In this document: positions 1 to 64,000 of the stretch, one piece after another | How the letters are laid out: each line of letters opens with the position of its first letter | How positions within the stretch are numbered: the first letter of the stretch is position 1 | Source of the DNA: an uncultured Desulfobacteraceae bacterium | GTDB taxonomy: Bacteria > Desulfobacterota > Desulfobacteria > Desulfobacterales > UBA11574 | Direction of reading: 5' to 3' | NCBI GenBank assembly: GCA_964591175.1 | Contig: CAZQAF010000011.1 | Coordinates: forward strand, 3,208-67,207 | Length of the DNA stretch: 64,000 bases | Translations under genes and position numbers: made by a program | Notes under the pieces: model-generated | Told to the model about the DNA's origin: nothing | What the model saw: the letters and a program-made list of their open reading frames with translations, nothing else | The model's database searches: none

Positions 1-343
1 GTTGACCGGGGTCCCGGTAAAGGTGTCCGTTATTTAGTTCTACCTCAAATGATCGTAAACAAAACGATGAGGAATATTAAAAGTCCAAAAATACAGGGTC
101 TTGCGCTTCTATTAATCGGTTGCGATAAAACGGGCATAGAAAAGTTATTATCAGCCGTTTTTTTTCATCATTTTGTTTACCCTTTGGGAAAGCCGATGAT
201 GCTCCATCTCCTTTGTTATCAAGGGTTCGCAGTAGACGACTACGACTTCACCCTTGATGCCTCGGATATGGGGCACGCTCAACTTTCACTCAATTGAGGT
301 TCTATCTTGGATTAAAACCAGATCGCCGAGGAGATTATATTTC

Positions 344-3300
344 ATGTTTGAGTTTTTCTACAAGCGGCCCCATATGTTATACAGCATCATTGCCGCCTTT
401 TTTGTCATGGGACTGATCGGGCTGATCGTCATGCCGAAAAACCTTTTTCCGGATGCCGAAAGGCCCCAGGTTGTCGTGATTTCACAGGTTCCCGGCGCAA
501 CGCCCGATGTGGTTGCATCCACGGTTTCAAAGCCGATCGAACAGGAAATCAGCACGCTGGGACTTGTCCGGGATATCAGCTCGGTCAATATCGCCGGTAT
601 TTCTGTGGTCAAAGCCGAGTTTGAGTATGAAAAAGGCTTAAACTCGGCGGCGGTTGATGTCAACAATTCCTTGAATAAGATAAAAGCAAAACTTCCTCCC
701 AACGTAAATCCTTCCATCTACATTGCAGGTGCCTTCACACTGCCGGTGGATATTTTTGCGTTAAGCCCCGCAAATAAATCCGTATCCCTTGGAGATATCA
801 GAAAGATTGTTGAAAGCGACATCAAGCCCGCATTGTTGAGAGACCCGGCCGTCGGGAATGTGGAAGTGTTTGGCGGTTACGAGGGTGCTTTTCTCATTGA
901 ACTTGATCCGTTAAAGAGCAGAAGTTATAATATCAGTCCCGATAATGTTATTAATTCCCTGGGACAATTTAATAAAAATCTTCCCATCGGATTTGTCAAA
1001 GGGGATAACCGATTCTATACACTCACCTTTTACGGAGAAAGAGATCGCGTTGAAAACCTGAAGAATCTTTATGTGGCACCCAATGTCAGGCTGGCTGATA
1101 TTTCAACGGTGAATTGGAGCTATCAAAAACGATTTTCAGGTTATCTGGGCAACGGAAAAGAAGCCATTGCCGTCGCAATTCAGCGCACACCGGGAGGAAG
1201 CGTGCTGGCCACCAGCACGGCAGCGCGGAAGAACATCAAAGCTCTCGAACATCGATACCCGAATATTCATTTTGAAATTTCGGATACCCAGAGAGATCTA
1301 CTTCAGACCGCCAACCGGAACATGCTGGAAGCCTTGAGAGACGCCATTATTTTCACATTGATTGTGCTTCTCTTTTTTCTGGGGAATTTGAAAGCCATCA
1401 CCGCCGCCCTGATTTCCATCCCCATGGTATTTTTTTCCACGCTGGCCATTATCTGGCTCAGTGGCGGTGAATTAAATATCGTTGTTTATACTGCAATTAT
1501 TCTGGCCTTAGGCTTGCTCGTAGATGACGCGGTGGTTGTGCTTGAAAATATTGAGCGACATATGAGCGAACTCAAGGAAGAACTGGAAACTGCCATTGAG
1601 AAAGGGACAAAAGAGGTTATTGCACCTGTTTTTGCCGGAACCGTGGCCACCATATCCATCATAGCGCCCCTCATGTTCGTAGGAGACTTTCCTCAGCGTA
1701 TTTTCAGAAACCTGATCTCTGCTTTGATCATCGCTTTGCTCGCATCGTACTTTCTTTCCATTACGTTTATCCCCCATTTTTCAAAATTTTTATACCGAAA
1801 AGGAATAAAAAAAAATCGGTTCGAGAATCTTTGTGAAAGGCTTTATCAAAAATCCCTGGGGCGTTTGGTAAATCCCTATATTTCGGTGCTTAAATTTTCA
1901 AACGGCCGGCATTCACTGATACGAAAAATCCTCATGACCAGCGCTGTTTTTCTTTTTCTTATTTTAAGTTTAAAAACCATCATGCCGGTGATCGGAAAAG
2001 ACGTCATGCCACCCATGGATACGGGTATTATTAAGGCCAATATAAAATTCAGCGCCAATGAAACCGTTGATGAAGCCATCAACCGAATTCAGTCATTTAC
2101 AAAATGGCTGCATACACGACCCGAAGTTGAAAAAAGCTCCATTTCCTTCGGCAGTGAACCCGGTGTGCTTTCGCTGGGAAACGGCGCACTTCCCACCGAG
2201 GCGGTCATGAGCATCATTTGTGTGGACCGGTTTTCAAGAAAAAAAACACTGTGGCAGATCGAGGATGAAATAAGGGATCAGTTAGGACGTTTAAAAAATG
2301 TAAAAAGCGTTGACGTTTATGACTTTGGCGCCACGCCCATGTCTTCCATTAAAGCGCCGGTGGATGTGCGAATCTTCGGAGAAGATTATCGTGAACTGCC
2401 GGTGGTCGCCCAAAAGGTTAATATCGAACTCGCAAAGGTCAAAGGCTTGACTTCCACAAACATCAGTTGGGACAATGATTTTTCTGAAATCGTCCTTAAC
2501 ATTGATCAGAATAAAGCGCAGTATTATGGAATTTCTCCGGTTCAAATGGCCGGGCAACTGGCGCTGAAGGGGTTTCCGGTGTCCCTTAACGCCAACCTTT
2601 CCACCTTTACCGTACAACCGGTTCGGCTCTATTACCAAGGTCCGTATGGTGAAAATGCCGAGACGTTGAGACTGATCCCCATAAAAACACCAAAAGGGTT
2701 TGTCCCGCTCTCACAACTGGCGCAATTGAACTACTCTCTGACCCCATCAAAAATTGAGCGGGATATGATGCTTTACAGTATCGATGTAAATGGTTATCGG
2801 GCGAAACGTCCTGTCACCATCTTAACGGCTGATGCGATAGATTCCGGCAAGCATCTTGACACCTCCGGGTTTATCGTCAGCCAGGAGGGAGATATTAAAC
2901 AGTTGAACGACAGTTTCTCACGAATGATCAAGGCCATTGGAATCGGGGTTATCATCCTAACCTTTGCACTGATTTCTATTTATCGTTCCGTAGTGTTGGC
3001 TATGGTAATGATCGTTGTTTTGCCGCTGTCGATGATTGGCGCATCCTGGGGCATGCTGCTTTTCAACAAACCCAGTTGTATGCCGAGCATGGTGGGGATA
3101 CTTCTTCTATTTGGCATTATCATTAAAAATTCGGTTTTACTGGTTGATTTTTACCAGGAGCATCGAAAAACGGCAGCGCCTTTTGATGCAGCCGTAGAAA
3201 GTGTCAGAATCAGATATAGACCCGTTATGATGACGGCGTTCGGTACCATTGCAGGCATGATTCCCATAGCTCTTGAAAGAGCGGTGGGACTGGAAAGGCT

Positions 3301-3403
3301 GTCGCCTCTGGCAGATGTGGCTGTGGGGGGCCTCCTGATAGGAACGATACTGACGTTGATTTTTGTGCCCATGTTCGCCTACAGCTTTGACAGGAAAAGG
3401 TAA
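344..3403 (+). CDS. RND-family efflux transporter permease (AcrB/CzcA-like)
   Basis: ORF 254-3403. About 1020 aa, with an N-terminal TM helix (IIAAFFVMGLIGLIVMP), the RND-type motif LLVDDAVVVLENIERH and a second TM bundle near the C-terminus. Start moved to ATG 344, which has GAGGAG 10 nt upstream. Confidence 0.88.
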   Translation: MFEFFYKRPHMLYSIIAAFFVMGLIGLIVMPKNLFPDAERPQVVVISQVPGATPDVVASTVSKPIEQEISTLGLVRDISSVNIAGISVVKAEFEYEKGLNSAAVDVNNSLNKIKAKLPPNVNPSIYIAGAFTLPVDIFALSPANKSVSLGDIRKIVESDIKPALLRDPAVGNVEVFGGYEGAFLIELDPLKSRSYNISPDNVINSLGQFNKNLPIGFVKGDNRFYTLTFYGERDRVENLKNLYVAPNVRLADISTVNWSYQKRFSGYLGNGKEAIAVAIQRTPGGSVLATSTAARKNIKALEHRYPNIHFEISDTQRDLLQTANRNMLEALRDAIIFTLIVLLFFLGNLKAITAALISIPMVFFSTLAIIWLSGGELNIVVYTAIILALGLLVDDAVVVLENIERHMSELKEELETAIEKGTKEVIAPVFAGTVATISIIAPLMFVGDFPQRIFRNLISALIIALLASYFLSITFIPHFSKFLYRKGIKKNRFENLCERLYQKSLGRLVNPYISVLKFSNGRHSLIRKILMTSAVFLFLILSLKTIMPVIGKDVMPPMDTGIIKANIKFSANETVDEAINRIQSFTKWLHTRPEVEKSSISFGSEPGVLSLGNGALPTEAVMSIICVDRFSRKKTLWQIEDEIRDQLGRLKNVKSVDVYDFGATPMSSIKAPVDVRIFGEDYRELPVVAQKVNIELAKVKGLTSTNISWDNDFSEIVLNIDQNKAQYYGISPVQMAGQLALKGFPVSLNANLSTFTVQPVRLYYQGPYGENAETLRLIPIKTPKGFVPLSQLAQLNYSLTPSKIERDMMLYSIDVNGYRAKRPVTILTADAIDSGKHLDTSGFIVSQEGDIKQLNDSFSRMIKAIGIGVIILTFALISIYRSVVLAMVMIVVLPLSMIGASWGMLLFNKPSCMPSMVGILLLFGIIIKNSVLLVDFYQEHRKTAAPFDAAVESVRIRYRPVMMTAFGTIAGMIPIALERAVGLERLSPLADVAVGGLLIGTILTLIFVPMFAYSFDRKR

Positions 3404-3487
3404 TCCAAAAGAAATGTTATCTTGAATAATACCAGCATAGAGTCTTTCCGAAAACAAAATTAGAACGACAAGGGGGTAATTAGCCAA

Positions 3488-4429
3488 ATGAAATTAAAGC
3501 GCAACCATCATAAAAATGATCAAACAACAACGTTTCCCTGGTCTATATGGAGCAGCATCCCCCTGAATAAAAAAATATGGATATATCGGTTGGCTGTATT
3601 TTTAGCAATTTTTTTGACTTCGAATGCTTTATGCTATGCATCGGATCAGAAAGTCGAAAGTTTGAAACAACTGATAGAAATTTATGACCCGACAGATTGC
3701 CGGGAATGCCATGAAGAAATCTATGACCAATGGCAAAATTCCCATCATGCAAGATCCATCACAGGGATATTCATGGAACGGTACCTCAAGAAAGGTCCTT
3801 TCTCGGTGAAGAATCCCGGGCATGCCACCAAAAAGAATTTTCCCTGTTTTAAATGCCATCTTCCACAACTGGAGAAAGCAACCGATGCAGTGGCGGCAGA
3901 AATTGCCGGGGTTATTTTAAACGATGACAAAGCCACTATGAAAAAACTCAACATTTCCTGCCTGGTCTGTCACCAGGACAAAGCCGTGGTCCATGGTTTG
4001 CCGGAAAGCAATGTCATGTATGGTCCCAAGGCTAAAAAAGAATATCCTGAAAAAGAGCACATGAGGGTCAAAAAGAGTCCCTTCATGACGCAAGCTGCCA
4101 TGTGCGGCCAGTGCCACGGCTTAGGACCCATTTTTGAATTTGATTATCCCATTCAATGCGCCACGCTCTACGGAAGCTACCTGCATGCTTACATCCCGTC
4201 CGGCGGCACTCAAACCTGTCAGGAGTGCCACATGAAAAACGCCGACCATACCTGTCCACCCAACTTTAATGATAGAAAAGAGGTGTCGGAAAGACTGCGA
4301 CAAGCCCTGCCCCTCGAAGTGGAAGTATTGAGTTACCGGTTTCAGCCCTTTGAAAAAATATTTGTTTCAACCATTGTCGTTAAGACAAAGATCACCAGCA
4401 AGGCCGGACATAGAATTCCGGACGGCTGA
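3488..4429 (+). CDS. Pentahaem c-type cytochrome with N-terminal signal anchor; ends at an in-frame TGA
   Basis: Five CxxCH motifs (CRECH, CFKCH, CLVCH, CGQCH, CQECH). Hydrophobic N-terminus LAVFLAIFLTSNALCYA. AAGGGGG lies upstream of ATG 3488. Confidence 0.85.
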   Translation: MKLKRNHHKNDQTTTFPWSIWSSIPLNKKIWIYRLAVFLAIFLTSNALCYASDQKVESLKQLIEIYDPTDCRECHEEIYDQWQNSHHARSITGIFMERYLKKGPFSVKNPGHATKKNFPCFKCHLPQLEKATDAVAAEIAGVILNDDKATMKKLNISCLVCHQDKAVVHGLPESNVMYGPKAKKEYPEKEHMRVKKSPFMTQAAMCGQCHGLGPIFEFDYPIQCATLYGSYLHAYIPSGGTQTCQECHMKNADHTCPPNFNDRKEVSERLRQALPLEVEVLSYRFQPFEKIFVSTIVVKTKITSKAGHRIPDG

Positions 4430-4750
4430 CCTTCCAAGAATCGGGTGGTCCTGGAAGTGACCGCGACGGACAATAAATCAAAAGTTATATTTAAAACATC
4501 GAAGATCTACATGCCTCAGTCGACGACATCACTGGACAACACCATGGTGTACGGCCCTGACAAAAAGCTCGGAATCATCAGGGATACGAGCATTCAACCG
4601 TTTGCATCCAAAGAAGAAACATTTGAAATCAAGGTTCCTGAAAGCGTCAAAGATGTGAATGTCGCGGTCAGTCTCAGTTATCAGCTTCGGCCCGGGGATG
4701 TCTATCCGATCCAAAAGATCATAAAAAAGGTATCTGTTGGAACCCCGTAA
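4430..4750 (+). CDS. Probable C-terminal continuation of the cytochrome through UGA 4427-4429 (candidate Sec); otherwise a separate 101-aa ORF from GTG 4445
   Basis: Same reading frame as 3488-4429, with an open frame across the gap (PSKNR). No SD before GTG 4445. Hairpin 4431-4457 lies directly after the TGA. Confidence 0.5.
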   Translation, partial: PSKNRVVLEVTATDNKSKVIFKTSKIYMPQSTTSLDNTMVYGPDKKLGIIRDTSIQPFASKEETFEIKVPESVKDVNVAVSLSYQLRPGDVYPIQKIIKKVSVGTP

Positions 4751-4847
4751 TACTATATTTTTGGAATAAGGATGACGCATTATTTTTTTGTTGACATCGA
4801 TCTGTCGTTTGTGTACTACAATGTACCATAAGCAAGAGGCAATTATC

Positions 4848-4928
4848 ATGAAAACAAAATATTCAAACACATTGAACGGTGACATAATGATGTCCATGAT
4901 GCGTACCCGAGGTGCGCCCATGGATTGA
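4848..4928 (+). CDS. Candidate 26-aa Met-rich leader peptide (MKTKYSNTLNGDIMMSMMRTRGAPMD)
   Basis: ATG 4848 with AAGAGG 8 nt upstream. Six Met codons, including ATG ATG TCC ATG ATG at 4887-4901. The stop lies 23 nt before a terminator. Below the ORF-track size cutoff. Confidence 0.35.
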   Translation: MKTKYSNTLNGDIMMSMMRTRGAPMD

Positions 4929-4950
4929 TCATCTGGAATTTTTGATCGTT

Positions 4951-4993
4951 AAAGCCGTGGGTAATGAAAAAACCTGCGGCTTTTTTATTTTTT
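4951..4993 (+). terminator. Rho-independent terminator / attenuator hairpin
   Basis: Stem GCCGTGGG (4954-4961) pairs with CCTGCGGC (4973-4980), 8 bp including two G.U pairs, 11-nt loop, followed by TTTTTTATTTTTT. Confidence 0.6.
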
Positions 4994-5281
4994 AAGGAAC
5001 AATTATCGAATGTTTTTAACCCGCTTTACATCAAATATCTGCTTCATCGCCATACCTGTCCGGCTCCGCCTATGGATAATGACGGGGCTCCATTGGGAGC
5101 CGCATCATGGCAGTTTACCCTTATTTAAGTAGGAAACAAAAATATTTGCCACCAAGGCACAAAGACACGAAGGATTTTATTTTATTATTCTTTTTTAGTG
5201 TCTTGGTGTCTTTGTGGCGAGAAAAAATTGCCACAAAAAGTATAGAATTTAAAATTAAGAAACGAATAAGGAGATATACTC

Positions 5282-6469
5282 ATGGCCAAAACCATAGAAG
5301 AGATCAATGCCAAAATTCGATCCGGAAAAGTGGTGGTGTTCACCGCCGAAGAGATTATAGAAGTGGTCCGGGAAAAAGGGATCAAACAGGCTGCTCGGGA
5401 GGTGGATGTGGTGACCACCGGAACCTTCAGCCCCATGTGTTCTTCGGGCGCTTTTTTCAACATAAAACAGCAAAAACTAAAGATGAAGTTCGGCGGCGGA
5501 TTCGCCACTTTGAATGGCGTACCGGCGTATGCCGGCCTGGCAGCCGCCGACATCTACGTGGGGGCCACGGCGATTCCCGACGGCGATCCCCGCAACGGCA
5601 ACGGCCGCCCGGGAAAATTCCGGTATGGCGGCGCCCACGTCATCGAGGACCTGGTTGCCGGGAAAAAAGTCCTGCTCAAAAGCGGTGCTTATGGTACCGA
5701 TTGTTATCCGCTGAAAGCCCGGGAACAGACAATCGGACTGGAAGACATGAACGATGCATTCCTGTTCAACCCGAGAAACTGCTATCAGAACTATAATGTC
5801 GCCGTCAACCTTTCCGATAAACCTATATACACTTACATGGGAAAACTCAAACCCAAGCTGGGAAATGCATACTATTGCAGCGCCGGTCAACTGTCACCCT
5901 TGCTAAACGATCCGTATTTCCGTACCATCGGTATCGGCACCCGGGTATTTTTCTGCGGTGCAGAGGGCTATGTTGCCTGGCCCGGCACCCAGCACAATCC
6001 AACAGCGCCGAGGCTGGAAAACGGCACGCCGCAAACCCCGGCCGGAACCATTGCCCTGATCGGAGACATGAGGCAGATGAGTGGGGAATGGCTTCGGGCG
6101 GTTTCCTTTACCGGATATGGCGTAACACTGAGCGTGGCCGTGGGGGTTCCCATTCCCATTATAGACGAAGACATGTTGCGTTCGGTTTCCGTTACCGACG
6201 ACCAGCTCAAAGCGCCGGTGGTCGATTACAGTGAATATTATCCCTTGGGCCAAGGGGAAGCAAAACTCGGGGAGGTCACCTATCAGGCGCTGAAATCCGG
6301 AAGTATCCGCATCAAAGACCAAAAGGTGCCGACCGGATCTTTTTCCAGCTATGCTTTGGCCCGAAAGGTGGCCCATCATCTCAAACAGGTCATTGAAGAC
6401 GGCGATTTTTTGCTGACGCAATTCCAGGCGCCGCTCCCGGGTGCTGCAACAGAAAAGGAGGCCGCATAA
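5282..6469 (+). CDS. Homocysteine biosynthesis protein, DUF39/COG1900 family (aspartate-semialdehyde sulfurtransferase-like)
   Basis: N-terminal region VVVFTAEE...VDVVTTGTFSPMCSSGAFFN is typical of COG1900. AGGAG lies before ATG 5282. Paired with a NIL-ferredoxin gene. Confidence 0.85.
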   Translation: MAKTIEEINAKIRSGKVVVFTAEEIIEVVREKGIKQAAREVDVVTTGTFSPMCSSGAFFNIKQQKLKMKFGGGFATLNGVPAYAGLAAADIYVGATAIPDGDPRNGNGRPGKFRYGGAHVIEDLVAGKKVLLKSGAYGTDCYPLKAREQTIGLEDMNDAFLFNPRNCYQNYNVAVNLSDKPIYTYMGKLKPKLGNAYYCSAGQLSPLLNDPYFRTIGIGTRVFFCGAEGYVAWPGTQHNPTAPRLENGTPQTPAGTIALIGDMRQMSGEWLRAVSFTGYGVTLSVAVGVPIPIIDEDMLRSVSVTDDQLKAPVVDYSEYYPLGQGEAKLGEVTYQALKSGSIRIKDQKVPTGSFSSYALARKVAHHLKQVIEDGDFLLTQFQAPLPGAATEKEAA

Positions 6470-6885
6470 TGAAACAGACAAAACTGGTTTTTATTTTTCC
6501 TGAAGATACCGTTGAAGAGCCGGTAACCTACAACCTGATCGCCGATTACGGCGTCCGGGTGAATATTTTGCGCGCCAGCATCGATCCCGGGAAACAAGGA
6601 CGTATGGTGGTGGAATTGGGGGGCGAGGAAATTCAGATTTCTCAAGCCCTGAACTATCTGGAAAGCCTCGGTGTAGTGGTTGCGCCGTTGGCTCAGAAGA
6701 TCCGGCACCTCGAAGACCGCTGTACCGGCTGTACGGCCTGTGTGCCCCACTGCCCGACCCGGGCGCTGGACGTGGATCGTGATTCCTGGAAAGTATCCTT
6801 TGATTCTGAAAAGTGTATTGTTTGTTTCTCCTGTCTGGAAACCTGCGTTTATCACGCCATGTCAGTGGAAGAACAGTTTGCATAG
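6469..6885 (+). CDS. NIL domain plus 2x[4Fe-4S] ferredoxin protein (partner of the DUF39 protein)
   Basis: NIL-like N-terminus (LVFIFPEDTVEEPVTYNLIADYGVRVNILRASI). Cluster motifs CTGCTACVPHCP and CIVCFSCLETC. The start overlaps the upstream stop (TAATG). Confidence 0.85.
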   Translation: MKQTKLVFIFPEDTVEEPVTYNLIADYGVRVNILRASIDPGKQGRMVVELGGEEIQISQALNYLESLGVVVAPLAQKIRHLEDRCTGCTACVPHCPTRALDVDRDSWKVSFDSEKCIVCFSCLETCVYHAMSVEEQFA

Positions 6886-7022
6886 GAATTCGTGTTCCCT
6901 TGGCGCCGTAGCCGTACTTGGCGGCTGCGGCGCCAAGCTTCCGGTGTTCGCCCTGCTGGCTTTTCTGCTGGCCGTGACCGTATTTCAGGTCGGGCGATTC
7001 ATCGGTTTTTAAAGGAGCAAAA

Positions 7023-7205
7023 ATGGATACTTTCGCGGTTATTCTCATTGTCGGTCTGGCGATGTTCTACGTCGGCCGAAAATTTTTCAACAATCTTCGA
7101 AAAAGCGCGCAGCCATCCTGCGGCTGCGGTTGCAGCGCCTGTGATGTTCAAAGCATCTGCACGGATCCGGAAAATGCCGATAGTGCACCTTTTCACGTGA
7201 AATAA
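7023..7205 (+). CDS. FeoB-associated Cys-rich small membrane protein family
   Basis: 60 aa with one TM helix (FAVILIVGLAMFYVG), a basic stretch, then CGCGCSAC. No feoB in this window. Confidence 0.6.
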   Translation: MDTFAVILIVGLAMFYVGRKFFNNLRKSAQPSCGCGCSACDVQSICTDPENADSAPFHVK

Positions 7206-7412
7206 TAGTATCTGAAGCTTTTTTTAACATCGAGCGCCTGAACACATACGGGAGAAAATAATGTATCGATATTTAAAAGTATTTTCCGGAAACTCAAGCA
7301 AAGAACTTGCTGATGCGGGAACGCTTTTCACCTGATGGGCGCTATTTAAGGAACACACGGTCATTTAGGATTCGAAGCATTTATCGGACGGACACCGTGT
7401 CCTGATCTCGGG

Positions 7413-9059
7413 TTAACCAAATTGGTTTCGCAGCGCTTTTTTATTGATTTTGCCCACGCTGGTCTTGGCAATTGAGTCAACCAACTTTACTTTGTCCGGA
7501 ACTCCGAATTTTGGAATTATTCCGTTTTCGACAAACTGTTCGAAATAGTTTTTCAGATCTTCTCCGGTAACCGTGTTCTTAAATTCATCTTTTATCACCA
7601 CCAGTGCAAGGGGTCTTTCCCCCCACTTTTCATCGGCAATACCGATCACGGCGGCTTCGCTGACCGCCTCGTGCCGGCTGATAATGTCTTCCAGCGCCAA
7701 AGATGAAATCCACTCCCCGCCGGTTTTGATAACATCTTTGAGTCGATCGGTGATTTGGAGATACCCCTCTTCGTCAATAAAGCCGATATCTCCGGTATGG
7801 AGCCAACCGCCCGACCACAAATCTTCACTCTTTTCCGGATCTTTCAGATAGCCCTGGGTGAGCCAGGGTGTTCTTACCACCACCTCGCCGGTGCTTTTCT
7901 CATCATGGGGCAGCGGTCTCCCATCCGGATCGATGATTTCGAGATACACATTGGGAATGGGCAGCCCTGTTCTGCACCGTATGCCGATCTGTTCGTCCAT
8001 TCCCCATTCGAGCATCTTCGGCTTTAGATTGGCCAGCGTCAGGACCGGGCAGGTTTCAGACATCCCGTAACCGGTGAAAACATTGATGCCCAGATCGAGA
8101 GCCGATTTGCAAAGCCCGCGGGATAAGGCAGAACCGCCGATAATCACTTTCCATCCGGATAAATCATAATTTTCAATGGCCGGGCTGCTGATCAGCATGT
8201 GCATAATGGTCGGCACACAATGTGAAAATGTCACCTTTTCCGATGCGACCAGTTTCATCAGCATCTCGGGCTCGTATTTTCCGGGATATACCTGCTTTGC
8301 GCCGAGAAACGTCATCAGATAAGGCATCCCCCAGGCGTGAACATGAAACATCGGGGTCATGGGCATGTAGACATCTCCGGAATTGATAACAGCCTGTGAC
8401 TTGTATGCACAAAGGCCGGACATAATGCCGTAGGTATGAAGTACGAGTTGACGATGGGAAAAGAATACACCCTTTGGAAAACCGGTGGTGCCGGTCGTAT
8501 AAAAGGTTGTTGCCACGGTATTTTCATCCAAATCCGGAAATTCATAATCTTCGGCGGCATGGGAAAGCAGGTCTTCATATTCTCCGCTGGTAGCCAAAGA
8601 CGTTACGATGCTTTCCGGCTGATCTGAAATCAGAATAATTTTTTTCGGCGTCTCAAACTGATCTTTTACGGACTCCAGCAATGGAATAAAATCCGAATTC
8701 ACCAAAATCACATCATCTTGTGCATGATTAATCGTATAAATGAGCTGATCAGGGGACAGCCGGATATTGACGGTATGGAGCACCGCGCCCATCATGGGCA
8801 CGGCAAAGAAACATTCCAGATAGCGGTGGCTGTCCCAGTCCATGACCGCCACGGTATCTCCGGGCTTGACCCCGATATTTTTCAATGCATTGGCCAACCG
8901 ATGGATTCTCTTGCCGAGGCCGGCGTAAGTATATCGCATTTTGTCCCGATAGATAATTTCCCGGTCGGGTGAATAGACAAGCGGGGTCCGGAGAAAATGC
9001 TTAATCAGGAGTTGATAGTTGTAAGCCGACGGTGTGGGTTCAATTATGTTCGCTGTCAT
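7413..9059 (-). CDS. AMP-dependent acyl-CoA synthetase (fatty-acid--CoA ligase)
   Basis: 548 aa. AMP-binding motif YTTGTTGFPKGV, GYGMSET, and a C-terminal lysine region SVGKINKK. Confidence 0.9.
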   Translation of the reverse strand: MTANIIEPTPSAYNYQLLIKHFLRTPLVYSPDREIIYRDKMRYTYAGLGKRIHRLANALKNIGVKPGDTVAVMDWDSHRYLECFFAVPMMGAVLHTVNIRLSPDQLIYTINHAQDDVILVNSDFIPLLESVKDQFETPKKIILISDQPESIVTSLATSGEYEDLLSHAAEDYEFPDLDENTVATTFYTTGTTGFPKGVFFSHRQLVLHTYGIMSGLCAYKSQAVINSGDVYMPMTPMFHVHAWGMPYLMTFLGAKQVYPGKYEPEMLMKLVASEKVTFSHCVPTIMHMLISSPAIENYDLSGWKVIIGGSALSRGLCKSALDLGINVFTGYGMSETCPVLTLANLKPKMLEWGMDEQIGIRCRTGLPIPNVYLEIIDPDGRPLPHDEKSTGEVVVRTPWLTQGYLKDPEKSEDLWSGGWLHTGDIGFIDEEGYLQITDRLKDVIKTGGEWISSLALEDIISRHEAVSEAAVIGIADEKWGERPLALVVIKDEFKNTVTGEDLKNYFEQFVENGIIPKFGVPDKVKLVDSIAKTSVGKINKKALRNQFG

Positions 9060-9321
9060 GTTGGCTCCTCATATTAAGAATGAGACGAAACGCATATTTT
9101 ATAAGAGCGGCATCCTCAACTTATGCAATTCTTAAAATTTAATATAGCAGAAACAAATTAGAATTCAAGGAGATAAAACAGCGGGTAGTAAAATCCGAAA
9201 AAAGTGATTGACAAGAATATCGGCATCCGTTGAAGATTGGAATTTAAGATGTATCCGCATGAGGCGGATAAATCTGTAATTCGGTGCTAGGAATCTGTGA
9301 TTTTAAAAAAGGAGGTTCAAG

Positions 9322-9846
9322 ATGTTGCTTGAATCCTATAAAATGGAAATTTTCAGGGCCGAGTGCAATCCGGGTTTTGAAGCGCTGCATTGTTTTGCCC
9401 ATCTGGATCAGGATGTGGGAGAGGCGATCCCTTACCTCAATGCCGTTCTCGGCGGGTTTACGTATCAAAAAGACCCGCCCAGCGTCACCTTCAAAGCCCA
9501 TGGCAAACTCATCACGGTTCATGGCAAAAAGATCGCCGTCAATGCACTTAAAGATGAAATCGAAGCCGCTAAAATCATCGAATGGCTGAAACGAGAGATC
9601 AATTCGGCCTGGAAAAATCGAGATAATATCGAACCCCTGTACGAAGCGGCTCCCCACCCCAAGGTCATTGAAATCCTCAAGCTGCTGCCGAAAACCAATT
9701 GCAAAGAATGCGGCCTGCCCACCTGCATGGTTTTTGCCGCCCTGGTGGCCGAAGGCGCAAAAGGACCTGAAAACTGCCCGCCCTTGTGCGATGCAGATAG
9801 AGAACGACTGACGGGTTATTTGGGGCAATTTCGCTTTGATTATTAA
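9322..9846 (+). CDS. Small Fe-S cluster domain protein (RnfB/CFeSP N-terminal type Cys motif)
   Basis: Motif NCKECGLPTCMVFAALVAEG...CPPLC. AGGAGG lies before ATG 9322. Confidence 0.6.
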   Translation: MLLESYKMEIFRAECNPGFEALHCFAHLDQDVGEAIPYLNAVLGGFTYQKDPPSVTFKAHGKLITVHGKKIAVNALKDEIEAAKIIEWLKREINSAWKNRDNIEPLYEAAPHPKVIEILKLLPKTNCKECGLPTCMVFAALVAEGAKGPENCPPLCDADRERLTGYLGQFRFDY

Positions 9847-9962
9847 CGGCAATAGGATGAGGTGCGTTGACACAATTGATACAATGTAGTATGAACTAAT
9901 TATCATATAGAATATAGACTACTAAATTTTCAATAAATTCAAAATTTTTAGAGAGATAAATT

Positions 9963-10937
9963 GTGAAGCTGCCATCCCGGGTTTCAAAAAAGCTACTATT
10001 TTTATATCTTGGGCTCTTTCTGATCATGCTCCTTGCTTCAGGGTGCAGCAGTGATACCGGTTATACGCCGGTGAATTTCTCCAACACCGTTAAAATAGAA
10101 AAATCCACATCCTTAAATGACAAATCTCACACGTTGAAAGTCGCCGTATCGGCGATGGTTTCTCCCAAGGAAACCTTTTCCACTTATCGCAATCTGCTTG
10201 GCTATATCGGCGAACATCTGAATTACAAGATTCAACTCGTTCAACGGAAGACATACGATGAAATTAACGAACTTTTTCTAAAACGACAGATCGATTTGGC
10301 ATTTATTTGTTCAGGACCCTATGCCGTCGGTAAAGAAAAATATGGTTTCGAGGCATTGGCCGTCCCTGTTATCCGGAACAAGCCTTCTTACCAGGCGTAC
10401 CTCATTGTAAACAAAGACAGCGCCATCGAGAATCTTGAAGGGTTAAGGGGAGGCGTGTTTGCCATGACAGACCCGGCATCGAATACCGGTGCCATGGTGC
10501 CGCTCTATTGGCTGGCGAAAATGGGCGAGAAACCGGATACTTTTTTTAAAAATGTTACATATACATACAGCCATGACAATTCAATACTCGCCGTTGCTAA
10601 ATCCTTGGTGGACGGCGCTGCCGTGGACGGCATGATCTGGGAGTATTATAACGCCCGAAATCCGATTTACACATCCCAAACCCGCGTGATTAAAAAATCG
10701 ATTCCTTTTGGAAGCCCGCCTTTCGTGGCATCCAAATACCTGGCCCCCGAAATCAAAGCAAAAGCCCGGGATCTGCTCCTTAACATGCACAAAGATCCAA
10801 AGGGCAGATCCATTTTAAAGGCGCTGATGATCGACCGTTTTATATCCCCGAAGGACACCTGGTACCAGCCCGTACGTGAAATGAAAAAACAACTGAATAT
10901 CGTATACAGGGATTCGAATGTGGCCCAAAGATTTTAG
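9963..10937 (+). CDS. PhnD-type (phosphonate-binding fold) periplasmic solute-binding lipoprotein, probable sensor partner
   Basis: Signal peptide with lipobox LLASGC. PBP type-2 features (VAVSAMVSP, DLAFICSGPY, MTDPASNTGA). The 3' end overlaps the activator gene by 20 nt. Confidence 0.8.
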   Translation: MKLPSRVSKKLLFLYLGLFLIMLLASGCSSDTGYTPVNFSNTVKIEKSTSLNDKSHTLKVAVSAMVSPKETFSTYRNLLGYIGEHLNYKIQLVQRKTYDEINELFLKRQIDLAFICSGPYAVGKEKYGFEALAVPVIRNKPSYQAYLIVNKDSAIENLEGLRGGVFAMTDPASNTGAMVPLYWLAKMGEKPDTFFKNVTYTYSHDNSILAVAKSLVDGAAVDGMIWEYYNARNPIYTSQTRVIKKSIPFGSPPFVASKYLAPEIKAKARDLLLNMHKDPKGRSILKALMIDRFISPKDTWYQPVREMKKQLNIVYRDSNVAQRF

Positions 10938-13125
10938 AAAACGGCTCATATTGACCATTGCCGTAATCGTCATGGTCAGCGGCCTGATTATTTCCCAAAT
11001 CGTCATCCACCGATACAGCGCTACCTTATTCCAAATGGCGGCTGCCCAGGGCGAAAATATCGCACACAACCTTGCCTTGGATGCCGCCGACAAAATCCTC
11101 ATCAATGACTTGGTTTCCCTCCAAAATCTCCTTGACGACCGGGTACGAAGCAATCCAAAGATCGCCTATCTGTTTGTTGTCAGGGATCACCGGGTACTTA
11201 CCCATACATTTTCTAAAGGAATACCTGTTGAGCTGATAAATGCCAATGCCCCGGTTAACAGCCACCAGGGGCATTTGAAAAAAATTATTTCAAACACAAA
11301 CGACCGGTATATGGATTTTGCCTGGCCCATTTTTGAGGGCAAAGCCGGTATATTGCGTCTCGGATTATCTGAAAAACCGTTTCGAAACCAGATCCGTCAA
11401 CTCTGGATTCGAATGAGTGTCATTGCATTTGTGATTTTGATACTCGCGTTGGTTGTCGCACATCTTCTGGTCAAACATATCACTCGGCCGCTGGTTCAAC
11501 TCACCGAACAGGTTGAAAAAATCGATGAAGGTCATTTGAATGTGAACATCGAAAGCAACGACCATGACGAAATCGGCCGTCTGGGCGCATCTTTCAAACA
11601 GATGCTGACGCGTATCCAGAATTACACGCTGAGGCTCACAGAATATGCCAACCGCCTCGAAGAGAAAAATAGAGAACTGAATCTCGCCCACCGACAAACC
11701 CGGATTTCTTTCGAAATTGCCAAGGAAGTGGGCGCCTTGCCGAACTTAAAGGCGGTTTGCGAGTTTCTCGTTAAAAAGCTTCAAAATGTCGTCAAGTGCC
11801 AACATATGGTATTTGCGGTTTTCAGCAGCAAAAAGTCGGTTTTATTTGCCTATTCGGGAGACAATCTTACTACGGTAGAGGGAAACACGGTTGATACTTT
11901 GGCCATGGATCTGTCAAAGATCGAACAAATCGAATGTGTTGACAGCAATCAAATACATTTTGAGTTTAACGAACTGTCGTCGGCAAAAAAAACAATGGTG
12001 TATCCTATTCGACTCGAAAAGAGGCTGCTGGGAGCGATATATATCGGATGCCCCGAAGGCTGCGAATGCGCCGTCAATGAACTCGATATTATCGACTTGG
12101 TTCTGAGCCAATCCGGCGGAGCGATTTTGAGGGCAACCTTGTATGAGGATGAAATCGGCGATTTGAAACAAAAGGTCGATCAAACCGGATTTTCCGGCAT
12201 GATCGGTAAAGACCCCCAGATACAGGTCATATTTAAGCTAATTGAGGATGTCGCGCCATCGGATGCGACGGTATTGATCCAGGGCGAAAGCGGTACCGGA
12301 AAAGAAATGGTGGCCCATGCCATTCATCGCAACAGTTTTCGCAAAAACAAGCCTTTTGTGGTGATCAACTGTTCGGCATATCCGGCAACGCTTTTGGAGA
12401 GCGAACTTTTCGGGCATGAAAAAGGCGCATTTACCGGTGCGCTGAAAACCAAGCCCGGTCGTTTCGAACAGGCCGACGGTGGTACCGTTTTTTTGGATGA
12501 AATCGGCGAAATACCGCCTTCCGCCCAGATCAAACTGCTGCGGATATTGCAAAGCAGAAAGTTCGAGCGATTGGGCGGTCGGGAAACACTGTCCGTGGAT
12601 GTCCGCATTCTGGCGGCGACAAATAAAAACCTGCTGCAGGAGGTCAAAGACGGCCGATTTCGTGAGGATCTTTTCTATCGTTTAAACGTCATTCCGATCC
12701 ACCTGCCACCATTGAGGGATCGGCGAAACGATCTGCTGCTTCTTGTCCGGCATTTTCTGGATCGGTTTTCCAAAACACAAAACAAAACCGTAAAAGATTT
12801 TTCCACGGAAGTTATGCGAAGACTGATGGATTATTCATGGCCGGGAAATGTTCGGGAGCTGGAAAACACCATAGAACATGCCGTGGTTCTGACCAAGGGC
12901 GAGCAAATCCAGGTTTCGGATTTGCCCTCCGATTTTTTACGAGCAAAAACACCCGCTTCGAACAAAACGGTCAGCCTTGAGGAATCCGAAAAGCAGCATC
13001 TCATTGAAGCTCTCGAAAAATGCCGTTGGAATAAAAAGAAAGCCGCCCAAATTTTAGGTATCGGCCGCAGCACCCTGTACGTCAAACTCAAAAAATATCA
13101 ATTAAAGCCGCCCACTTATCATTAA
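10918..13125 (+). CDS. Membrane-anchored sigma-54-dependent transcriptional activator (periplasmic sensor-HAMP-GAF-like-AAA+-HTH)
   Basis: Two TM helices, a HAMP segment (ITRPLVQLTEQVEKIDEGHL...EIGRLGASFKQM), Walker A GESGTGKE, sigma-54 contact motif GAFTGA, and a Fis-type HTH AAQILGIGRSTLYVKLKKY. Confidence 0.9.
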   Translation: MWPKDFRKRLILTIAVIVMVSGLIISQIVIHRYSATLFQMAAAQGENIAHNLALDAADKILINDLVSLQNLLDDRVRSNPKIAYLFVVRDHRVLTHTFSKGIPVELINANAPVNSHQGHLKKIISNTNDRYMDFAWPIFEGKAGILRLGLSEKPFRNQIRQLWIRMSVIAFVILILALVVAHLLVKHITRPLVQLTEQVEKIDEGHLNVNIESNDHDEIGRLGASFKQMLTRIQNYTLRLTEYANRLEEKNRELNLAHRQTRISFEIAKEVGALPNLKAVCEFLVKKLQNVVKCQHMVFAVFSSKKSVLFAYSGDNLTTVEGNTVDTLAMDLSKIEQIECVDSNQIHFEFNELSSAKKTMVYPIRLEKRLLGAIYIGCPEGCECAVNELDIIDLVLSQSGGAILRATLYEDEIGDLKQKVDQTGFSGMIGKDPQIQVIFKLIEDVAPSDATVLIQGESGTGKEMVAHAIHRNSFRKNKPFVVINCSAYPATLLESELFGHEKGAFTGALKTKPGRFEQADGGTVFLDEIGEIPPSAQIKLLRILQSRKFERLGGRETLSVDVRILAATNKNLLQEVKDGRFREDLFYRLNVIPIHLPPLRDRRNDLLLLVRHFLDRFSKTQNKTVKDFSTEVMRRLMDYSWPGNVRELENTIEHAVVLTKGEQIQVSDLPSDFLRAKTPASNKTVSLEESEKQHLIEALEKCRWNKKKAAQILGIGRSTLYVKLKKYQLKPPTYH

Positions 13126-13154
13126 ATTTCATTAAACCCGATCCATAACCGTTA

Positions 13155-13203
13155 TGTCCAGATAATGTTCAGGCCAATAAAAAATGTGTCTATAATCTGG
13201 ACA
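13155..13203. promoter_or_regulatory. Inverted repeat TGTCCAGAT-N31-ATCTGGACA, candidate enhancer (UAS) site
   Basis: Perfect 9-bp arms at 13155-13163 and 13195-13203, about 255-300 bp upstream of the sigma-54 promoter. Confidence 0.4.
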
Positions 13204-13455
13204 CCCATAATGTCTCGTTATTTCATGATATATTCTCAAATCCAAAATAATACGTCCTGAGATCTTACACACTGTACAAATCGGTATCGGTTCTATTTTT
13301 TGTATCGATTTTCGTTGTTATTCACATCTTAGACACTCACCTCGTTTTTAGTAACCAAATTCTCCTTTTAATTTCATATAGATAATACCACCATACTTTT
13401 TGTATGGCAGTATCTTAGAAACCCTCAAAAGGTCGACGTCCACTTCAAATATCCA

Positions 13456-13470
13456 TGGCACAGGTCTTGC
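13456..13470 (+). promoter_or_regulatory. Sigma-54 (-24/-12) promoter TGGCAC-N5-TTGC
   Basis: Exact consensus TGGCACaggtcTTGC, 69 nt upstream of ATG 13539 and immediately downstream of a sigma-54 activator gene. Confidence 0.7.
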
Positions 13471-13538
13471 TCTGTACTTGCTCTGTATTTGATCGTTAGA
13501 AACCTTGATTCCGGAAAACCTCTAAAAAAAAATCAGGA

Positions 13539-13907
13539 ATGAAAAAAAAAATTCTCGTGATGAACGCCGATGAAAAAGAAAGCGGTGACCTATGCACCCT
13601 TCTGAATGAACGGCAGTATCTTGCCACCCCAACCTATTCATTGCCGGAAATGATCACGTTCATTCAGAATATCCAATGCATGGTTGTGATTATGGATCTT
13701 GATACGGTTCCCATTGATAACCGGACCATTCGGGAATTGACCCTAAAATACCCGGAGGTCTACTTTTTATGTCTATCCAAAGACCGATTTCACCCCCACC
13801 TAAAAGAAGCTCTGTGCTACCACATTTATGCATGTATCAATAAACCGGTCGATCCGGATGAATTATTTTTCTGGCTGAAAAGTATACGCGAAGAGAAGGG
13901 CGTATGA
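13539..13907 (+). CDS. Stand-alone response-regulator receiver domain protein
   Basis: 122 aa. KILVMNADEKE, phospho-acceptor context VVIMDLD, CLSK, and INKP (conserved Lys-Pro). Confidence 0.7.
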   Translation: MKKKILVMNADEKESGDLCTLLNERQYLATPTYSLPEMITFIQNIQCMVVIMDLDTVPIDNRTIRELTLKYPEVYFLCLSKDRFHPHLKEALCYHIYACINKPVDPDELFFWLKSIREEKGV

Positions 13908-13973
13908 AACAACCTTTTAAAATAACTTTCAATAATTTCATACCACAAAAACCTTAATGAAGGAGGTATTTAA

Positions 13974-14900
13974 ATGGAAAAGAGTACGCCATCCAGCCGG
14001 AGCCCGAATTCGAAGAATGAAGGCGGTCTCGCTTCTGAGCTTAAAAGCGTGAACCTAAAGCGGAGAACGTTTCTAAAAAATTCCCTGATGGCCGCCGGAA
14101 GTCTGGGTGCATTGAACTGTTTCTTGGAAAGAGATGCCCTGGCAGACGATGAACAAAAGGCTGCGCCATTGCAGTTTCCAAAAAATTTTTCCGACGGAAG
14201 TTCACTGGAACGCATGCGGGTGGAGCTATTACAAGCCCTGAAAAAACCGGTCTCCGAGCGCAAATGGGTCATGGTGATCGACCAGAAAAAATGTGTGGGT
14301 TGTGATTCATGCACGGTATCCTGCAATTCGGAGAATAATTTACCGCCGGGTGTGGTCTACCGTCCGGTTCCGAAACAAGAGGCCGGTACATTTCCGAATA
14401 TGGCCTGGATATTCACCCCCAAGCCCTGTATGCACTGTGACCAACCGCCCTGTGTACCGGTTTGTCCGGTTAAAGCCACCTGGAAGCGCGAAGACGGCAT
14501 CGTGGTCATCGATTACGATATCTGTATCGGATGCCGAAATTGTCTGGCATCCTGCCCGTATAACGCGCGAACCGCCGATTTCGGTGATTTCTTCGGCAGG
14601 GGAACCCCGGAGATCATGAGTTATGAAACCCGCCCCAACTATGAATACAGCAAAGACTGGGTCAGAAAACCGGGTACCGAAAAATCTCCTATCGGAAATG
14701 CCCGAAAATGCACCTTCTGTTTGCACCGAATACGCGTCGGCATGCTGCCGGCCTGTGTGACCACATGCCTGGGAGGTGCGACGTATTTTGGCGATTACAA
14801 CAGCAAGCACAGTCTGGTCCATGAACTCATCGGATCTGCCCGGGTCAAACGGTTAAAAGAAGAGCTGGGTACCCAACCTTCCGTATATTATTTGGTATAA
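13974..14900 (+). CDS. Tat-exported 4x[4Fe-4S] electron-transfer subunit of a molybdopterin oxidoreductase (TtrB/PsrB-like)
   Basis: Twin-arginine signal [19 protein letters not shown]. Cys groups [37 protein letters not shown] and CTFCLHR...CVTTC. Confidence 0.9.
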
Positions 14901-14916
14901 AAAAGGAGAATAAACG

Positions 14917-16065
14917 ATGAATAAACCACAAAAAACCATATTGTTTATTATCTGGCTGGTTCTGTTGGTTTGGGGACTGATCGGGGTTTTCCAGCGTATG
15001 TCGTCAGGTGAACTCGCCATGAATTATGGGAGCTACATCCCCTGGGGATTATGGGTGGCCGGAAAAGTGTATTTTGTCGGTCTTGCCGTTGGGGCATCCT
15101 TTATTGCATGGTTAATTTACGCTTTCAACATTCGAGCCCTTAAACCGTTGACGCGAATATCCCTGCTGATATCCATCGCCACCATCATCGCCGGCCTTAT
15201 CGTCATCTCTTTTGATCTGGGCCACATGTGGCGCTTGTATGAAGTTTATACAAGACCCAATTTTTCTTCCCTCCTGGCGATCGCCTCCTGGTTAACCCTG
15301 GCGTATTTGATTTACCTGGTGATCGTATTGGGAATCGATCTTAAATCCGGACGACAAACAGGAAATGTACCCCGTGTTTGGGGCTGGGTCGGCATCTTTT
15401 TCGCCATCGCTTTTTCCGGTGCCAATGGTGCGGAATTCGCCACCATGGTTTCCAGCCCTTACTGGCATTCGTCCATAGGACCGATTTTGTCCATTGCCGG
15501 GGCCTTGCTTTCCGGAATTGCACTGGTGCTGGCTGTCAGCGCTTTGTCCGCAACCGACGACGGTATTGATGAGCAAATTATTAAAATATTAAGCCGGGCA
15601 GTCATCGGCCTTATTCTTTTCGTACTGGTATTGGAATGGTCCGAATATTCGGTTGCCATGTGGTATGGCCGAGGGGGCGATTATATTTCCATATCCTCCA
15701 TCCTTTTCGGTCACTACTGGTATGTGTTCTGGATTGTCCATCTGGCTATCGGATCCATCTTACCTTTGTTTCTTCTGTTGTGGCAACCCGCCAAACGCCT
15801 GGTCGCCGGTTTTTCCGGAGCCCTGGTGGCGATAACCTATATGGCGGTTCGCTTGAACCATGTCATTCCGGGTCAGATCACGCCGGCCATGAAAGGTTTG
15901 CAAGAGGCCTATACGGACAAGTGGCTGACGTTTAAATATTTCCCATCTCCCACCGAATGGGCGGTTTTTGCTTTTTCCGTAGCCGTCTGTATCGCCCTGT
16001 TTTGGCTGGGCAGCCGCATTATACCCGTTGGTTCACTCAAATCCGTTGACGAGGGAGGACGATAA
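14917..16065 (+). CDS. NrfD/PsrC/TtrC-type integral membrane quinol-interacting subunit
   Basis: 382 aa, hydrophobic throughout (8-10 predicted helices), located between the FeS and catalytic subunits. Confidence 0.85.
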   Translation: MNKPQKTILFIIWLVLLVWGLIGVFQRMSSGELAMNYGSYIPWGLWVAGKVYFVGLAVGASFIAWLIYAFNIRALKPLTRISLLISIATIIAGLIVISFDLGHMWRLYEVYTRPNFSSLLAIASWLTLAYLIYLVIVLGIDLKSGRQTGNVPRVWGWVGIFFAIAFSGANGAEFATMVSSPYWHSSIGPILSIAGALLSGIALVLAVSALSATDDGIDEQIIKILSRAVIGLILFVLVLEWSEYSVAMWYGRGGDYISISSILFGHYWYVFWIVHLAIGSILPLFLLLWQPAKRLVAGFSGALVAITYMAVRLNHVIPGQITPAMKGLQEAYTDKWLTFKYFPSPTEWAVFAFSVAVCIALFWLGSRIIPVGSLKSVDEGGR

Positions 16066-16067
16066 CC

Positions 16068-19000
16068 ATGAACAAGGAGACGAATACACCAATGACCCAA
16101 AAGACTCAAATCGAAAAAGAAACATGTCTTTCCCGGCGTAATTTTATAAAATCCACGGCCTTTGTGGGCGGCTCCGCCGCTTTGGGGCTTCAAGCCGCGA
16201 AAACAATCGGCGGTTTGTTTGGCAAAGAGGCTTTGGCCGCCACACAGCAGGCAGCGCCGTATATACTCTCCGAGCCTCAAAACCTAATTTACAGTACTTG
16301 CCTGCAGTGTCATGTGGCCTGCCCGAACAAAGCAAAGATCTGGGACGGCACCTTGGCCAAGCTGAGCGGAAATCCTTACAGCCCGCAAAATTTTCTTCCC
16401 CACATTCCGTTTGATACCAAACCCGAAGAAGCGGCGACGATAGACGGTAAGCTTTGTGCCAAGGGCCAGACCGCCATCCAGACTTACTATGATCCCTATC
16501 GTGTGCGAAAAGTACTCAAACGCGCCGGCGAACGGGGATCCGACAAATGGAAAGCGATTCCCTTCGAACAATTCATCGATGAAGTCACCAAAGGCGGAAA
16601 GCTGTTTTCGGATATCGGCGACGACAGTCACTATCCCGGGTTTGAAGAAGTCATTGCCCTTCGGGACCCGAAGCTCTCCTCGGCCATGGCAAAGGATGCC
16701 GAAAGTTGCGGTAAGGGCAAAATGACTGTGGCCGAGTTCAAAGCAAAATATCGGGATCATCTGGACAAACTGATCGATCCGGATCATCCGGATCTGGGGC
16801 CCAAAAACAACGCGTTTGCGTTCATGGCCGGCCGTATCGAGCATGGCCGCAAGGAATTGATGAAACGGTTTACCGGTAAGACGCTGGGCTCAAAAAATGC
16901 CTATGAACACACCACCATTTGCGAACAATCCCACCATATCGCCTATAAGAAAATGACCGCTCACAAAACCGAACATATGAAACCGGATTTGATGAACTGC
17001 GAATTTGTATTGTTCTGGGGAACCGGTGCATTTACGGCCAATTTCGGTCTCACATCCATGGCGGAAAAAGCGACAACCGGTCAGGTGAGCCGAGGGATGA
17101 AAACGGCAGTGGTCGACCCGCGCCTGTCCCATGATGCCGGAAAAGCCGACTGGTGGCTGCCGGTGCAGCCCGAAAAAAACGGTACCCTGGCCATGGCCAT
17201 GATTCGCTGGATCCTGGAAAATAACCGGTATGATCAACGCTATTTGGAAAACGCCAACAAAGCCGCCGCCAAAGCTCACAACGAGCCCACCTGGAGCAAT
17301 GCCACCCATCTGGTCAAAATCGTGGACGGCCATCCTCTGGAACTGCTTCGGGCGTCTGAAGTCGGTGTCGGCGCTGAAAACCAGTATGTGGCATCCAAAA
17401 ACGGACGGTTTGTTGCTGTGGACCCTGAAGATGAAAAACATCCCGTCGAGGGTGATTTGTTCGTAAAAACCCAAGTGAACGGGATCCCGATTAAAAGTGC
17501 CTTTCAACTCCTGGCTGAAGAAGCTTTTGCAAAACCGTTACAAACCTATGCCGATGAATGCGGTGTGGAACTGAAAACCATCGTTGACGTCGCCCGTGAA
17601 TTGACCTCCCATGGCAAACGGGCAGCTGTGGATATGTACCGAGGTCCGGTGCAGCAAACCGACGGTTATTATTCGGGATGTCTGGTCATCACTTTGAACG
17701 TATTGATCGGAAATGCAGATTACAAAGGCGGACTCATCAAAGGCGGCGGCCACTGGCATGAAGGCGGCGGAAAGCCGGGAAATGTCTATAACCTTGGGAA
17801 GCTGCATCCGGGCGCTCTGAAGGCTTTCGGTCCCAAGATGACCCGGGAACAAAGCCGTTACGAAGATTCTACGCTCTTCAGGGGGAAAGGTTACCCGGCC
17901 CAGCGCCCGTGGTATCCGTTCACAGGCAATGTCTACCAGGAGGTCATTCCTTCTTTTGCCTCAGGCTATCCTTATCCGGGGAAAATCCTGTTAACTCACA
18001 TGGGGACCCCGGCATTTGCCATACCGGGTGGCAACCAGCACATCATAGATATGCTCAAAAATCAAAAGCAGGTGCCCTTATATATTGCATCGGATATCGT
18101 CATCGGAGAAACATCCATGTATGCAGATTATATTTTGCCTGACCTGACATTTTTGGAGCGATGGGGCATGCCGCATCCCTCGCCGGATAATGCCACCAAA
18201 ATCAGCAAAATCCGTCAGCCGGTGGGAAAGCCGTTGACCGAAGAAGTAACGGTTGGGGGTGAAAAGATGCCCATTTGCCTAGAGACCTTTATGATTGCCA
18301 TAACCAAAAAGTTAAATTTATCCGGCTTTGGCAAGAACGCTTTCGGATCGGGTATGGATTTTACAAAGGCCGAAGACTGGTATCTCAAACAAGCCGCCAA
18401 CATTGCCTTTGGCGATAAGGAGGGCGAAGCAGTGCCGGATGCCGACGATGCCGAGATGGAGATCTTCCGTAAGGCCAGAAGACACCTGCCGCCGTCGGTC
18501 TTTGATGAAGCCCGCTGGAAAAAAGCCCTTGGATCTGAAACACAGTGGCGGAAAACGATTTATGTGCTTAACCGGGGCGGTCGCTTTGCGCCATACGGAA
18601 GCAACTACAATGGCATGTACATGAAATCTCAACTCGGCACTATGTTTTACCTGTTCGTTGAACAAGTGGCCAAACAAAAGAACAGTATCAGCGGGAAATA
18701 TTTCAGCGGCGTGCCGATCATCGGCGGTGAATTTGATGCTGCAGGAAAACCCCTGGTTCGGTCCAAAGCTTATCCATTTAGGATTATCACTTACAAGGAA
18801 CCTTATGGTGGTCAGTCCCGTACCATTTCAAACTACTGGGGCAACATTAACCTGCAGCCGGCCAATAAAATTCTGATACATCCATCAGATGCACGCAAAC
18901 TGAGAATTAAGCAAAACCAAAAAGTCAGGCTGGTCTCCGCAGACAATCCAGAGGGCCGGCTGGAACTTAGAGACGGTGGTAACAGAGTGATTGACATGAT

Positions 19001-19256
19001 CGGTCGGGTGAACATCGTTGAGGGGATGAGACCCGGGACTTTGGCGGTCTCATGGCATTACGGCCACTGGGCTTACGGATCCAATGAAGTCGTTGTGGAC
19101 GGGAAAAAAATAGAAGGTGACAAGCGCCGTGCCGGTGGACTTTGTACCAATTCTTTGCTGGCGGTGGATCCGGTAATCAAAAATGTCTGCCTGACCGATC
19201 CCATCGGCGGCAGTGCATCGTATTCCAACAGCCGTGTCAGCTTGAAACCGTTATAA
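16068..19256 (+). CDS. Tat-exported molybdopterin (bis-PGD) oxidoreductase catalytic subunit, TtrA-like size and gene order
   Basis: 1062 aa. Tat signal SRRNFIKSTAFVGGSAALG, N-terminal FeS motif CLQCHVAC...C, and B-C-A gene order as in ttrBCA/srdBCA. Confidence 0.88.
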   Translation: MNKETNTPMTQKTQIEKETCLSRRNFIKSTAFVGGSAALGLQAAKTIGGLFGKEALAATQQAAPYILSEPQNLIYSTCLQCHVACPNKAKIWDGTLAKLSGNPYSPQNFLPHIPFDTKPEEAATIDGKLCAKGQTAIQTYYDPYRVRKVLKRAGERGSDKWKAIPFEQFIDEVTKGGKLFSDIGDDSHYPGFEEVIALRDPKLSSAMAKDAESCGKGKMTVAEFKAKYRDHLDKLIDPDHPDLGPKNNAFAFMAGRIEHGRKELMKRFTGKTLGSKNAYEHTTICEQSHHIAYKKMTAHKTEHMKPDLMNCEFVLFWGTGAFTANFGLTSMAEKATTGQVSRGMKTAVVDPRLSHDAGKADWWLPVQPEKNGTLAMAMIRWILENNRYDQRYLENANKAAAKAHNEPTWSNATHLVKIVDGHPLELLRASEVGVGAENQYVASKNGRFVAVDPEDEKHPVEGDLFVKTQVNGIPIKSAFQLLAEEAFAKPLQTYADECGVELKTIVDVARELTSHGKRAAVDMYRGPVQQTDGYYSGCLVITLNVLIGNADYKGGLIKGGGHWHEGGGKPGNVYNLGKLHPGALKAFGPKMTREQSRYEDSTLFRGKGYPAQRPWYPFTGNVYQEVIPSFASGYPYPGKILLTHMGTPAFAIPGGNQHIIDMLKNQKQVPLYIASDIVIGETSMYADYILPDLTFLERWGMPHPSPDNATKISKIRQPVGKPLTEEVTVGGEKMPICLETFMIAITKKLNLSGFGKNAFGSGMDFTKAEDWYLKQAANIAFGDKEGEAVPDADDAEMEIFRKARRHLPPSVFDEARWKKALGSETQWRKTIYVLNRGGRFAPYGSNYNGMYMKSQLGTMFYLFVEQVAKQKNSISGKYFSGVPIIGGEFDAAGKPLVRSKAYPFRIITYKEPYGGQSRTISNYWGNINLQPANKILIHPSDARKLRIKQNQKVRLVSADNPEGRLELRDGGNRVIDMIGRVNIVEGMRPGTLAVSWHYGHWAYGSNEVVVDGKKIEGDKRRAGGLCTNSLLAVDPVIKNVCLTDPIGGSASYSNSRVSLKPL

Positions 19257-19345
19257 TAAAAGGTACTAAAGTTCCGTGCGGTCGGTATTGTTTTTTAGAT
19301 CCCTTTCGACATGATTGGGAAGATATTGATTCTGTTATTTAAAAC

Positions 19346-19930
19346 ATGAAAAATAAAGTTCATCTTGTTATTGCTGTTTCAGTCTTGGTATGGAGCCTGC
19401 TTGTTGTCGCTCCGGCGAAAAGTGGTGAAAACCAATCTGTCGGGCTAAAGACAAGCAGGCGACATTCAACGGTTCCGGCCATGAGCGATACCGCCGGCAA
19501 AGGGATGGTCATCGGAATCGATGCCCGACATCTGTTGCGGCTGATGGAGATGGACCCCAACATTTATGTGCTGTATATCGGCAGCAGCATCGATTTTAGA
19601 CACTGGTTCGCTGGTTCCAAAAACGCCGTGCATATTACTTTAAAGCAGGTTAAAGACAACACCTTGCAGCTGCCTAAAGACAAAACGCTGATTCTCATCT
19701 GTCCTTCCGGGCAACAAAGTCCTGCAGCGGCCAAAAAACTAACCGCTCGAGGCTATGTCGTTTATTACGTAATCGGAGGTATTGAGGCGATGAATAAATA
19801 CGAGAAACATAAATCGATGCCTCAGAAAGAGAAACCTGTCCAGGAGTCCGGGGGAAAAATCATCCGGCAAAAGAATCATGAACCACATTACCCGGAATCC
19901 ACTTTCGAAGAAGAAGACATGGGATGCTGA
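19346..19930 (+). CDS. Secreted single-domain rhodanese (sulfurtransferase) with an acidic Gly-Cys C-terminus
   Basis: Signal peptide VIAVSVLVWSLLVVAPAKS. Active-site loop LICPSGQQS. C-terminus ...FEEEDMGC. Confidence 0.8.
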   Translation: MKNKVHLVIAVSVLVWSLLVVAPAKSGENQSVGLKTSRRHSTVPAMSDTAGKGMVIGIDARHLLRLMEMDPNIYVLYIGSSIDFRHWFAGSKNAVHITLKQVKDNTLQLPKDKTLILICPSGQQSPAAAKKLTARGYVVYYVIGGIEAMNKYEKHKSMPQKEKPVQESGGKIIRQKNHEPHYPESTFEEEDMGC

Positions 19931-19975
19931 ATTTTTTGAATCTATAAGAGTTGATTTCAATTTTTTTTGTGGTAT

Positions 19976-19997
19976 GTTATGTTAACGTTAACATAAC
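19976..19997. promoter_or_regulatory. Perfect 22-bp palindrome GTTATGTTAAC|GTTAACATAAC, operator-like
   Basis: Seen directly. Ends 14 nt before the likely fmdE-family start at 20011. Confidence 0.4.
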
Positions 19998-20010
19998 TTC
20001 AACGACGGAT

Positions 20011-20643
20011 ATGCATATGCAGAATTTCGACACGTTACTGAAAAAATCAACCGAAGCCCACGGGCATTTATGTCCGGGTCAGGTGGTAGGGGTGCGCATG
20101 GCCATGCTGGGATGCCGGCTCATCGGCCTGGATGAACCGACCCGTATCGATCAGATTAAAAAACTTATCGTCATTGTCGAGATGGACCGGTGCACCGGCG
20201 ATGCGGTGGCTTTTGTCACCGGCGCCAAACTGGGACGCCGGTCGTTAAAGTTTAAAGACTACGGCATCATGGCCGCGACGTTTATAAATTTGGAAACACA
20301 AACGGCGTTTCGGGTGATTTCCACGGAAGAAGCCAGAGATCTGGCGCCTGCTTATGCACCTGAAATACCCGAAAAGTATCCCCGGCAGCTTGAAGCGTAT
20401 AAACGGATGCCGGACAGTGTTCTCTTCAGGGTTCAAAAGGTTCGGGTGGATATGAGTGAATACGATTTGCCGGGTCCAACGCGCAAAAAAGTATCTTGCA
20501 GTCAATGCGGGCAGGTGGTCAGAGACAACCGCGAAGTGGTTCAAAACGGTTGTATTTTTTGCAAGCCCTGCGCGCAAGAGGCTTATTTTTCGGAAGCAAA
20601 AGAGATTACCTGGCCCGATATGAACTGGACACCCGCTCAATAA
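20011..20643 (+). CDS. FmdE-family protein with C-terminal zinc ribbon
   Basis: HGHLCPGQVVGVRM, DRCTGDAVAFVTG, and C-terminal CSQCGQ...CIFCKPC. Start moved to ATG 20011 (ORF track starts at TTG 19951). Confidence 0.8.
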   Translation: MHMQNFDTLLKKSTEAHGHLCPGQVVGVRMAMLGCRLIGLDEPTRIDQIKKLIVIVEMDRCTGDAVAFVTGAKLGRRSLKFKDYGIMAATFINLETQTAFRVISTEEARDLAPAYAPEIPEKYPRQLEAYKRMPDSVLFRVQKVRVDMSEYDLPGPTRKKVSCSQCGQVVRDNREVVQNGCIFCKPCAQEAYFSEAKEITWPDMNWTPAQ

Positions 20644-20768
20644 GAACAAAAGTTTGTCGCCGCCGAAGCACTAAGACACGAAGAAAACCCGTAAGTTTGC
20701 TTCGTTCCTAATTGGCCTCCGACCCGGAGGGAATGTGGGAATATTGGATTTGAAGGAGGAGATAAAAA

Positions 20769-21800
20769 TTGATAAAAACCATTGACTTAAAAGATGCGGT
20801 GGGAACCAAACTGGCCCATGACATCACCGAGATCCGGCCCGGAGAATTTAAAGGCGCCGTTTTCCATAAAGGACACACGGTGTGCAACGAAGATTTGTGC
20901 CATTTACAGAAACTCGGGAAGAATCATCTTTATCTCATTGATTTAGAAGCGGACGAGATCCATGAAAACGAAGCGGCCGCCATTATGGCCAAAGCCCTGG
21001 CCGGTAAATGGGTCGTCTGGAAAAATGAACCTCGTGAAGGAAAAATCGGGTTAAAGGCAGATATAGACGGGTTGCTGGCTATCAATGTTGCGGCACTGGC
21101 GGCGGTCAATATGATCGATGAAGTCATGTGTGCCACCATGCACAATCACACGCTGGTAAAAGCCGGTGAACTGGTGGCCGCCACCCGGGCCATCCCTTTG
21201 GTCATGAAACGGGCGCCTGTTGAACGGGCCGCCGCCATAGCCGCTCAAAACGGCGGCGTGATTTCCGTTCGCCCGCTTCGGCAGGGAAAAGCCGGCCTGA
21301 TCATCACGGGAAACGAGGTGTATCGTGGTCTTATCCAAGACCGTTTTGCACCCATTCTGTCTCGAAAACTCATTGATCTGGGCTGCGAAGTGGATCGCGT
21401 CAGCTTTGCGCCGGACGATGCCGAAATTATTCGCAGGGAGATCCGCGCGCATATTGACCAAGATTGCGACCTGATACTTTTAAGCGGCGGTATGAGCGTG
21501 GACCCCGACGATGTTACCCGCAAAGGGATTCGTCTGGCAGGTGCTGATAAGGTTCATTATGGGGCTGCAGCGCTTCCCGGCGCCATGTTTCTGGTGGCGT
21601 ATATCGGGAAAGTGCCGCTGCTCGGCGTACCGGCCTGCGGTCTGCATCACCGTACGACCGTTCTGGATCTGGTTCTTCCCCGCATTCTGGCCGGAGAAAA
21701 AATCGGCAAAAAAGAACTGGCTTTTTTAGGTCACGGCGGACTTTGCCAGGATTGTCCGGAATGCACCTATCCGCATTGTGCCTTCGGCAAGGGAAGCTGA
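20769..21800 (+). CDS. Molybdopterin-binding (MoCF-biosynthesis domain, MoeA-like) protein
   Basis: GLIITGNEVYRGLIQDRF...LILLSGGMSVDPDDVT. TTG start with GAAGGAGGAG upstream. Confidence 0.75.
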   Translation: MIKTIDLKDAVGTKLAHDITEIRPGEFKGAVFHKGHTVCNEDLCHLQKLGKNHLYLIDLEADEIHENEAAAIMAKALAGKWVVWKNEPREGKIGLKADIDGLLAINVAALAAVNMIDEVMCATMHNHTLVKAGELVAATRAIPLVMKRAPVERAAAIAAQNGGVISVRPLRQGKAGLIITGNEVYRGLIQDRFAPILSRKLIDLGCEVDRVSFAPDDAEIIRREIRAHIDQDCDLILLSGGMSVDPDDVTRKGIRLAGADKVHYGAAALPGAMFLVAYIGKVPLLGVPACGLHHRTTVLDLVLPRILAGEKIGKKELAFLGHGGLCQDCPECTYPHCAFGKGS

Positions 21801-21837
21801 TGGAAAATGATAGTCGGAAAAAGGAAAATATAATAAA

Positions 21838-22332
21838 ATGACCGATGTTATACAAAATCATGACGGGCGGGTCGTTGCCGTATCCGTTAGCTTGAAAAAA
21901 GGTGTCAAAAAAACAAACATCCTTCAAGGCAGTCTGATCGAAAACTACGGCCTTGAAAACGACGCACATGCCGGTGACTGGCATCGCCAACTCAGTCTTT
22001 TGGCCATAGAGAGTATTTCCAAAATAAGGAAAAAAGGCATTGACGTTAATCCGGGCGATTTTGCCGAAAACATTACGACCGAGGGTATCAGGCTCTGGGA
22101 CCTGCCCGTAGGCACCCGGCTGAAGCTCGGAGAAAACGCAGTGGTTGAAATTACCCAAATCGGCAAGGAATGTCATGATCGCTGTGCCATATTCAAACAG
22201 GTGGGAGATTGTGTCATGCCTCGAGAAGGCATCTTTGTAAAGGTTCTTAAAGGCGGCGCCATCAGTCCCGAAGATCGCATCCGAATTCTTAATCATCAAC
22301 GAGGAAATGTCCCACATGACGAAACTTCTTGA
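21838..22332 (+). CDS. MOSC domain protein
   Basis: 164 aa. GLENDAHAG...RQLSLLA...PGDFAENITTEGI pattern typical of the MOSC beta-barrel. Confidence 0.8.
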   Translation: MTDVIQNHDGRVVAVSVSLKKGVKKTNILQGSLIENYGLENDAHAGDWHRQLSLLAIESISKIRKKGIDVNPGDFAENITTEGIRLWDLPVGTRLKLGENAVVEITQIGKECHDRCAIFKQVGDCVMPREGIFVKVLKGGAISPEDRIRILNHQRGNVPHDETS

Positions 22333-23311
22333 TCCATACGGCAGAACTATCGATTACCTGCGAATATCCATTACCGATCGTTGCAACCTCGATTGCCTGT
22401 ATTGCGCCCCTTTGGGCGGACGAAAAAGACTCTCTCATGCCGAGATACTTTCTTATGAAGAGATTTTCCGGATAACAAACGCTGCGGTACTTTCCGGAAT
22501 TTCAAAGATACGCATCACCGGAGGAGAACCGCTCCAAAGAAAAGGAATGGTTCGGCTCTGCCGGATGCTGGCGGATATAGACGGTATTGAAAGCCTTGCC
22601 ATGACCACCAACGGTATGCTTTTAAAAGAGTTTGCGGCGCCCCTTTTCGAAGCCGGTGTCAGGCGGGTGAACATCAGCCTCGACACGCTGAAACCCGAAC
22701 GATTCAAAAAGATAACCGGAAAGGATCTTCTATATCAAGTACTTGAAGGAATTGAAGCCGCGGAAAAGGCCGGATTGAATCCCATCAAGATCAATGCGGT
22801 GGTCATGCGCGGCATTAACGATGATGAAATTGAAGATTTGGCCGGGCTCACCCTGGAAAAGCCTTATCATGTCCGGTTTATCGAACTCATGCCCACACAG
22901 GGCCACACCAAGGAAAAACATCACGCGCTTTTCATGCCCATCAGTGAGATGATTGACCGGATTAACATGATGGAGAATTTACAGTTCATTGACAAAGACC
23001 ATTCTTTTGGACCGGCAATGCTCTACTCCTTTCCCGGAGCGCCGGGCAAGGTCGGTTTCATCGCGCCGCTGAGCAGACATTTCTGCGAAACCTGCAACCG
23101 CTTGAGGCTCACAGCCGACGGAAAGCTCAGGACCTGCCTTTTTTCTGAAAAAGAAATTGATGTCAAAGGATCAGTGAGAAAAGGCGCCTCTATGCAAGAA
23201 CTGTCGGATTTGTTCAAACACGCAGCGCGAAACAAACCGCAACAGCACCATTTAAACGATATCGCTCCCATAAACCCTTCCAACCGGACCATGCGGGCCA
23301 TCGGCGGTTAA
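22307..23311 (+). CDS. moaA: GTP 3',8-cyclase (molybdenum cofactor biosynthesis, radical SAM)
   Basis: YLRISITDRCNLDCLYC radical-SAM motif, C-terminal CxxCxRLRLTADGKLRTCLF second cluster, 334 aa. Confidence 0.92.
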   Translation: MSHMTKLLDPYGRTIDYLRISITDRCNLDCLYCAPLGGRKRLSHAEILSYEEIFRITNAAVLSGISKIRITGGEPLQRKGMVRLCRMLADIDGIESLAMTTNGMLLKEFAAPLFEAGVRRVNISLDTLKPERFKKITGKDLLYQVLEGIEAAEKAGLNPIKINAVVMRGINDDEIEDLAGLTLEKPYHVRFIELMPTQGHTKEKHHALFMPISEMIDRINMMENLQFIDKDHSFGPAMLYSFPGAPGKVGFIAPLSRHFCETCNRLRLTADGKLRTCLFSEKEIDVKGSVRKGASMQELSDLFKHAARNKPQQHHLNDIAPINPSNRTMRAIGG

Positions 23312-23384
23312 GTACGAAATGTCCGGATAGCGATATGGCAATGATGTGCAACGCGAAAAAATTTAGAAAGGATTTGACGGATCG

Positions 23385-23870
23385 ATGACGTCCGACAATG
23401 ATAGTGAATCCGAAGAACAAACCTTACTGGTGGCCATCGATTTTTCCGATTGTGCCCGTGGCGCGTTGCGTCATGCAAAATCGCTTTTATCCGAAAAACC
23501 CGTTCGAATCGTTGCGCTTCACGTCATCGACCATGATTTTATTGCAGAATGCCTCCGCCATGAGTTGGGTGATGAAGGCCAGATCAAAAAAAAGCTGTTT
23601 ATGGAGGCAAAAGAAAAGCTTCGAGATTATTTGTCTCAAGAAAACTTGGGAAACGATCAAGTCCAAATGATCGTCAGCGAAGGGGTTCCCTACATAGAGA
23701 TCAACAAAAAGGCTGTGGAAAACAATGTGGATATGGTCATTATCGGAAGCTGTGGAAAGACCGGCGACATGGGCAGAATATTTTTCGGAGGCACGACGGA
23801 AAAAGTATTAAGATTCATCACGCGGCCGGTGCTTTGCGTTCCCCCGAAGTCGGACTACCGAATGGATTGA
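23385..23870 (+). CDS. Universal stress protein (UspA family)
   Basis: LVAIDFSD...ALHV...MVIIGSCGKTG...GGTTEKVLRFITRPVLCV. Confidence 0.85.
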   Translation: MTSDNDSESEEQTLLVAIDFSDCARGALRHAKSLLSEKPVRIVALHVIDHDFIAECLRHELGDEGQIKKKLFMEAKEKLRDYLSQENLGNDQVQMIVSEGVPYIEINKKAVENNVDMVIIGSCGKTGDMGRIFFGGTTEKVLRFITRPVLCVPPKSDYRMD

Positions 23871-24048
23871 CGACGAGAATGCACATTTGAATTATCAAAC
23901 TTAAATTACCCTTGATAAAATAAAGTAGATCGTATAAGCATTTAAATACGGTGATGGAGTTCACCGATTAACCGCACGCACGTGCTGATAACTCCTGCCA
24001 TGCTCAATCCTCCGGCGGGAGTCTTGATAAAGAACTACCGCACAAAAC

Positions 24049-24079
24049 TCCCGCCACACATCAGGGCGGGAATTTTTTT
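24049..24079 (+). terminator. Intrinsic terminator inside a 5' leader (attenuator candidate)
   Basis: TCCCGCC (24049-24055) pairs with GGCGGGA (24065-24071), 9-nt loop, then ATTTTTTT. An upstream GGCGGGAGT (24014-24022) can pair alternatively with ACTCCCGCC (24047-24055). Confidence 0.5.
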
Positions 24080-24218
24080 AGGATCCAACGAACCGGCAAC
24101 TTGCTGTGCCGGCTCATACCGGACATTTTTTGGATTCAACCTGAAAGTTCCCCTTATCATTGTTGTTTTCTTTTATATCCACTTCGACGGTTGCGGGTAT
24201 AAAAAGGTTCCATCGAAC

Positions 24219-25664
24219 ATGCGATTCATAAAGCGCGTAAAAAATAAAGATATCGAAAAACACAACAAAAAAAATGATCTTGGTATCTCTGAACTGGAAC
24301 TTTACAGGCGCCTGGAGGAAAAAGGCTGCCCGGTGTGCAGTGTACTCGAACACCATGACCGGCAATATTTTTCCTGGTTTTCCATTGAAAAGTACCATAT
24401 GCCGGCGTTTCTTGAATCTCTGACGCATGCACTTGGATTCTGTGCGAACCATGGCGCATACCTGGATCGACAGAATCATTGGGCGTCACAAATCACCGCC
24501 GTTCACCGGTATACGGTTTCACGAGTCAATATGCGGATGGCCGCTGGTCTGTCTGAAAGAAAAAATGATTTAAGGCGGATATTTAAAGATCGGACACCCT
24601 GTCCGGTTTGTGCATCCTATGGAGAAACGTCGGAAAGGACCCTTTGGTTTTTTAAAAAGATGATAGAAGAAAAAGAGGGCCTGAATAAATACGGCTATCC
24701 GGGCATACTCTGTTTTCCTCATTTTAAAAGTCTCACCGACAGCGCCTCGCCAAAAGTGTTTGCCAGGCTGCTTTCAAGTCATGAATCGACGATGTTGTCG
24801 ACCACCAAAGAACTGGAATCAATTAGACATCAGGAAATGAAACTTGCGGCGGAATCAGAACAGATCCGGCATGCATTAAACCTGACCGTAGGCCGCGAAC
24901 AGAATCCCGGCAATCCCCTTCTCCTGTCCAGGATTTACAAACTATCTGAAAACCGGGACCCTCTTGCAGATTTTATCTCATCGTTAAAGGAAAATACCGG
25001 CTGCCCGATTTGTCTGAACATTTATCATTCCTTGAGCCAATGGATCTGCTGGCTCGACAAAAATATCATTTCTGCAGACAACTTCGACGCCGTGAGCGAT
25101 GTTTTGCCGACTTGCAATGCACATGTCTGGTCATGCATCCGTCTGGGAAATTCTGCGCTCCAATTTGCCGCCGCATTTGCTGCGTTTCGAGCCGTTCAAG
25201 AAAAAGTCAATAATGCCGCCCGTCACTTGAAACAAGTGAGAAAACCCCGGAAACAAGGGAAAAAGGAAATGCAAAACAATCAAGGCATTATAAAAGTCGA
25301 CCCGAAAAAAACCATCACGGGCCCCATCTATTGCCCCCTATGCAGCCGGATGGATTCGGCCAAAAACCGGGCGCTGAAATTGCTTTTTGCTTTGCTTCAA
25401 GAGCGTCGATACCGTATAGATTTTGAAAATGGCCATGGATTATGCCTCAAACATCTCGCCGACGCACTCGACATGCAGCCTTCAAATGAAATTGCCGGAT
25501 TTTTAATCCGGGTTGAATCCGCCAAGCTGGCGCTTTTAGAATGGGAGCTCGAAGAAGCCATGAGAAAAACGGCCTGGACAGCCCGCCCGGAAATTAAAGG
25601 AAGCGAACAATCAGCCTGGCACCGGGCCCTTGCAAGATTTTCCGGCTTGCCGATATCCGAATAA
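24219..25664 (+). CDS. Uncharacterised protein with four CPxC...C-x2-H modules (DUF6062-like repeats, from memory)
   Basis: Modules CPVC...FCANH, CPVC...CFPHF, CPIC...CNAHVW, CPLC...CLKHL. Start placed at ATG 24219 because the ORF-track start (23982) lies upstream of a terminator. Confidence 0.65.
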   Translation: MRFIKRVKNKDIEKHNKKNDLGISELELYRRLEEKGCPVCSVLEHHDRQYFSWFSIEKYHMPAFLESLTHALGFCANHGAYLDRQNHWASQITAVHRYTVSRVNMRMAAGLSERKNDLRRIFKDRTPCPVCASYGETSERTLWFFKKMIEEKEGLNKYGYPGILCFPHFKSLTDSASPKVFARLLSSHESTMLSTTKELESIRHQEMKLAAESEQIRHALNLTVGREQNPGNPLLLSRIYKLSENRDPLADFISSLKENTGCPICLNIYHSLSQWICWLDKNIISADNFDAVSDVLPTCNAHVWSCIRLGNSALQFAAAFAAFRAVQEKVNNAARHLKQVRKPRKQGKKEMQNNQGIIKVDPKKTITGPIYCPLCSRMDSAKNRALKLLFALLQERRYRIDFENGHGLCLKHLADALDMQPSNEIAGFLIRVESAKLALLEWELEEAMRKTAWTARPEIKGSEQSAWHRALARFSGLPISE

Positions 25665-25681
25665 ATCAGGAGCACAACGAA

Positions 25682-26968
25682 TTGGAAAAACAATCAACGG
25701 CAACAGGGAAATGGCTGAATCGCAATATTTTAGGGTTTGCCCTGACCAGCTTTTTAAGCGATTTTTGTCATGAAATGGCCACAGCGGTGCTGCCTCAATT
25801 CATACAGACGATCGGCGTTTCGGCTGCGGCCTTGGGATTTATCGAAGGGGCTGCGGATGCCATTTCCAGCTTTTCCAAGCTCGGCGTGGGTTATTGGGGA
25901 GATAAAACCGGAAACCGCAAGAACTTGACGGTGATCGGATATGCATTGACCGGATTTTCCAAGGCGGTTTTTGCCTTTGCTTTTGCATGGCCGCTGCTGC
26001 TGGCCGGCAGGATTGTCGGGTGGCTCGGGCGCGGCATAAGGAGCCCCCTCAGGGATGCCATGCTTGCGGACTCGGTAACGGAGAAAAACCGCGCCAAAGC
26101 GTTTGGTTTTCACAGGGCCGGGGATACGGCCGGCGCTGTTGCAGGACCGCTTGTCGCCTTCTTGCTTTTGAGTTTAATCACTTCTCATCCCGAAATCGCT
26201 CAACTTCCGGAACATCTTTTCCCGTTTCTATCAAGCGCGGCAGGTAAAAATTTCAGAGTTATCTTTCTTCTGACACTGGTACCCGGAATACTCTCCGTAG
26301 CCTCCATGGCATTTCTGGTCAAGGAAAAGCGCCGATCACCCAATCACGGGCTCAGGTTTACCGGAGTGATGAGTGCGATGCCGAAGCAGTATCGCATATT
26401 TCTTCTCGCTGTAGGCGTTTTCGGAATGGCCGATTTTGCCCCGACCTTGATGATTCTTCGGGCGACGACGGTCCTGGCCCCTGATATCGGTCTTTTGAAG
26501 GCCATGAAACTCGCCACGCTGCTATATACTTTAAGAAATATTGTTTATGCAGCGGCATCTTATCCCATAGGGGCTTTGAGCCATCGATTTTCAAGAACCC
26601 GTTATCTGGCGGCCGGGTATGCCGTCGCCGTGGTGACATTCGTCGGATTCTTTTTTGCCATATCTTCAGTGCCGTGGTTCGCACTTTGCTTTGCCCTGGC
26701 CGGTGTATTTATTGCCTGGGAGGATACCATGGAAGCGGTGGCGGTCCGAGATTATGTGGATGATTCCATTGCCGGAACAGCCTTTGGTCTTTTGGGCACC
26801 ATCAACGGCATCGGAGATTTTGCATCGAGCATTATCGTCGGTGCATTATGGACTGCCGTAAGCCCGAAATGGGGCTTTGGATATGCCGTTATCGTGGGGT
26901 TGGCCGGCACCATATTAATGGCCAAAACACCTCCGTCAACAACGGTTCAAATTATCAAGGAAAATTGA
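25682..26968 (+). CDS. MFS transporter
   Basis: 428 aa, about 12 hydrophobic segments, MFS loop motif GYWGDKTGNRK. Confidence 0.85.
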   Translation: MEKQSTATGKWLNRNILGFALTSFLSDFCHEMATAVLPQFIQTIGVSAAALGFIEGAADAISSFSKLGVGYWGDKTGNRKNLTVIGYALTGFSKAVFAFAFAWPLLLAGRIVGWLGRGIRSPLRDAMLADSVTEKNRAKAFGFHRAGDTAGAVAGPLVAFLLLSLITSHPEIAQLPEHLFPFLSSAAGKNFRVIFLLTLVPGILSVASMAFLVKEKRRSPNHGLRFTGVMSAMPKQYRIFLLAVGVFGMADFAPTLMILRATTVLAPDIGLLKAMKLATLLYTLRNIVYAAASYPIGALSHRFSRTRYLAAGYAVAVVTFVGFFFAISSVPWFALCFALAGVFIAWEDTMEAVAVRDYVDDSIAGTAFGLLGTINGIGDFASSIIVGALWTAVSPKWGFGYAVIVGLAGTILMAKTPPSTTVQIIKEN

Positions 26969-26992
26969 AAGAAAGCAAAGATATTCAATCTT

Positions 26993-28501
26993 TTATGATG
27001 AGTCCCTGTCAAACCAAATCGCCCGATACAAATCTTCGCCGTAGCTGGTTTCCAATGGCGCACCTTCCACGACTTTAAACGTGCGGGTGCCGTCGGCTCG
27101 CCTTTCGGCCCTGAGGAAAATGGCGTTTTCCATATTTTTTTCGTAAAGCGCATGGGCAAATTCATAAAGGTGCGTCACAAAGAAGACTTTGATACGCTTT
27201 TCCACCAATGCGCGAGTTATCTGCCGCGCAATTTCCGAGCCTTCTCTTTCGTTTGTCGCGGCAAATGATTCATTGAACAACAACAGGGAATTTTCCCTTA
27301 TATTGTCTGCAATAACGCTCATTCTGACAAGTTCTTCATCGAGTTTACCGCTTTCCATAGCAGCGTCCTCTTCCCGTTTATAGTGTGTGAAAAGGCCATC
27401 ACAAATATTGGAACAAAAGGACTCTGCCGGCGCAAACATCCCGCACTGCATCATCAATTGCGCCAAACCGATGCTTCGTAAAAAAGTCGATTTGCCGCCC
27501 TGGTTGGCGCCGGTGATGATGACGAGGTCTTTGTCGTCGGCGTTCACGTCGTTACCGATGATTTTTTGTTTCATGGTCAAGGCCAGGCAGACATCGTATA
27601 AGCCGTGAAAAAAATGTCTGCGTTCATCGAGGGCCGCCGGCCGGGGAAAGGATATCGGCTCGTCCATTTGATCAAGCTGTTCATATAAATTCAAACAACC
27701 GATATAAAAAGCCAGTTCGACCTGCAGCATTTTAAAAAAGTTGTCGATGTGATCAGCGGACTGGCCCAGTGCGTTGGCTGCCAGATTGATCCCTCTCGTC
27801 TTTAATTCCGACAGCGTCCTGGCGCCGGCTTCATCTCGAGGATGGATAGAAAACGTATAGACCGGTGGTTTTTTAGCCAGGACCCGCTTTATCCAACGCT
27901 GTTTTTTTCCCATGGATTTGCGAAGCATATAACCGGTGCCTTCATTGCCTTCTCCCAGTTCAGCACTGATCAAGACGCCCTCGCTAAATTTCAGCTCCCT
28001 TAGATGATCTTGAATATCTGCGAGGTATTCATCTTCCAGTTCTTTGCAAATCATTTCAAAAAACCTCGCAAATCCTTCCGACTCAAATTTATCTGCGTTT
28101 TCATCGGCGATATGCCTAAGTTTTATCAGCAGACCGACAAACATCTGCATCAGCTCTGTCGCATTGGCCAGCACCGCGCCGGGGGAAGAACTGAAAATAC
28201 TATACCAATGTTTTTTTTTGTTTTTCATCGATTCTATGGGAATCTGGTAGATGTCCCTGACTGTGGCTGAATTTTTCAGGCAATCTTTGAGAATCCTCTG
28301 GCGATACCGTATGGTTTCAAGATCGGTATTCATCCCTCCGACAACCGCTTTCTTTGCCACCTCAAATAAAAATGCATCACCAAGGGCCATGGCATTGAAA
28401 AGGGTTTCTAATTCCAGGTCTTGCATCAGTGCTTCTTCGTTGGCCGGCAATTTCTGCTGAAGGTTAAAATCACGGTCTTTATACATCAGAAAAGTTTTCA
28501 T
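26993..28501 (-). CDS. Short MutS-family ABC ATPase (domain III/V only), paralogue B
   Basis: 502 aa. Walker A ITGANQGGKSTFLRSIG, Walker-B-like LLLFNESFAATNEREG, C-terminal THLYEF. ATGA overlap with the upstream paralogue. Confidence 0.8.
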   Translation of the reverse strand: MKTFLMYKDRDFNLQQKLPANEEALMQDLELETLFNAMALGDAFLFEVAKKAVVGGMNTDLETIRYRQRILKDCLKNSATVRDIYQIPIESMKNKKKHWYSIFSSSPGAVLANATELMQMFVGLLIKLRHIADENADKFESEGFARFFEMICKELEDEYLADIQDHLRELKFSEGVLISAELGEGNEGTGYMLRKSMGKKQRWIKRVLAKKPPVYTFSIHPRDEAGARTLSELKTRGINLAANALGQSADHIDNFFKMLQVELAFYIGCLNLYEQLDQMDEPISFPRPAALDERRHFFHGLYDVCLALTMKQKIIGNDVNADDKDLVIITGANQGGKSTFLRSIGLAQLMMQCGMFAPAESFCSNICDGLFTHYKREEDAAMESGKLDEELVRMSVIADNIRENSLLLFNESFAATNEREGSEIARQITRALVEKRIKVFFVTHLYEFAHALYEKNMENAIFLRAERRADGTRTFKVVEGAPLETSYGEDLYRAIWFDRDSS

Positions 28502-30078
28502 GATATCAGTCGCTCCTTTAACCGGCCGTAAGTGACGCCATGCTTTTCGGCAATAGCGATGGCATATGCAAGACCGTCAGCCGGCCGTCTCACAATTTTA
28601 TAGGTTCTCAATGCCGGGTTTTCGGGAACAACGGTACTGACCATGCTCACGGTTTTTTCACTTAGGGATGCCAATTCATCGACAAAGGTTACAAAGACGC
28701 ACAGCAAATCCAGCTGCACGATTTCCTCCATGACCTTTTTCCCTAAAAAAACCGCGTCATTTAAAGTTGTGGAAGTGAAAATTTCATTCATGACGATAAT
28801 GCTGTTTGATGTGGCCCGGTTCAGAATATCGTAAATTCTGACCAGGTCATCCTGGAGCTTGCCTCTGAGGTTGTTGATGCTTTCTTCCTTTTCAAAATGC
28901 GTCAGCAGCTTGTCGAACATAAAGAGTCGCGCCTGTCTGCCAGGGACCGGACAGCCCAGGCCAGCCATATAATGCAACTGTCCGAAGGTGCGTGCGAAAG
29001 TGGTTTTACCGCCCTGGTTTGGTCCGGATATTACAATGATGCGTTCTTTGTCTTTCAGAAAAAAATCATTGCAGACAACGGGCGCTTTCTCTGAAATGAG
29101 CTTATCGGCCAGTGCCAGATCAAAGCCCTCATAATTATGTATATCCTTGCTTGTAACGGCGATTTGGGGGTAACAAAATTTCAATCCTGTTTGTTTGATT
29201 TTTGCGATATACTCCAGATAAGCGATGTAAAATTGTATTTCCCGGTCAAAAACGCCTATGGTTTGGTCCAGACAACTGCGGTTGTTCGCGCAATAATTAT
29301 CAAGGTTTAAAAAGATCTCGGGATATAACTTGGCGACCAAATCGAGTATACCCGCTTCGACATGGCTCATGCCGGAATTCATTGGAAGTTGCGCCCTGTA
29401 ATCTTTCACCGCTCCCTGTTTGAATCTTTCGAAGGTTTTTTCAACGTCTGCGCTGTAATCAATTTCAGATTCATATTTGCGGACCTTGATGCGGTTGCCC
29501 TTTATGATCAAACAATATTTTACAGTGGCCAAATCGGTTTTGAGTTTTTTTGTTTCCGTCATAAGTGATGTAAAGCGGCGGGACGCGGCATAGTTCGTCA
29601 TATATTCGCGAAAAGCCAAAAGACCGTACGATTTTAAATCTGCTAGATCTAAATCGTGCAGCAGGCAAGTCACTGCTTCGCAATAAATCTTTAGGGCCTC
29701 TAAAAACCATCCTTCTTGATGGTATTTGTAGTAGAGCGTATCCGCTAAGGAGAGATATCGACGCATGTTACGCATTTTTTCCGCGAATGATTTTATATGC
29801 TCAAAGAGAACCTCATTTTCAAGATCCTGCATTATTTCTTGGCGGTACCGGATCGCGCCGGCATCCTTTAAGGAAGTATAAAAGAAAGGTTTTAAATGAT
29901 ATTCCTCCTTGCCGGTGGTAATGGCGTCTATAATCTGATCGAGATTTAAATCAGCAAAAAAGACGGGCGCTTCAGGTGTTTCTTTTTTTATGTCGCTTTG
30001 GGCTTTTTCAAATAGAATGCTGTAAAAATCCATGGGATCAATATCCTTGTTGTGGCGAAGTAAAATGCCAAGACCCAT
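28498..30078 (-). CDS. Short MutS-family ABC ATPase (domain III/V only), paralogue A
   Basis: 526 aa. Walker A ISGPNQGGKTTFARTFG, Walker-B-like IIVMNEIFTSTT, THFDEL-like VTFVDEL. The real start may be the internal MDFYSILF (about 30033). Confidence 0.8.
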   Translation of the reverse strand: MGLGILLRHNKDIDPMDFYSILFEKAQSDIKKETPEAPVFFADLNLDQIIDAITTGKEEYHLKPFFYTSLKDAGAIRYRQEIMQDLENEVLFEHIKSFAEKMRNMRRYLSLADTLYYKYHQEGWFLEALKIYCEAVTCLLHDLDLADLKSYGLLAFREYMTNYAASRRFTSLMTETKKLKTDLATVKYCLIIKGNRIKVRKYESEIDYSADVEKTFERFKQGAVKDYRAQLPMNSGMSHVEAGILDLVAKLYPEIFLNLDNYCANNRSCLDQTIGVFDREIQFYIAYLEYIAKIKQTGLKFCYPQIAVTSKDIHNYEGFDLALADKLISEKAPVVCNDFFLKDKERIIVISGPNQGGKTTFARTFGQLHYMAGLGCPVPGRQARLFMFDKLLTHFEKEESINNLRGKLQDDLVRIYDILNRATSNSIIVMNEIFTSTTLNDAVFLGKKVMEEIVQLDLLCVFVTFVDELASLSEKTVSMVSTVVPENPALRTYKIVRRPADGLAYAIAIAEKHGVTYGRLKERLIS

Positions 30079-30130
30079 CCCGCATCACGGCGCAGCCGCA
30101 CGGCATCAGCCTGGCCGCTGCGAAAGGTCA

Positions 30131-30769
30131 TTATTTAATTTCCCGCTTCACAAACTCCTTCATTCCCAGAGGATAACCTCCGGTTACCTCGGCCAGCATG
30201 CGGATGTGTTTTTCAGACCAGTTAAGGCTGTTTTTTCGGGAAACATATCGAAGGAAATCAACGGCATTTTTTATGCCGAGATTTCCGAGTTTGATTAAGT
30301 GAGAAGGCATCAGGCACGCCCGTAGCTGAAACAGATCACGTTCCGGTAAAAAACCCTCTGTGATTGCAATGAAAAGGAGTTTTTTAGAAAAAGCGACCCG
30401 CTGAATAAATGCCAGTCTCTGATGGGAGAGTTCAGAAATATTGTCCAGAACGATGACAGGTTGCCTGTTGTCTTTTAATGTCAGATCGGCAATCAGAGAT
30501 CTTGCCGTTTTATATTTTATATATTTGCGACGATGTTCGGGCGGCCTTTTAGGGGATACTTTCCATAAGATTTCATTACATACCTTTGACGGCGGTTTTG
30601 AGAAATCCGTAAAGACAAACTGCCATCTTTGCTTGGTTATGTCAGATAGATGTTTGGCCAGTTCGGTTTTGCCGATGCCATATTTTCCCGTAATGACGAT
30701 ATGTTTTTTTTTCTTTAACGCATTGATGATTTCCAATATTTCTTTTTTTCGCCCGAAAAAATACATCAT
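30131..30769 (-). CDS. Small AAA/Arch-ATPase-like P-loop protein
   Basis: 212 aa. FFGRKKEILEI then Walker A ITGKYGIGKTELAK; Walker B VIVLDNISE. Confidence 0.7.
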   Translation of the reverse strand: MMYFFGRKKEILEIINALKKKKHIVITGKYGIGKTELAKHLSDITKQRWQFVFTDFSKPPSKVCNEILWKVSPKRPPEHRRKYIKYKTARSLIADLTLKDNRQPVIVLDNISELSHQRLAFIQRVAFSKKLLFIAITEGFLPERDLFQLRACLMPSHLIKLGNLGIKNAVDFLRYVSRKNSLNWSEKHIRMLAEVTGGYPLGMKEFVKREIK

Positions 30770-31030
30770 TTAAAAAAATCTTGATAAGGTGTTGATGTTT
30801 ATAGAAGCTATCTCAAAATTAGGATTTTCGGTCGAGATCAAGGCGAGGCCGAGAAGCAACCCGCAGGCATACTCAAGTATGTCGAGGACTTGATACGAGG
30901 GCTCAACGCCGATATCGGACGAAAAGACTTTTTTGAGATGGCTTCTAAAATCATTTATGCAAAAAGGTATGAACCCTATTATTTTTTTCAAGGCCGGGGG
31001 AAAATTTACCAGTCGTAAAGGATTTCCCAA
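30770..31030 (-). CDS. Hypothetical 86-aa ORF; its stop abuts the ATPase start
   Basis: TTG start without SD, overlapping the antiporter 3' end by 25 nt. Its TAA is immediately followed by the ATG of the ATPase, which itself has no SD (a coupling argument only). Confidence 0.3.
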   Translation of the reverse strand: MGNPLRLVNFPPALKKIIGFIPFCINDFRSHLKKVFSSDIGVEPSYQVLDILEYACGLLLGLALISTENPNFEIASININTLSRFF

Positions 31031-32466
31031 TAATTTTCAAAAGGCGGATCATTCTGACTGTACCGGTATGACATGGTTTTCCCGGTACCGGGACCCGAAG
31101 TGCTGTCTTCGCGCCAGTATTTGACAAAAATGCCGGGAATACGATGTGCGTTCGTCCCATCCATCCATACTTCCTTTTCTTCGATAATCTTCCAGACCGT
31201 CCCGAATTGCTTGCTCCGAACCCGTTCGCCCACACGCGGCAGCCCGTGTTTTGCCCGGAGGTCTTTGAATTTATAAGGGGACTGTTCGCCGTAATCCAAA
31301 ATCTTTTCTCCTGAAATGATAATTCCGATGGCCCCGAGCGGTGCGGTCAAAAGAATGGAGAGGACGGCAACGGCTAAGATCAGATCTCCTGAAGCCACAC
31401 CGGCGGCTAAAGGAACCGCACCGATGGCCGCCTGGACGGTGGCCTTGGGGATGTAGGATATCACGCAGAAAATCCTCTCTTTCTGGTTGAGCGGCGTCCC
31501 GATCAGACAAATGTAGGTTCCGACGCTACGGAACAAAAGCCCCACCAAAATGACGAGGGTCCCGGCAAGCCCGGCATGCCAGGCCACGTTGACATTGACC
31601 TGGGCACCGACCAGAACGAAGAGAAGCAGCTCGGCAAACACCCAGACCTTTTTAAGTTTTTGGGAAATCAGGTGAGCGACGGGTTCGGATTTTTCCAAGA
31701 TAATAAACCCGATGGCCATGACCCCTAAAAGACTGGCAATGGGCACCCATTTTTCACATTCCTTCTCCAGCCAGGTCAAGATGATGGCGACGCCTAAAAC
31801 GATCAGGGTCCGTTTGGGCGGCCGCCAGTCGTATTTGGTGAACAGACGGTATAAAAAATACCCGGGAATGACGCCCACCAAAATCCCCAGCGTAATTGAA
31901 ACCGGTATTTCTCCCAATTTGGCCCAAATATTGACCGTACCGCCGCCATACATGCCTAAAAATATCGAAAAGAGAACGATGACAAAAACATCGTCAATGG
32001 ATGACGCCGCCAGCAGCAGCGTGGGAATGCCCTTTTTGGCGCCCCGGCCCCGATCTATGAAATCAATCATCAACGGCACCACCACCGCCGGCGAAACAGC
32101 GCCTAAGATGGCACCAAGTATGGCGGCTTCCACGTAGCTGATATGCAGCCATCTCGGGGCGACCAGAATGACACCCGCGATTTCAAAAATTGCGGGAATA
32201 CAGCTCATTAAAAGGGCGGCTCGTCCCACGCGGTGCAGGGTGTCTTTATGCAGCTCAAATCCGGCGCGGAGCAAAATGACAATCAAGGCAATTTTTCGAA
32301 AATCAGCGGAAACCCTCATCATATCCGGAGCCATGAGGTTGAAGACATAGGGTCCTGCGAGGATTCCCACGATGAGCATACCCACCAAACCGGGTAATTT
32401 TACCTTCCGAAATACATAATCCGCCAGTAATCCCAAAACGATAATCAAAGAAAGACTTGCCGCCAT
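31006..32466 (-). CDS. Cation:proton antiporter (Na+/H+ exchanger family) with a roughly 90-aa soluble C-terminal extension
   Basis: 486 aa. N-terminus LIIVLGLLADYVFRKVKLPGLVGMLIVGILAGP is typical of the CPA family, with about 12 TM segments. AGGAGG lies before the ATG. Confidence 0.85.
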   Translation of the reverse strand: MAASLSLIIVLGLLADYVFRKVKLPGLVGMLIVGILAGPYVFNLMAPDMMRVSADFRKIALIVILLRAGFELHKDTLHRVGRAALLMSCIPAIFEIAGVILVAPRWLHISYVEAAILGAILGAVSPAVVVPLMIDFIDRGRGAKKGIPTLLLAASSIDDVFVIVLFSIFLGMYGGGTVNIWAKLGEIPVSITLGILVGVIPGYFLYRLFTKYDWRPPKRTLIVLGVAIILTWLEKECEKWVPIASLLGVMAIGFIILEKSEPVAHLISQKLKKVWVFAELLLFVLVGAQVNVNVAWHAGLAGTLVILVGLLFRSVGTYICLIGTPLNQKERIFCVISYIPKATVQAAIGAVPLAAGVASGDLILAVAVLSILLTAPLGAIGIIISGEKILDYGEQSPYKFKDLRAKHGLPRVGERVRSKQFGTVWKIIEEKEVWMDGTNAHRIPGIFVKYWREDSTSGPGTGKTMSYRYSQNDPPFENYWEILYDW

Positions 32467-32557
32467 CTATACCTCCTGTGAAAAATTATTTTGAACACCC
32501 TTCACGATGCATAAAAAAACCTGCTCAGACATACCGGGCAGGATCTTAAAACAGTGC

Positions 32558-32683
32558 AAAAACCCCGCCCGGTCTATCCGGATGGGGCAGAAATCTTATA
32601 ATTATACGACTTCTACCCGATTTTAGGTAGAAGTCATTAGTCTCTTAACGCTTGGTGACGATTCAGGCAGACCTCATTGCCTT
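32558..32683 (-). promoter_or_regulatory. Conserved structured 5' leader (copy 1) ending in an intrinsic terminator; candidate riboswitch/attenuator
   Basis: RNA sense: AAGGCAAUGAGGUCUGCCUGAA, then hairpin GACUUCUACC/GGUAGAAGUC, then CCCCAUCCGG-AUAGA-CCGGGCGGGG-UUUUU. A near-identical motif lies at 34618-34786. Confidence 0.5.
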
Positions 32684-32805
32684 ATATTTTTTTCAAGCCT
32701 TTAAATACGTTCTATTATTTAATGTCAAGCAAATTTCATATTCATCGCATGCCGATGGGCCTTAAACATTTTTTTAAACCATTGAGATTAACCCGGGGCT
32801 CCAGA

Positions 32806-34563
32806 TTACATGGCCGAAACATCTTTTTGAAAAGAATAAAGCTTATTGCGAATTTCTTCAACATTCGATAACCGGTCTGAAAGCTTTGACAGGGTCTGGG
32901 AAACCTCTTTTTCACTCTGATCTTTGAGCGCCATCGCCCGGTTCAAAGCTTCCCTGATGGTGGAAACGGTCAGGCCGATTTTTTCATTCAGTGCTTTTTT
33001 AAAGTTTCTGCTGGTGTCTTCGACCCGCCGAATCAGATCGTATCTTACCCGGCCGCAATGCCTTTCAAATCGACCGGAAATAGTATCTTTCATCCGCTTT
33101 AATATAATCCCCTTGGCCATGAATTTCGGCAGGGCAAAACGGATCGACAGCCCGATAAGCTCTATCGCGCCCGGATCGTCTTTTAACAAAAAATAGAACT
33201 CACCTTTTTTGGATAGTTTTTCAACAGTGGTAAACGGTTTGAGTTCCACCCGGAACAGATCAGACGTCATCTTCACGATGTTTTCAATGATATCATTGGT
33301 GCGTTTTGCAATATCCAGGTAGATTTGCTCAAGGATCCCGGCGATCTTTTCCGCTTCTTTTTGCCTGACCCTGTTAAATGTGACCATGATTTCGTTAAAA
33401 ACAAAATCTTCCATTTCCTTTTCAAGTTCATGACTGCTGATCTGTCGGGCGGTTGTTTCGGCAAATTTTTCTTCCATTTTTTTTAAAAGAACCGGCAGAT
33501 CTTTTCGGACAAGACCCGCCAGATCATCATCCAGCTTTTGCTGGAGCTTTCTCATATGTCCTTCTAAAATGAAATTTTGGCGATCCCGGTCCTTTTGAGC
33601 GGTATCGGCATATTCTTCAAAGGTTGCGATTTTCGCTTTTAACTCCTCAACCGATAATCGGGCTGCTTCCTGCTCTATCTTGTAAGCCATGGTTTCATCG
33701 GCGGTATATTTTAAAAGAGATCCGATAACCGAACGAAGAAAGGTTTTTCCCTTTTCATGGTGTAAAAAATCTTTGAGATCTTTTTCAAAAGCCAACATAT
33801 TAGACCGGTTTAATTTGTCCGTATCGCCCTTTAGTTTTCCTAACAGCGCGAATTTCGCCGAAACCGGATAGAGATTGACGGATTGCCCAAGATCTTCTCG
33901 TATAAGATTGGTGGTGAATTCCATGGATTCGCTTAGATCCGATGCTTCCACCAAGTCGGTTTTGTTTAATACAAAAATAAATTTGTCGGCATGCTCCCGG
34001 ACTTCCTTTAAAAATCGATGCTCGGCTTCTCCCAGCGGCGGGTCCGGCGTAACGATAAAGACGCCGGCATCGACGTAGGGCAGATACGCATAGGCCACAT
34101 CCGTATTATGTTTAAACACCGAACCCACTCCGGGGGTATCGATGATCCGCACCCCATCCTTCAAATAATCCGAGGGATAAAAAATCTCCACCTCTTTGAC
34201 ATGCAGTTTGTTTTTAGGGTTTTGTTTTTCAGTCACAAATTTCGGAATATCCGGAAGGTGAATCTCCTCTTCTTTCTCATCCAAATAACGCACAATCGCC
34301 CTGCTTGTTTGTCCGTAACGCAAAATGGTGACAATGGAAGTTAAGGGAACAATGGATGTCGGAAGGATTTCGGCGCCGATCAACGCATTGATAAACGTAG
34401 ACTTTCCGCGTTTGAACTGCCCCATTACCACCAGGTTGAATTGCTCCAACGCCAGTTTTTCGGTTATCTCGCCAAGTCTTTTATCCCTATTGCTATTCAT
34501 CTTTGAGAGATCGTCGACAACACCTAATATCCGATCCTTCATTACAGCAAATCGAGTTTCCAT
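32806..34563 (-). CDS. Bacterial dynamin-like GTPase
   Basis: G1 GQFKRGKST, G3 DTPG, G4 NKTD, and a long coiled-coil/stalk C-terminal half. AGGAGG lies before the ATG. Confidence 0.85.
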   Translation of the reverse strand: METRFAVMKDRILGVVDDLSKMNSNRDKRLGEITEKLALEQFNLVVMGQFKRGKSTFINALIGAEILPTSIVPLTSIVTILRYGQTSRAIVRYLDEKEEEIHLPDIPKFVTEKQNPKNKLHVKEVEIFYPSDYLKDGVRIIDTPGVGSVFKHNTDVAYAYLPYVDAGVFIVTPDPPLGEAEHRFLKEVREHADKFIFVLNKTDLVEASDLSESMEFTTNLIREDLGQSVNLYPVSAKFALLGKLKGDTDKLNRSNMLAFEKDLKDFLHHEKGKTFLRSVIGSLLKYTADETMAYKIEQEAARLSVEELKAKIATFEEYADTAQKDRDRQNFILEGHMRKLQQKLDDDLAGLVRKDLPVLLKKMEEKFAETTARQISSHELEKEMEDFVFNEIMVTFNRVRQKEAEKIAGILEQIYLDIAKRTNDIIENIVKMTSDLFRVELKPFTTVEKLSKKGEFYFLLKDDPGAIELIGLSIRFALPKFMAKGIILKRMKDTISGRFERHCGRVRYDLIRRVEDTSRNFKKALNEKIGLTVSTIREALNRAMALKDQSEKEVSQTLSKLSDRLSNVEEIRNKLYSFQKDVSAM

Positions 34564-34617
34564 GACGACGCACCTCCTGTGTAGAGAATATATCGGATAT
34601 GCTGGCCTAATAGATAC

Positions 34618-34786
34618 AAAAAAAAACCCTGCACGGTTCGAATCCGGGCAGGGTTATACTCCTTTGTATCTGCAGCGAAGGGCAAAGCAGATATTGGTGA
34701 ATAACTCCTACCCGTTATAAGTAGAAGTCATCATTTCTATCCCCTTTACGCAAGATACGAAAAGTTCAGGCAGACTTCATTACCTT
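34618..34786 (-). promoter_or_regulatory. Conserved structured 5' leader (copy 2) ending in a strong intrinsic terminator
   Basis: RNA sense: AAGGUAAUGAAGUCUGCCUGAA, then GACUUCUAC/GUAGGAGUU, then CCCUGCCCGG-AUUCGAA-CCGUGCAGGG-U9. Confidence 0.5.
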
Positions 34787-34803
34787 TCGCAATATTCGTT
34801 TAG

Positions 34804-34832
34804 TTCATAATCTATGGCGGTTTTTTTGTCAA
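34804..34832 (-). promoter_or_regulatory. Sigma-70-type promoter candidate TTGACA-17-TATGAA for the dynamin leader
   Basis: -35 at 34832-34827 and -10 at 34809-34804 on the minus strand, about 20 nt upstream of the conserved leader motif. Confidence 0.4.
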
Positions 34833-34875
34833 TCTCATTTTTTTTAAAAATTTAGTGATATTCCGGCAAGTGTCG

Positions 34876-36255
34876 CTAAATATTTAGTATGATCTTGGCC
34901 GTTATAAAGAAAATAAGCAAACCGGTGATGTCGACAACGGTCGTCAACGCCGGGCTTGCGATTACGGCAGGATCGAGTTTCAATCTTGCGGCGAACAAAG
35001 GAAGTAACGCACCGATGACGGTTGCGGTAATCACTTGTAATGTCAGGGCGACCGAAACAGCGATGCCGATCGTGCCGAGTGAAAAACCCGCCGGCACGGA
35101 AGATCCTGCGCCGAAAAATAGAACGCGTCCATATGCAATAGCCCCGAGCAATAGGCCGAGAAGCAGTCCGATTTGAGCCTCTTTCAAGAGGATTCGCACG
35201 ATGTCTTTATGGGTAATTTCTTCAAGGGCCAGTGCCCGAACGACCAAGGTCGCCGATTGACTTCCGGTGTTTCCTCCGGTATCCGCCAGCATGGGCATAA
35301 ACGTGACCAATATGGCAAATTGCAGCAGCAGCCCTTCGAATTTCTGGACGATAGCACCGGATATAAATCCGACAAAAGCAAGAACTACGATCCACAAGAC
35401 CCTGTTTTTGAAATGTTTTATGACCGGTGTCTTCATATAGGCGGCTGCTTCGTGGCGACCGGAGATCGCCATGAACTTTTCCATATCTTCTGTTTGTTCC
35501 TGGGTGATAATATCGATGGCATCATCGTGCGTGATAATGCCGACAAGCGCTTCATTGCCGTTAATAATCGGCAAGGCGATAAGATCGTATTTCTGAATTT
35601 TACGGGCTGCGTCTTCCTGGTCATCTTCAACGCGGGCGCAAATCACATCCCGGTGCATGATCTCCCCGATCCGGGACTCTTTCCGGGCAATAATCAAATC
35701 TTTTAATGATATAAAACCGATCAATTTACGGTGCCTATCCACCACATAAGCATAATAGATGGTTTCTCGGTCCGGCGCGATTTCCCTGAGTCGATCGATG
35801 GCTTGCGATGCCGTCAATTCCGGAGATAGGGTCGCATAATCCGAGGTCATCACCGCACCGGCCGTGCCTTCCTTGTAAGCGGACAAACGGCGTATGTCTT
35901 CCCGCTCGGCTTGAGCCATGGCGGGCAAAACTTCTTCACGTCTGTCTTCGGGCAGAAGTTTGAACACGTCCGCGCGATCATCCGGAGGCATATCGGCAAG
36001 CAGCCGGACGATGTCTCCCCGGCCTAATGCGCCGATGATATCCACTTGAAGCTCATCATTCAGATGACTGAAGATATCAGAGCGGGTCTGAAAGCCGGCA
36101 TGCCGGAGTACATCCCATGCTTCACCGGTGGTCAGTGAGGAGATCATCTCAGCCACCACCACAGGGTGGCTCGATTCGCAGAAAGTTTTTAGGAATTTGG
36201 TGTTTCCGGACGTAATCAAATTACGGAGGTCGGAAACAACGAGTGGGGTTTTCAT
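34876..36255 (-). CDS. mgtE: Magnesium transporter MgtE
   Basis: 459 aa with an MgtE N-domain, a CBS pair, and a C-terminal TM domain carrying the DTGGNTGSQSAT motif. Confidence 0.92.
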   Translation of the reverse strand: MKTPLVVSDLRNLITSGNTKFLKTFCESSHPVVVAEMISSLTTGEAWDVLRHAGFQTRSDIFSHLNDELQVDIIGALGRGDIVRLLADMPPDDRADVFKLLPEDRREEVLPAMAQAEREDIRRLSAYKEGTAGAVMTSDYATLSPELTASQAIDRLREIAPDRETIYYAYVVDRHRKLIGFISLKDLIIARKESRIGEIMHRDVICARVEDDQEDAARKIQKYDLIALPIINGNEALVGIITHDDAIDIITQEQTEDMEKFMAISGRHEAAAYMKTPVIKHFKNRVLWIVVLAFVGFISGAIVQKFEGLLLQFAILVTFMPMLADTGGNTGSQSATLVVRALALEEITHKDIVRILLKEAQIGLLLGLLLGAIAYGRVLFFGAGSSVPAGFSLGTIGIAVSVALTLQVITATVIGALLPLFAARLKLDPAVIASPALTTVVDITGLLIFFITAKIILNI

Positions 36256-36573
36256 AGCTCACCTCTGTTTCAACCGCGTTTGGAGATCATTCGCGGCCAG
36301 AGGCGAACCGGTGGGCTATGCGCTGCTGGCGAACCGACCGATCACATCAAGAGCCGCAGGGTACCACCGCCAAGGTCCGGGGTCATCAGGATCTTGTTGT
36401 GTCGTCTCTTGTGTTTCTTTGCGACAGCTACAACTGCCGTCCGAGTCGTTCATAATTATTACTCCTTTTTTAACAATGGTCTTCTAAAACCAAGCGTACT
36501 GTATAAGAAAATATTTTCATTGTCAATATCGATAAATTCGTAAAAACTCGAATCTATCAAGTATTTGGTATTT

Positions 36574-36672
36574 AGTGTTCAGTGTTCAGCAGTATCTGGG
36601 TTCGGGGTTCAAGCATTCAACCTTTATACCCTTGGGTACCTTCTGAACGCCGAACTCCGAACACTGAACACT
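36574..36672. repeat. 99-nt imperfect inverted repeat built from GTGTTCA / GGGTTC-type short repeats
   Basis: Perfect 14-nt arms AGTGTTCAGTGTTC (36574-36587) and GAACACTGAACACT (36659-36672), plus inner imperfect pairing 36598-36613 with 36643-36658. Confidence 0.5.
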
Positions 36673-36865
36673 GATATGAAAACTGAATCGTGCTTGACCA
36701 TATCGCTGTGCTTTGATACGTAATTAGCGGTTGCATATTCATAAGACTTCGTCTAAAAATTACATTTGAAGTTTAAATCAGGATAACAAGTTAGTCCTTT
36801 GAAACAAATCAACCGTAAAAGGCTAACGTTTTACGAAAAAGGTAACTTTTTTAAAGGAGTGTGTC

Positions 36866-37294
36866 GTGAAGTCAAAATGGTCTATGTTAACGGCAATGGT
36901 TTTTTTGCTTACCATAATTTTTTTACCCCTGACCTATGTTACGGCTCAGGACGCGTCCGTTTGCCAGCCGGACAAAGCGCTTTGCGCCCGTATGATCCGA
37001 TTCGGACAGGAAGCGTACGCCAGAGGCAAATACCTGGATGCAAAAGAATATTTCAGAAAAGCGGTCAAAGCCGATCCCACATCCCTAAAAGCCTGGCGGT
37101 TTTATGATCAGACTGTCATTTTCGGTTTGGCTGAAAAGGTGGAAAAGAATGCCAATTTGGTTTTGCCGGATGTCTCAACCAGACAGGAAACACAAACCGG
37201 GTTGTCTCCGGCGCCGCCTCCGGCGCCACCGAAACCGGCTGCAAGCCAACAGAAAAACAGTGGATTTAAGATTCTAGATGACGAGGGATGTTAG
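36866..37294 (+). CDS. Secreted TPR-motif protein with a Pro-rich linker and an acidic Gly-Cys C-terminus
   Basis: GTG start with AAAGGAG upstream. Signal peptide LTAMVFLLTIIFLPLTYVTAQ. One TPR-like unit (YARGKYLDAKEYFRKAVKADP). C-terminus ...KILDDEGC. Confidence 0.6.
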   Translation: MKSKWSMLTAMVFLLTIIFLPLTYVTAQDASVCQPDKALCARMIRFGQEAYARGKYLDAKEYFRKAVKADPTSLKAWRFYDQTVIFGLAEKVEKNANLVLPDVSTRQETQTGLSPAPPPAPPKPAASQQKNSGFKILDDEGC

Positions 37295-37318
37295 TTAATT
37301 TGTGAGGTTTCAATTACT

Positions 37319-38512
37319 ATGAACGATAATAATCAACCAAGCGTTTTTAACGAAATTCTGATCAGCGGGTATCAAAAAGTCTTTGACGAAAACTGGCCCA
37401 TGTGGCTCGGCGGCATTTTGATCGGTCTCATGAGTGTCATTACTTTTGCCTGGGCCAGGCCCTGGGGGGTTGCCGGAGGGCTGAGAAACTGGGGCGACTG
37501 GTTTTTCAGTTCCGTGGGGATTTATGCGCAGCAACCACAATCGCCGCTGATTTCAACAAACTCCATTCTTACCCTGGGATTACTGTGGGGCGCCTTTGGG
37601 TCCGCCCTTTTATCCAGGCAGTTTGCCATTCGCAAAGCACCTCCTTTAGAACTCGGGAAAGGGATTGCCGGCGGGACATTGATGGGTATCGGTTCGGCAA
37701 TGGCCGGCGGCTGCAATGTAGGCGGTTTCTTTTCAGCCGTCAGCGCCATGTCCGCCAGCGGCATTGCCATGATGATCGGACTGCTCATCGGCGCATATTT
37801 GGGACTGAGGTATCTGTACTGGGAGCTCGAGCATCTTCCCTCGGGGTCCATCAAAGTCGCGGAAACCAAAGAAAAAGGCATTGATTGGTTGAAAATAGAG
37901 CCCTATTTAGGAGCGCTCGTACTCATTGCCGCCATCGTTTGTACATGGATATACAACAAGAATGCATATACGCGTGTCGGCGGCCTATTGCTGTGCGGCA
38001 TCGCGTTTGGCATCATTATTCAAAGAACCCGGTTTTGTTTTGTCAGGGGATTTCGAGAACCTTTCATGACCGGCGAAAGCCAAATGCCAAGAGCGATCGC
38101 CGTCGCCGTTATTATCAGTGCTCTCGGATTTGCGGCCCTCAAATATTCGGGTGTACGCGGAGAAAATGTTTACGTTCCTCAGGCATTTTGGTTCGGAGGC
38201 CTGGTGGGGGGCGTTATCTTTGGAATCGGTATGGTGATAGCAGGCGGATGTGGGAGCGGTTCCGTATGGCGGGCCGGCGAAGGTCAAATCAAGCTGATAC
38301 TGGCCGTGGTCTTTTTTGCATTGTCCACTTCGCTGTTCAAAGCATGGATCAGAAGCTCGGCAGGCCTCACCTCGCTCATGGGCTTCAGAGTCTTTATGCC
38401 GAACTTCATCAGCTATAAATGGAGCCTGATTTTGATAATTGTCATTATGCTGGCATATTATCTCATCACCACCTGGAATGAAGAGACGGAAAAGTTTGTT
38501 GTGGAGATATAA
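37319..38512 (+). CDS. YeeE/YedE-family membrane protein (thiosulfate or selenium uptake type)
   Basis: 397 aa. Two conserved Cys loops GGCNVGG and GGCGSGSVWRAGEG, multiple TM helices. Confidence 0.9.
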   Translation: MNDNNQPSVFNEILISGYQKVFDENWPMWLGGILIGLMSVITFAWARPWGVAGGLRNWGDWFFSSVGIYAQQPQSPLISTNSILTLGLLWGAFGSALLSRQFAIRKAPPLELGKGIAGGTLMGIGSAMAGGCNVGGFFSAVSAMSASGIAMMIGLLIGAYLGLRYLYWELEHLPSGSIKVAETKEKGIDWLKIEPYLGALVLIAAIVCTWIYNKNAYTRVGGLLLCGIAFGIIIQRTRFCFVRGFREPFMTGESQMPRAIAVAVIISALGFAALKYSGVRGENVYVPQAFWFGGLVGGVIFGIGMVIAGGCGSGSVWRAGEGQIKLILAVVFFALSTSLFKAWIRSSAGLTSLMGFRVFMPNFISYKWSLILIIVIMLAYYLITTWNEETEKFVVEI

Positions 38513-38550
38513 AATTTTCGATACATTAATTTTAAAGGAGGATTTTTGTT

Positions 38551-38793
38551 ATGGTAGAAGGAATTACGCCGGATGAAACACTGGATTGTCGGGGACTGAG
38601 CTGCCCGATGCCGCTGCTCAAAGTCAAAAAGGCATTAAAAAAATTAAAGGCCGGACAAGTACTGGAGATTTTGGGAACAGATCCGGGCTCAAAAAATGAT
38701 ATTCCCGATTATGCCAAAAAGCAGGGCGACGACTTTCTCGGCATGGAGGATGAATCCGGCTATACAAGATATTTGATCAAAAAAGGGGGGTGA
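38551..38793 (+). CDS. tusA: TusA/SirA-family sulfur carrier
   Basis: 80 aa. LDCRGLSCPMPLLK (CPxP active site). Confidence 0.9.
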   Translation: MVEGITPDETLDCRGLSCPMPLLKVKKALKKLKAGQVLEILGTDPGSKNDIPDYAKKQGDDFLGMEDESGYTRYLIKKGG

Positions 38794-39089
38794 TTTTTCA
38801 AATGGAAAATATCGCTGTGCTCATTAAAGACGTGGACCAGCAATATGAGGGGCTCAGAACCAGCCTCGGTTTGCTTCTTGAAGCCGCTTCTGTCCAGATG
38901 TATGTCCTGAATCATGAGATTGGAAATATGGACGAAGCTTATAGTGAAAACATGGAATTTATCGATGAGATGGAAGGAGAACGGTATTCCAACAATCCGG
39001 CCAATGTCGAAAAATACGGCTTTAAACCGATTAGCATCGAGGAAATGATGGTCAAGCTTAAGGAGGCGGACTTAATTATTCCTTTTTAG
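38790..39089 (+). CDS. DsrE/F/H-fold-like small protein (no conserved Cys seen)
   Basis: 99 aa. IAVLIKD...YEGLRTSLGL...VQMYVL pattern and C-terminal ADLIIPF, as in the DsrEFH/TusBCD family. 4-nt overlap with tusA. Confidence 0.5.
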   Translation: MIFQMENIAVLIKDVDQQYEGLRTSLGLLLEAASVQMYVLNHEIGNMDEAYSENMEFIDEMEGERYSNNPANVEKYGFKPISIEEMMVKLKEADLIIPF

Positions 39090-39100
39090 AGGGCAAAATT

Positions 39101-39274
39101 ATGAGAGTATTGCACATTATTCGGACAGAACCTGACGATACGACAAAAACGTTCGTGGAAGGTTTTTCAAAGGACGAAGGGTCAAAAAAAGTCGTCCTTT
39201 ATGAAGGAAACACCGATTGGCCCGCACTGGTGGACGACATCTTTTCCCATGACAACGTCATATGCTGGTGGTAG
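39101..39274 (+). CDS. 57-aa ORF, DsrH/TusB-like C-terminus (not in the ORF track)
   Basis: MRVLHIIRTEPDD...HDNVICWW. ATG lies 12 nt after the previous stop. Too small for the track cutoff. Confidence 0.4.
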   Translation: MRVLHIIRTEPDDTTKTFVEGFSKDEGSKKVVLYEGNTDWPALVDDIFSHDNVICWW

Positions 39275-39406
39275 CCGTTTTCCATTCGCTTCAATTTGAG
39301 GGGAAAGACTAAAAAATCAACCACCGTACGGATTTTGAAATACACAATCGGCAACGTGAAATCGAATGATCAGATTTCAACTTTAGGATAAAAAGGAACA
39401 AACATT

Positions 39407-39712
39407 ATGGCCGACAATTTAGGGATTCTTGTCTGTTCAGCGAACCACCTTGATTATGTCATTGCTTTAGCCAGTGCCGCTCATGATAAAGGGAAAAATG
39501 TTCGGATTTTTTTTACCGGCAAAGGGGTGCTTTTGACCCAGAAGCCGGAATTCGAACAACTGGTTGGTAAAGCCAAGCTATCGGTTTGCGATGTCAGTTT
39601 TCGGGCAAACAATCTTTCCGGTGACGTACCGGGCGTTGGATTCAAAGATTTTGCCACGCAGGCGAGAAATGCAGAAATGATTGAATGGTGTGACCGGTAT
39701 GTCGTCTTCTAG
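39407..39712 (+). CDS. DsrE-family-like small protein
   Basis: 101 aa. LGILVCSANHLDYVIALASAA...VRIFFTGKGV...CDRYVVF. Confidence 0.6.
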   Translation: MADNLGILVCSANHLDYVIALASAAHDKGKNVRIFFTGKGVLLTQKPEFEQLVGKAKLSVCDVSFRANNLSGDVPGVGFKDFATQARNAEMIEWCDRYVVF

Positions 39713-39760
39713 GCGGAGGGCTCATCCGAACGGAATTTTATAGAATGGTGCGAGATGATT

Positions 39761-39795
39761 GTTTGCGGACATGGACCGTCTCCATGCCCGCAAAC
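39761..39795 (+). other. Strong stem-loop (14 of 15 bp, 5-nt loop) after the sulfur-relay cluster
   Basis: GTTTGCGGACATGGA-CCGTC-TCCATGCCCGCAAAC. No U-tract follows, so its terminator status is uncertain. Confidence 0.35.
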
Positions 39796-39941
39796 ATTGA
39801 CGACTGCCTGATTTATTGCGGGAGTTTAAGCTGACGATAAAAAATAACGGCCCAAGGTAGCCATTGTTGGAAATCTTCGACGAAGCGTCACTCCAAATTT
39901 AGATTATTCTTAAACCCTGCCGAAAACGAATCTCCACTAGC

Positions 39942-40064
39942 ATTTTGAGGATTAAAATTTGAGCCTGACCCCAGAGAAATAGGCTTCGCATTTCACGGGG
40001 CAGGCGCAGAAACTTGTCCGCCTCCGGCGGATTGAGCAAAAAGGGGCGTTTTGCTAAGGTCTCA
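39942..40064 (+). repeat. Dispersed intergenic repeat, copy A (with a 55-nt internal insertion)
   Basis: A 28-nt block ATTTTGAGGATTAAAATTTGAGCCTGAC (39942-39969) and block ATTGAGCAAAAAGGGGCGTTTTGCTAAGGTCTCA (40031-40064) recur at 41397-41464. Confidence 0.55.
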
Positions 40065-40066
40065 GG

Positions 40067-40095
40067 TTGACAAGACAGCCACATGCCACTATATT
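40067..40095 (+). promoter_or_regulatory. Sigma-70 promoter TTGACA-17-TATATT for trxA
   Basis: -35 at 40067-40072 and -10 at 40090-40095, 62 nt upstream of ATG 40158. Confidence 0.55.
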
Positions 40096-40157
40096 TTCCC
40101 TAATCTATACGACACCATCAATCCATAACTTTTATAATAAGGAAAGGAAACAAATTA

Positions 40158-40481
40158 ATGGCAACAGATATTCTTGAAATAGGCGACAGTAGTTTTGAAT
40201 CTGAGGTTTTACAGGCCGACAAACCGGTTCTGGTCGATTTTTGGGCGCCGTGGTGCGGACCGTGTCGGGCAATTGCACCGGTCGTCGAAGAACTTGCTGT
40301 ACAATTCGGCGACAAAGTTAAGTTCACAAAGTGTAATGTCGATGACAATCCGGCAACGCCCACCAAGTACGGCATTAAGTCCATTCCGACGCTTATTTTC
40401 TTCAAAGACGGTGAAGTTCTGGACAAGATCATCGGTATCGTTGCCAAATCGAGACTCGAAGAAATGATTTCAAAAGGTTAA
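40158..40481 (+). CDS. trxA: Thioredoxin
   Basis: 107 aa. DFWAPWCGPCR active site. Confidence 0.95.
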   Translation: MATDILEIGDSSFESEVLQADKPVLVDFWAPWCGPCRAIAPVVEELAVQFGDKVKFTKCNVDDNPATPTKYGIKSIPTLIFFKDGEVLDKIIGIVAKSRLEEMISKG

Positions 40482-40601
40482 CGGTAATCCTTGACAGTGA
40501 AACATGTCGATTCCGACGGTTTTCGGCGCCGGTGCCGGAAATCCCTTGGAAGTGGTTGCAAAACAATTTGACAGCAATAAATGGCTCGACGATCATATAA
40601 T

Positions 40602-41261
40602 ATGAAAAGAATCATCCCTTTGATCCTTATTCCGCTGTTTGTTTTTTCGGGCTGTGCATGGTTTAGTAAACCCAAGGAAGAAAAGAATGCACAGGAGCTG
40701 ATCAGTGACGGAATGGATCAATTCAACAACGAGGATTACAAAAAAGCCGTTGATTCCTTTGAGAAACTGAAGGACTGGTATCCTTTCAGCAAGTACGTCA
40801 TTCTGGCTGAACTGAAGATCGCGGATGCGTATTACCATCTTGAAGATTATTCAGAGGCCGTGACGGCTTATGAGTCATTTGAAAACCTTCATCCCCGAAA
40901 TGAAGCCGTTCCCTATGTTATTTATCAAATCGGACTCTGTTATTATGATCAGATCGACACCGTAGACAGGGATCAGACTTCTGCGAAAAACGCGCTCGAT
41001 ACGTTCAAACGCCTTATTCGGCAGTTCCCTAACGATCCATATGCGTACAGGGCCAGGGAACGAATGAAGGTCTGCATTAAAAGCCTTGCGGGACATGACT
41101 TTTACGTCGGCTTATTTTATTATAAATCCAAGCATTACAAAGCCGCTCTAATACGTTTCAAGTCGGTTTTAACCAATTATCCAGATGTCGGCGTCCATGA
41201 AAAAGCGCTCCGTTATGTTGCCCTTTGCGAAGATATGTTGACAAAAAAGTCTCAAAATTAG
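40602..41261 (+). CDS. bamD: Outer membrane protein assembly factor BamD (TPR lipoprotein)
   Basis: Lipobox LFVFSGC, TPR repeats, and YRARERM...FYVGLFYYK as in YfiO/BamD. Start moved to ATG 40602. Confidence 0.85.
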   Translation: MKRIIPLILIPLFVFSGCAWFSKPKEEKNAQELISDGMDQFNNEDYKKAVDSFEKLKDWYPFSKYVILAELKIADAYYHLEDYSEAVTAYESFENLHPRNEAVPYVIYQIGLCYYDQIDTVDRDQTSAKNALDTFKRLIRQFPNDPYAYRARERMKVCIKSLAGHDFYVGLFYYKSKHYKAALIRFKSVLTNYPDVGVHEKALRYVALCEDMLTKKSQN

Positions 41262-41396
41262 AAAAAAAACTTTACATTCATCCTCTGATGATATATCAGT
41301 ACGAGTTCTATTATTGATAGGGAGACCTTTGAAAAATGCTCATTTTTGTTCAAGTTCAAGGAAGGCGATAATTTTAACCGCAGGAATACATTGAGT

Positions 41397-41464
41397 ATTT
41401 TGAGGATTAAAATTTGAGCCTGACGTAGAAATTGGGCAAAAAGGGGCGTTTTGCAAAGGTCTCA
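41397..41464 (+). repeat. Dispersed intergenic repeat, copy B
   Basis: Identical 28-nt block (41397-41424) and ATTGGGCAAAAAGGGGCGTTTTGCAAAGGTCTCA (41431-41464), directly upstream of the rpmB RBS. Confidence 0.55.
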
Positions 41465-41479
41465 CAGGGAGAAATCATC

Positions 41480-41671
41480 ATGGCTAAAGTATGTGAAATA
41501 TGTGGTAAAAAACCGCTTGTGGGTCATAACGTCAGTCACGCTCATAATTTAACGAAACGGCGCTTCAATCCAAATATCCAAAGGGTAAAGGCGTTGTATA
41601 AAGGCAGCGTCAAAAAGATAATGGTATGCACAAACTGCATTAAATCGGGGCATATTATTAAAGCATCATAA
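41480..41671 (+). CDS. rpmB: 50S ribosomal protein L28 (Cys-containing form)
   Basis: [38 protein letters not shown] lies before ATG 41480 (ORF-track start 41432 is too far upstream). Confidence 0.9.
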
Positions 41672-41691
41672 CCCTGAAAACAAATGGTGGA

Positions 41692-43836
41692 TTATCTGTC
41701 CACCCTTCTGGCATCCTGAATATGTTTCACTTTTCTTATGGATGCGAGAACCCTGTTTAAATGATCGGTATCTTCAACGGTAATGGTGAAGAAGCTATCG
41801 ACGATTTTGCTCTCACGAGTCTGCGTATTTGCACTCAAAATATTCGAGCCATTTTTACTGATATTTGCAGTAATATCAGCTAACAATCCCACCCTGTCAT
41901 AAGAACGAACCATGATCTTTACCGGATATGTATCCGCCGCTTCCATATCCCAATCCACGTCTATTTGCCGTTCAGGACTCATTTTTAAGGCATTGACACA
42001 ATTCGTTCGATGAACGGTAACGCCGAAACCTCGGGTAATGTAACCGGTAATCGGATCTCCCGGCACCGGCTGACAGCATTTCCCGAATTTAATTAAAATA
42101 TCATCGACACCCTTTACGGTAACGCCTATTTTCGGCTTTCTCTTTCTGACACGGCTGATGATTTTATTCAATAAAGATTCTGACGGCTCTTCCTCCGGTT
42201 TCGGCTCAATCCTTCGAATAATCTGCAGTGGCGTAATTTTTCCGTAACCAACGCCTGCGATTAAATCATCCACATGTTTAAAGCCAAAATGTTCTACCAC
42301 TTTCGCCATGTCTTCCGATTTCAAGAGCGTATTGAAATTAAGCCGGTGTTTACGAAATTCCTTTTCGCACATTTCCCGGCCAAGAGTGATACTTCGCTCT
42401 TTCTCCTGGGTCTTGATCCATTGCCTGATCCTGGAACGCGCCTTGACGGTTTTGACAAAGTTCAGCCAGTCTTTACTGGGATGACTCTTGCTCGATGTAG
42501 AAATTTCAACCGTATCACCGGTTTTCAGTTCATATTGCAAGGAGACGATACGGCCGTTCACTTTGGCGCCGGTGCATTGATTCCCGACTTCCGTGTGAAT
42601 TAAATAGGCAAAATCCACGGGGGTAGCGCCGTTGGGAACCGTCTTGATATCTCCTCGAGGGGTAAACACATAAACTTCATCCGGGAAAAGATCGATGCGA
42701 ACATTTTCCAGAAATTCATCGGGATTTTTAAAATTTTTCTGGTTTTCAACGAGGTTCTGTATCCAGGAAAAAGCTTTGGTCGTTTCTTCATCGAGGCGAA
42801 GACCTTCCTTGTAACTCCAGTGCGCAGCGATCCCTGATTTGGCGACCTTGTCCATTTCCCATGTCCGAATCTGAATCTCTATTCGCTCTCCAAAGGGGCC
42901 GATAACGGTGGTGTGAAGGGATTGATACATATTCGGTTTGGGAACACCGATATAGTCTTTGAATTTATTGGCAACCGGTTTCCATAGTGAATGAATCACC
43001 CCAAGCGCTTCATAACAGTGAGGTATCGTGTCGAGAATGATTCTAAATGCAATGATGTCGTAAACATCTTCGAATTCAAGATGCTGGGACATCATTTTTT
43101 TATAGATACTGTAAAAATATTTGTACCTTCCGAGAACTTCGCATTCAAGGTTGTGCTCATCCATTTTCTTTTTGATCAGCGCTTTGACGGTTTCAATATA
43201 CTTTTCACCTTCTTCCTTGTCCTGATTGACCAGTTGTTCAATTTGAAGGTATTCCTCGGGCTGGAGGTACATAAACGACGTATCTTCAAGTTCCTTTTTT
43301 ATCCAGTAAATACCGAGGCGGCCTGCAATGGGCGCATATATGTCCAGCGTTTCCCTGGCGATCATTTCCCTTTTTTTGGATGCGTGATATTTCAGCGTTC
43401 TCATGTTGTGAAGCCGGTCCGCCAGCTTAATCAATATGACACGAATATCATCCGCCATTGCAAGGATCATTTTCCTGATGCTTTCAGCTTGTCGCGCCTG
43501 AGAACTGCTGCTGAAAGGAAGAACACTCAGCTTGGTCACACCCGACACGATATGGGTAACTTCCTTGCCGAACATTTCATATAATTCTTCCGTGGAGGCA
43601 TGTGTATCCTCGACAACATCATGCAGCAGGCCGGCCGCGACACTGACGGCATCAAGTTTCATATCCGTCAGGATACCGGCCACTTCAAGGGGGTGGGACA
43701 AATAGGGTTCACCGGAAAGGCGGACCTGCCCGTCATGAACCCTGGCCGAATAAATATAGGCGCGATCAATGATGTCCAGATCAACATCCGGGTAATATTC
43801 GGTTATTTTATCGATAATATCGTTAATACGGATCAT
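41692..43836 (-). CDS. relA: Bifunctional (p)ppGpp synthetase/hydrolase (RelA/SpoT homologue)
   Basis: 714 aa with an HD domain (HDVVEDT), a synthetase domain (YQSLHTTV), and TGS and ACT domains. Confidence 0.95.
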   Translation of the reverse strand: MIRINDIIDKITEYYPDVDLDIIDRAYIYSARVHDGQVRLSGEPYLSHPLEVAGILTDMKLDAVSVAAGLLHDVVEDTHASTEELYEMFGKEVTHIVSGVTKLSVLPFSSSSQARQAESIRKMILAMADDIRVILIKLADRLHNMRTLKYHASKKREMIARETLDIYAPIAGRLGIYWIKKELEDTSFMYLQPEEYLQIEQLVNQDKEEGEKYIETVKALIKKKMDEHNLECEVLGRYKYFYSIYKKMMSQHLEFEDVYDIIAFRIILDTIPHCYEALGVIHSLWKPVANKFKDYIGVPKPNMYQSLHTTVIGPFGERIEIQIRTWEMDKVAKSGIAAHWSYKEGLRLDEETTKAFSWIQNLVENQKNFKNPDEFLENVRIDLFPDEVYVFTPRGDIKTVPNGATPVDFAYLIHTEVGNQCTGAKVNGRIVSLQYELKTGDTVEISTSSKSHPSKDWLNFVKTVKARSRIRQWIKTQEKERSITLGREMCEKEFRKHRLNFNTLLKSEDMAKVVEHFGFKHVDDLIAGVGYGKITPLQIIRRIEPKPEEEPSESLLNKIISRVRKRKPKIGVTVKGVDDILIKFGKCCQPVPGDPITGYITRGFGVTVHRTNCVNALKMSPERQIDVDWDMEAADTYPVKIMVRSYDRVGLLADITANISKNGSNILSANTQTRESKIVDSFFTITVEDTDHLNRVLASIRKVKHIQDARRVDR

Positions 43837-43845
43837 GATGTCGAA

Positions 43846-45366
43846 TCAATACGCCTTGGCAAAAACGACGCGACCGATGCCGGGACGGCCGCAGCATATG
43901 CATTTTCCTTTTTCAGGTATACCGTCTGAAGGTATACATCGAATCGTCACACTCAGGTCGTCTTTAATTTGGGCCTCGCAATCATCTTCTCCGCACCAGT
44001 GACTGTATGAAAACCCGCCGTGGATTTCGGGTTTTTCCTGATTTTTTGGTGTGAAAAAATTATAAAATTCATCCCTGTCATTAATTGAAACCGTGTATTT
44101 CTTTCTAAATGACAAAGCCCGTTCAAAAAGCCTGTCCTGAATGTCATCCAAAATAGCGGTGACCTCCGCAACAAAACGGTCTTTATTTATGGACGCCTTA
44201 TCTTTATAAGGTTTATCTCTGCGTCCGACGTAAACGGAATTTTCGGCAATATCCCTGGGTCCGATTTCCACTCGAACCGGTATCCCTTTTTTTATCCATT
44301 CCCATCCCCTGGCGCCGCCGATCTCCCGGTCGTCGATTTCCACTTCAAGTCGGCGATGATGATAGGTTTTATCCTTCAGTTCTCTTCCCAGCGATTCGAC
44401 AAATTCCATCACGCTGGCCCGGTCATCAGGCTTTCTGATAATGGGCATCAGGACGACATGGGAAGAAGCCACCTTCGGCGGAAGGACGATGCCGTCATCA
44501 TCGCTGTGGGTCATGATGAGTCCTCCGACAAGGCGGGTGGATGATCCCCAGGACGTGGTCCACGCATATTCTTCCGTTTCCTGATCGGTCTGGAATTTGA
44601 TTCCCGAAGCCTTTGCAAAATTTTGTCCCAAGAAATGCGATGTGCCCACCTGGAGCCCTTTTCTATCTTGCATCATTGCTTCGATGCACAAGGTGTCGAC
44701 AGCTCCCGGGAATCTTTCGGAGGCTGATTTTTTTCCCTTAATCACCGGCATGGCCAGGTATTCTTCAGCCAGCCTTGCGTAAACACCGAGCATGAGTTGT
44801 GTTCGCTCGACGGCTTCTTCTTGGGTGGCATGGACGGTGTGGCCTTCCTGCCACAAAAATTCACTGGTTCGTAAAAAGAGGCGTGTTCGCATTTCCCATC
44901 TCACGACATTGGCCCACTGATTGATCAGTATGGGAAGGTCCCGATAGCTCCCCACCCACTTGGAAAAAGAATCTCCGATGATGGTTTCGGAAGTCGGGCG
45001 CACAATCAGCGGTTCATTCAATTTTCCGGCGGGTTCAAGACCGCCATGGACTCCTTTTTCCAACCGATGGTGGGTTACAACAGCGCATTCTTTTGCAAAA
45101 CCTTCCACGTGTTCCGCTTCCTTTTCAAGAAAAGAAAGTGGGATAAACAGCGGGAAATAGGCATTCTTAACCCCTGTTTCTTTGAACATGCCATCCAGTA
45201 CATTCACAATATTTTCCCAGAGAGAATATCCCCAGGGCTTGATAACCATGCATCCCCTCACCGGTGATCGCTCCGCCAAATCCGATGCTTTGACCACTTC
45301 TTGATACCATTGGGGATAATCTTCGTCCCGGGTCGGCGTTATTGCGGTCTTGATTTGTTTTCCCAT
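43846..45366 (-). CDS. proS: Proline--tRNA ligase (archaeal/eukaryote-like type)
   Basis: 506 aa. DYPQWYQEVVKASDLAE...RGCMVIKPWGYSLWE, and a C-terminal Zn-binding Cys cluster. Confidence 0.93.
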   Translation of the reverse strand: MGKQIKTAITPTRDEDYPQWYQEVVKASDLAERSPVRGCMVIKPWGYSLWENIVNVLDGMFKETGVKNAYFPLFIPLSFLEKEAEHVEGFAKECAVVTHHRLEKGVHGGLEPAGKLNEPLIVRPTSETIIGDSFSKWVGSYRDLPILINQWANVVRWEMRTRLFLRTSEFLWQEGHTVHATQEEAVERTQLMLGVYARLAEEYLAMPVIKGKKSASERFPGAVDTLCIEAMMQDRKGLQVGTSHFLGQNFAKASGIKFQTDQETEEYAWTTSWGSSTRLVGGLIMTHSDDDGIVLPPKVASSHVVLMPIIRKPDDRASVMEFVESLGRELKDKTYHHRRLEVEIDDREIGGARGWEWIKKGIPVRVEIGPRDIAENSVYVGRRDKPYKDKASINKDRFVAEVTAILDDIQDRLFERALSFRKKYTVSINDRDEFYNFFTPKNQEKPEIHGGFSYSHWCGEDDCEAQIKDDLSVTIRCIPSDGIPEKGKCICCGRPGIGRVVFAKAY

Positions 45367-46446
45367 TTAACGATTCCTCGATTCATCAAGTTTATCAATT
45401 TCAGCCAGTAACACCTCGACAATTTTGTCCTCGGGAAATTTTTTGATCACTTTGCCTTTCTTGAAAAGAATTCCGATGCCGTCGCCGCCGGCAACACCGA
45501 TATCCGCCTCTTTTGCTTCTCCCGGTCCGTTTACCACGCAGCCCATAATAGCCAGTTTGACGGGCAAAGGGTTCAACATTAACGCGCTTTCGACCCGCTC
45601 GAGAATACGAAACAAATCGATCTTACAACGACCGCAAGTCGGACAGGATATAATATCCGGTCCATACCGGCGAATGTCAAGTGCCTTGAGAATTTCGTAA
45701 CCGACCCGGATCTCTTCCACCGGATCCCGGGTCAACGAAACACGAATCGTATCTCCGATACCCTCTGCAAGAAGCATCCCAATACCCAGAGAAGATTTGA
45801 CGACCCCGGAATAGAGCCCTCCTGCTTCGGTGACACCGACATGCAGCGGGAGATCGGTTTTGGAAGAAAGACGTCTGTATGAATTTACGGTTCGATGAAC
45901 GTCCGAGGCCTTTATGGAAAGCTTGACATTATCAAAATCAAAAGAGGCGAATAGATCAATATGCCGCATGGCGCTTTCAACCATTGCTTCGGGACTTGCA
46001 CCATGGTATTTTTTTAAAAGATCTTTTTCAAGAGAACCGGAATTTATCCCGATCCTAATGGGGATGTTGGCCGCTTTTGCGCAATCGATAACCGCTTTGA
46101 CTTTGTTTTTTCCGCCGATATTCCCCGGGTTTATTCGCAAACCGTCGGCGCCGGATTTTGCCGAAGCGATTGCCAGACGATGGTCGAAATGGATATCGGC
46201 AATTATCGGTATGGAAATCTGCCGTTTAATTGAAGAAATCGCCAGGGCAGCTTCATGGTCGGGCACCGCCACCCTGACGATTTCACATCCTGCTTTTTCC
46301 AGGCGACGGATCTGGGCTACGGTGGACTGAACATCCTGGGTAAACGTGTTGGTCATGGATTGGACGATAACCGGCGCAGTCCCCCCGACGCTGACATTTC
46401 CGACCTTAATTCTGCGTGTTTTTTTTCGTTTTATTGAAAAAGGCAT
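45367..46446 (-). CDS. ispG: 4-hydroxy-3-methylbut-2-en-1-yl diphosphate synthase
   Basis: 359 aa. VGGTAPVIVQSMTNT, ISCPTCGRC, and GCVVNGPGEAKEADIG motifs. Confidence 0.95.
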   Translation of the reverse strand: MPFSIKRKKTRRIKVGNVSVGGTAPVIVQSMTNTFTQDVQSTVAQIRRLEKAGCEIVRVAVPDHEAALAISSIKRQISIPIIADIHFDHRLAIASAKSGADGLRINPGNIGGKNKVKAVIDCAKAANIPIRIGINSGSLEKDLLKKYHGASPEAMVESAMRHIDLFASFDFDNVKLSIKASDVHRTVNSYRRLSSKTDLPLHVGVTEAGGLYSGVVKSSLGIGMLLAEGIGDTIRVSLTRDPVEEIRVGYEILKALDIRRYGPDIISCPTCGRCKIDLFRILERVESALMLNPLPVKLAIMGCVVNGPGEAKEADIGVAGGDGIGILFKKGKVIKKFPEDKIVEVLLAEIDKLDESRNR

Positions 46447-46500
46447 GATGACCTGATATTAATTAAATTGAATGCTGCCATTGTATAAGGCCGAATATTA

Positions 46501-46593
46501 AAGAGTACCCTGCAGCCCGATGAGACGGGATCGCCTTCACACGATTTTCGGCGGTCACGTCCGCTTCGCTCCGACAAGCTGCAGGGTACTCTT
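46501..46593. repeat. 93-nt element closed by a perfect 16-bp inverted repeat; candidate structured RNA or MITE-like repeat
   Basis: AAGAGTACCCTGCAGC (46501-46516) and GCTGCAGGGTACTCTT (46578-46593). The interior can form two further hairpins. Confidence 0.45.
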
Positions 46594-46736
46594 GAATACC
46601 AGATTATATAAATAACAGACGGCACGCTGAAATTCAAGAAAAATGGCGTTTTCGGACAGGTCTGAAAATTAATGAATTTTCTAAAAATTCGAATTCACTA
46701 TACAAAGAGACCTTTGAAAAATGAAAGGGGTACATT

Positions 46737-47171
46737 ATGAAACTTCAAAAGGGTGAAAGTTATTCCAAAAAGCACGGGCCCGATGCAGCGCCTGATCTCT
46801 CGATTAAAAATGAAATATTGAAACGCGCCAAAGGCGATGAAGTCCCCTGTGCCACGGCATTTGACATTGCAAAAGCATTGCGGATTTCGCCAAAAGGGGT
46901 GGGCAGGACGGCTGACCTGATGAATTTCAAGTTGACGAAATGCCAGTTGGGATTGTTCGGATATCAGCCCCAAAAAAAGATCGTTAAGCCTCAGGACAGT
47001 ATCCAAGAGAATCTGAAAAATGCAATTTCCCAATCGCTCTCCCAAGGAAAACTCTCTTGCAAGCACGCCTGGGAGATCGCATTCCGGTATAACATCCGTA
47101 AGATGGCTGTCAGCAGTGCTTGTGAAACCATGGGGATCAAAATAAAGGATTGCCAGCTTGGTGCGTTTTAG
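46737..47171 (+). CDS. Hypothetical protein with an internal duplication ending in K-x-x-CQLG-x-F
   Basis: 144 aa. Repeat 1 CATAFDIAKAL...KLTKCQLGLFG; repeat 2 CKHAWEIAFRY...KIKDCQLGAF. AAAGGGG lies before the ATG. Confidence 0.55.
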   Translation: MKLQKGESYSKKHGPDAAPDLSIKNEILKRAKGDEVPCATAFDIAKALRISPKGVGRTADLMNFKLTKCQLGLFGYQPQKKIVKPQDSIQENLKNAISQSLSQGKLSCKHAWEIAFRYNIRKMAVSSACETMGIKIKDCQLGAF

Positions 47172-48167
47172 ATGGAAAATGATCACTTGCATTATACGCC
47201 CCTGAATGGACGCAGTTTGAGAGAGATGGCACTGAATAAGGCGCATCACGGCAACGGCATCTTCATAAGCCCTATCGGCTCCTTTCGGAAACGAAGATTC
47301 CTGCAATTGTTGAAATGGAAGCTCAACTCAAGCCGGTTTAGCCCTTATCTTAAAGATCAGATTGTTCGTCCGGTTGCCGTAAACTGGTACCCCATACAGG
47401 CGCATCATGGCCTCAGCGTCACTTTTCTCAAGCATGCCGGCATTCTGATCAAAGACGTCGGCACCTTCCTGCTGGTGGATCCGATGTTTTCCGGTCTGTC
47501 ATGGTTTATCGAGGATTTTTCACCTTTTGCATTCAACACGAATCAAATCCCGGCTCCCGATCATGTTCTGATCACTCACGGCCATTACGACCATCTCGAT
47601 AAATCGACTTTAACGCTTTTGGATAAAACCACCCACGTGATCACGCCTTTGGGACATCATCGGGTATTTCAGGATTTGAATATGAGAAATCGAACCCAGA
47701 TGGACTGGTATGATATGTATCGGGAAAATGATCGATCGATCACCTTTCTGCCCAGCAATCACTGGACCATGCGAAATCCATTTCGGGGGCCCAACCGATC
47801 TCTATGGGGAGGGTATATGATCGAAACATCCACCGGACATACGATTTATGTCACAGGCGACTCCGGATATTTCGATGGGTTTTCGGAAATCGGACAGGAT
47901 TATGATATCGATCTTGTCGTCATCTACCTCGGGGCTTATGAACCGCGCTGGTTCATGGCATCCAGCCATATGAATCCCAAAGAAGCGGTTCGCGCATTTA
48001 AAGAACTTGATGCCAGAAAGATGATGATCGTACACTGGGGAACGTTTCGCCTGGGTGACGAACCCGTCCATTTTCCCCCGAACGATGTGAAAGGAGAGCT
48101 GAAAAAGGAAGGGTTAAGCGACCGGTTGATCGATATCCGCCATGGTGAAACCTTCTTTTTGGACTGA
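47172..48167 (+). CDS. MBL-fold metallo-hydrolase (NAPE-PLD-like)
   Basis: 331 aa. ITHGHYDHLD motif and a late DLVVIYLGAYEPRWFM...HMNPKEA segment. Confidence 0.8.
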   Translation: MENDHLHYTPLNGRSLREMALNKAHHGNGIFISPIGSFRKRRFLQLLKWKLNSSRFSPYLKDQIVRPVAVNWYPIQAHHGLSVTFLKHAGILIKDVGTFLLVDPMFSGLSWFIEDFSPFAFNTNQIPAPDHVLITHGHYDHLDKSTLTLLDKTTHVITPLGHHRVFQDLNMRNRTQMDWYDMYRENDRSITFLPSNHWTMRNPFRGPNRSLWGGYMIETSTGHTIYVTGDSGYFDGFSEIGQDYDIDLVVIYLGAYEPRWFMASSHMNPKEAVRAFKELDARKMMIVHWGTFRLGDEPVHFPPNDVKGELKKEGLSDRLIDIRHGETFFLD

Positions 48168-48177
48168 GTCTGCCTGC

Positions 48178-48804
48178 CTAACCTCCCCCCACAAAAGGAT
48201 TATATCGCTTTTCCCTTCCGATGCTTGTTTCCGGGCCGTGTCCTGAAAGGACCTTTACCGTGTCATCCATTTTAAAAAGTTTTGTCTGAATGCTCGATAT
48301 CAACGTGTTAAAGTCTCCGCCGGGAAAATCGGTACGGCCAATGGACCCGGCAAAAAGCGTATCTCCCACGAACACCACACCGTTTGTAAATAGAGAGATT
48401 CCACCCGGGGTGTGGCCCGGTGTATGAATCACGTTTAAGGTGACATTGCCGAAAGAGACGGTATCGCCTTCTTCGATGGTTTGATCGCATGGCGGCGAAT
48501 TTTCCACTGAAATGCCGAAAATCGCTGCATTTGATGAAAGGTTTGAAAGCATGGGTGCATCCAGGGGATGAATGAGGATGTCGGCGCCGGTAACATCTTT
48601 GATTTTCCCGTTGGCACTGACATGATCGAAATGCCCATGGGTGTTGATGATATATTTTACTTTCAATGAGTCATCGGAAAGGGAGCGCAGGATACTGTCC
48701 GCATCTCCCCCTGGATCGATGACAACAGCTTCTTTGGTTTCCGAACATCCACAAATAAAACAGTTCGCCATCAGCGGACCGACGGCCAATTCCTTAAGAA
48801 TCAA
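48178..48804 (-). CDS. MBL-fold metallo-hydrolase (glyoxalase II-like)
   Basis: 208 aa. INTHGHFDHV, HTPGHTPG, GDTLFAGSIGRTDFPGG. Confidence 0.85.
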   Translation of the reverse strand: MILKELAVGPLMANCFICGCSETKEAVVIDPGGDADSILRSLSDDSLKVKYIINTHGHFDHVSANGKIKDVTGADILIHPLDAPMLSNLSSNAAIFGISVENSPPCDQTIEEGDTVSFGNVTLNVIHTPGHTPGGISLFTNGVVFVGDTLFAGSIGRTDFPGGDFNTLISSIQTKLFKMDDTVKVLSGHGPETSIGREKRYNPFVGGG

Positions 48805-48830
48805 AACATCCTCCTTTTAAGGTCATCGCT

Positions 48831-49109
48831 TCACGAAATCCTTTTTTTTGCCTGTTCTATAAGTTCGACAAGGCTGACGATTTTCGGTCTCGGCTTTGCA
48901 TGAGCCAGTTGATTAAACTGCTTTTCGGGAAGAGAATTTTGCAAATACTGAACGACATCAAAAGATTCCCACCAGCAGTCGAGTATTTTCCAGCAGACCG
49001 AATGGTCGTCGCTGCTTGTCCGGCAATAGCCGAAGGATACCGGGCCGCCGAGCCTGGGGCATCTTCGCTCTATTTGATCCCTGTTTTTATGCTTTGTGTC
49101 TTTACTCAT
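48831..49109 (-). CDS. Hypothetical small Cys-containing protein
   Basis: 92 aa. CPRLGG...YC...CWKILDCWW. Its start overlaps the nusB stop by 8 nt, so the two are probably co-transcribed. Confidence 0.5.
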   Translation of the reverse strand: MSKDTKHKNRDQIERRCPRLGGPVSFGYCRTSSDDHSVCWKILDCWWESFDVVQYLQNSLPEKQFNQLAHAKPRPKIVSLVELIEQAKKRIS

Positions 49110-49548
49110 CTTCCATGTCGAGGCTTACTTTAATTTTATTTTTCTCCAGGGCCATGCGAATGCTGTCGAGGATTCCGTTGATAAAAGCGCCGGATTCCTC
49201 CGTACCGAATCTTTTTCCGATGTCAACGGCTTCGTTGATGGATACTTTTGACGGGATGTCCCGACAATACATCAGTTCATACACGGCGATTCTAATAATG
49301 TTTCTGTCCACGCATGCCATGCGACCGATTTTCCAGTGATCGGAAAAATTCTCGATGATTGAATCAAGTTCGGATTTTGTTTGAAGTACGCCGTTTACCA
49401 GCTTGAGAAAAAAAGGGCGGGCCTTTTTTGAAAGGCTGAAATTCGCACAGAAGCGCTCCAGCAACAACTCTTTCGAGCCGTTCGAGTTCATATCCATATA
49501 AAAGAGCGCCTGCATGGCAAGTTCTCGGGACTTGCGACGATTTCCCAT
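49102..49548 (-). CDS. nusB: Transcription antitermination factor NusB
   Basis: 148 aa. RRKSRELAMQALFYMD...NRIAVYELMY. Confidence 0.92.
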   Translation of the reverse strand: MGNRRKSRELAMQALFYMDMNSNGSKELLLERFCANFSLSKKARPFFLKLVNGVLQTKSELDSIIENFSDHWKIGRMACVDRNIIRIAVYELMYCRDIPSKVSINEAVDIGKRFGTEESGAFINGILDSIRMALEKNKIKVSLDMEDE

Positions 49549-49550
49549 GG

Positions 49551-50024
49551 TTATGCCTGGTCGACGACCTCGATCAAATTTGCCATTTCAATGGCCGCTA
49601 TTGCCGCACTCCATCCTTTATTGCCGGCTTTTGTCCCGGCACGTTCGATGGCCTGCTCGATGGTGTCCGTGGTCACAATTCCGAATATCACCGGGACTTC
49701 GGTCTCGAGACCGACCGCTGCAACACCCTTGGAAACTTCGGCACTAACATATTCAAAGTGCGGCGTGGCGCCTCTGATGACGGCTCCCAGACAGATAACG
49801 GCATGATATCGTTTTGTTGCGGCCATTTTTTTAGCCATCAGCGGGATTTCAAAAGCGCCCGGAACCTTGACGATGTCAATATCCTCATCTTTGGCTCCGG
49901 ACCTTATCAATCCATCCAAAGCCCCTTCAAGAAGCCTATCGGAAATAAAATCATTAAAGCGGCTGACAACGAGTGAAAATTTTTTACCCTCGGCAAGAAG
50001 CTTGGCTTCGATAATTTTCGGCAT
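49551..50024 (-). CDS. ribH: 6,7-dimethyl-8-ribityllumazine synthase
   Basis: 157 aa. VVSRFNDFI...VPGAFEIP...GTKAGNKG. Confidence 0.95.
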
Positions 50025-50105
50025 TTATCTTTTCCTCCTCCATGGTTTCCCTTCTGCTTGCGCGTTCCTACTTCCTCTTTTCTCTTTCCTATTCTTGCTT
50101 GATGG

Positions 50106-51341
50106 CTAGGACACGGTATCGACATTTAACATGTGGCCCATCTTAAGTTGTTTGCACTTTAAATATCGACGATTGTATTCATTGGGTTCTGTTTCGATTT
50201 CGGTCTGCTCGACAATGCTCAAGCCATAACCGTCAAGCCCGACCATTTTTTTGGGATTATTGGTAAGGAGCCGCATCTTTCTCACGCCGAGATCCACCAG
50301 AATTTGGGCGCCGATGCCGTAATTTCTCAGGTCCGGTTGGAATCCAAGCCGCTCATTTGCTTCGACGGTGTCGAGGCCCTGATCCTGGAGTGCATAGGCT
50401 TTTATTTTATTCACAAGCCCGATACCGCGACCTTCCTGCCGGATATACAGAATCACGCCGGTACCTTCCTGATCAATCATTTCCATGGCCGTCTGTAACT
50501 GCTCGCCGCAATCACAGCGCATTGAACCGAAGATATCTCCCGTCAGACACTCCGAGTGAACCCTGACAAGCACCGGTTTTTCAGGGTCAATTTCCCCTTT
50601 AACCATTGCAAAATGCAGTAAGCTATCCACTTCATTTTCATATACAATGGCTTTGAATTCCCCTGCAATTGAGGTTGGGATGATGGTTTCCGCCGCTCTT
50701 TTAACAAAGGATTCGGTGCGCATACGATATTCAATAAGGTCTGCGATGGTGCATATGCCGATACCATGTTTCTCGCTGAATTTTTCAAGTGCCGGCATCC
50801 TGGCCATGGACCCGTCTTCATCCATGATTTCACAAATCACTCCGGCGGGTTTTAAGCCGGCAAGCCGCGCCAAATCTATCGAGCCTTCCGTCTGACCGGC
50901 ACGCACGATCACACCGCCCTTCCTGCCGCGCAGCGGAAAGACATGACCGGGCCTTACAAGATCCGTTGGCTGGGCATCATCCTCCACGGCTGTGAGAATG
51001 GTCGTAGCCCTGTCCGCCGCGGAAATGCCGGTTGTCACGCCGCATCGGGCTTCGATGGACACCGTAAAACCGGTTTGAAACCTTGATGTGTTGTGTTCAA
51101 CCATCAGCGGAAGATTGAGAGAATCGATTTTTTCTCCGGTCATGGACAGACAAATCAGCCCTCTTCCGTATTTGCTCATAAAATTAATAGCTTCAGGGGT
51201 AACCGCTTCTGCAGCCATGGTCAGATCACCCTCGTTTTCACGATCTTCATCATCAACGAGGACGACCATTCGCCCGTCTTTTATTTCTTTGATTGCATCT
51301 TCAATAGATATTAACGGCATTTCTTTTGCTGATCTCCTCAT
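50106..51341 (-). CDS. ribBA: Bifunctional 3,4-dihydroxy-2-butanone-4-phosphate synthase / GTP cyclohydrolase II
   Basis: 411 aa. [32 protein letters not shown]-type motifs. Confidence 0.95.
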
Positions 51342-51402
51342 CCGGATAAACCGGAGTTATTTTGTTATAATAAAGACATGGGAATAACGCCAAATAGACC
51401 GG

Positions 51403-52065
51403 TTAAACAAAACCGGTTTTGGCAAGAAACGCCAGGTCTAAAGCGCCGGCGGATCCTTTTTCTGCCTTATCGGGGTGTTTTCCGGTGACAAAACGTTCAA
51501 CATACTTTCCTATCATATCTGTCTCTATGTTGACAAGATCGCCGACTTTTTTAAAGCTGATGGTCGTCAATTTGGCCGTATGGGGAATAATGCCGACCTC
51601 AAAACGATCGATCCCGCAATTGTTGACGGTCAGACTGATACCGTCCACGGCGACAGATCCTTTTTTAATGATGTAATAGGAAATCGCTTTCGGCACGTTA
51701 AAAGCGATCACCGTCGCATTTCCCTTGCGTTGTTTGAGCGCGACGGTCCCTGTTCCATCGATGTGGCCTGAAACAAGATGGCCGTCGATGCGGTCTGAAA
51801 GACGAAGGGCTCTTTCAAGGTTCACACGATCACCGATTCTGGCTTTTCCAAAGGTTGTCTTGGAAAGCGTTTCCGGCGACACGTCGACCCGAACACGTCT
51901 ATCCTCTATCATCACCACTGTCAAACAGGCACCGCTGACGGAGATGCTGTCCCCGATCCTGGTCCCTTCAAGGGCAAAATCCGCATCAAGGGTCATGTTG
52001 CGTCCCTGCCCTTGCGGCCGTATCTCACGAATCGTCCCGAGCCCTTCTATGATGCCTGTAAACAT
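51403..52065 (-). CDS. ribE: Riboflavin synthase
   Basis: 220 aa. MFTGIIEGLG... and the duplicated GDS(I/V)(S/A)V(S/D)G motif. Confidence 0.93.
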   Translation of the reverse strand: MFTGIIEGLGTIREIRPQGQGRNMTLDADFALEGTRIGDSISVSGACLTVVMIEDRRVRVDVSPETLSKTTFGKARIGDRVNLERALRLSDRIDGHLVSGHIDGTGTVALKQRKGNATVIAFNVPKAISYYIIKKGSVAVDGISLTVNNCGIDRFEVGIIPHTAKLTTISFKKVGDLVNIETDMIGKYVERFVTGKHPDKAEKGSAGALDLAFLAKTGFV

Positions 52066-52068
52066 GAG

Positions 52069-53190
52069 TTATTCGTTTCCGATATATCCTTCGATCATGA
52101 CATCATCGCCGAAACGCTGAACCCGGATATCCTTAACGGCAATGCAATGGTTCATGACCGCCGCACCCGGTCCCTTGCAGATTGGGATGCCGTCATCTCC
52201 TCCCAAAATCTTCGGTGCATAGAAAAAGTATATTTTATCGACAATCCCGGCGGATAAAGCAGATGCAATTACCCGGCCGCCACCCTCGATAAGGAGACTG
52301 GTAACTTCCAATGATCCCAGACGATCCATCAGCCGGTCAAGGTCGATGAGATCGTTCTTTAGCGGCATTTCAATAATTCTAACGCCGCTTTTTTCCAATC
52401 TGCCTTTTTTATCCTCCGAAACCGAAGGACCGATGACGAGTATCGTATCAGAACGGGAATGAAGCCGCAAGAGTTTTGCCTTCTCAGAAATACGAAGGCG
52501 AGTGTCAAGAATAATCCGTATCGGGTCCTTGGGCTTGAAGTTCTTGGCAGGCGATGCGATCCGGGTGGTTAAACTGGGGTCATCTTTTTCAACGGTGTTG
52601 ATGCCGACCATAATGGCATCAACGGCATGGCGGAGTCGGTGAACAAACTGTCTGGACTCTTCTCCGGTAACCCATCTGGAATCACCTGTTTTTGTTGCGA
52701 TGTGCCCGTCCAGGGTCGCGGCACATTTAACCATCGTAAAGGGGCGTTTTGATCCAACGTATTTAATAAACGCTTCGTTCAGTCTTTTTGCCTGCGCTTC
52801 ACAAACCCCTGACGTGACACGGATGCCGCGGCTTTTTAAATATTCCAATCCGCCGCCCTTAACCTCCGGGTTCGGATCTGTCATGGCGGCAACCACTCGC
52901 CGAATGCCGGCGCTGACAAGCTTTTCGGTGCAGGGAGGTGTGCGTCCCGTATGATTACAGGGCTCAAGTGTCACATAAAGGGTTGCGTTTCTCGCTAGAA
53001 TGCCGGCATTATCCAGGGCATTGACCTCAGCGTGTGCTTTCCCTGCAGCCTGATGATATCCTTTCCCGACAACCCTTCCGTCCTTAACGATGACGGCGCC
53101 CACCATCGGGTTGGGCGAGGTAAAGCCTTCCCCCTTTTTGGCAAGATCAAGCGCCATCTTCATAAAACGTTTGTCTTCTGTAATTGTCAA
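52069..53190 (-). CDS. ribD: Bifunctional riboflavin biosynthesis deaminase/reductase
   Basis: 373 aa. HAEVNAL, TLEPCNHTGRTPPC, and a C-terminal reductase domain. Confidence 0.95.
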   Translation of the reverse strand: MTITEDKRFMKMALDLAKKGEGFTSPNPMVGAVIVKDGRVVGKGYHQAAGKAHAEVNALDNAGILARNATLYVTLEPCNHTGRTPPCTEKLVSAGIRRVVAAMTDPNPEVKGGGLEYLKSRGIRVTSGVCEAQAKRLNEAFIKYVGSKRPFTMVKCAATLDGHIATKTGDSRWVTGEESRQFVHRLRHAVDAIMVGINTVEKDDPSLTTRIASPAKNFKPKDPIRIILDTRLRISEKAKLLRLHSRSDTILVIGPSVSEDKKGRLEKSGVRIIEMPLKNDLIDLDRLMDRLGSLEVTSLLIEGGGRVIASALSAGIVDKIYFFYAPKILGGDDGIPICKGPGAAVMNHCIAVKDIRVQRFGDDVMIEGYIGNE

Positions 53191-53246
53191 AATGTTACGA
53201 ATAACCCGAACTCGTATGTATTCGATAGGTTATAAAATTATCGCAA

Positions 53247-53702
53247 TTAATGATTGCTTAAAAGGTTTTTAAGTTCGGAAACGAAATCATTCACATCTTT
53301 GAATTCCCTGTATACCGATGCAAATCTCACGTATGCGACATCATCGATTTCATGGAGTTTTGCCATGACCTTTTCACCGATGGTGTGAGACGGTATCTCC
53401 TTCTCCCCGATCTCTCTGAGATCCCGTTCCAGCTCATCCAGGAAATCTTCGATAACGTTCATGCTGATCTTTCGTTTTTGGCATGCCCTTTGGAGGCCCG
53501 AACGCACTTTTTCACGGGAAAAGACTTCACGGCGACCATCTTTTTTAATGATCATAACAGGAATTTCTTCAATATGTTCATAGGTGGTAAACCGGCGACT
53601 GCAGATAATGCATTCCCTGCGTCTCCGAATGACATTCCCGTCTTTGCTCAATCTGGAATCAATCACCTTGTTGTCAATTTCTCCGCAAAATGGGCATTTC
53701 AT
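53247..53702 (-). CDS. nrdR: Transcriptional repressor NrdR
   Basis: MKCPFCG...VIDSR...RRRREC..C..RFTTYE, plus an ATP-cone. Confidence 0.95.
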
Positions 53703-53717
53703 GAATTCCCCCTATAT

Positions 53718-54224
53718 CTAGTTAACAATATCCGATGTCGGATTGTTCTTCATCGGCCCGGACAAACCCGGATCGATTTTTACGACATCGACCCCGGCTT
53801 CCGCCAACATTTCTTTGGACATGGTATCGGCATACCCGGACGCGTAGCAAATTTTCGTTATCCCCGCATTGATAATCATTTTGGCGCATATGGAACACGG
53901 GAGGTTGGTGCAAAAAAGTGTTGCGCCTTTTATGGTGACACCGTGATATGCGGCCTGAATGATCGCATTCTGCTCGGCATGTATGCCGCGGCAAAGTTCG
54001 TGATTTTTCCCCGAGGCGATATTCAATTTCTCCCGAAGGCATCCGGTCTCGAGGCAATGTTTGATATTGGCCGGCGCGCCATTATAACCTGTCGACAAAA
54101 TTCTTTTATCTTTGACGATGATGGCACCGACGGCGCGACGAAGACATGTCGCTCTTTTGGCAACAAGAAATGCGATATTCATAAAATAGGCTTCCCACGA
54201 CGGGCGGTCAATCTCCGGTGTCAT
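53718..54224 (-). CDS. dCMP deaminase (ComEB-type)
   Basis: 168 aa. HAEQNAI and [14 protein letters not shown] zinc motifs. Confidence 0.9.
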
Positions 54225-54225
54225 T

Positions 54226-55503
54226 TTAAGCCTCCTCTTCGTTCAAGCTGCGATACAACGGAAACGCTTCGCAAATCTCGAAAACTTTTTTCTTCGTTGC
54301 CGCAATGATATTTTCATCCAAATGGTTTTGGAGCACCTGGACGATAAGCCTTGCAATGGTCTCCATTTCGGCTACTTTCATGCCTCTGGTGGTCACCGCA
54401 GGGGTTCCGATCCGGATGCCGCTGGTCAACATCGGCCCCCGCGTCTCGAACGGTATGGCATTTTTGTTGACGGTAATCCCGGCGCGGCCCAAGGCATCTT
54501 CGGCATCTTTGCCGGTGATATTCAGATTCCGCAAATCGACAATCATCATGTGATTATCAGTGCCGTTTGAAATGAGCCGGATACCGCTGTCCATCAAATG
54601 ATCGGCAAGCACCCTCGCATTGTTTACGATATCTTTCTGATAGGCCCTGAAAGATTCGCTCAGGGCTTCTTTGAAAGCAATCGCTTTAGCGGCAATGACG
54701 TGCATCAGCGGTCCGCCCTGGATGCCCGGAAATATTTGCTTGTTCAGTTTGACGCTATAGTCGGTCCTTGCCAGAATTAAACCGCCTCGAGGCCCTCGCA
54801 GTGTTTTGTGCGTTGTGGACGTGATGACATCGGAAAACGGTACGGGAGACGGGTGAAGCCCGGCAGCTACCAGGCCGGCAATATGCGCCATGTCGACCAT
54901 CAGGTATGCATTTACCGACGATGCAATGTTTGCAAAGGCTTCAAAATCGATAATACGGGGGTACGCACTGGCGCCGGCAACAATCAGCTTCGGCTGATAC
55001 TCTTTGGCCAATCGTGCCAATTCTTCATAATCGATGGTCCCGGTATCCGCATTTACGCCATAATGAACAAAATGATAAAGCTTGCCCGAAAAACTGGCCG
55101 GACTTCCATGGGTAAGGTGCCCGCCGTGGGACAAATTCATGCCAAGGACCGTATCTCCGGGATCCAGCAAGGCAAAATACACCGCCATGTTGGCCTGGGA
55201 GCCCGAATGCGGCTGAACATTGGCATACGCTGCATGGAATAGTTTTTTTACCCGATGGATCGCCAGCTTTTCCGCAACATCGACATATTCACATCCGCCG
55301 TAGTAACGTTTATCAGGATAACCTTCTGCATACTTATTGGTAAGAACACTTGCCTGAGCAGCCATGACTGCGGGACTGGCAATATTTTCCGATGCGATAA
55401 GCTCCAGTGTGTTTGCCTGGCGGCCGATTTCCATGGAAATTGCACGGGCAATTTCAGGGTCTGCTTTCTCGATAACGCTGATAAAGTCCAATGTGTTTTT
55501 CAT
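54226..55503 (-). CDS. glyA: Serine hydroxymethyltransferase
   Basis: 425 aa. [24 protein letters not shown]. Confidence 0.96.
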
Positions 55504-55516
55504 TATCGGAACAGTC

Positions 55517-55966
55517 TTAGTCTATTCGATCAAATTTTTCCAATCGCCGTTGATGCCGCCCGCCGTCAAAAGGGGTCTCCAACCAAACTTTCACGATTTC
55601 CATGGCAAGGGATTCTCCGATAACACGCGCTCCCATAACCAGAATATTGGAATCGTTGTGTCGTCTGCTCATCATGGCGGAAAATAGACCGCCACACAGC
55701 GCTGCCCTGACATGAGGGAATTTATTGGCCACCATGGACATGCCGATTCCGGTGCCGCACATGAGTATGCCTTTTTCGAATTTACCCGTTGAAACCATCG
55801 ATGCGACCTTGATCCCGAAATCGGGATAATCCACCGAATCTTCACTATGACAACCGGCATCCTCGACATCGATGGATCTTTTTACCAGATAATCTTTAAT
55901 CTTTTCTTTCAAAGTATACGCGGCATGATCGCTGCCGATAACCATGGATGTTTTTTTCCCGACCAT
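55517..55966 (-). CDS. rpiB: Ribose-5-phosphate isomerase B
   Basis: 149 aa. [23 protein letters not shown]. Confidence 0.92.
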
Positions 55967-56068
55967 ACTACCACCTTGTGTGCCCTGCTAACAGCGAATT
56001 TTTTTTTACAAACTCAAAAGAATGCCGGCAAATCGATTTAAAAATCATTTTGCTCGAAACAATCAAAA

Positions 56069-56245
56069 TTATTCGACATCGATGATCGTGCGCCCCTTAT
56101 ATGTACCGCAACTGGGGCATACATGGTGTGGAAGCCTGGCATCACCGCATTGGGGGCAGCTCGTCAGTTTCGGAGCTGAAATTTTTTGATGAGTCCGTCG
56201 CTTATCCCGTTTTGATTTTGACTTCTTACGTTTTGGAACTGCCAT
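56069..56245 (-). CDS. rpmF: 50S ribosomal protein L32 (Cys4 form)
   Basis: [17 protein letters not shown]...CPQCG...CPSCG. Start moved to the MAVPKRK methionine. Confidence 0.9.
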
Positions 56246-56365
56246 AATAATCACCTAATTAATTGTTTTTATTTAACTACTTATCTCATATCCACCTTGA
56301 CAAAAGTTGAAGTTTAACTAATTGAAATGATATACATTGTCAAGATCTTTCATATACATTTACAG

Positions 56366-58552
56366 TTAACTATGCGACAATCTGAATGCAAGGCCGGAGA
56401 GCCGCTTTTTAGGTGTATCGTTTTTTAAAGCAATTGTCATGGCTTTTTTTGTGCCGATGAGTATGACCAGGCGCTTCCCCCGCGTAATCCCCGTGTATAA
56501 GAGGTTTCTCTGAAGAAGGATATAATGCTGGGTCATCAGCGGCATTATAACGGCCGGGTATTCCGAACCCTGGGATTTATGAACCGATATGGCATAGGCC
56601 AAAGATACTTCATCCGTTTCCGTAAAATCGTAATTTACCGTCCTTCCGTAATAATCCACCGAAAAATTTTCTCCTTTGGGATCCACTGTCCGGATGGTCC
56701 CGATATCTCCGTTAAATACCTCTTTTTGATAGTTGTTTTTAAGGTGCATTACTTTATCCCCGATCTTAAAAGCACTGCCTGTGGTTTCAAGCACAACCGG
56801 GTTCGGGTTCAATACCTTTTGCAGCACCTGATTGAGATGTGTGGTGCCGACAATACCTTTGTGCATCGGCGTTAAAACTTGAATATCTTGCAATGGATCC
56901 AAAGAAAAATCCCGCGGCATTGTTTTTATGCACAATTCAACGATGGTGGAAACCACCTTGGCCGGATCCGTTTCTTCCAAAAAATAAAATTCTGAAAGCC
57001 TGTCTGATTCGTCCATCGGCCTGAAAACCGGGGCCTCACCATTGCGTATTCTGTGGGCATTCAATATAATCGGGCTCTGATAGGCCTGTCTGAATATTTT
57101 TTTCAGATAAAAAACAGGAATCCGGGCGGATTTTATCAAGTCTTTAAGCACGTTGCCGGGTCCGATGGAGGGAAGCTGAAAAATATCTCCCACCAAGACC
57201 AATACAGCGGTAACGGGCAGGGCGTTCGTCAGATGAAACATCAAGAGGGTATCGACCATTGATGCTTCATCGATAATCACCACATCCCCATCAAGGGGAT
57301 TGTCCCTGTTTTTTAAAAATGCACCGTCCTGGAAATTAATCCCCAACAATCGATGGATGGTTTTTGCATTCCTCCGGGTCACCTCGGACAAGCGTCTGGC
57401 CGCTCGCCCGGTCGGCGCCGCAAGGAGCACCTGTTTCCCCAGCGCCTCGAATATGGCGCTGATGGACCGGATCAACGTTGTTTTGCCGGTTCCGGGACCC
57501 CCGGTGATGATGTTTACCCGATGGGAGAGTATTTTTTCGAGGGCGTCAATTTGCTCTCCGGATAGGGCAATGGCCAATTTTTTTTGCACCTCCCTTGAGA
57601 TACGCTCCGAATCGATGGGAGGCGGTATGACCGGAACAGACAACAGTGCTTTTACGCGGTCGGATATCCCGGTTTCCGCTTCATAAAATTCTTCCAGGTA
57701 AACGGCTCTTTTGTCGGAAAATTCCCCTTGATTTTCAATCACCAGTTTTTTTTCGTCAACCAAGGTTTCGATCGCATGGTTGACGATATCGGCGTCCAAC
57801 CCAAAAAAACGGCTGCAATGCGCAAACAATTGCTCCTCATAGGCAAATACATGTCCTTCATTAATGGACTGCTGCATGACTTGAACCACACAAGCCTTTA
57901 TGCGCTTGGGATCATCCCGCGAAACGCCCAGCTTCAATGCAATTTTGTCAACCAGATAAAAGCCCATTCCCTGGATATCGGAGGCCAGGCGAAAAGGATC
58001 ATTTTTGATAATATCCACCGCATTCGTACCGTAATGTTTGAGCATCTTTGCGCAATAGGATGTTTTAACGCCTGCCTCCTGCAATAAATCCATCAGGTTT
58101 CGCGCCGCGTGATTATACTTCCAGGCACTGCATATCGTTGCGGCTTTAGCGGTTCCGATGCCTTCGACTTCTACGAGTCTATCCGGATATTTCTCTATGA
58201 TCTTAAAAACATCGGTCTTAAAGTGGTTGATCATTCTGTCGGCCGTTGATGGCCCGATGCCTTTGACAATCCCGGATTTGAGATATTTTTTAATGCCGTC
58301 AATGGTTTCTGGCAGCGTTTCTTTGTAGGACTGAATCTTAAACTGTTGTCCATACTTGGGATGGGTTTCCCAAGTCCCCTCAACTTTAAGAAATTGCCCG
58401 GCTTTGACCGCCGTCATTGTACCGACGATCGTAACCAGGCTGTTGGTTTTGCTGGTTTTTAATTTTGCGATGGTATAATGATTTTCGGCATTGAAGAAAG
58501 TGATTCTTTCCAGCTCTCCTTCAAGGGTGGTTGTGGGGTCAGAACTAGTCAT
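56366..58552 (-). CDS. recD2: RecD2-like SF1 ATP-dependent DNA helicase
   Basis: Walker A ITGGPGTGKTT, Walker B VIIDEASMVD, SVHKSQGSE. The start is probably Met-30 of the track ORF (about 58552), which removes most of the overlap with gmhB. Confidence 0.88.
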   Translation of the reverse strand: MTSSDPTTTLEGELERITFFNAENHYTIAKLKTSKTNSLVTIVGTMTAVKAGQFLKVEGTWETHPKYGQQFKIQSYKETLPETIDGIKKYLKSGIVKGIGPSTADRMINHFKTDVFKIIEKYPDRLVEVEGIGTAKAATICSAWKYNHAARNLMDLLQEAGVKTSYCAKMLKHYGTNAVDIIKNDPFRLASDIQGMGFYLVDKIALKLGVSRDDPKRIKACVVQVMQQSINEGHVFAYEEQLFAHCSRFFGLDADIVNHAIETLVDEKKLVIENQGEFSDKRAVYLEEFYEAETGISDRVKALLSVPVIPPPIDSERISREVQKKLAIALSGEQIDALEKILSHRVNIITGGPGTGKTTLIRSISAIFEALGKQVLLAAPTGRAARRLSEVTRRNAKTIHRLLGINFQDGAFLKNRDNPLDGDVVIIDEASMVDTLLMFHLTNALPVTAVLVLVGDIFQLPSIGPGNVLKDLIKSARIPVFYLKKIFRQAYQSPIILNAHRIRNGEAPVFRPMDESDRLSEFYFLEETDPAKVVSTIVELCIKTMPRDFSLDPLQDIQVLTPMHKGIVGTTHLNQVLQKVLNPNPVVLETTGSAFKIGDKVMHLKNNYQKEVFNGDIGTIRTVDPKGENFSVDYYGRTVNYDFTETDEVSLAYAISVHKSQGSEYPAVIMPLMTQHYILLQRNLLYTGITRGKRLVILIGTKKAMTIALKNDTPKKRLSGLAFRLSHS

Positions 58553-59153
58553 GGGATTGCGAGCGGCCAGGAGAAGGTGCCGGCGGATTGCGGGAGATGA
58601 CCCAATGAGCGGCTTCCAAAAGATTTTGAACAATAACATCCGGACGGATCATTTTTTCTTTTAATTGTTTCTCGGCCAGAGCGCCGTTGCCGGTTTTGAC
58701 CAAAATTACGGTGCCGCATCCGGCATTTCGCGCGCACTCGATATCTTTTGCGCTGTCTCCGACCATGATCGATGCTTTAAGATCGATGCGATGCTTTTCT
58801 TCAGCTTTCAGAATCAGGCCGGTATTCGGCTTACGGCAGTCGCATTCATCTTCGGGTATATGGGGGCAAAAAAAAATATCTTTGATGTCACCGCCGCTCG
58901 ACAGAACGGCTTTTTTCATCATGTCATGGATATGATCGAGGGCCTTTAACGATATCATTTTCCGATGAATGACCGACTGGTTTGTGATGACGATCACGGC
59001 AAATCCATTCACCGTCAGCTTTTTTAATGCCTCGAGGCTGCCGGGTAAAAACTCGAATTCGGACCAGCTTTTGATGTAACCCGGAGAATCGCGATTAATC
59101 ACGCCGTCCCGGTCCAAAAAGACAACGATGGGTTTTTTTTTATGTCCGGTCAT
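58545..59153 (-). CDS. gmhB: D,D-heptose 1,7-bisphosphate phosphatase (HAD-IIIA)
   Basis: VFLDRDGVIN, ITNQS, CDCRKP, VGDSAKD motifs. Confidence 0.85.
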   Translation of the reverse strand: MTGHKKKPIVVFLDRDGVINRDSPGYIKSWSEFEFLPGSLEALKKLTVNGFAVIVITNQSVIHRKMISLKALDHIHDMMKKAVLSSGGDIKDIFFCPHIPEDECDCRKPNTGLILKAEEKHRIDLKASIMVGDSAKDIECARNAGCGTVILVKTGNGALAEKQLKEKMIRPDVIVQNLLEAAHWVISRNPPAPSPGRSQSHD

Positions 59154-59168
59154 CAGATCAGCGGATGC

Positions 59169-59948
59169 TCACTGGGTATCTTCCGCCACGGCAAATGCAT
59201 CCTTATACCCCTTTCGGATCATCATGCTTTCAAACCTGTTAGCCTGGGCAAGGTTTGAATACCTGCCGACTTTAACCCTGTAAACGGTATCTCTTCCGTT
59301 GTAATAGGAAGTAATGTAGACACGTTGATATGTTCGGGCAAGCTGATTGCGAAGCTTTTCGGCATTGCGCCGATCCCCGAAAGCACCGATTTGAACCGTA
59401 AAGGTTCCCTGGTACAAATCGGTAACCGGATAAGACGTTGGCTTTCCGGCGCTCCCGTATGTCTCATTGGGTCCGGCCAGCGCAACAATTTCGACATCCG
59501 TTGTGCCGGGTCCGACGATACCGAGTTTTTTGGCCGCCGAATAAGAGAGGTCGATGATCCTGCCTCTGGCAAAGGGCCCGCGATCGTTGATCCTGACAAC
59601 GGTTGTTCTGTTGTTTTTTAAATTCCGCACCCTGACATATGTGTCGAAAGGAAGGGTTTTGTGGGCGGCCGTCATATCGTACATGTTGTAAATTTCACCG
59701 TTGGCCGTTCTTTTTCCGTGAAATTCCCTGCCGTACCACGATGCCCTGCCATACTGGCTGAAGCCTCCGGCATGGGGCAGGGGGGTGTACCAGTTTCTTC
59801 CCATTTTATATGGTTTGGGATAACCCGGCGGAACAGTAGGGGGCGGTGCTACGGTTGAACATCCATAAAGGAAAAATCCTGAAATACTGCAAAAAACAAT
59901 GAATCGATAAACAGCCCGGTAGTGTCTTTTAAAAAAATGAATGATCAT
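59169..59948 (-). CDS. rlpA: RlpA-family septal lytic transglycosylase with a C-terminal SPOR domain
   Basis: ASWYGREFHGKRTANGEIY (DPBB domain), lipobox-like FLYGCS, and a SPOR-like tail FTVQIGAF...YRVKVGRY. Confidence 0.85.
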   Translation of the reverse strand: MIIHFFKRHYRAVYRFIVFCSISGFFLYGCSTVAPPPTVPPGYPKPYKMGRNWYTPLPHAGGFSQYGRASWYGREFHGKRTANGEIYNMYDMTAAHKTLPFDTYVRVRNLKNNRTTVVRINDRGPFARGRIIDLSYSAAKKLGIVGPGTTDVEIVALAGPNETYGSAGKPTSYPVTDLYQGTFTVQIGAFGDRRNAEKLRNQLARTYQRVYITSYYNGRDTVYRVKVGRYSNLAQANRFESMMIRKGYKDAFAVAEDTQ

Positions 59949-62299
59949 TACCTTTTTTCAAATGCGATATTTAAAACATCCTGCATCTTTTCCACAGGTT
60001 TAAACTGTATTTTTTGTTGAATCTCCTTGGGAATATCATACAGGTCTTTTTCATTCAACTTTGGAAGAATGATGGTTTTTATACCTGCGCGGTGTGCGGC
60101 CAACACCTTTTCCTTTATGCCGCCGACCGGCAAGACCTGCCCTCTTAGCGTGATTTCACCAGTCATGGCAAGATCATTTTTAATGGTTTTATTGGTCAGC
60201 AGCGATGCCAGGGCGGTCAGCATGGTAACACCCGCGGATGGCCCGTCCTTTGGAATAGCACCCGCGGGAACGTGTATATGTATGTCGTGTTTCTCAAAAT
60301 AATCATCGGGAATGCCGATGGAAACGGCGTTGGACCGGATGAAACTCAGTGCCGCGGTCGCAGATTCTTTCATAACATCTCCGAGCTGGCCGGTCAAGGT
60401 CAACCCCTTGCTGCCTCTCATGGAAGTGGCTTCCACAAAAAGAAGTTCGCCCCCTGTTTGTGTCCAGGCAAGGCCTGTGGCGACGCCGGGAATCGAAGTT
60501 CTGGCTTTAGCTTCATGCGCTACCCGTTCAGGCCCCAAATACTTGGAGATATTTTCAACTTTAATGGTCACGGATTTAATTTTCTTTTCAGCGATACCTG
60601 CGGCAACACCCCGGCAAATATTAGCAATTTCCCGTTCAAGATTTCTCAACCCGGCCTCTCGGGTATAGCCGGAAATAATATGTTTGATCGCGCCGTTTGT
60701 AAATTTGATCTGGCCCGCGTTGAGTCCGTGGGCGTCACGTTGGCGAGGAATAAGGTAACGATTGACAATCTTCAGCTTTTCTTCAGTTGTGTATCCGAGA
60801 AGCTTCAACACTTCCATCCGGTCCAACAACGCCGGAGGAATGGTATCCAGTATATTGCCGGTGGTGATAAACATAACCTTTGACAGGTCAAAAGGCACAT
60901 CCAGATAATGATCGGAAAAGGAATAGTTTTGTTCCGGATCGAGCACTTCCAACAAAGCAGATGATGGATCTCCACGAAAATCGCTGCCCACTTTATCGAT
61001 CTCATCCAGCATAAACACCGGATTGTTTGATCCCGCTCGTCGAATTCCTTGAATAATCCGGCCGGGAAGCGCCCCGACATAAGTGCGCCGGTGCCCCCGT
61101 ATTTCAGCCTCATCCCTCACGCCGCCCAATGAAATCCGAAAAAAATTTCGGCCCAGGGCATTGGCGATAGAACGTCCGAGGGATGTTTTTCCGGTACCGG
61201 GGGGGCCGACAAAGCACAGAATGGGCCCCTTTGACTCCGGTTTTAACTTGCGTACCGCAAGATATTCCAGAATTCGTTGTTTGGCCTTATCCAGACCGAA
61301 ATGATCCTGGTCCAATATTTTTCTGGCCTTTGCAATGTCCATGTTATCTTTGGTGCTGTCATTCCAGGGAAGTGCGGTCAGCCAATCCAGGTATGTGGAT
61401 GCCACCGTATATTCGGCTGAAGACGGATGCATCCGGGCAAGCCGATTGAGTTCCCGATCAGCTTCCTTTCGCGCCTCCTCGGGAAGATTCTTTTTTTCGA
61501 TCTTTGCCTTGTAATCATCAATTTCTACGGTCGCTTCATCTTTTTCACCCAGCTCTTCTTTAATCGCTTTGAGCTGTTCGCGCAGATAGTATTCCCGCTG
61601 CCTTTTATCCATATCCCCTTTAACCTGGGATTGAATTTTATTACCGAGTTCGAGAATTTCCAATTGATAGTTTAACAGCCGCGTCACTTCCTTCAGCCGC
61701 TTTTTGACATCAATCGTCTCCAGGATTTGCTGCTTTTCCTTAATGGTGGAGTTGATGGTAGAGGAAATCATATCGGCCAGTATACCGGGATCCTGTATCG
61801 ATTTGGCCATCGCCACGATTTCCTGGGGCAGGCCCGGGGAAAGCTCGGCAACCCTCGAGAACTGACCGATCATATTGGACATCAGCGCCTCAACCTCTTT
61901 GTCCTTTATTTCAATTTCCTTGATGTGTTCGACGCGGGCCTTGAGATACGGTTTGACTTGCGTGTATTCTTTAATCTTAAATCTCCCCAGCCCCTGTGCC
62001 AGCAATTGCAGCTTGCTGTCTTCTGTTTTCGCCATTTTAAGGATCAATGCGACGGTCCCTATCTCGTTCAGATGCTCGCGCATATCCACATTTCCCTCCA
62101 TCGACTTCTTTGCAACAACAAGACCAATGAGCCGATTTCCGGACATGGCTTTATCAACCAGTTGAATCGAGTCCGGCTGCATCACAACAAGAGGCAATAC
62201 CATTTTGGGATAAAGGGCGGCGTCGAACAATGGCAGGATGGGAAGAACTTCGGGAATCTTTTCTGCTGTCATTTCAGATGATGGTTGATGTTCAGTCAT
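59948..62299 (-). CDS. lon: ATP-dependent Lon protease
   Basis: 783 aa. [17 protein letters not shown] catalytic serine, LPVGGIKEK. Confidence 0.96.
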
Positions 62300-62419
62300 G
62301 GGAATCTCCAGTTAATCTGCATCAAATTCGATCCGGCATCAATGAATCGAAATCGAAAATTACGGTCGGTTTAATAACTTCACATTCGGCGACGGATCAA
62401 ATCAACCCGCCGACAACTA

Positions 62420-62878
62420 TTATTCTATAATTGGAACTTGATATGTTTTGTCCAGTTCGAGCTTTGCGAGTCGAATCTGGAGAAAGCCGTTCGCGTAGGA
62501 CGCTGAAACAACTTCGGGATCTATGGGCGCAGGGAGATACAGGATGCGCTCAAAATTACCGTACTGAATTTCCGCCAGTCGGTAAGTCGCGTTATCAATT
62601 CGAGGGGATTGTGTGCGGTTTCCTTGAATCCTCACCGCTTTACTGCTGATTTCAAGTTCCAAGTCCTCTTTGCTGACTCCGGCGATTTCACCCATGATAA
62701 TAATTTCTTCAGGGGTTTCATAAATATCCATTTGGGGTCTCCAACGCCGTTCAGTAAACGTAATCATCGGGTTTATGGATCTAAAGAGATGTTCGAATGT
62801 TTTTTCGAACTTGGAACCGATTTGATCGAAATCTTTGGTGAATCGTATTTTGATATAATCCATTTTAAAGCTCCTCAT
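62420..62878 (-). CDS. Hsp20/alpha-crystallin small heat-shock protein
   Basis: 152 aa. PQMDIYETPEEIIIMGEIAGV...F.R...LP alpha-crystallin domain pattern. Confidence 0.88.
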   Translation of the reverse strand: MRSFKMDYIKIRFTKDFDQIGSKFEKTFEHLFRSINPMITFTERRWRPQMDIYETPEEIIIMGEIAGVSKEDLELEISSKAVRIQGNRTQSPRIDNATYRLAEIQYGNFERILYLPAPIDPEVVSASYANGFLQIRLAKLELDKTYQVPIIE

Positions 62879-63109
62879 TATTAACGCCGACGGTTTGTTA
62901 TTTTCACCATATAGAGATCGTCTTTATCGTACGGCTGATAAACGTTGCAATTACATCTACTTGCAACCGTCTCAAATAAACAATAAACACATATTTTAAG
63001 TCTTAATTTTTAACATTTCAATTTGTATTTGTAAAGTAAAGTTGTGTCGCACCGGACGATAATATAGAAATTGTGTTTTTGCCCCAAATGCAATATTGAT
63101 TGAGAACCC

Positions 63110-64000
63110 ATGAAAAAGGATCGCAACCAATCGTTCAAATGGATTATCAGCTCCCAGTACTTTTTATATTTCGGGGTCATGGGTGTTTTTTTACCCTATT
63201 TCAATTTGTACTGCTACCATCTCAAGTTCACCGGCTTCGAAATCGGGATTCTGTCGGCGATTCGATCCGTAGCCTTGATTTTAACCCCGCTGATATGGGG
63301 GTCGATGGCCGACCGGTTTAGATTCAGAAGACCCATCTATATTTTATGCAGTTTCATCAGTACCGGCATATGGGCATTTTACCTGTTTACCGCAGATTTT
63401 TGGGTGATGCTGGTTATTACGATTTTTTACGGTATATTTTACTCTCCGATCATTTCTTTTCTGGAAGCCTTTGCCATGGATGTATTGGATACGGAAAAGA
63501 AAAGTTACGGAAAGCTCAGAGGGTGGGGGTCAATTGCATTTATTATTACCGTTATCGTATTGGGAAAGATTATCGATCTTTATTCCATTGAAATCATTTT
63601 GTCCCTTATCTTTTTCGGCTCTCTGGCCCAGGCCCTGATTTCCGTCAAGATCCCCGATATTCAAATCAAAAAACAAACCGCCCTTTTTTCAAAAACCAAA
63701 GTGCTTTTACAACGGCGCGTGGTTATATTTTTATTCTGTGCCTTTTTAATGCTGGTGAGCCACGGCACATACTACGGTTTTTATTCCATTCATCTTGAAA
63801 ACCTGGGGTACGACAAGACATTTATCGGCATCGCATGGGCACTGGCCTCCACCGCCGAAATCATTGTGATGATAAAATCCGACAGCATCTTTCAACGCTT
63901 TTCCCTGGACAATGTTCTGTTTTTCTCATTCATGGTGGCGGCATTCAGATGGATCGCCCTTTCTTTTGCAACATCCCCGGTTCTCATTCTGTTTTTGCAA
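63110..64000 (+). CDS. MFS transporter (LacY/nucleoside-H+ symporter-like), 3' end outside the window
   Basis: Open frame from ATG 63110 to the window end (297 codons). It is not in the ORF track because no stop is reached. MKKDRNQSFKWIISSQYFLYFGVMGVFLPYFNLY..., multiple TM segments. Confidence 0.75.
   Translation, partial: MKKDRNQSFKWIISSQYFLYFGVMGVFLPYFNLYCYHLKFTGFEIGILSAIRSVALILTPLIWGSMADRFRFRRPIYILCSFISTGIWAFYLFTADFWVMLVITIFYGIFYSPIISFLEAFAMDVLDTEKKSYGKLRGWGSIAFIITVIVLGKIIDLYSIEIILSLIFFGSLAQALISVKIPDIQIKKQTALFSKTKVLLQRRVVIFLFCAFLMLVSHGTYYGFYSIHLENLGYDKTFIGIAWALASTAEIIVMIKSDSIFQRFSLDNVLFFSFMVAAFRWIALSFATSPVLILFLQ

What the first reader, a model, noticed from the sequence alone, without database searches (positions are those of the whole stretch)
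3488..4750. In-frame UGA with an adjacent hairpin joins a pentahaem cytochrome to a 106-aa tail: candidate selenocysteine codon
Seen in sequence:
- ORF 3488-4429 (five CxxCH motifs) stops at TGA 4427-4429, right after ...AGHRIPDG.
- ORF 4445-4750 is in the same frame, and the 15 nt between them are open (PSKNR).
- There is no Shine-Dalgarno sequence before GTG 4445.
- One nt after the TGA a hairpin can form: CUUCCA 4431-4436 pairs with UGGAAG 4452-4457, with a 15-nt loop containing GGUGG. This is where bacterial SECIS elements sit.

Established knowledge: Sec decoding is widespread in Desulfobacterota.

Inference: the real product is one 420-aa selenoprotein. A Sec (or Cys in homologues) next to a multihaem domain would recall the Cys-ligated haems of TsdA, SoxA and DsrJ, which is speculative.
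Basis: partly seen in the sequence, partly recalled or inferred. Interest (0 to 1): 0.65.

Follow-up and report, generated by a model that had tools for sequence, protein, structure and literature searches.

The report
Known selenocysteine pentahaem cytochrome (MccSep/ExtKL)

Summary
The sequence facts hold: ORF 3488-4429 has five CxxCH motifs and ends at TGA 4427-4429. An open, in-frame 106-codon tail follows, to TAA 4748-4750.

The fused 420-aa product matches NCBIfam NF040886, "multiheme c-type cytochrome (seleno)protein ExtKL", at 452.7 bits (cutoff 250). It also matches the crystal structures of Geobacter sulfurreducens MccSep (9wt8/9wt9, E 1e-65) across the stop. Sec314, the haem-2 ligands His124 and Cys224, and Lys360 align with U325, H122, C239 and K372.

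All 80 best genomic relatives have an in-frame stop at this column, followed by a conserved tail (TGA read in 75). One full-length homologue has Cys there.

The conserved SECIS-like element is GUGGUC 4445-4450 / GACCGC 4459-4464. It is paired in 99% of cells across 74 sequences, has compensatory changes at two pairs of synonymous sites, and sits where synonymous sites are frozen. It fits the published bacterial SECIS model. The "GTG start" at 4445 is the first three bases of that stem.

No sel genes or tRNA-Sec lie in the window.

Verdict: interpretation supported; family already described; low novelty.

The parts
3470..3476 (+). Shine-Dalgarno-like AAGGGGG, 11 nt before the ATG
   Evidence: Read directly from the sequence.
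3488..4750 (+). Whole mccSep/extKL-type gene: 313 codons, then UGA (Sec314), then 106 codons, then TAA. The product is 420 aa.
   Evidence: NF040886 at 452.7 bits against a cutoff of 250, covering profile positions 15-422 of 423. PDB 9wt8/9wt9 MccSep at E 1e-65, aligning residues 51-385 across the Sec column.
3488..3640 (+). Probable Sec-type signal peptide (residues 1-51, hydrophobic core IWIYRLAVFLAIFLTSNAL, ...CYA|SDQK)
   Evidence: Read from the sequence. The same ...LCYA|SDQKVESL junction is seen in homologue P0002. Not tested with a signal-peptide predictor. MccSep is periplasmic (PMC13510729).
3698..3712 (+). Haem 1 motif CRECH (C71-H75)
   Evidence: Invariant in alignment A1 and in the 75-sequence codon alignment.
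3845..3859 (+). Haem 2 motif CFKCH (C120-H124). H124 aligns with MccSep H122, the proximal ligand of the active-site haem.
3959..3973 (+). Haem 3 motif CLVCH (C158-H162)
4103..4117 (+). Haem 4 motif CGQCH (C206-H210)
4157..4159 (+). Cys224, which aligns with MccSep C239, the distal Cys ligand of haem 2
   Evidence: Mapped from the HMMER alignment to 9wt9. Invariant in A1 and in all 75 sequences of the codon alignment.
4217..4231 (+). Haem 5 motif CQECH (C244-H248)
4427..4429 (+). UGA decoded as selenocysteine (Sec314), which aligns with MccSep U325
   Evidence: Aligned to position 325 of the U325A chain. An in-frame stop is present in all 80 genomic relatives, read as TGA in 75. Cys is present in P0012.
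4431..4457 (+). It can form here, but it is not conserved and probably not functional.
   Evidence: 82% of cells paired, with four of six pairs broken in 13-28 of 74 sequences. The Pro and Ser codons in its 5' arm show ordinary synonymous variation. Its loop is 15 nt; with the inner pairs of the MFE fold, the apical loop lies only 13 nt after the UGA. Both fall outside the bSECIS model.
4445..4464 (+). Conserved SECIS-like stem-loop: GUGGUC (4445-4450), loop CUGGAAGU (4451-4458), GACCGC (4459-4464). In the MFE fold C4451-G4457 and U4452-A4456 also pair, U4458 bulges and the apical loop is GGA.
   Evidence: RNAalifold picks this stem. 99.1% of cells are paired, 9 cells carry compensatory changes at pairs 4447/4462 and 4450/4459, and 0 of 500 shuffles reach these values. 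Synonymous sites are frozen over 4445-4462, with normalised codon entropy 0.00-0.33 against a gene mean of 0.83. MFE is -9.1 kcal/mol, z -1.99.
4430..4747 (+). [quoted passage not shown] Gene callers report it as a separate 101-aa ORF starting at GTG 4445.
   Evidence: Aligns to MccSep residues 326-397. Its amino acids are conserved while synonymous sites are saturated. It is called as a separate 101-aa gene in public contigs.
4565..4567 (+). Lys360, which aligns with MccSep K372 (water-mediated contact with Sec; the K372A mutant has a much lower Vmax)
   Evidence: Position worked out by hand from the alignment printed. Lys in 99% of 75 sequences. Role taken from PMC13510729.

Best explanation
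Positions 3488-4750 are one gene. It encodes a secreted, periplasmic pentahaem c-type cytochrome selenoprotein of the MccSep (ExtKL) family.

How the UGA is read (inferred from the bacterial Sec pathway): the ribosome reaches UGA 4427-4429, and SelB carrying Sec-tRNA(Sec) is recruited by a stem-loop inside the coding sequence. That stem-loop is GUGGUC 4445-4450 / GACCGC 4459-4464 with a GG-containing apical loop. Sec314 is inserted and translation continues for 106 more codons.

What the tail does (by homology with the G. sulfurreducens crystal structure): it completes a C-terminal Ig-like domain that places Sec314 next to haem 2. Haem 2 is ligated by His124 and Cys224.

Likely chemistry (inferred by homology only): the selenolate attacks a chalcogen substrate, polysulfide in Geobacter and less efficiently selenite. 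This forms a Sec-Se-(S/Se)-S-Cys intermediate, which is reduced by electrons arriving through the five-haem chain, releasing sulfide.

Shown here: family membership, conservation of the UGA, translation of the tail, the conserved RNA stem, and the catalytic residues.
Not shown here: Sec insertion in this organism, the substrate, and the electron donor.
For: Family membership:
- NF040886 ExtKL (seleno)protein at E 9.4e-136, 452.7 bits against a cutoff of 250, nearly full-length.
- PDB MccSep 9wt8/9wt9 at E 1e-65, 42% identity over 330 aligned positions. U325, H122 and C239 map to Sec314, His124 and Cys224, and K372 to Lys360 (alignment).

The UGA is conserved and the tail is translated:
- Nearly all of the 120 best database homologues are about 300 aa. 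The nine read in full end at ...AGHRIPDG. The one 406-aa homologue reads ...IPDGCPSETKVVLDV.
- All 80 best genomic loci, from Desulfobacterota, Nitrospirota and Brocadiia MAGs, have a stop at the column with the tail in frame (TGA read in 75).
- Tail residues are conserved while their synonymous sites are saturated, so the tail is under protein-level selection.

The RNA stem:
- Chosen by RNAalifold.
- 99.1% of cells paired. The pair 4450/4459 changes C-G to U-A or G-C, and the pair 4447/4462 changes G-C to U-A or C-G. Both pairs join third codon positions. 0 of 500 shuffles reach these values.
- Synonymous sites are frozen exactly over 4445-4462.
- It meets all four constraints of the published bSECIS model.

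TGA is otherwise a stop here: 10 of 44 genes of at least 150 aa end in TGA.

Experiments on the Geobacter member (PMC13510729): 0.96 Se per subunit, the junction peptide ...IPDGUPTPNR seen by mass spectrometry, U325A/C and C239H nearly inactive, and polysulfide reductase activity essential for S0 respiration.
Against: - No selA, selB, selD or tRNA-Sec lies in the 64-kb window, so Sec-decoding capacity of this genome is inferred, not shown.
- The Geobacter ext cluster context is absent. Here an RND efflux pump lies upstream and an HcyBio/NIL-ferredoxin pair downstream.
- MccSep R83, which binds the anionic substrate, falls in a 6-residue gap of this clade. Substrate preference may therefore differ.
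- The stem is short and nearly invariant. The covariation rests on roughly four to five independent events.
- No Rfam family matches, as expected, because bacterial SECIS elements are not modelled as one family.
Confidence: 0.93

Rival explanations
1. Two separate genes, the old extK and extL annotation. TGA 4427 is a true stop and a 101-aa protein starts at GTG 4445.
For: Automatic gene callers make exactly this call in public contigs (313 aa plus 101 aa). TGA is a normal stop elsewhere in the window.
Against: - No Shine-Dalgarno sequence precedes GTG 4445.
- The 15 nt between the stop and the GTG encode conserved PS[KRH]N/T R/E/Q in frame in 80 of 80 relatives.
- A Cys-type homologue is one chain.
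- The solved homologue is one chain, and the stop would cut its Ig-like domain in two (PMC13510729).
- GTG 4445 lies inside the conserved RNA stem.
Confidence: 0.02
2. Same selenoprotein, but the functional SECIS is the first reader's hairpin directly after the UGA (4431-4436/4452-4457), or the two mutually exclusive hairpins alternate.
For: It is part of the MFE fold of the 60-nt context in this window. One of its pairs (4432/4456) shows several pair types, and its covariation score exceeds all but 1 of 500 shuffles. The published survey folded only the UGA plus 30 nt. That stretch can hold this hairpin but not the 3' arm of the downstream one.
Against: - Only 82% of cells are paired, and four of six pairs are broken in 13-28 of 74 sequences.
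- Synonymous sites in its 5' arm vary freely (normalised entropy 0.86 and 0.59).
- Its 3' arm is conserved, but that arm is the loop of the other hairpin.
- RNAalifold does not choose it.
- Its loop is 15 nt, or its apical loop lies 13 nt from the UGA. Both violate the bSECIS constraints.
- Folding from the UGA onward gives the downstream hairpin as both MFE and centroid.
Confidence: 0.07
3. A true MccSep-family selenoprotein whose physiological job here is not respiratory S0/polysulfide reduction. It may instead be periplasmic detoxification or turnover of another chalcogen or metalloid species, such as selenite or polysulfide stress.
For: - No ext cluster is present. The gene sits after an RND efflux operon.
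- In relatives the commonest neighbours are an SBF/ACR3-type transporter (45 of 76 loci), a PF04060 Fe-S protein (37), DsbD/CcdA (24), a Thioredoxin_3 protein (22), an ArsP permease (22) and a DGC protein (9).
- R83 of MccSep is not alignable here.
- Geobacter MccSep also reduces selenite.
Against: - The catalytic triad Sec/Cys/Lys and all haem motifs are conserved.
- The organism lives in sulfidic salt-marsh sediment.
- The same window holds a Ttr/Psr-like molybdoenzyme cluster, a rhodanese and YeeE-TusA, so respiratory sulfur chemistry is plausible.
- Geobacter MccSep showed no arsenite activity.
- Neighbourhood is weak evidence of function.
Confidence: 0.25
4. A pseudogene, or a sequencing or assembly error that created the stop.
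For: None beyond the presence of an in-frame stop.
Against: Identical TGA in five independent contigs and in two assemblies at word depths of 127 and 37. The stop is kept across phyla, with purifying selection on both sides.
Confidence: 0.01

Closest known systems
MccSep (ExtKL, GSU2937-2936) of Geobacter sulfurreducens PCA; PDB 9wt8-9wtc; NCBIfam NF040886
   Same: Five CxxCH haems. The GH.IPDG-U-P motif with Sec. The conserved distal Cys ligand of haem 2 and its proximal His. The Lys that contacts Sec. An N-terminal signal sequence. A C-terminal Ig-like domain that carries Sec. An in-frame UGA followed by a coding-region stem-loop. 42% identity over 330 aligned residues.
   Different: - It lacks several insertions of the Geobacter protein, including the loop that holds substrate-binding R83.
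- It is not in an extHIJKLMNOPQS cluster (compared).
- The SECIS-like hairpin is at a different place and has a different sequence. In the Geotalea-like locus L087 the equivalent columns do not pair, and the fold uses ACCGAC/GUCGGU or UGACCGAC/GUCGGUCA instead.
- Activity and oligomeric state are untested here.
Bacterial SECIS elements (bSECIS consensus model of Zhang and Gladyshev 2005, as summarised in PMC13188914; E. coli fdhF is the type example)
   Same: A stem-loop inside the coding sequence just after the UGA. Upper stem of 6-8 bp. Small apical loop beginning G-G (GGA here; UGGAU or GGUA in relatives). 23 nt between the UGA and the apical loop. MFE of -9.1 kcal/mol. A bulged U next to the loop.
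   Different: No sequence similarity to the fdhF element. The bulged U is on the 3' side here; from memory, it is on the 5' side in fdhF. SelB binding is not tested.
His/Cys-ligated haem enzymes TsdA, SoxAX and DsrJ
   Same: In the MccSep structure the active-site haem is His/Cys-ligated, and the chemistry is chalcogen-chalcogen bond making or breaking at that Cys. The MccSep authors draw the same parallel.
   Different: No homology: none of these families appears among the Pfam, NCBIfam or PDB sequence matches. The Cys ligand is Cys224, not the Sec. Sec is a second, non-ligating nucleophile 3.6 A away, which those enzymes lack.

Membership tests
MccSep / ExtKL multihaem cytochrome c (seleno)protein (NF040886) | Curated family HMM score above the cutoff over the full length | tested here: met
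   452.7 bits against a cutoff of 250, E 9.4e-136, residues 38-417 matching profile positions 15-422 of 423.
MccSep / ExtKL multihaem cytochrome c (seleno)protein (NF040886) | Five conserved CxxCH haem c motifs | tested here: met
   C71-H75, C120-H124, C158-H162, C206-H210 and C244-H248, all invariant in A1 and in the 75-sequence codon alignment.
MccSep / ExtKL multihaem cytochrome c (seleno)protein (NF040886) | Sec (UGA) or Cys at the conserved GH.IPDG-[U/C]-P site | tested here: met
   TGA 4427-4429 aligns with position 325 of MccSep. A stop is present at the column in all 80 relatives, read as TGA in 75. Cys is present in P0012.
MccSep / ExtKL multihaem cytochrome c (seleno)protein (NF040886) | Strictly conserved distal Cys ligand (C239) and proximal His ligand (H122) of haem 2 | tested here: met
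   Cys224 and His124 align with them and are invariant. Actual ligation is inferred from the homologous structure.
MccSep / ExtKL multihaem cytochrome c (seleno)protein (NF040886) | C-terminal Ig-like domain continuous with the haem domain, carrying Sec and the Lys that contacts it (K372) | tested here: met
   The alignment to 9wt9 runs from residue 51 to 385 across the stop. Lys360 aligns with K372 in that alignment and is 99% conserved.
MccSep / ExtKL multihaem cytochrome c (seleno)protein (NF040886) | Substrate-binding Arg (R83) at the channel entrance | tested here: inconclusive
   R83 lies in a 6-residue stretch (TGRTAA) that is a gap in this protein. No invariant Arg replaces it in alignment A1. 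A structural comparison would be needed.
MccSep / ExtKL multihaem cytochrome c (seleno)protein (NF040886) | Periplasmic location through a signal peptide | not tested
   A hydrophobic N-terminal stretch and a CYA|SD junction are visible. No signal-peptide predictor was available.
MccSep / ExtKL multihaem cytochrome c (seleno)protein (NF040886) | Selenium in the protein; polysulfide or selenite reductase activity; tetramer | not testable with these tools
   Known only for the G. sulfurreducens enzyme (PMC13510729).
Geobacter extHIJKLMNOPQS cluster | Neighbouring rhodanese ExtH, porin ExtI, ExtJ, multihaem ExtM/N, Rieske ExtO and cytochrome b ExtP | tested here: not met
   Window neighbours are an RND pump, HcyBio, a NIL-ferredoxin and an AMP-binding enzyme. 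The full cluster is seen in the Geotalea-like locus L087. This is a feature of the Geobacter locus, not of the protein family.
Bacterial SECIS (bSECIS consensus model) | Apical loop of 3-9 nt on an upper stem of 4-16 bp | tested here: met
   A 6-bp conserved stem with an 8-nt loop, or in the MFE fold 8 bp with a bulged U and a GGA loop. Constraints taken from PMC13188914.
Bacterial SECIS (bSECIS consensus model) | G in the first two apical-loop positions, usually followed by G or U | tested here: met
   Loop GGA in the window's MFE fold, UGGAU in L020 and GGUA in L083. G4453 is invariant and G4454 at least 90% conserved (columns 36-37 of A2). In the minimal 6-bp version the 8-nt loop starts CU, so this criterion depends on the two extra loop-closing pairs.
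Bacterial SECIS (bSECIS consensus model) | 16-37 nt between the UGA and the apical loop; MFE of -7.5 kcal/mol or lower | tested here: met
   23 nt from A4429 to G4453 (21 nt to the 8-nt loop). MFE is -9.1 kcal/mol for 4443-4466.
Bacterial SECIS (bSECIS consensus model) | Evolutionary support for the pairing (covariation) | tested here: met
   Two pairs carry compensatory double changes at synonymous sites. 99.1% of cells are paired, and 0 of 500 shuffles reach these values. Synonymous sites are frozen over the stem.
Bacterial SECIS (bSECIS consensus model) | Binding by SelB; presence of selA, selB, selC and selD in the genome | not testable with these tools
   No tRNA gene was found in the window and no sel gene among the ORFs that were scanned. 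The rest of the genome is not available.

The most novel reading that the evidence does not exclude
Two readings are not excluded.

(a) In the large Desulfobacterota/Nitrospirota clade that holds this gene, Sec insertion is directed by a nearly invariant hairpin, GUGGUC-N8-GACCGC, that begins 18 nt after the first base of the UGA. The published family survey folded only the UGA plus 30 nt, which cannot contain its 3' arm. The family's SECIS in this clade would then be different from, and better defined than, what is on record, and different from the Geobacter clade.

(b) Outside Geobacter the enzyme sits next to efflux, ACR3, ArsP, thioredoxin and CcdA genes rather than a respiratory ext cluster, and it lacks the R83 loop. 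This leaves room for a detoxifying or otherwise non-respiratory chalcogen reductase role.
Probability: 0.3. Interest if true: 0.4.

Novelty: already known. Interest (0 to 1): 0.2.

Why it matters
For annotation, the 313-aa and 101-aa ORFs that gene callers report here, and in hundreds of public contigs, should be merged into one 420-aa selenoprotein. Almost all of the roughly 300-aa database entries of this family are truncations at Sec.

For biology, it adds a salt-marsh Desulfobacterales-like member to a newly characterised class of polysulfide-reducing haem-selenium enzymes. That fits the sulfur-cycling gene content of the window.

The only modestly new points are a covariation-supported position for the SECIS element in this clade and the non-ext gene context. 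Neither changes the picture of how the enzyme works.

Tried and rejected
- Rfam at the gathering threshold over the window, and at E up to 10 over 4350-4550: no SECIS-type match, only chance hits to toga_FSE and ZFAT-AS1.
- Folding single sequences: the 60-nt and 44-nt contexts are no more stable than shuffles. Thermodynamics alone could not choose between the hairpins. Comparative data did.
- A third pairing, GACC 4428-4431 with GGUC 4447-4450: rejected by inspecting alignment A2. Changes at 4447 and 4450 are compensated in the downstream arm, not at the invariant UGACC.
- A scan of the window for other in-frame TGA joins, and for read-through extensions of every TGA-terminated gene: only 4427 looks like a Sec site. 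The others are adjacent genes sharing a frame, for example proS and relA at 43846.
- A search for sel genes and tRNA-Sec in the window: none found.
- A natural control from a Cys-type gene. The contig of P0012 has no DNA on file. The single metagenome scan for GHRIPDGCP codons returned one unrelated GC-rich chance match, L088.
- Geobacter-clade DNA: three of five look-ups were not on record, and one contig ends 24 nt after the TGA. Only L087 was usable, so no covariation test was possible for that clade.
- Metatranscriptome contigs cover only 3655-3932 and 4497-4684 and come from near relatives. They show transcription of both parts but not of the junction.
- Structure prediction was not run. 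The 42%-identical solved structure made it unnecessary.
Full report
**Observation.** ATG 3488 is preceded by AAGGGGG at 3470-3476. It opens a 313-codon ORF with five CxxCH motifs that ends ...AGHRIPDG followed by TGA 4427-4429. The same frame stays open for another 106 codons (PSKNRVVLEVTA...) to TAA 4748-4750. ORF finders report the second part as a 101-aa ORF from GTG 4445, which has no Shine-Dalgarno sequence.

The stop is not an error. Five independent public contigs carry it. Two salt-marsh metagenome assemblies are identical over 3300-5000 at word depths of 127 and 37. TGA is otherwise a stop in this window: 10 of 44 genes of at least 150 aa end with it.

**What it is.** I translated the fused 420-aa product with Cys or X at the stop.
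- It matches NCBIfam NF040886, "multiheme c-type cytochrome (seleno)protein ExtKL", at E 9.4e-136 and 452.7 bits against a curated cutoff of 250, over nearly the whole profile.
- Pfam sees only generic multihaem domains.
- Against solved structures it matches MccSep of Geobacter sulfurreducens (9wt8-9wtc) at E 1e-65. One alignment runs from residue 51 to 385, straight across the stop, with 42% identity over 330 positions.

In that alignment the TGA falls on residue 325. His124 aligns with H122 and Cys224 with C239, and Lys360 with K372 (read from the alignment).

The paper behind those structures (PMC13510729, Sci Adv 2026) reports the following for GSU2937-2936 (extKL):
- It is a single periplasmic pentahaem selenoprotein.
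- It holds 0.96 Se per subunit, and the junction peptide ...IPDGUPTPNR was seen by mass spectrometry.
- Haem 2 is ligated by H122 and C239.
- U325 extends from a C-terminal Ig-like domain and sits 3.6 A from the Cys sulfur.
- The U325A, U325C and C239H variants are nearly dead.
- The enzyme reduces polysulfide, and less well selenite, and is required for S0 respiration.

ExtKL is also listed among known prokaryotic selenoprotein families in a 2026 review (PMC13188914). It was predicted to contain Sec long before that (PMC5877670).

**Comparative test of the Sec codon.** Nearly all of the 120 best database homologues are about 300 aa. The nine I read in full stop at ...AGHRIPDG. The single 406-aa one (P0012, 57% identical) reads ...AGHRIPDGCPSETKVVLDV, with Cys at the column.

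A scan of one genome per species found 420 loci. In the best 80, the tblastn match runs on into the tail. These are MAGs labelled Desulfobacterales, Desulfatiglandales, Desulfomonilaceae, Desulfarculaceae, Syntrophobacteraceae, Nitrospirota and Brocadiia, plus a Desulfurivibrio isolate.
- 75 loci passed my motif filter, and all have TGA there.
- The other five, which are frameshifted or partial upstream, also show a stop at the column.

In a 75-sequence codon alignment the tail holds many amino-acid-conserved columns, such as Y, Q, G, K, R, D, T and P at 4508-4706. Their synonymous sites are near saturation. That is the signature of a translated sequence under purifying selection.

The closest relatives are 88-89% identical, from uncultured Desulfobacterales and "delta proteobacterium" MAGs. 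Twenty metagenome runs, 19 from salt marsh and one from soil, hold most of the stretch.

**The RNA element.** That fold is no better than shuffled sequence (z +1.10). On an ungapped alignment of 74 distinct sequences (A2), four of its six pairs are broken in 13-28 sequences, with 82% of cells paired.

RNAalifold instead selects GUGGUC 4445-4450 pairing with GACCGC 4459-4464. For that stem:
- 99.1% of cells pair.
- The pair 4450/4459 changes from C-G to U-A in three sequences and to G-C in two.
- The pair 4447/4462 changes from G-C to U-A in two sequences and to C-G in two.
- One-sided changes elsewhere are G-U or U-A.
- No shuffle of 500 reaches the observed pairing or covariation.

All four covarying positions are third codon positions (Val, Val, Val, Thr), so the protein does not constrain them.

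The codon alignment gives an independent signal. Normalised codon entropy averages 0.83 over conserved, degenerate columns of the gene. It drops to 0.00-0.33 for the five codons at 4445, 4448, 4451, 4457 and 4460.

Folded from the UGA onward, the downstream hairpin is both the MFE and the centroid structure. On its own (4443-4466) it has -9.1 kcal/mol and z -1.99, with two extra pairs (C4451-G4457 and U4452-A4456), a bulged U4458 and a GGA apical loop. Relatives give UGGAU or GGUA loops.

Against the published bSECIS constraints (loop 3-9 nt, stem 4-16 bp, G in the first two loop positions, 16-37 nt from the UGA, MFE of -7.5 or lower) this element passes.

The two hairpins cross and would be joined by single-nucleotide linkers, so I consider them mutually exclusive (inference). 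GTG 4445, the supposed start of the second ORF, is the first three bases of the conserved stem.

The published survey folded only the UGA plus 30 nt. That stretch ends at 4459 and cannot include the 3' arm.

In the one usable Geobacter-clade locus (L087, which carries the full ext cluster), the equivalent columns do not pair and a different fold is predicted. The element therefore seems clade-specific.

**Surroundings.**
- Upstream lies an RND efflux operon. Its outer-membrane and adaptor genes are seen on contig L001. Its permease is at 254-3403.
- Downstream lie a small ORF, an HcyBio-family protein (5282-6469), a NIL/4Fe-4S protein (6469-6885), an AMP-binding enzyme on the other strand, and a PF04060 Fe-S protein (9322-9846).
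- There is no ext cluster.
- Further on sit a PhnD-like binding protein and a sigma-54 activator (9963-13125).
- Next comes a TtrB-like / NrfD-like / TtrA-like molybdoenzyme set (13974-19256). All three score below the equivalog cutoffs.
- After that come a rhodanese (19346-19930) and molybdenum-cofactor genes.

In relatives the commonest neighbours within about 7 kb are:

| Neighbour | Loci (of 76) |
|---|---|
| SBF/ACR3-type transporter | 45 |
| PF04060 Fe-S protein | 37 |
| DsbD/CcdA-like membrane protein | 24 |
| Thioredoxin_3 protein | 22 |
| ArsP permease | 22 |
| Rhodanese | 11 |
| DGC protein | 9 |

No tRNA gene was found in the window, and no selA, selB or selD among the ORFs I scanned. 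No other in-frame TGA looks like a Sec site.

**Mechanism.**
- Shown here: one gene, a conserved UGA, a translated tail, a conserved coding-region stem-loop of bSECIS type, and conserved haem, Cys, Sec and Lys positions.
- By homology with MccSep: Sec314 on a mobile D-G-U-P loop attacks the chalcogen substrate. The adduct is passed to Cys224 on haem 2, and electrons from the five-haem chain reduce the Se-(S/Se)-S bridge.
- Open questions: the substrate in this organism, because R83 of MccSep falls in a deletion here and the context differs; and the electron donor.

**Comparison and novelty.** This is a member of a described, curated and structurally solved selenoprotein family, and NCBI's naming model for that family would recognise the merged product. 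I file the finding as already known. What this analysis adds is a corrected, covariation-supported location for the SECIS-like element in this clade, and the note that most non-Geobacter members are not in ext clusters.

Noticed in passing
window 23941-24004 (+), 32621-32690 (-), 34715-34793 (-): Three fluoride riboswitches (RF01734; 54.5, 41.2 and 35.3 bits) lie within 11 kb. They sit upstream of a DUF6062 protein plus an MFS transporter (23982-26968), a Na+/H+ exchanger (31006-32466, followed on the same strand by two MutS-domain-V proteins at 26993-30078), and a dynamin-family GTPase (32806-34563). An MgtE gene (34876-36255) lies next to the third one.
   Followed up: partly
window 9963-23311: A possible sulfur-compound respiratory island. 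It holds a PhnD-like periplasmic binding protein, a sigma-54 activator with HAMP, then TtrB-like (308 aa), NrfD-like (382 aa) and TtrA-like (1062 aa, E 6.9e-152 but far below the equivalog cutoff) subunits, a rhodanese (19346-19930), and molybdenum-cofactor genes (a MoCF_biosynth-domain protein at 20769-21800; the others named by eye from their sequences).
   Followed up: partly
window 37319-39712: A YeeE/Sulf_transp membrane protein (37319-38512) followed by a TusA sulfurtransferase (38551-38793) and two small ORFs that may be DsrE-like. This looks like a sulfur uptake and trafficking set.
   Followed up: partly
window 5282-6885: An HcyBio-family protein (PF01837; also a weak match to methanogenesis marker 16) lies directly next to a NIL-domain 4Fe-4S ferredoxin. 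From memory, this pairing is known from sulfide-dependent homocysteine synthesis. The same pair lies downstream of the orthologue in L006 and L008.
   Followed up: no
L006 and L008 (contigs CAVZUV010000018.1 and CAVZUV010000011.1, same MAG): One MAG (MFD02416.bin.2.152) carries two copies of the gene, each 89% identical to the window's and both with TGA. L008 shares the window's RND and HcyBio context.
   Followed up: no
L087 6973-7020 (Geotalea daltonii-like contig with the full ext cluster): The Geobacter-clade sequence after the UGA is UGACCGACCCCCAACCGACUGGUUCUGUCGGUCAUAGC. It does not form the hairpin conserved in the window's clade. CCGAC occurs twice, and either copy can pair with GUCGG. 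The SECIS element seems to have been remodelled between clades.
   Followed up: partly
window residues about 92-98 of the protein (nt 3761-3781): The six residues of MccSep that include R83, the residue binding sulfate or selenite at the channel entrance, are a gap in this clade. The adjacent non-conserved C240 of MccSep is Ala225 here.
   Followed up: partly
window 4529-4921 (-): A 130-aa antisense ORF overlaps the tail. Similar antisense ORFs appear in 11 related loci. This is best explained as a by-product of the conserved sense-strand coding sequence, not a gene.
   Followed up: partly
related loci L006-L085, within about 7 kb of the gene: Recurrent neighbours form a thiol-redox and metalloid-resistance-like set rather than a respiratory chain. 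They are an SBF/ACR3-type transporter (45 of 76 loci), a PF04060 Fe-S protein (37), DsbD/CcdA (24), Thioredoxin_3 (22), ArsP permease (22), rhodanese (11) and DGC (9).
   Followed up: partly

Follow-up and report, generated by a model that had tools for sequence, protein, structure and literature searches.

Leader-peptide attenuation, in which the position of a ribosome on a short upstream reading frame decides the fate of the transcript, is the textbook readout of tRNA charging, with established examples for Trp, His, Phe, Thr, Leu, and Ile/Val. The known controls of methionine metabolism are the SAM and SAH riboswitches, T-boxes, MetJ, MetR, SahR, and McbR. Attenuation at methionine codons has been considered awkward, since the same synthetase also charges the initiator tRNA; a methionine shortage also limits initiator tRNA charging and could lower translation of the leader and favor termination, a point that counts against the mechanism proposed below. 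A sequence-only reading of the locus studied here knew of no attenuation by a Met-codon leader peptide described for the homocysteine pathway. In our literature search, such regulation proved to be hardly described for methionine in general, with a single precedent, the Streptomyces 'metL', which is documented at the level of annotation and has no terminator.

Here, we analyzed a window of 64 kb (the whole stretch of DNA under study) from an uncultured member of the Desulfobacterales, and we propose, with a probability of about 0.7, that the homocysteine genes of this organism are controlled by a trp-type transcription attenuator that is ribosome mediated and uses AUG as its regulatory codon. 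All features are on the plus strand unless a strand was not assigned. The first gene that would be regulated is hcyBio (DUF39/COG1900; 5282 to 6469; PF01837 HcyBio, E value of 1.5e-143), preceded by the Shine-Dalgarno (SD) sequence AAGGAG at 5268-5273; a gene for a NIL-domain/4Fe-4S ferredoxin (6469 to 6885; PF09383 and Fer4 families) overlaps its stop codon. The matches to PF01837 and to the NIL and 4Fe-4S families corroborate the earlier assignment of homocysteine synthesis to positions 5282-6885. [quoted passage not shown]

The leader ORF (4848 to 4928) has 26 codons, from an ATG at 4848 to a TGA stop at 4926-4928, encodes MKTKYSNTLNGDIMMSMMRTRGAPMD, and is preceded, 8 nt before the ATG, by the SD sequence AAGAGG (4834 to 4839). 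Its putative regulatory segment is the run AUG AUG UCC AUG AUG (4887 to 4901), with AUG codons at 4887-4892 and 4896-4901. Every element of the initial description of this ORF, including the four Met codons in five positions, was verified on the sequence. A run with at least four ATG per five in-frame codons occurs only once on both strands of the 64-kb window, for a chance expectation of 0.08 (mean of 100 first-order Markov simulations). The peptide matched no Pfam and no NCBIfam family.

Desulfobacterales genomes contain the same leader arrangement 5' of the genes for DUF39/HcyBio and NIL-ferredoxin at 12 loci identified by protein homology; in all, of the 22 hcyBio genome loci that are closest, 12 carry it, and it is also in 29 of 29 informative metagenome loci. 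Among about 38 distinct leader sequences from approximately nine diverged lineages, nearly all have an ORF that is in frame from ATG to stop and 23 to 30 codons long, the start being GTG in L104 and one sequence being cut by a contig end, and most have SD-like purine tracts 7 to 13 nt 5' of the start. The N terminus of the peptide is essentially free to vary, while the core M-M-[S/P]-M-M is followed by a tail, R-G-A-P-M-[D/G]-stop; start codon, frame, and stop survive unrelated N-terminal sequences and in-frame indels. In the 12 protein-homology loci, each leader contains four to six internal (noninitiator) Met residues, which make up 61 of 302 residues (20%), and this enrichment persists through layouts that differ by lineage (MMSMM, MIMPMM, MPVSMMYRM, and MSMMMSM).

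At least nine diverged lineages keep the ORF with its start and stop position, the Met cluster, the terminator, and the two alternative pairings described below. The linkage to hcyBio is exclusive, and the upstream neighbors vary (a cytochrome, Usp, a sigma factor, or an outer-membrane receptor). The alignment of orthologous upstream regions proposed by the sequence-only reading thus reveals conservation of the small Met-rich ORF and of the three pairing segments, and the attenuation logic that it had outlined, a Met leader peptide with an overlapping antiterminator and terminator, gains the backing of these diverged lineages. The same reading was concerned that about 290 nt separate the terminator from the genes. 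This worry is eased by the range of terminator-to-gene distances in relatives, from 17 to 321 nt; at the lower extreme, in L016, the terminator abuts the hcyBio ribosome-binding site and ends 17 nt before the ATG. Searches of the window and of 72 sources with R1, a covariance model of the leader, brought up no additional copy; this model missed a divergent leader-like ORF with terminator in L019, which was hence left out of the counts. A search for Met-rich small ORFs 5' of hcyBio in Omnitrophota, Chloroflexota, and other groups yielded few MMM-starting ORFs and no terminator pattern. In a Clostridiales locus, a SAM-I riboswitch occupies the equivalent position (L066:2820-2918), which indicates that control of the methionine pathway sits there.

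Three alternative helices can form in the RNA. The intrinsic terminator (4951 to 4993) consists of a 12-bp stem (4951-4962/4972-4983) with a 9-nt loop, followed by TTTTTTATTTTTT up to 4993; the U-tailed hairpin placed earlier at 4954-4980 is therefore real, with a longer stem than first described. A consensus terminator scan did not report 4951-4993, only because its loop limit was 8. Over 37 sequences, 98.5% of the cells of the terminator are paired, and three pairs show compensatory changes. Its 5' arm contains region 3 (CCGUGGG, 4955-4961), and its 3' arm is region 4. The antiterminator pairs region 2, GCCCAUGG (4916 to 4923), which lies in the last codons of the ORF, with CCGUGGGU (4955-4962), as seen when the 2-3 segment is folded in isolation. 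Its core segments, CCCAUGG (4917-4923) and CCGUGGG, are those singled out by the sequence-only reading, and their pairing is kept in relatives: all nine of the representative folds printed for the isolated 2-3 segment gave this helix together with a nested hairpin. A 7-bp complement of this kind is not significant in a single sequence, and its weight comes from that conservation. CCCATGG is invariant in the 12 protein-homology loci; for 25 metagenome sequences, invariance of the antiterminator was imposed by the search pattern. Because its pairs are invariant, the 2:3 helix gives no covariation signal. Region 3 hardly varies, whereas region 4 shows substitutions that are wobble compatible (A:G of 21:15 in column 101; six variants among the 12 protein-homology loci); this asymmetry is what a second partner for region 3 would lead one to expect.

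Two further elements were absent from the sequence-only reading. A hairpin between regions 1 and 2 (4892 to 4925; minimum free energy fold, -19.2 kcal/mol), an anti-antiterminator and probable pause hairpin, pairs GUCCAUG (4892-4898), within the Met run, with CAUGGAU (4919-4925) and has an inner stem GCGUACC/GGUGCGC; 86.7% of its cells are paired over 37 sequences. Three of the four AUG codons of the run fall outside this helix, yet they are at least 90% conserved. A small spacer hairpin, UGAUCA/UGAUCG (4926 to 4948), begins at the stop codon and is nested in the antiterminator; its sequence differs by lineage with its pairing kept, as UCCUU/AAGGA in L006, GGUUGA/UCGACC in L016, and UUGAUGU/ACAUCAA in L101. 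Mean energies over 37 sequences are -19.9 kcal/mol for the 2:3 helix, -20.6 kcal/mol for the terminator, and -13.8 kcal/mol for the 1:2 helix. The stop codon (4926-4928) lies 3 nt past region 2, and 15 nt separate the end of the run's last AUG (4901) from CCCAUGG, a spacing that is constant in nearly all sequences. With the known sizes of the ribosome footprint, this geometry is such that, in the model, region 2 is masked once a ribosome is at the stop codon but stays free when the ribosome is stalled on the Met run.

The locus thus holds sequence features that characterize trp-, his-, and phe-type attenuators, namely, an SD-led ORF, a cluster of codons (here Met), a terminator, an antiterminator, a 1:2 pairing, and a suitable geometry. 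The mechanism that we infer presupposes coupling of RNA polymerase and ribosome. The promoter with the conserved TTGACA would initiate transcription, and the 26-codon leader would be engaged by a ribosome. When Met-tRNA(Met) is plentiful, this ribosome should reach the UGA at 4926 and cover region 2 and the 5' arm of the spacer hairpin; with region 2 covered, CCGUGGG would pair with region 4 and RNA polymerase would terminate in the U-run, at about 4985-4993. When Met-tRNA(Met) is scarce, the ribosome is predicted to stall at 4887-4901, covering region 1 and halting some 5 to 15 nt short of region 2, which could then pair with region 3 around the nested hairpin so that the terminator could not form. 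The resulting read-through into ORF2 (a second small ORF, described below), hcyBio, and the NIL-ferredoxin gene would allow more homocysteine and methionine synthesis. If no ribosome loads, the 1:2 hairpin is expected to form and transcription to terminate.

The putative leader promoter contains a -35-like TTGACA (4791 to 4796), which about 30 distinct loci share, as TTGAC[A/T], at an equivalent position. The sequence-only reading had doubted this promoter for want of a good -10 at proper spacing; the hexamer itself is upheld by its conservation, and the expected -10 position is occupied by a conserved box, TACTACAATGTACCAT (4814 to 4829, strand not assigned), with the palindromic core TACAATGTA. 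The consensus of this box family is C[TC]ACA[AT]TGT[AG]G, and the box is a candidate operator and/or unusual -10. It is also found 5' of hcyBio in four loci that have no Met leader (L011, L014, L017, and L018). A promoter-like site, TTGCCA-16-TAAAAT (5228-5255), was seen before hcyBio, and RNA contigs start well 5' of it. In seven metatranscriptomes of the window's organism, these contigs begin at 5013, 5039, and 5083, and none covers 4830-4993; a search for RNA runs with this organism's leader came up empty. In this organism, most hcyBio mRNA may start, or be processed, just past the terminator. In a relative, L083, salt-marsh metatranscriptome contigs span the leader, terminator, ORF2, and hcyBio (X35, corresponding to L083 12051-11521; X36; and X37). 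Since these contigs extend 29 to 55 nt upstream of the -35 element, DNA carry-over or an upstream promoter is possible in their case.

The RNA contig starts of the host, which lie at 5013-5083 with none over the leader, are what one would expect if the leader were a small gene in its own right, or a small RNA, that has a terminator to itself, with hcyBio transcribed from a separate start downstream of 4993 and not regulated in cis by the Met-rich ORF. The promoter-like site at 5228-5255 fits this explanation, as does ORF2, which has its own SD sequence and start right after the terminator. We nevertheless judge it improbable: the linkage to hcyBio is strict although the upstream neighbors change, the terminator and gene of L016 are too close for a promoter to fit between them, relatives share no conserved -10 after the terminator, one of them has RNA contigs that span the region, and a plain small gene would have no role for three mutually exclusive helices. 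The very high nucleotide conservation of the stretch that extends from the Met run to region 3, together with the use of a SAM riboswitch by other lineages at the equivalent position, could instead point to an RNA switch that works independently of the ribosome (a riboswitch or a tRNA- or protein-binding leader) and in which the ORF is incidental. Such a switch has a very slim chance of being the right explanation, given that the start, frame, and stop are preserved through unrelated N termini and in-frame indels, that the stop codon lies exactly at the base of region 2, and that the RNA offers three simple helices with no conserved junction resembling a ligand pocket. Nor does it match Rfam: no family, including SAM-I to SAM-VI, SAM/SAH, SAH, and Met T-box, reached its gathering score in the window region and 18 related loci; positions 4700-5320, scanned at E values up to 10, gave nothing beyond chance matches (mir-1954, and L10 leader with 20.9 bits versus a threshold of 44); and the SAM riboswitch of the Clostridiales locus was the only relevant hit in the window and 38 related loci.

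The conserved tail is more than a classical attenuator needs, and it raises the question of whether sensing is done by the nascent peptide and not through tRNA charging. The RGAPMD tail, with or without the Met-rich segment, would then arrest the ribosome over region 2, and this arrest could be constitutive, enforcing termination, or responsive to a metabolite (Met or SAM) in the manner of TnaC. RGAPM[D/G]-stop is present in 11 of the 12 protein-homology loci, its Arg codon undergoes synonymous CGA/AGA exchange in several lineages, and its R-x-x-P core resembles SecM RAGP and ApdA RAPP. [quoted passage not shown] However, RGAP lies outside the tested arrest cores, and the string is absent from PMC12992588; the core is R-[A/G/S/D]-P-P or R-A-G-P, its Pro occupying the A site, and the leader has R-G-A-P. 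Moreover, every tail codon also takes part in helix 1:2 or 2:3, so that nucleotide constraints explain most of the tail conservation, L016 has RVMPMD in its place, and the shifting layout of the Met codons suits codon counting better than a fixed peptide. The conserved canonical intrinsic terminator also sets the locus apart from the tnaC/Rho-dependent class, which has no such terminator and in which the ribosome on the leader exposes or covers a site where Rho loads. We thus regard peptide-mediated arrest as a poor prospect and favor attenuation driven by the charging of Met-tRNA.

Downstream of this attenuator, a second conserved element deserves attention. ORF2 (5010 to 5132; 40 codons) lies just after the terminator and has the SD-like sequence AAGGAA at 4994-4999. 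It contains an invariant 11-mer, UAUGGAUAAUG, which together with the following hairpin spans 5071 to 5101 and reads L-W-I-M in the ORF2 frame. This frame is open in 39 of 39 distinct loci, and in 37 of them an ATG-started ORF of 28 to 57 codons spans the 11-mer. The ORF2 peptide has no NCBIfam family, and a protein-database search with ORF2 alone found nothing; with the ORF2 alignment as the query, six weak matches were obtained, apparently the same ORF called in similar loci. The hairpin, GGCUCC-AUUG-GGAGCC (5086-5101), is 82% paired, with compensatory changes; of the 22 closest genome loci, 17 have it, six of them lacking the Met leader. The ORF2 element, which occurs in hcyBio loci lacking the leader, thus appears to be older and more widespread than the Met leader. 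The 11-mer/hairpin region has no Rfam match. Pairing of the 11-mer with sequence downstream of it, either UUAUCC or the hcyBio start region, reached z scores down to -3.4 in some lineages, with a mean of -0.86 and covariation being impossible. We rejected the 11-mer as an extended -10 promoter, there being no spacer between the TG and the hexamer and no conserved -35, and we also rejected a perfect 10-nt complement (4894-4903/5101-5110), which is not conserved in relatives. An imperfect inverted-repeat element inserted in the 5' untranslated region (5148 to 5218, strand not assigned) has no part in the mechanism: it is absent from L003, L004 and L005 have a different inverted-repeat element there, and fragments of it were seen in unrelated RNA contigs.

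A speculative extension, which we consider unlikely though worth stating, is that the leader is a two-stage sensor, with the Met-tRNA attenuator followed by ORF2, its 11-mer, and the covarying hairpin acting as a new nascent-peptide or RNA sensor. The RGAPMD tail might then keep the ribosome over region 2 by acting as a RAPP-like arrest motif, and read-through transcripts would carry ORF2 with Leu-Trp-Ile(AUA)-Met encoded directly before the hairpin. The signal perceived by the ORF2 element could be SAM, homocysteine, or sulfide.

If Met-tRNA attenuation is indeed at work, it would bring under this mode of regulation an amino acid where such control has been considered absent or awkward. It would also open a first way into the regulation of the DUF39/NIL-ferredoxin homocysteine pathway, a recent discovery, in relatives of sulfate reducers, and show that this pathway responds to the supply of methionine. 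The leader, a compact part of about 170 nt, is testable, and a second conserved element has been flagged within it.

Among described systems, the RAPP-like arrest peptides (SecM RAGP, ApdA/ApdP RAPP, and RGPP) share with the leader a small upstream ORF and an Arg-small-small-Pro motif near the C terminus, whereas here RGAP is followed by M-D-stop, the downstream genes are metabolic, and the switch is an intrinsic terminator. The Clostridiales SAM-I riboswitch (S-box) has the same position, the same termination/antitermination logic, and the same genes, but its structured aptamer senses SAM directly, without a translation step. The Cys-codon leader peptides of actinobacterial cys/cbs operons also concern a sulfur amino acid and were predicted by comparative genomics; they differ in that no terminator/antiterminator hairpins were found and Rho dependence was proposed, and the same survey reported no RNA element for methionine operons (PMC1262725). 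Upstream of metNIQ in Streptomyces lividans TK24, 'metL' is likewise a short Met-codon ORF for which Met-dependent attenuation was proposed; however, its peptide, MSTTSDRTPATEATTTPGARCMCRRMCAF, has only two internal Met residues interleaved with Cys, and it is leaderless, is associated with no Rho-independent terminator, precedes a transporter rather than a biosynthetic operon, and has no comparative support in that work (PMC8079986). The leader resembles trpL, hisL, pheL, thrL, leuL, and ilvL (model: PMC1183508) in its short SD-led ORF with a cluster of end-product codons, in the 1:2, 2:3, and 3:4 helices with an intrinsic terminator before biosynthetic genes, and in a stop codon placed so that the terminating ribosome would mask region 2. 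Unlike these enterobacterial attenuators, it has AUG as the candidate regulatory codon and precedes the DUF39/NIL-ferredoxin homocysteine pathway of uncultured Desulfobacterales, with region 2 inside the ORF, a hairpin nested within the antiterminator, a strongly conserved C-terminal tail, and a second small ORF past the terminator.

The leader upstream of hcyBio is best accounted for as a trp-type attenuator that would read the charging of Met-tRNA(Met), an assignment to which we give a probability of about 0.7. Its ORF (+ strand; ATG at 4848 to TGA at 4926-4928; 26 codons, encoding MKTKYSNTLNGDIMMSMMRTRGAPMD) follows a Shine-Dalgarno sequence, AAGAGG (4834-4839), and contains a Met-codon run at 4887-4901 in which codons 14, 15, 17, and 18 are AUG. 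At least four AUG per five in-frame codons are found once in the 64-kb window, versus 0.08 expected. Downstream, on the same strand, lie the gene for HcyBio/DUF39 (hcyBio, 5282-6469; PF01837, E 1.5e-143) and that for a NIL plus 4Fe-4S protein (6469-6885); both proteins are genetically required in Desulfovibrio for homocysteine and methionine synthesis (PMC5764234). The sequence-only reading had described the ORF, AAGAGG, and Met run just as we find them on re-inspection, and its assignment of 5282-6885 to homocysteine synthesis agrees with the family matches and the Desulfovibrio study.

A protein-based scan with one genome per species yielded 80 hcyBio loci, and among the 22 closest (identity 73% or higher; MAGs of Desulfobacterales type throughout) the same arrangement precedes hcyBio in 12 (L001 to L007, L009, L010, L012, L016, and L020): a small ORF containing clustered Met codons, a tail reading RGAPM[D/G]-stop, and then AAAGCCGUGGG...CCCRCGGC followed by a U-run. 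These 12 loci are an unbiased sample, since they were chosen by the enzyme alone, and they supply the alignment of related upstream regions that had been proposed as a check, with Met-rich ORF and pairing segments kept. A DNA-pattern scan of metagenome contigs added 32 loci, one of which (L084) is the window's own organism; HcyBio is encoded in 29 of the 29 with enough downstream sequence, usually with the NIL-ferredoxin next. Because the scan pattern demanded GAGGTGCGCCCATGG and GCCGTGGG, their invariance in the metagenome set is no proof of conservation. The gene on the 5' side of the leader is a multiheme cytochrome gene in the window, Usp in L001, L003, and L005, a sigma factor gene in L007, and an outer-membrane receptor gene on the opposite strand in L010, and this variety of neighbors indicates that the leader element moves together with hcyBio. 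The leader was absent from the more distant hcyBio lineages examined (Omnitrophota, Chloroflexota, Bacillota, and others). The Clostridiales locus L066 has a SAM-I riboswitch at the leader's position (2820-2918, 87.3 bits, about 80 nt 5' of hcyBio), which shows that different lineages employ different sensors there. In L019, a divergent small ORF (MTLQARLDHFRIESMVMPLDKSPRA*) and a strong terminator (GCCAUGGGC...GCCCAUGGC-U9) at 2687-2897, about 100 nt 5' of hcyBio, were not picked up by the leader covariance model and may be distantly analogous to the Met leader.

Among the relatives compared, the leader ORF has 23 to 30 codons, mostly 26, and its N-terminal 10 to 16 residues are unrelated across lineages (MKTKYSNTLNGDI, MTTNDPSISNVYS, MNDQFNAHTGF, MKSFQPIHVRGEF); start codon, frame, and stop are retained in nearly all sequences despite this divergence. 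The Met-rich core persists in differing arrangements (MMSMM, MMPMM, MIMPMM, MPVSMMYRM, MSMMMSM), and in the 12 loci from protein homology, 61 of the 302 residues other than the initiator are Met. In the 37-sequence leader alignment, even AUGs that belong to no helix are conserved at 90% or more. A peptide free to vary, an unchanging frame, and a codon cluster that persists though rearranged form the pattern expected of regulatory codons; neither a functional protein nor a fixed RNA motif would show it.

Three mutually competing helices can be drawn between the four segments (regions 1 to 4) of the leader RNA. Helix 1:2, the anti-antiterminator, pairs GUCCAUG (4892-4898, within the Met run) with CAUGGAU (4919-4925), closing the inner stem GCGUACC/GGUGCGC; its pairing across the alignment is 86.7%, and its energy is -19.2 kcal/mol in the window and -13.8 on average. 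The antiterminator 2:3 joins GCCCAUGG (4916-4923) to CCGUGGGU (4955-4962) around a small hairpin (stem 4926-4931 with 4943-4948) that starts at the stop codon and is present throughout, its sequence differing by lineage. Within it, CCCAUGG (4917-4923) complements CCGUGGG (4955-4961), two G-U pairs included, at the positions that had been claimed. The 2-3 segment takes this fold in nine of nine representatives with a printed fold (mean over all 37 sequences, -19.9 kcal/mol); its pairs are invariant, and covariation is therefore absent for this helix. The terminator, helix 3:4, had been recognized as a U-tailed hairpin at 4954-4980, but its stem is in fact 12 bp formed by 4951-4962 with 4972-4983 (+ strand), with CCGUGGG in the 5' arm and U6AU6 running to 4993; a simple terminator scan missed it because of its 9-nt loop. 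It is 98.5% paired, with three pairs showing compensatory changes and a mean of -20.6 kcal/mol. Across the 12 protein-homology loci, two variants of region 3 occur against six of region 4, the latter all wobble-compatible with region 3, an asymmetry expected if region 3 must fit two partners.

The geometry suggests how a ribosome would choose between these folds. The stop codon lies 3 nt past region 2, so that a ribosome terminating there would mask both this region and the nested hairpin's 5' arm. CCCAUGG is separated from the run's final AUG by 15 nt, a spacing constant in nearly all aligned sequences, and a ribosome stalled on the Met run would thus occupy region 1 and leave region 2 uncovered. 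Methionine shortage also hits the initiator tRNA and could lower translation of the leader; even so, the four elongator Met codons of the run would remain the more sensitive step. The conserved ORF, Met cluster, three helices, and hcyBio linkage in relatives all back the Met-codon attenuation that had been proposed. The preserved reading frame contradicts a switch that operates without translation, which we consider very improbable. Arrest of the ribosome by the nascent RGAPMD tail would make use of that frame, and RAPP-like motifs are known arrest cores; RGAP is not among the established ones, however, and RNA constraints account for most of the tail conservation, so that we regard this explanation as unlikely.

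The transcript data, which consist of assembled metatranscriptome contigs only, bear on whether the leader is instead a small gene or sRNA in its own right and hcyBio is transcribed from a separate promoter. RNA contigs of the window organism cover 5013-5447 (run X29), 5039-5823 (X25), and 5083-5557 (X26) and run on through the operon, their starts indicating a 5' UTR that extends to no more than 20 nt from the terminator. None covers 4830-4993, and leader k-mers were found in no RNA run. Standard libraries would lose short terminated leader RNAs of about 165 nt. These 5' ends favor a separate promoter. RNA contigs from a relative, 95 to 99% identical to the L083 locus, span the leader region: that of X35 (L083 12051-11521) comprises leader, terminator, the second small ORF (ORF2), and 133 nt of hcyBio, and those of X36 and X37 correspond to L083 11964-11772 and 12077-11787. 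Two L083-matching contigs reach 29 to 55 nt 5' of the -35 element, which may reflect DNA carry-over or an upstream promoter. Overall, the transcript evidence for leader-gene continuity is weakly supportive and partly discordant. A separate hcyBio promoter is contradicted by the strict linkage, by the three-helix design, and by L016, where the terminator U-run continues into the hcyBio ribosome-binding site, and we hold it to be improbable.

On the promoter side, the TTGACA (4791-4796) proposed as a promoter without a good -10 is conserved in relatives; at the expected -10 location, between TTGACA and the leader start, lies a conserved box, TACTACAATGTAYCAT (4814-4829), with a palindromic core (family consensus C[TC]ACA[AT]TGT[AG]G). 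The box also precedes hcyBio where the Met leader is missing (L011, L014, L017, L018), occurs in L086, L096, and L111, and may be a candidate operator of some transcription factor acting on hcyBio. The structured gap of about 290 nt that had been noted between terminator and genes does hold structure (ORF2, its hairpin, and a repeat), and in relatives it measures 17 nt (L016) to 321 nt. ORF2 (5010-5132, + strand, 40 codons) has an SD-like AAGGAA and an ATG 10 to 25 nt past the terminator U-run. It includes an invariant 11-mer, UAUGGAUAAUG (5071-5081, +), which reads Leu-Trp-Ile-Met in frame and whose invariant wobble positions imply an additional nucleotide-level constraint; directly 3' is a hairpin, GGCUCC-N4-GGAGCC (5086-5101, +), with compensatory changes. 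All 39 distinct loci keep the frame open over 14 or more codons 5' of the 11-mer and 7 or more 3' of it; the other two frames are not open throughout. ORF2 ends within the hairpin loop in L012, which retains the hairpin. Of the 22 closest genome loci, 17 have the element, and six of these 17 lack the Met leader (one is cut short upstream); the element is absent from L016, which has the leader. It has no match in Rfam or NCBIfam, and the protein database gave only a few weak matches, which appear to be this ORF as annotated in similar loci. In the L011 lineage (proteins P0003-P0006), ORF2 is fused in frame to apparent remains of the C-terminal part of a MOSC-domain gene; immediately 5' of hcyBio, an intact MOSC-like ORF is found in L013, L021, and L022. 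An imperfect inverted repeat inserted in the 5' UTR at 5148-5218 (24-nt arms, GCCACCAAGGCACAAAGACAC... and ...GTGTCTTGGTGTCTTTGTGGC) is missing in L003, and L004 and L005 have another such element in its place. Fragments of the window's repeat occur with other flanks in unrelated RNA contigs; the repeat is probably of the dispersed MITE/REP-like kind. A promoter-like site is predicted at 5228-5255, and the RNA contigs start far 5' of it. With the E cutoff relaxed to 10, 4700-5320 still had no Rfam family match.

Elsewhere in the window, the multiheme cytochrome c gene (3488-4750) has an in-frame TGA at 4427-4429 that is retained in L094 (92% nucleotide identity) and in L106 (74%, with synonymous changes nearby). 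Protein similarity continues beyond it, a hairpin (CUUCCA...UGGAAG, about 4431-4457) lies 3' of it, and the TGA is likely a selenocysteine codon (GHRIPDG-U-PSKNR). Three fluoride riboswitches (RF01734) lie inside one 11-kb part of the window, at 23941-24004 (+, 54.5 bits), 32621-32690 (-, 41.2 bits), and 34715-34793 (-, 35.3 bits).

Published surveys covering Proteobacteria, delta-proteobacteria, and Actinobacteria describe methionine riboswitches and protein regulators but no attenuator (PMC4239095, PMC545781, PMC1262725). The sequence-only reading knew of no Met-codon attenuation for the homocysteine pathway, and the sole precedent for a Met-codon leader peptide that our searches of open-access papers turned up is 'metL', annotated 5' of metNIQ in Streptomyces lividans (PMC8079986). 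That ORF has two internal Met codons and no terminator, whereas the window leader combines a four-AUG run with a terminator and has every sequence-level feature that defines classical attenuators. The same leader also carries a second conserved element, ORF2 with its hairpin. Relative to known attenuators, the comparison supports a putative system that would be new in being Met-specific, in serving the DUF39 pathway, and in belonging to Desulfobacterales.

Follow-up and report, generated by a model that had tools for sequence, protein, structure and literature searches.

A fluoride riboswitch with a proposed relay-type expression platform upstream of a Na+/H+ antiporter operon in an uncultured Desulfobacteraceae bacterium

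Members of the fluoride riboswitch family lie in the 5' leaders of fluoride-response genes and act as ON switches, and the leader described here appears to share both the position and the logic. In the aptamer, fluoride is bridged by three Mg2+ ions to backbone phosphates and locks the pseudoknot and the linchpin pair (PMC8752731). The roles of the A40-U48 linchpin, a reverse-Hoogsteen pair, of U41 and G42 and of the pocket nucleotides have been described (PMC8752731, PMC11077080). The aptamers of Bacillus cereus crcB and Thermotoga petrophila (PDB 4ENC) have a helix P1 with an 8-nt loop, a helix P3 and a 6-bp pseudoknot, together with the A-U linchpin and the AUG, GAUGAC and CUAC nucleotides, all of which recur in our leader. 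As to the genes controlled, Na+/H+ antiporters come second after exporters among fluoride-riboswitch-associated genes, according to the part of PMC11139923 that cites Baker et al. 2012, and the first report of the crcB motif already named mutS and K+/Cl- transport genes (PMC2864571).

Two other groups of leaders invite comparison. The DUF1646 (Na+) and nhaA-I (Li+) motifs are also ion-responsive leaders before cation/proton antiporters; they have another fold and other conserved nucleotides, and they sense cations, whereas our leader would sense F- via Mg2+. The trp-leader (1:2 / 2:3 / 3:4), SAM-I and T-box anti-antiterminator leaders resemble it in mechanism, not by homology, in that mutually exclusive neighbouring helices relay an upstream decision. 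There, a ribosome, a tRNA or a P1 helix takes hold of the first segment, and here the capturing element would be a ligand-locked pseudoknot. The parity of the proposed relay gives an ON switch, as expected for the fluoride riboswitch class.

The locus lies in a 64-kb stretch of DNA, all of which was analysed and which is called the window below. When the whole window was scanned against Rfam 15 (cmscan, gathering thresholds), three matches came back, all of them to RF01734, the fluoride riboswitch or crcB motif, whose gathering score is 34. Copy 1 has E = 5.5e-8 in the whole-window scan and 3.4e-10 when the leader alone is searched, with a score only 7 bits above the gathering threshold. A permissive scan (E ≤ 10) of 32400-32800 on both strands found no significant family besides RF01734, the remaining matches having E values of at least 0.66 and lying far under the threshold of each family. 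The sequence-only reading of this leader had inferred an ion- or metabolite-sensing riboswitch, had been unable to name its class, and had recommended such an Rfam scan with a hint to the Na+ and Li+ classes. The inference is supported by the RF01734 match, the class being a known one and the ligand an ion, fluoride. The hint is not: the Na+ (DUF1646) and Li+ (nhaA-I) riboswitches, both of which we take to be included in Rfam 15, find no support, because neither family has a match in 32400-32800 at E ≤ 10. We regard it as virtually certain that the leader element is a fluoride riboswitch, and neither a Na+/Li+ class nor a new one. This class is already known, as are the ligand it binds, the structure it adopts and its association with antiporter and mutS-like genes, and a standard Rfam scan detects copy 1. 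All the defining sequence and structure features of the family are present in copy 1, except that its expression platform appears to be indirect. The features are collected in Table 1.

Table 1. Coordinates of the riboswitches, their parts and the neighbouring genes in the window, with related stand-alone genes in three other loci
Feature	Coordinates	Strand	Details
Fluoride riboswitch aptamer, copy 1	32621-32690	-	RF01734, 41.2 bits, model positions 1-64, full-length
P1 helix	32666-32681	-	GGCA (32678-32681) / UGCC (32666-32669), 4 bp
P1 loop	32670-32677	-	8 nt, AUGAGGUC; contains conserved AUG (32675-32677)
Pseudoknot 5' strand	32670-32675	-	GAGGUC, inside P1 loop; partner GACUUC (32630-32635)
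P3 helix	32640-32659	-	GUCA (32656-32659) / AGAC (32640-32643), 12-nt loop; cmscan alignment
Aptamer 3' tail	32627-32637	-	AUGACUUCUAC; carries pseudoknot 3' strand GACUUC (32630-32635)
Hairpin H2	32606-32637	-	AUGACUUCUACCU / GGGUAGAAGUCGU, -18.9 kcal/mol; competes with pseudoknot; proposed anti-antiterminator
Proposed antiterminator	32585-32618	-	GGGUAGAAGUC (32608-32618) with GAUUUCUGCCC (32585-32595)
Intrinsic terminator T1	32558-32587	-	CCCCAUCCGG-AUAGA-CCGGGCGGGG (32563-32587) and U5 (32558-32562)
Second terminator-like hairpin T2	32513-32542	-	CCUGCCCGG..CUGAGCAGG (32520-32542) and U7 (32513-32519)
Putative sigma-70-type promoter	32700-32728	-	TTGACA (32723-32728), 17-nt spacer, TTTAAA (32700-32705)
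Shine-Dalgarno and start codon, antiporter gene	32464-32477	-	AGGAGG (32472-32477), ATG (32464-32466)
Na_H_Exchanger protein	31006-32466	-	486 aa
Small ORF	30770-30991	-	73 aa
AAA/STAND-like ATPase	30131-30769	-	212 aa
MutS domain V-only protein	28498-30078	-	526 aa
MutS domain V-only protein	26993-28501	-	502 aa
Fluoride riboswitch, copy 2	34715-34793	-	RF01734, 35.3 bits; upstream of dynamin-like GTPase gene
Dynamin-like GTPase (Dynamin_N)	32806-34563	-	585 aa
Fluoride riboswitch, copy 3	23941-24004	+	RF01734, 54.5 bits; upstream of DUF6062 and MFS genes
DUF6062 protein and MFS transporter genes	about 24210-25664 and 25682-26968		Pfam
Universal stress protein gene	23385-23870	+	flanks three riboswitch units
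MgtE Mg2+ transporter gene	34876-36255	-	flanks three riboswitch units
Stand-alone C-terminal-domain protein	L013 9026-9313, L009 6170-6427, L010 4514-4756

The antiporter protein is encoded identically on sediment-metagenome contigs and on a Desulfobacterales MAG. A scan for its homologues, with one genome per species, gave 30 loci at 97-55% identity (cited below by their L numbers) from Desulfobacterales, Desulfatirhabdium, Desulfomonilaceae, Syntrophales, Scalinduaceae, Planctomycetota and Gudongella. RF01734 stands directly upstream of the homologue at gathering level in 14 of the 30, and two further loci have an upstream match of about 31 bits, making 16 of 30, a count that includes among the 30 three loci (L017, L024, L035) with less than 250 nt of upstream sequence. 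In Planctomycetota loci among these, the riboswitch is separated from the antiporter homologue by crcB, a fluoride-channel gene. Only aptamer remnants precede the homologue in L013, L029, L031 and L036. There, in the 330 nt before the gene, the 3' tail, H2 and the terminators are recognisable, and P1 and the pseudoknot 5' half have been replaced or degraded; the sequences of these leaders suggest riboswitch decay or rearrangement.

Read on the minus strand, the leader of copy 1 contains, in this order, a 22-nt block, AAGGCAAUGAGGUCUGCCUGAA (32683-32662), then UAAUGACUUCUACC-UAAAAUC-GGGUAGAAGUC, and then CCCCAUCCGG-AUAGA-CCGGGCGGGG-UUUUU, whose last nucleotide is 32558. These blocks, the terminator, the ribosome-binding site and the ATG at 32466 had been recognised in the sequence-only reading, and all of them are there. 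Its distances were less exact: the first spacer, given as 24 nt, has 22 and is in fact helix P3, and the second, given as about 30 nt, has 20. It had also counted two copies of the motif and a single terminator before the ATG; both copies and T1 are present, but the window holds a third copy, on the plus strand, and the second terminator-like hairpin, T2, had been overlooked. The window contains the 22-nt block at exactly two places (32662-32683 and 34765-34786), and none is expected from 100 dinucleotide shuffles even when 2 mismatches are allowed; ATGACTTCTAC likewise occurs exactly twice, against 0.03 expected. The folding energy of the 135-nt leader, -44.6 kcal/mol, is well below that of dinucleotide shuffles (z = -4.5). 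A promoter-like TTGACA-17-TTTAAA site, read by eye at a place where a simple promoter scan made no call, would put the transcription start some 10 nt ahead of P1, and its -35 region is also conserved in L007, L008 and L028.

The anatomy of the aptamer follows the family closely. The pairing of the loop GAGGUC with GACUUC, six base pairs of which five are Watson-Crick and one is G.U, had been noted earlier as a possibility and is the family's defining pseudoknot. Of the second hairpin described at that time, only the 5' arm belongs to the aptamer, as its 3' tail; taken whole, this hairpin is H2, the structure that competes in the ligand-free state. Copy 1 differs from the family examples in its short and weak P3, which has 3 standard pairs and one A.A, flagged by cmscan, under a 12-nt loop; the counterparts at the same place in relatives are GUCCC/GGGAC (L011) and GCC/GGC (L015). 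We take the AUG of the P1 loop to be A6-U7-G8 of the crystallised T. petrophila aptamer. In the 3' tail, the equivalents are presumably A32637 for linchpin A40, U32629 for U48, U32636 for U41 and G32635 for G42. The loop AUG and these four nucleotides are all present, and in the alignment of relatives their columns are invariant or at least 90% conserved. We also assume that the T. petrophila loop GAGG with the tail CCUCUAC is the same pseudoknot variant type as GAGGUC / GACUUCUAC, the crystallised aptamer thus presumably carrying the A-U variant of the pseudoknot pair discussed next.

Alignment of 33 RF01734 hits (alignment A1, made with MAFFT), 31 of them distinct, shows that the helices covary. 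In the 31 distinct sequences, 99.7% of the cells of P1 and the pseudoknot hold standard pairs, and only 38-61% are paired when the partner strand is slid by 1-3 columns as a control. P1 alone is paired in 100% of cases, with double compensatory changes in two of its four pairs, and the pseudoknot helix alone in 99.5%; taken together, 4 of the 10 pairs have changed on both sides. Covariation was counted for P1 and the pseudoknot, and P3 was left out because MAFFT misaligned it, shifting its 5' strand between subgroups. At the pseudoknot column pair 17-69, 18 sequences carry G-C and 13 carry A-U, and it is this compensated pair at which copy 1 deviates from the consensus, with A for G in the loop and U for C in the tail. 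The two copy-to-copy changes described in the sequence-only reading, a P1 C-G pair that becomes U.G and a loop G to A that turns a pseudoknot G.U into A-U, are both correct.

It is in the expression platform that this locus departs from the well-known examples. In B. cereus, T. petrophila and L016 the hairpin that invades the pseudoknot is the terminator; in copy 1 it is not, since H2 is followed on its 3' side by the tail GUAUAAUUA, without a U-tract. We surveyed 35 RF01734 hits from the window and L007-L036. All except the one in L008 form a hairpin overlapping the pseudoknot strand, and in 33 of these 34 riboswitches sampled from the lineage no U-tract follows it directly, the sole exception being L016 (Desulfatirhabdium). 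In most of the others at least five consecutive U's follow after a further 28-101 nt, and eight lack such a run in the 170 nt examined. By their sequences, an indirect expression platform seems to be the norm in this lineage.

Strong terminators between a promoter and its gene must be conditional, and a relay from the aptamer to T1 was therefore looked for. In copy 1, GGGUAGAAGUC is complementary to GAUUUCUGCCC, a segment that overlaps the first C's of the 5' arm of T1. The duplex has -18.0 kcal/mol, compared with -8.8 ± 2.0 in shuffles (z = -4.7, p = 0.003). Copy 2 possesses counterparts of all three, namely an H2, an antiterminator (GGGUAGG / CCUGCCC) and, at 34618-34653, a terminator with U9, and the relay segments of copy 3 are ACUCCUGCC / GGCGGGAGU / ACUCCCGCC. 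The complementarity has z = -4.7, -3.6 and -5.1 in copies 1, 2 and 3 and always overlaps the terminator foot; it is not significant in L008, L011, L012 and L027. One pair of the antiterminator differs between the window (A-U) and L015 (G-C), and the changed nucleotide still pairs with the fixed aptamer strand, as G.U.

The relay was tested with equilibrium folding models, which cannot settle a co-transcriptional mechanism, and the bound state was mimicked by blocking the pseudoknot 3' strand from pairing. Unconstrained, the leader folds into H2 and T1; with the strand blocked, it folds into the antiterminator and a broken T1, and the probability of the outer four pairs of T1 falls from 1.00 to 0.20. 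When a 10-nt block was slid along copy 2, only blocks that overlapped the pseudoknot 3' strand lowered the terminator probability. Equilibrium folding shows the terminator loss for copies 1 and 2, L007, L028 and L009, and none in copy 3, L008, L010, L011, L012, L015 and L027. The overlap of the expression platform with the pseudoknot 3' strand is present, and support for the relay is found in the window and not in all relatives.

T2, which lies between T1 and the ribosome-binding site, is a homologue of the one terminator that copy 2 has. For the window, the equilibrium models predict that T2 does not form, whichever of the two states is assumed. The T1 3' arm and U-tract are complementary to the 5' side of T2, forming a 14-bp duplex of -24.1 kcal/mol (z = -4.1); release of T1 could therefore also prevent T2. 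This complementarity is strong in the window and its closest relatives. At equilibrium the helix (32513-32587, minus strand) outcompetes T1 and T2 together. It may be a second relay step, or it may be a by-product of duplication from the copy-2 terminator.

Tug-of-war antitermination (bioRxiv 10.64898/2026.06.17.733018) was considered for this leader and rejected because the aptamer is not adjacent to T1, lying some 40 nt upstream of it.

We propose that copy 1 works as follows. With fluoride, the pseudoknot 3' strand GACUUCUAC would stay locked. GGGUAGAAGUC, which therefore cannot form H2, would pair with GAUUUCUGCCC instead; this pairing would hide the foot of T1, and RNA polymerase would read through. 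The freed 3' arm of T1 could then pair with the 5' side of T2. Without fluoride, H2 and T1 would form and transcription would stop at the U5 tract near 32558, with T2 as a backup terminator. In B. cereus and T. petrophila the invading hairpin acts directly, whereas in copy 1 the signal apparently reaches one or two terminators, 45-90 nt farther downstream, by way of an antiterminator. Induction of the antiporter is thought to offset the acidification and the loss of proton-motive force that result from HF/F- accumulation. That the element is a fluoride riboswitch serving as a transcriptional ON switch for the Na+/H+ (CPA-type) antiporter operon, with such a relay, is in our judgement highly probable. 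The relay in exactly this form, as the folding models depict it, we hold to be probable with moderate confidence.

Three other readings have to be weighed. Copy 1 could be a textbook fluoride riboswitch in which H2 itself is the regulated terminator or pause, T1 and T2 being unrelated or leaky. This is how the well-studied examples and L016 are built, with a U-tract directly after the overlapping hairpin, and the equilibrium model, which shows no terminator loss in several relatives, would agree with it. Against this, H2 runs into GUAUAAUUA, as U-tract-less as the sequence after the hairpin in 33 of the 34 riboswitches of the lineage, and unconditional strong terminators before the gene would silence the operon. 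Moreover, the 3' arm of H2 is complementary to the terminator foot, significantly so in all three leaders of the window. We consider direct termination by H2 improbable, and the relay remains the preferred account of how T1 is controlled.

Very improbable, too, is that copy 1 is a decaying or non-functional element whose leader terminators now either act constitutively or are circumvented by transcription that runs on from the dynamin-like gene, after which no obvious terminator is seen. The score near threshold and the weak P3 would fit decay, as would the antiporter leaders of L013, L029, L031 and L036, with their lost or degraded aptamer 5' half; but the pocket, linchpin and pseudoknot positions of copy 1 are all intact, the substitutions peculiar to the window have been compensated (G-C to A-U), and the element and its promoter have been kept in L007, L028, L011 and L015. 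As for the ligand, the antiporter downstream exchanges cations and protons, and in the pseudoknot A-U and G.U take the place of the consensus G-C and A-U, so that one might think of a crcB-fold variant, or of another ion riboswitch (Na+ DUF1646, Li+ nhaA-I), that senses something other than fluoride. To this we give almost no credence. No other Rfam family is found at E ≤ 10, and the A-U variant of the pseudoknot is common in the family (13 of the 31 sequences here). The ligand contacts backbone phosphates via Mg2+, the conserved nucleotides around it are unchanged, and homologous antiporters occur in crcB operons behind high-scoring fluoride aptamers.

The aptamer lies about 155 nt upstream of the Na_H_Exchanger gene, the first of a series on the minus strand (26993-32466) identified through Pfam, NCBIfam and the gene calls of identical contigs. 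Between the genes of this series no strong terminator turned up, and we infer that the antiporter, ATPase and MutS-like genes are co-transcribed. The small ORF, the ATPase gene and the two MutS_V-only genes (26993-30991, minus strand) stand together in the window and L007 only; in L008, L011 and L028, whose antiporters are 92-95% identical, a convergent MFS gene directly follows the antiporter. The ATPase/MutS-like cassette therefore looks, from this distribution, like a recent insertion into the riboswitch-controlled unit. Searched as a defence system with PADLOC and NCBIfam, the cassette gave only weak matches at the P-loop level.

The antiporter ends in a C-terminal domain of about 85 aa (residues ~402-483; 31006-31260) without a Pfam match. 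The same domain occurs in relatives as a stand-alone protein of 95 aa with 36-40% identity, and each of the stand-alone copies in Table 1 lies 400-500 nt downstream of another fluoride riboswitch match.

The other two copies of the riboswitch precede genes of other families. Behind copy 2 stands the dynamin-like GTPase gene. In L009, L012, L013, L029, L031 and L036 a dynamin-like homologue likewise follows a high-scoring RF01734 match; these homologues are 27-29% identical, and the association therefore holds across deep divergence. A literature search found no paper linking dynamin and fluoride riboswitches. Copy 3 stands before the DUF6062 and MFS genes, a unit that is also found in L007, L011 and L028; the same literature search found no mention of DUF6062. 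The three riboswitch units are flanked by the universal stress protein gene and the MgtE gene, neither of which has a riboswitch match before it. Universal stress protein is a known partner in fluoride operons, and fluoride chelates Mg2+. A tblastn search of the 64-kb window with two CrcB queries revealed no crcB homologue.

It is tempting to see in the Desulfobacterales lineage an undescribed 'domino' platform, made of a U-tract-less anti-antiterminator, an antiterminator and one or two serial terminators. With it might go a regulon that takes in families not yet linked to fluoride: the dynamin-like GTPase, DUF6062, the small domain that is either fused to the antiporter or separate, and the AAA plus double MutS-like cassette. 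We offer this combined view tentatively and think it rather unlikely to hold as a whole. The literature titles and abstracts that we searched, a set that lies apart from the key primary papers, contained no relay-type fluoride expression platform.

A relay platform of this kind may help to explain those natural fluoride riboswitches that have no predicted terminator beside the aptamer. For annotation, the value of the finding is that an 11-kb stretch of an uncultured sediment bacterium can be read as a fluoride-response island with three sensors. The riboswitch link also gives a testable functional hint for the dynamin-like GTPase, for DUF6062 and for the MutS-like pair.

Follow-up and report, generated by a model that had tools for sequence, protein, structure and literature searches.

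A fluoride riboswitch very probably lies in the leader of a bacterial dynamin-like GTPase gene from an uncultured Desulfobacteraceae bacterium

The region studied here belongs to a 64-kb window (the whole stretch of DNA that was analyzed) and comprises, on the minus strand, a gene encoding a dynamin-like GTPase together with its 5′ UTR, in which promoter, aptamer, tail hairpin, terminator, ribosome-binding site, and ATG follow one another on the coding strand. Direct reading of the minus strand across 34450-34950 recovered every leader element that a preliminary description of this DNA had listed, each in its place. The features of the locus, with sequences in RNA sense, are as follows:

34876-36255: mgtE, which ends upstream of the dynamin promoter
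34804-34832, minus strand: candidate sigma-70 promoter, with TTGACA at 34832-34827, a 17-nt spacer, and TATGAA at 34809-34804
34793-34715, minus strand: aptamer of the dynamin leader
34786-34765, minus strand: AAGGUAAUGAAGUCUGCCUGAA, read directly
34729-34703, minus strand: hairpin GACUUCUAC-UUAUAACGG-GUAGGAGUU, formed by the aptamer 3′ tail and an anti-tail and devoid of a U-run
34701-34714, minus strand: anti-tail CGGGUAGGAGUUAU, the 5′ strand of a proposed antiterminator
34693-34687 with 34673-34667, minus strand: spacer hairpin UAUCUGC...GCAGAUA, enclosed by the proposed antiterminator
34645-34657, minus strand: AUAACCCUGCCCG, the 3′ strand of the proposed antiterminator, overlapping the 5′ arm of the terminator
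34653-34618, minus strand: intrinsic terminator CCCUGCCCGG-AUUCGAA-CCGUGCAGGG followed by nine U, from direct reading and RNAfold
34578-34573, minus strand: ribosome-binding site AGGAGG, conserved in orthologous leaders
32806-34563, minus strand: bacterial dynamin-like GTPase gene of the BDLP/IniA type (585 aa), with its ATG at 34563

The product of the dynamin gene matched the Pfam family Dynamin_N with 101.3 bits against a threshold of 27 and harbors the G1 (GQFKRGKST, residues 48-56), G3 (DTPG, 142-145), and G4 (NKTD, 200-203) motifs, within which G48, K54, S55, D142-G145, N200, K201, and D203 were invariant across 14 homologs. When a profile of 14 homologs was compared with the PDB, it retrieved BDLP (2j68, E = 3.9e-36), IniA (6j72, E = 2.8e-20), and also Campylobacter DLP1. 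The AlphaFold model (pLDDT 77, pTM 0.60) found its best Foldseek hits in 2j69_A (E = 5e-19) and 6j72 (E = 2.5e-18), aligned at full length over ~600 columns with TM-scores of 0.44-0.45. The Dynamin_N domain and the G1-G4 motifs are thus features held in common with BDLP of Nostoc punctiforme (2j68/2j69), IniA of mycobacteria (6j72), and Campylobacter DLP1/2 (5owv); the full-length structural match adds the long helical neck and trunk bundles of BDLP and IniA, and the length of 585 aa is near that of IniA, whereas identity to the solved structures amounts to only 16-18%. No transmembrane helix was predicted for this protein. A conserved aromatic and hydrophobic stretch at about 455-490, in which F456, Y457, F458, and P464 are invariant, constitutes a candidate membrane-binding tip and overlaps residues 446-482, the sole long low-confidence region of the model. 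By its predicted fold and its motifs, the product of 32806-34563 is a true bacterial dynamin-like protein.

Regarding the transcription signals of the leader, TTGACA with its flanking bases and a −10 region of the form TATnnn were invariant in all five orthologous leaders compared. A scanner for consensus promoters and terminators reported neither the promoter nor the terminator of the dynamin leader. The promoter escaped it because its rules demand T at position 6 of the −10 element, which is A here, and a single C·U mismatch in the stem may be what hid the terminator. Both elements were accepted on direct reading, RNAfold, and conservation instead of the scanner output. The leader as a whole is near-identical in four close relatives (L001-L004), the flanks of which have diverged. 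The preliminary description had also assigned mgtE a different leader; the region upstream of that gene (36200-37350) produced no Rfam family at E <= 1, and this fits the assignment only in a limited way.

Comparison of the entire 64-kb window with 4227 Rfam families revealed three matches above the curated threshold, all of them to RF01734, the fluoride riboswitch or crcB motif (gathering score 34 bits). The copy in the dynamin leader spans model positions 1-64 of 64 with 35.3 bits (E = 4.7e-6), only 1.3 bits above the gathering score, and we attribute this low value to a 17-nt insertion in P3, a helix that is consequently longer by ~17 nt than in other RF01734 members. The insertion lengthens the helix and does not disrupt it (UUUC-G-UAUC ... 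GAUA-GAAA). P1 is formed by GGUA (34784-34781) and UGCC (34772-34769), the pseudoknot by GAAGUC (34778-34773) and GACUUC (34729-34724), and P3 by UUUC (34762-34759) and GAAA (34737-34734), extended by UAUC/GAUA. The architecture is accordingly that of the RF01734 class: P1 and P3 are present, the P1 loop forms a pseudoknot with the 3′ tail, and the AUG...GU and UGAUGAC blocks are conserved. All 14 invariant aptamer positions of our alignment A2 are found in this copy. The placement in the 5′ UTR is likewise that of the class.

A covariance model built from 20 hits above the Rfam threshold (R1) was subsequently searched against the window and 80 related loci, where it gave 129 hits, exactly three of them within the window, and scored the dynamin-leader copy at 61.7 bits. 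Across 129 related hits, P1 and the pseudoknot were 99.3% paired, with six covarying pairs and 156 cells changed on both sides as against 41.9 in shuffles, and the pairing collapsed once the partners were slid. Covariation in the pseudoknot is exemplified by GAAGU/ACUUC, GAGGU/ACCUC, and GGAGU/ACUCC. The count was limited to P1 and the pseudoknot because the alignment register of P3 is unreliable, MAFFT having set its 5′ strand in two registers and R1 placing P3 two columns off in some sequences. The three copies in the window are genuine fluoride aptamers and not a repeat. The leader motif of the preliminary description is RF01734, and the copy ahead of the dynamin gene is almost certainly a riboswitch; we infer that it binds fluoride.

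The pairing of this riboswitch class with the dynamin gene was examined in 80 genome loci (L001-L080) bearing a dynamin homolog of 38-94% identity, mostly from metagenome-assembled genomes of Desulfobacterota (Desulfobacterales, Syntrophobacterales, Desulfobaccales, and Desulfurellales). A fluoride aptamer lies on the same strand within 600 nt upstream of the dynamin homolog in 70 of these 80 loci, and in five more (L005, L022, L042, L048, and L056) it heads a run of same-strand genes that ends in the dynamin gene. In the remaining five (L014, L055, L065, L068, and L073; 39-58% identity), no fluoride aptamer was detected in the vicinity. The pair also exists in a cultured organism with a complete genome, Thermosulfuriphilus ammonigenes (CP048877.1; locus L081, 3887-5761; 62% identity), in which an aptamer (3887-3958) with a canonical terminator stands 43 nt before the start codon of the dynamin gene (4001-5761); there, prenyltransferase-like and LemA genes come after the dynamin gene. 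Literature searches across ~8.3 million full texts found no link between dynamins and the fluoride riboswitch or crcB, and the mentions of fluoride in dynamin papers appear, from titles and abstracts, to be unrelated to the riboswitch. The 2012 gene tabulation fell outside the coverage of these searches, and the novelty of the dynamin link is therefore provisional. Within these bounds, the near-universal association of one bacterial dynamin clade with a fluoride riboswitch appears to be undocumented.

The other two aptamers of the window head further transcription units, laid out as follows:

32690-32621, minus strand: aptamer of the antiporter-operon leader (RF01734, 41.2 bits, E = 5.5e-8)
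32587-32558 and 32542-32513, minus strand: tandem terminators T1 and T2 of the antiporter leader
31006-32466, minus strand: CPA cation/proton antiporter, the first gene of the operon 26993-32466
30131-30769, minus strand: small AAA/STAND-like NTPase of the same operon
28498-30078 and 26993-28501, minus strand: two proteins of the same operon in which MutS domain V is the sole recognizable domain
23941-24004, plus strand: third fluoride riboswitch aptamer (RF01734, 54.5 bits, the best score in the window)
24048-24079, plus strand: terminator of the third riboswitch
24024-25664, plus strand: Cys-rich DUF6062 protein with several CPxC motifs, behind the third riboswitch
25682-26968, plus strand: MFS transporter, after the DUF6062 gene

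The dynamin and antiporter leaders had been described as sharing a motif, and this is borne out, as both contain the two conserved blocks and both copies score above the RF01734 gathering score and well above chance. The earlier proposal of one signal for both the dynamin gene and the antiporter/AAA/MutS-like operon also gains support: the same sensor class precedes both, so one signal should switch both units. Neighborhoods of the dynamin homologs likewise have this aptamer class ahead of CPA antiporters and MutS-like genes. The nature of the signal must be revised. Salt, alkaline, osmotic, membrane-damage, or phage stress had been put forward as test conditions, and since the motif is RF01734 the expected inducer is fluoride. 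With one sensor class standing ahead of the dynamin gene, the antiporter operon, and the DUF6062/MFS pair, the three units form one putative fluoride regulon, which includes four P-loop NTPases (the dynamin, the AAA/STAND-like protein, and the two MutS-V proteins). The MutS-like proteins were considered as membrane proteins and this was rejected: neither has an N-terminal or multi-span transmembrane segment, and the only marginal hydrophobic stretch of the pair (453-471) is located within the ATPase domain of the first.

Several additional observations concern these units. The trio of riboswitch, DUF6062 gene, and MFS gene is also found in L003 and L004. The C-terminal ~85 aa of the antiporter (31006-31305) also exist as a stand-alone conserved protein of 94 aa (LPRVGxTVRSKxYGTLWRV...NTFExNWE), with copies at L075:2036-2320, L070:5117-5401, L011:4949-5233, L037:3356-3640, L076:1821-2105, L077:2943-3227, L029:643-951, and L047:3734-4024; in many genomes, it sits directly behind fluoride riboswitches or immediately after the dynamin gene. 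Neither the antiporter C-terminal domain nor its 94-aa homologs matched a family in Pfam or NCBIfam, which, together with the riboswitch placement, points to an unnamed component of the fluoride regulon. An imperfect palindrome of ~150 nt (30795-30954), which folds into a long hairpin (z = −4.5), occupies the spacer that separates the antiporter and AAA genes. It is missing from the orthologous spacer of L001, has a 96% identical copy elsewhere in L003 (567-715), and reaches a word depth of 40-240x in salt-marsh metatranscriptome contigs, with many different flanks, as against 1-12 for the neighboring genes. With no Rfam match at E <= 1, this palindrome resembles either a small MITE-like mobile hairpin or an RNA of high abundance.

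Directly behind the other aptamers of the loci, we found genes for Na+/H+ exchangers (nine), enolase (three), MFS transporters (three), DUF6062 proteins (two), HEAT-repeat proteins (two), and one NADH-dehydrogenase-type subunit, while MutS-like genes follow aptamers in L031 and L041. Na+/H+ antiporters are the second commonest gene class with fluoride riboswitches, and enolase and formate hydrogen lyase are among the other reported classes (PMC11139923); the NADH-dehydrogenase-type subunit possibly reflects the latter. Genes of the mutS type and ion transporters were tied to the crcB motif as early as 2010 (PMC2864571). The functional link that the preliminary description regarded as undescribed is consequently new in its dynamin part, for which no report was found, and already on record for mutS and ion transporters (PMC2864571) and for Na+/H+ antiporters (PMC11139923). 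Judged from gene order, the context of the dynamin-leader aptamer is typical of a fluoride regulon, and the association with Na+/H+ antiporters and mutS-like genes is a trait of the RF01734 class. No CrcB/Fluc or CLC-F exporter and no small four-helix membrane ORF was detected in the 64-kb window, the other large membrane proteins of which are AcrB, NrfD, and Sulf_transp, and none of the 45 ORFs directly behind aptamers in the window and L001-L080 matched the CRCB or CLC families. The arrangement recalls that of Enterobacter cloacae FRM, in which a fluoride-induced ppaC-uspA-eno-gpmA-crcB resistance operon lies behind a fluoride riboswitch (PMC5533749), insofar as one riboswitch class governs several functionally different genes. 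The E. cloacae operon combines an exporter with fluoride-inhibited enzymes, whereas the window, exporter-free over its 64 kb, offers an antiporter, an MFS transporter, the four P-loop NTPases, and the Cys-rich DUF6062 protein.

Environmental sequence data provided a further view of these leaders. Between 92 and 100% of the sampled words of the window sequence were found in salt-marsh metagenomes. One salt-marsh metatranscriptome contig covers 34775-34148, running through the aptamer and the terminator into the dynamin coding region, and further contigs cross both terminators of the antiporter leader into the antiporter gene, so that read-through RNA is present in situ. Such contigs may derive from DNA, their depth is low and flat, and they are silent on induction. 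Seawater contains ~70 micromolar fluoride, near the reported affinity of fluoride aptamers.

These observations bear on three other readings of the leader motif. That the aptamer has decayed and no longer senses its ligand might be read from a score (35.3 bits) close to the threshold of 34 and from its unusually long P3, but the 14 invariant A2 positions are in place, P1, pseudoknot, and P3 all pair, the leader has stayed almost identical in L001-L004 despite the diverged flanks, its position is kept in 70 of 80 genomes, and a contig of read-through RNA exists; decay is accordingly quite improbable. Still less probable is a previously unknown motif governing a new regulon for salt, alkaline, osmotic, membrane, or phage stress. 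Antiporter and dynamin genes would suit ion or membrane stress, yet a curated and experimentally established riboswitch class is matched at three sites, the pseudoknot that defines the class covaries, and the enolase and Na+/H+ exchangers behind neighboring aptamers are genes typical of a fluoride regulon (PMC11139923). A generic dispersed repeat that fell by chance into two leaders was named in the preliminary description as one outcome that would undo its proposal, and it has the sequence similarity of the two copies, and nothing else, to recommend it. With just three copies across the 64 kb, all of them in coding-strand 5′ leaders, and with the similarity limited to the aptamer consensus while the variable P3 loops differ, this account is scarcely credible. 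Taken together, we regard it as highly probable that 34793-34618 (minus strand) is the leader of a dynamin-like GTPase gene containing a fluoride riboswitch.

How the aptamer is coupled to gene expression is most readily seen in the orthologous leaders. In 50 of 70, the aptamer 3′ tail doubles as the 5′ arm of a canonical terminator, a hairpin with U7-9 behind it, and about seven more have the same design, marginally short of our criteria. This design is that of the canonical fluoride ON switch, in which the ligand-held tail prevents termination. In five leaders of Desulfurellales/Hippea (L057, L060, L062, L063, and L064), the tail pairs instead with a GGAGG ribosome-binding site, and L059 and L061 show the same arrangement as judged by eye; the dynamin gene starts just 15-25 nt past the aptamer in this group, and the arrangement reads as a translational version of the fluoride switch. 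The direct terminator and the platform that pairs with the ribosome-binding site imply the same ON logic. Studied examples of the fluoride riboswitch are those of Bacillus cereus crcB and Pseudomonas syringae eriC-F and that of Thermotoga petrophila, known from a crystal structure.

The leader in the window departs from the canonical design. Its tail hairpin (34729-34703) is the homolog of the canonical fluoride-switch terminator and, according to RNAfold, is the minimum-energy structure of the ligand-free nascent RNA, but in the window and L001-L004 it is followed by AUUCACC and no U-run, and a separate strong terminator stands 50 nt downstream, apparently governed through an intervening antiterminator. 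Transcripts of rising length were folded stepwise, once freely and once with a locked aptamer, in which 34793-34721 could form no other pairs, as folding at full length lets the A-rich stretch pair with the U-run, which is irrelevant during transcription. Unconstrained, the RNA formed the tail/anti-tail hairpin first and the terminator afterward. With the aptamer locked, the anti-tail CGGGUAGG-A-GUUAU (34714-34701) paired with AUAAC-CCUGCCCG (34657-34645), giving an antiterminator of 13 bp with one bulge around the small UAUCUGC hairpin at every length up to the U-run. The locked fold of the window, L001, and L003 lost all nine terminator pairs, in the window even with the U-run included, whereas the terminator was still preferred in L002, which has one antiterminator mismatch, and in L004, which has lost the extension GUUAU:AUAAC. 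Thermodynamic support for a relay is therefore found in three of the five close sequences, and kinetic arguments are needed for the others. Across the five sequences, the terminator 5′ arm shows no change whereas the 3′ arm varies at several positions, as befits a strand with two pairing partners. One compensatory change was seen in the spacer hairpin in L002/L003 (CUGC/GCAG to CCGC/GCGG); no two-sided covariation was observed in the antiterminator among the close orthologs, which differ too little.

The other two leaders of the window have the same three-helix layout. In the antiporter leader, the partner of the anti-tail is GAUUUCUGCCC, located at the T1 base. CCGGGCGGGG, in the T1 3′ arm, is complementary to CCUGCCCGG, in the T2 5′ arm, so that the riboswitch decision could pass along both terminators. 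In the third leader, GGCGGGAGU has two alternative partners, the tail and ACUCCCGCC of the terminator.

Based on these pairings, we propose a relay for the dynamin leader. At low fluoride, the aptamer 3′ tail GACUUCUAC would pair with the adjacent downstream anti-tail GUAGGAGUU, leaving the terminator 34653-34618 free to form, and transcription would stop ahead of the dynamin gene. Binding of fluoride as a Mg2+/F− cluster would keep the tail in the aptamer pseudoknot, and the released anti-tail (34714-34701) would pair with the terminator 5′ arm, AUAACCCUGCCCG (34657-34645), so that no terminator could form and RNA polymerase would continue into the dynamin gene. The leader would accordingly act as an ON switch by competition for the 3′ tail, as in the RF01734 class, with the tail hairpin, stripped of its U-run, serving as an anti-antiterminator that relays to a separate terminator.

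This succession of anti-antiterminator, antiterminator, and terminator is our best model of the platform, unproven and somewhat favored over other possibilities on the predicted folds. It would be wrong, with the fluoride riboswitch itself real, if the tail hairpin acted by pausing, Rho access, or RNA stability and the downstream terminator were a leaky, unregulated attenuator or otherwise controlled. The locked folds of L002 and L004, which retain the terminator, the extension GUUAU:AUAAC missing in L004, and an antiterminator that lacks two-sided covariation speak for such a case. However, if the nine-U terminator were unregulated, the conserved sensor ahead of it would have no output, the invariance of the terminator 5′ arm beside a variable 3′ arm favors its having two partners, three-helix complementarity is common to all three leaders of the window, and the terminator is under direct control in orthologs, all of which make the alternative rather unlikely. 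If the relay holds, it would be a small addition to the known ways in which a fluoride riboswitch couples to termination.

The dynamin-like GTPase sets this leader apart from the RF01734 members in the literature with respect to the regulated gene and, conversely, the inducer would set the protein apart from other bacterial dynamins. IniA is induced by cell-wall drugs and DynA of B. subtilis is active in membrane stress and phage defence, whereas fluoride, by way of an RNA switch, would be the inducer here. What bacterial dynamin-like proteins do physiologically is poorly defined. We tentatively suggest, with a confidence a little short of even, that this dynamin clade is a dedicated fluoride-stress effector, the induction of which has been kept across Desulfobacterota orders and their relatives by means of three platforms (the direct terminator, sequestration of the ribosome-binding site, and the proposed relay), and which may work alongside the riboswitch-controlled MutS-V pair and AAA/STAND-like NTPase. 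One possible role is the repair or remodeling of membranes harmed by HF influx. Another possibility is that these P-loop NTPases are resistant, or are over-made, when Mg-fluoride complexes poison nucleotide hydrolases, a parallel to enolase and pyrophosphatase, which are known to be over-produced.

In terms of annotation, the three leaders of the window and well over 100 in related genomes can be labeled as fluoride riboswitches. The analysis also flags uncharacterized members of the fluoride regulon, namely the MutS-V pair, the AAA/STAND-like NTPase, the DUF6062 protein, and the unnamed 94-aa domain. For the dynamin family, a clade that stands almost always behind a fluoride sensor offers a hypothesis that is cheaply testable, with a defined chemical inducer and a cultured carrier in T. 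ammonigenes; if it is true, bacterial dynamins would gain their first defined small-ion inducer in fluoride.
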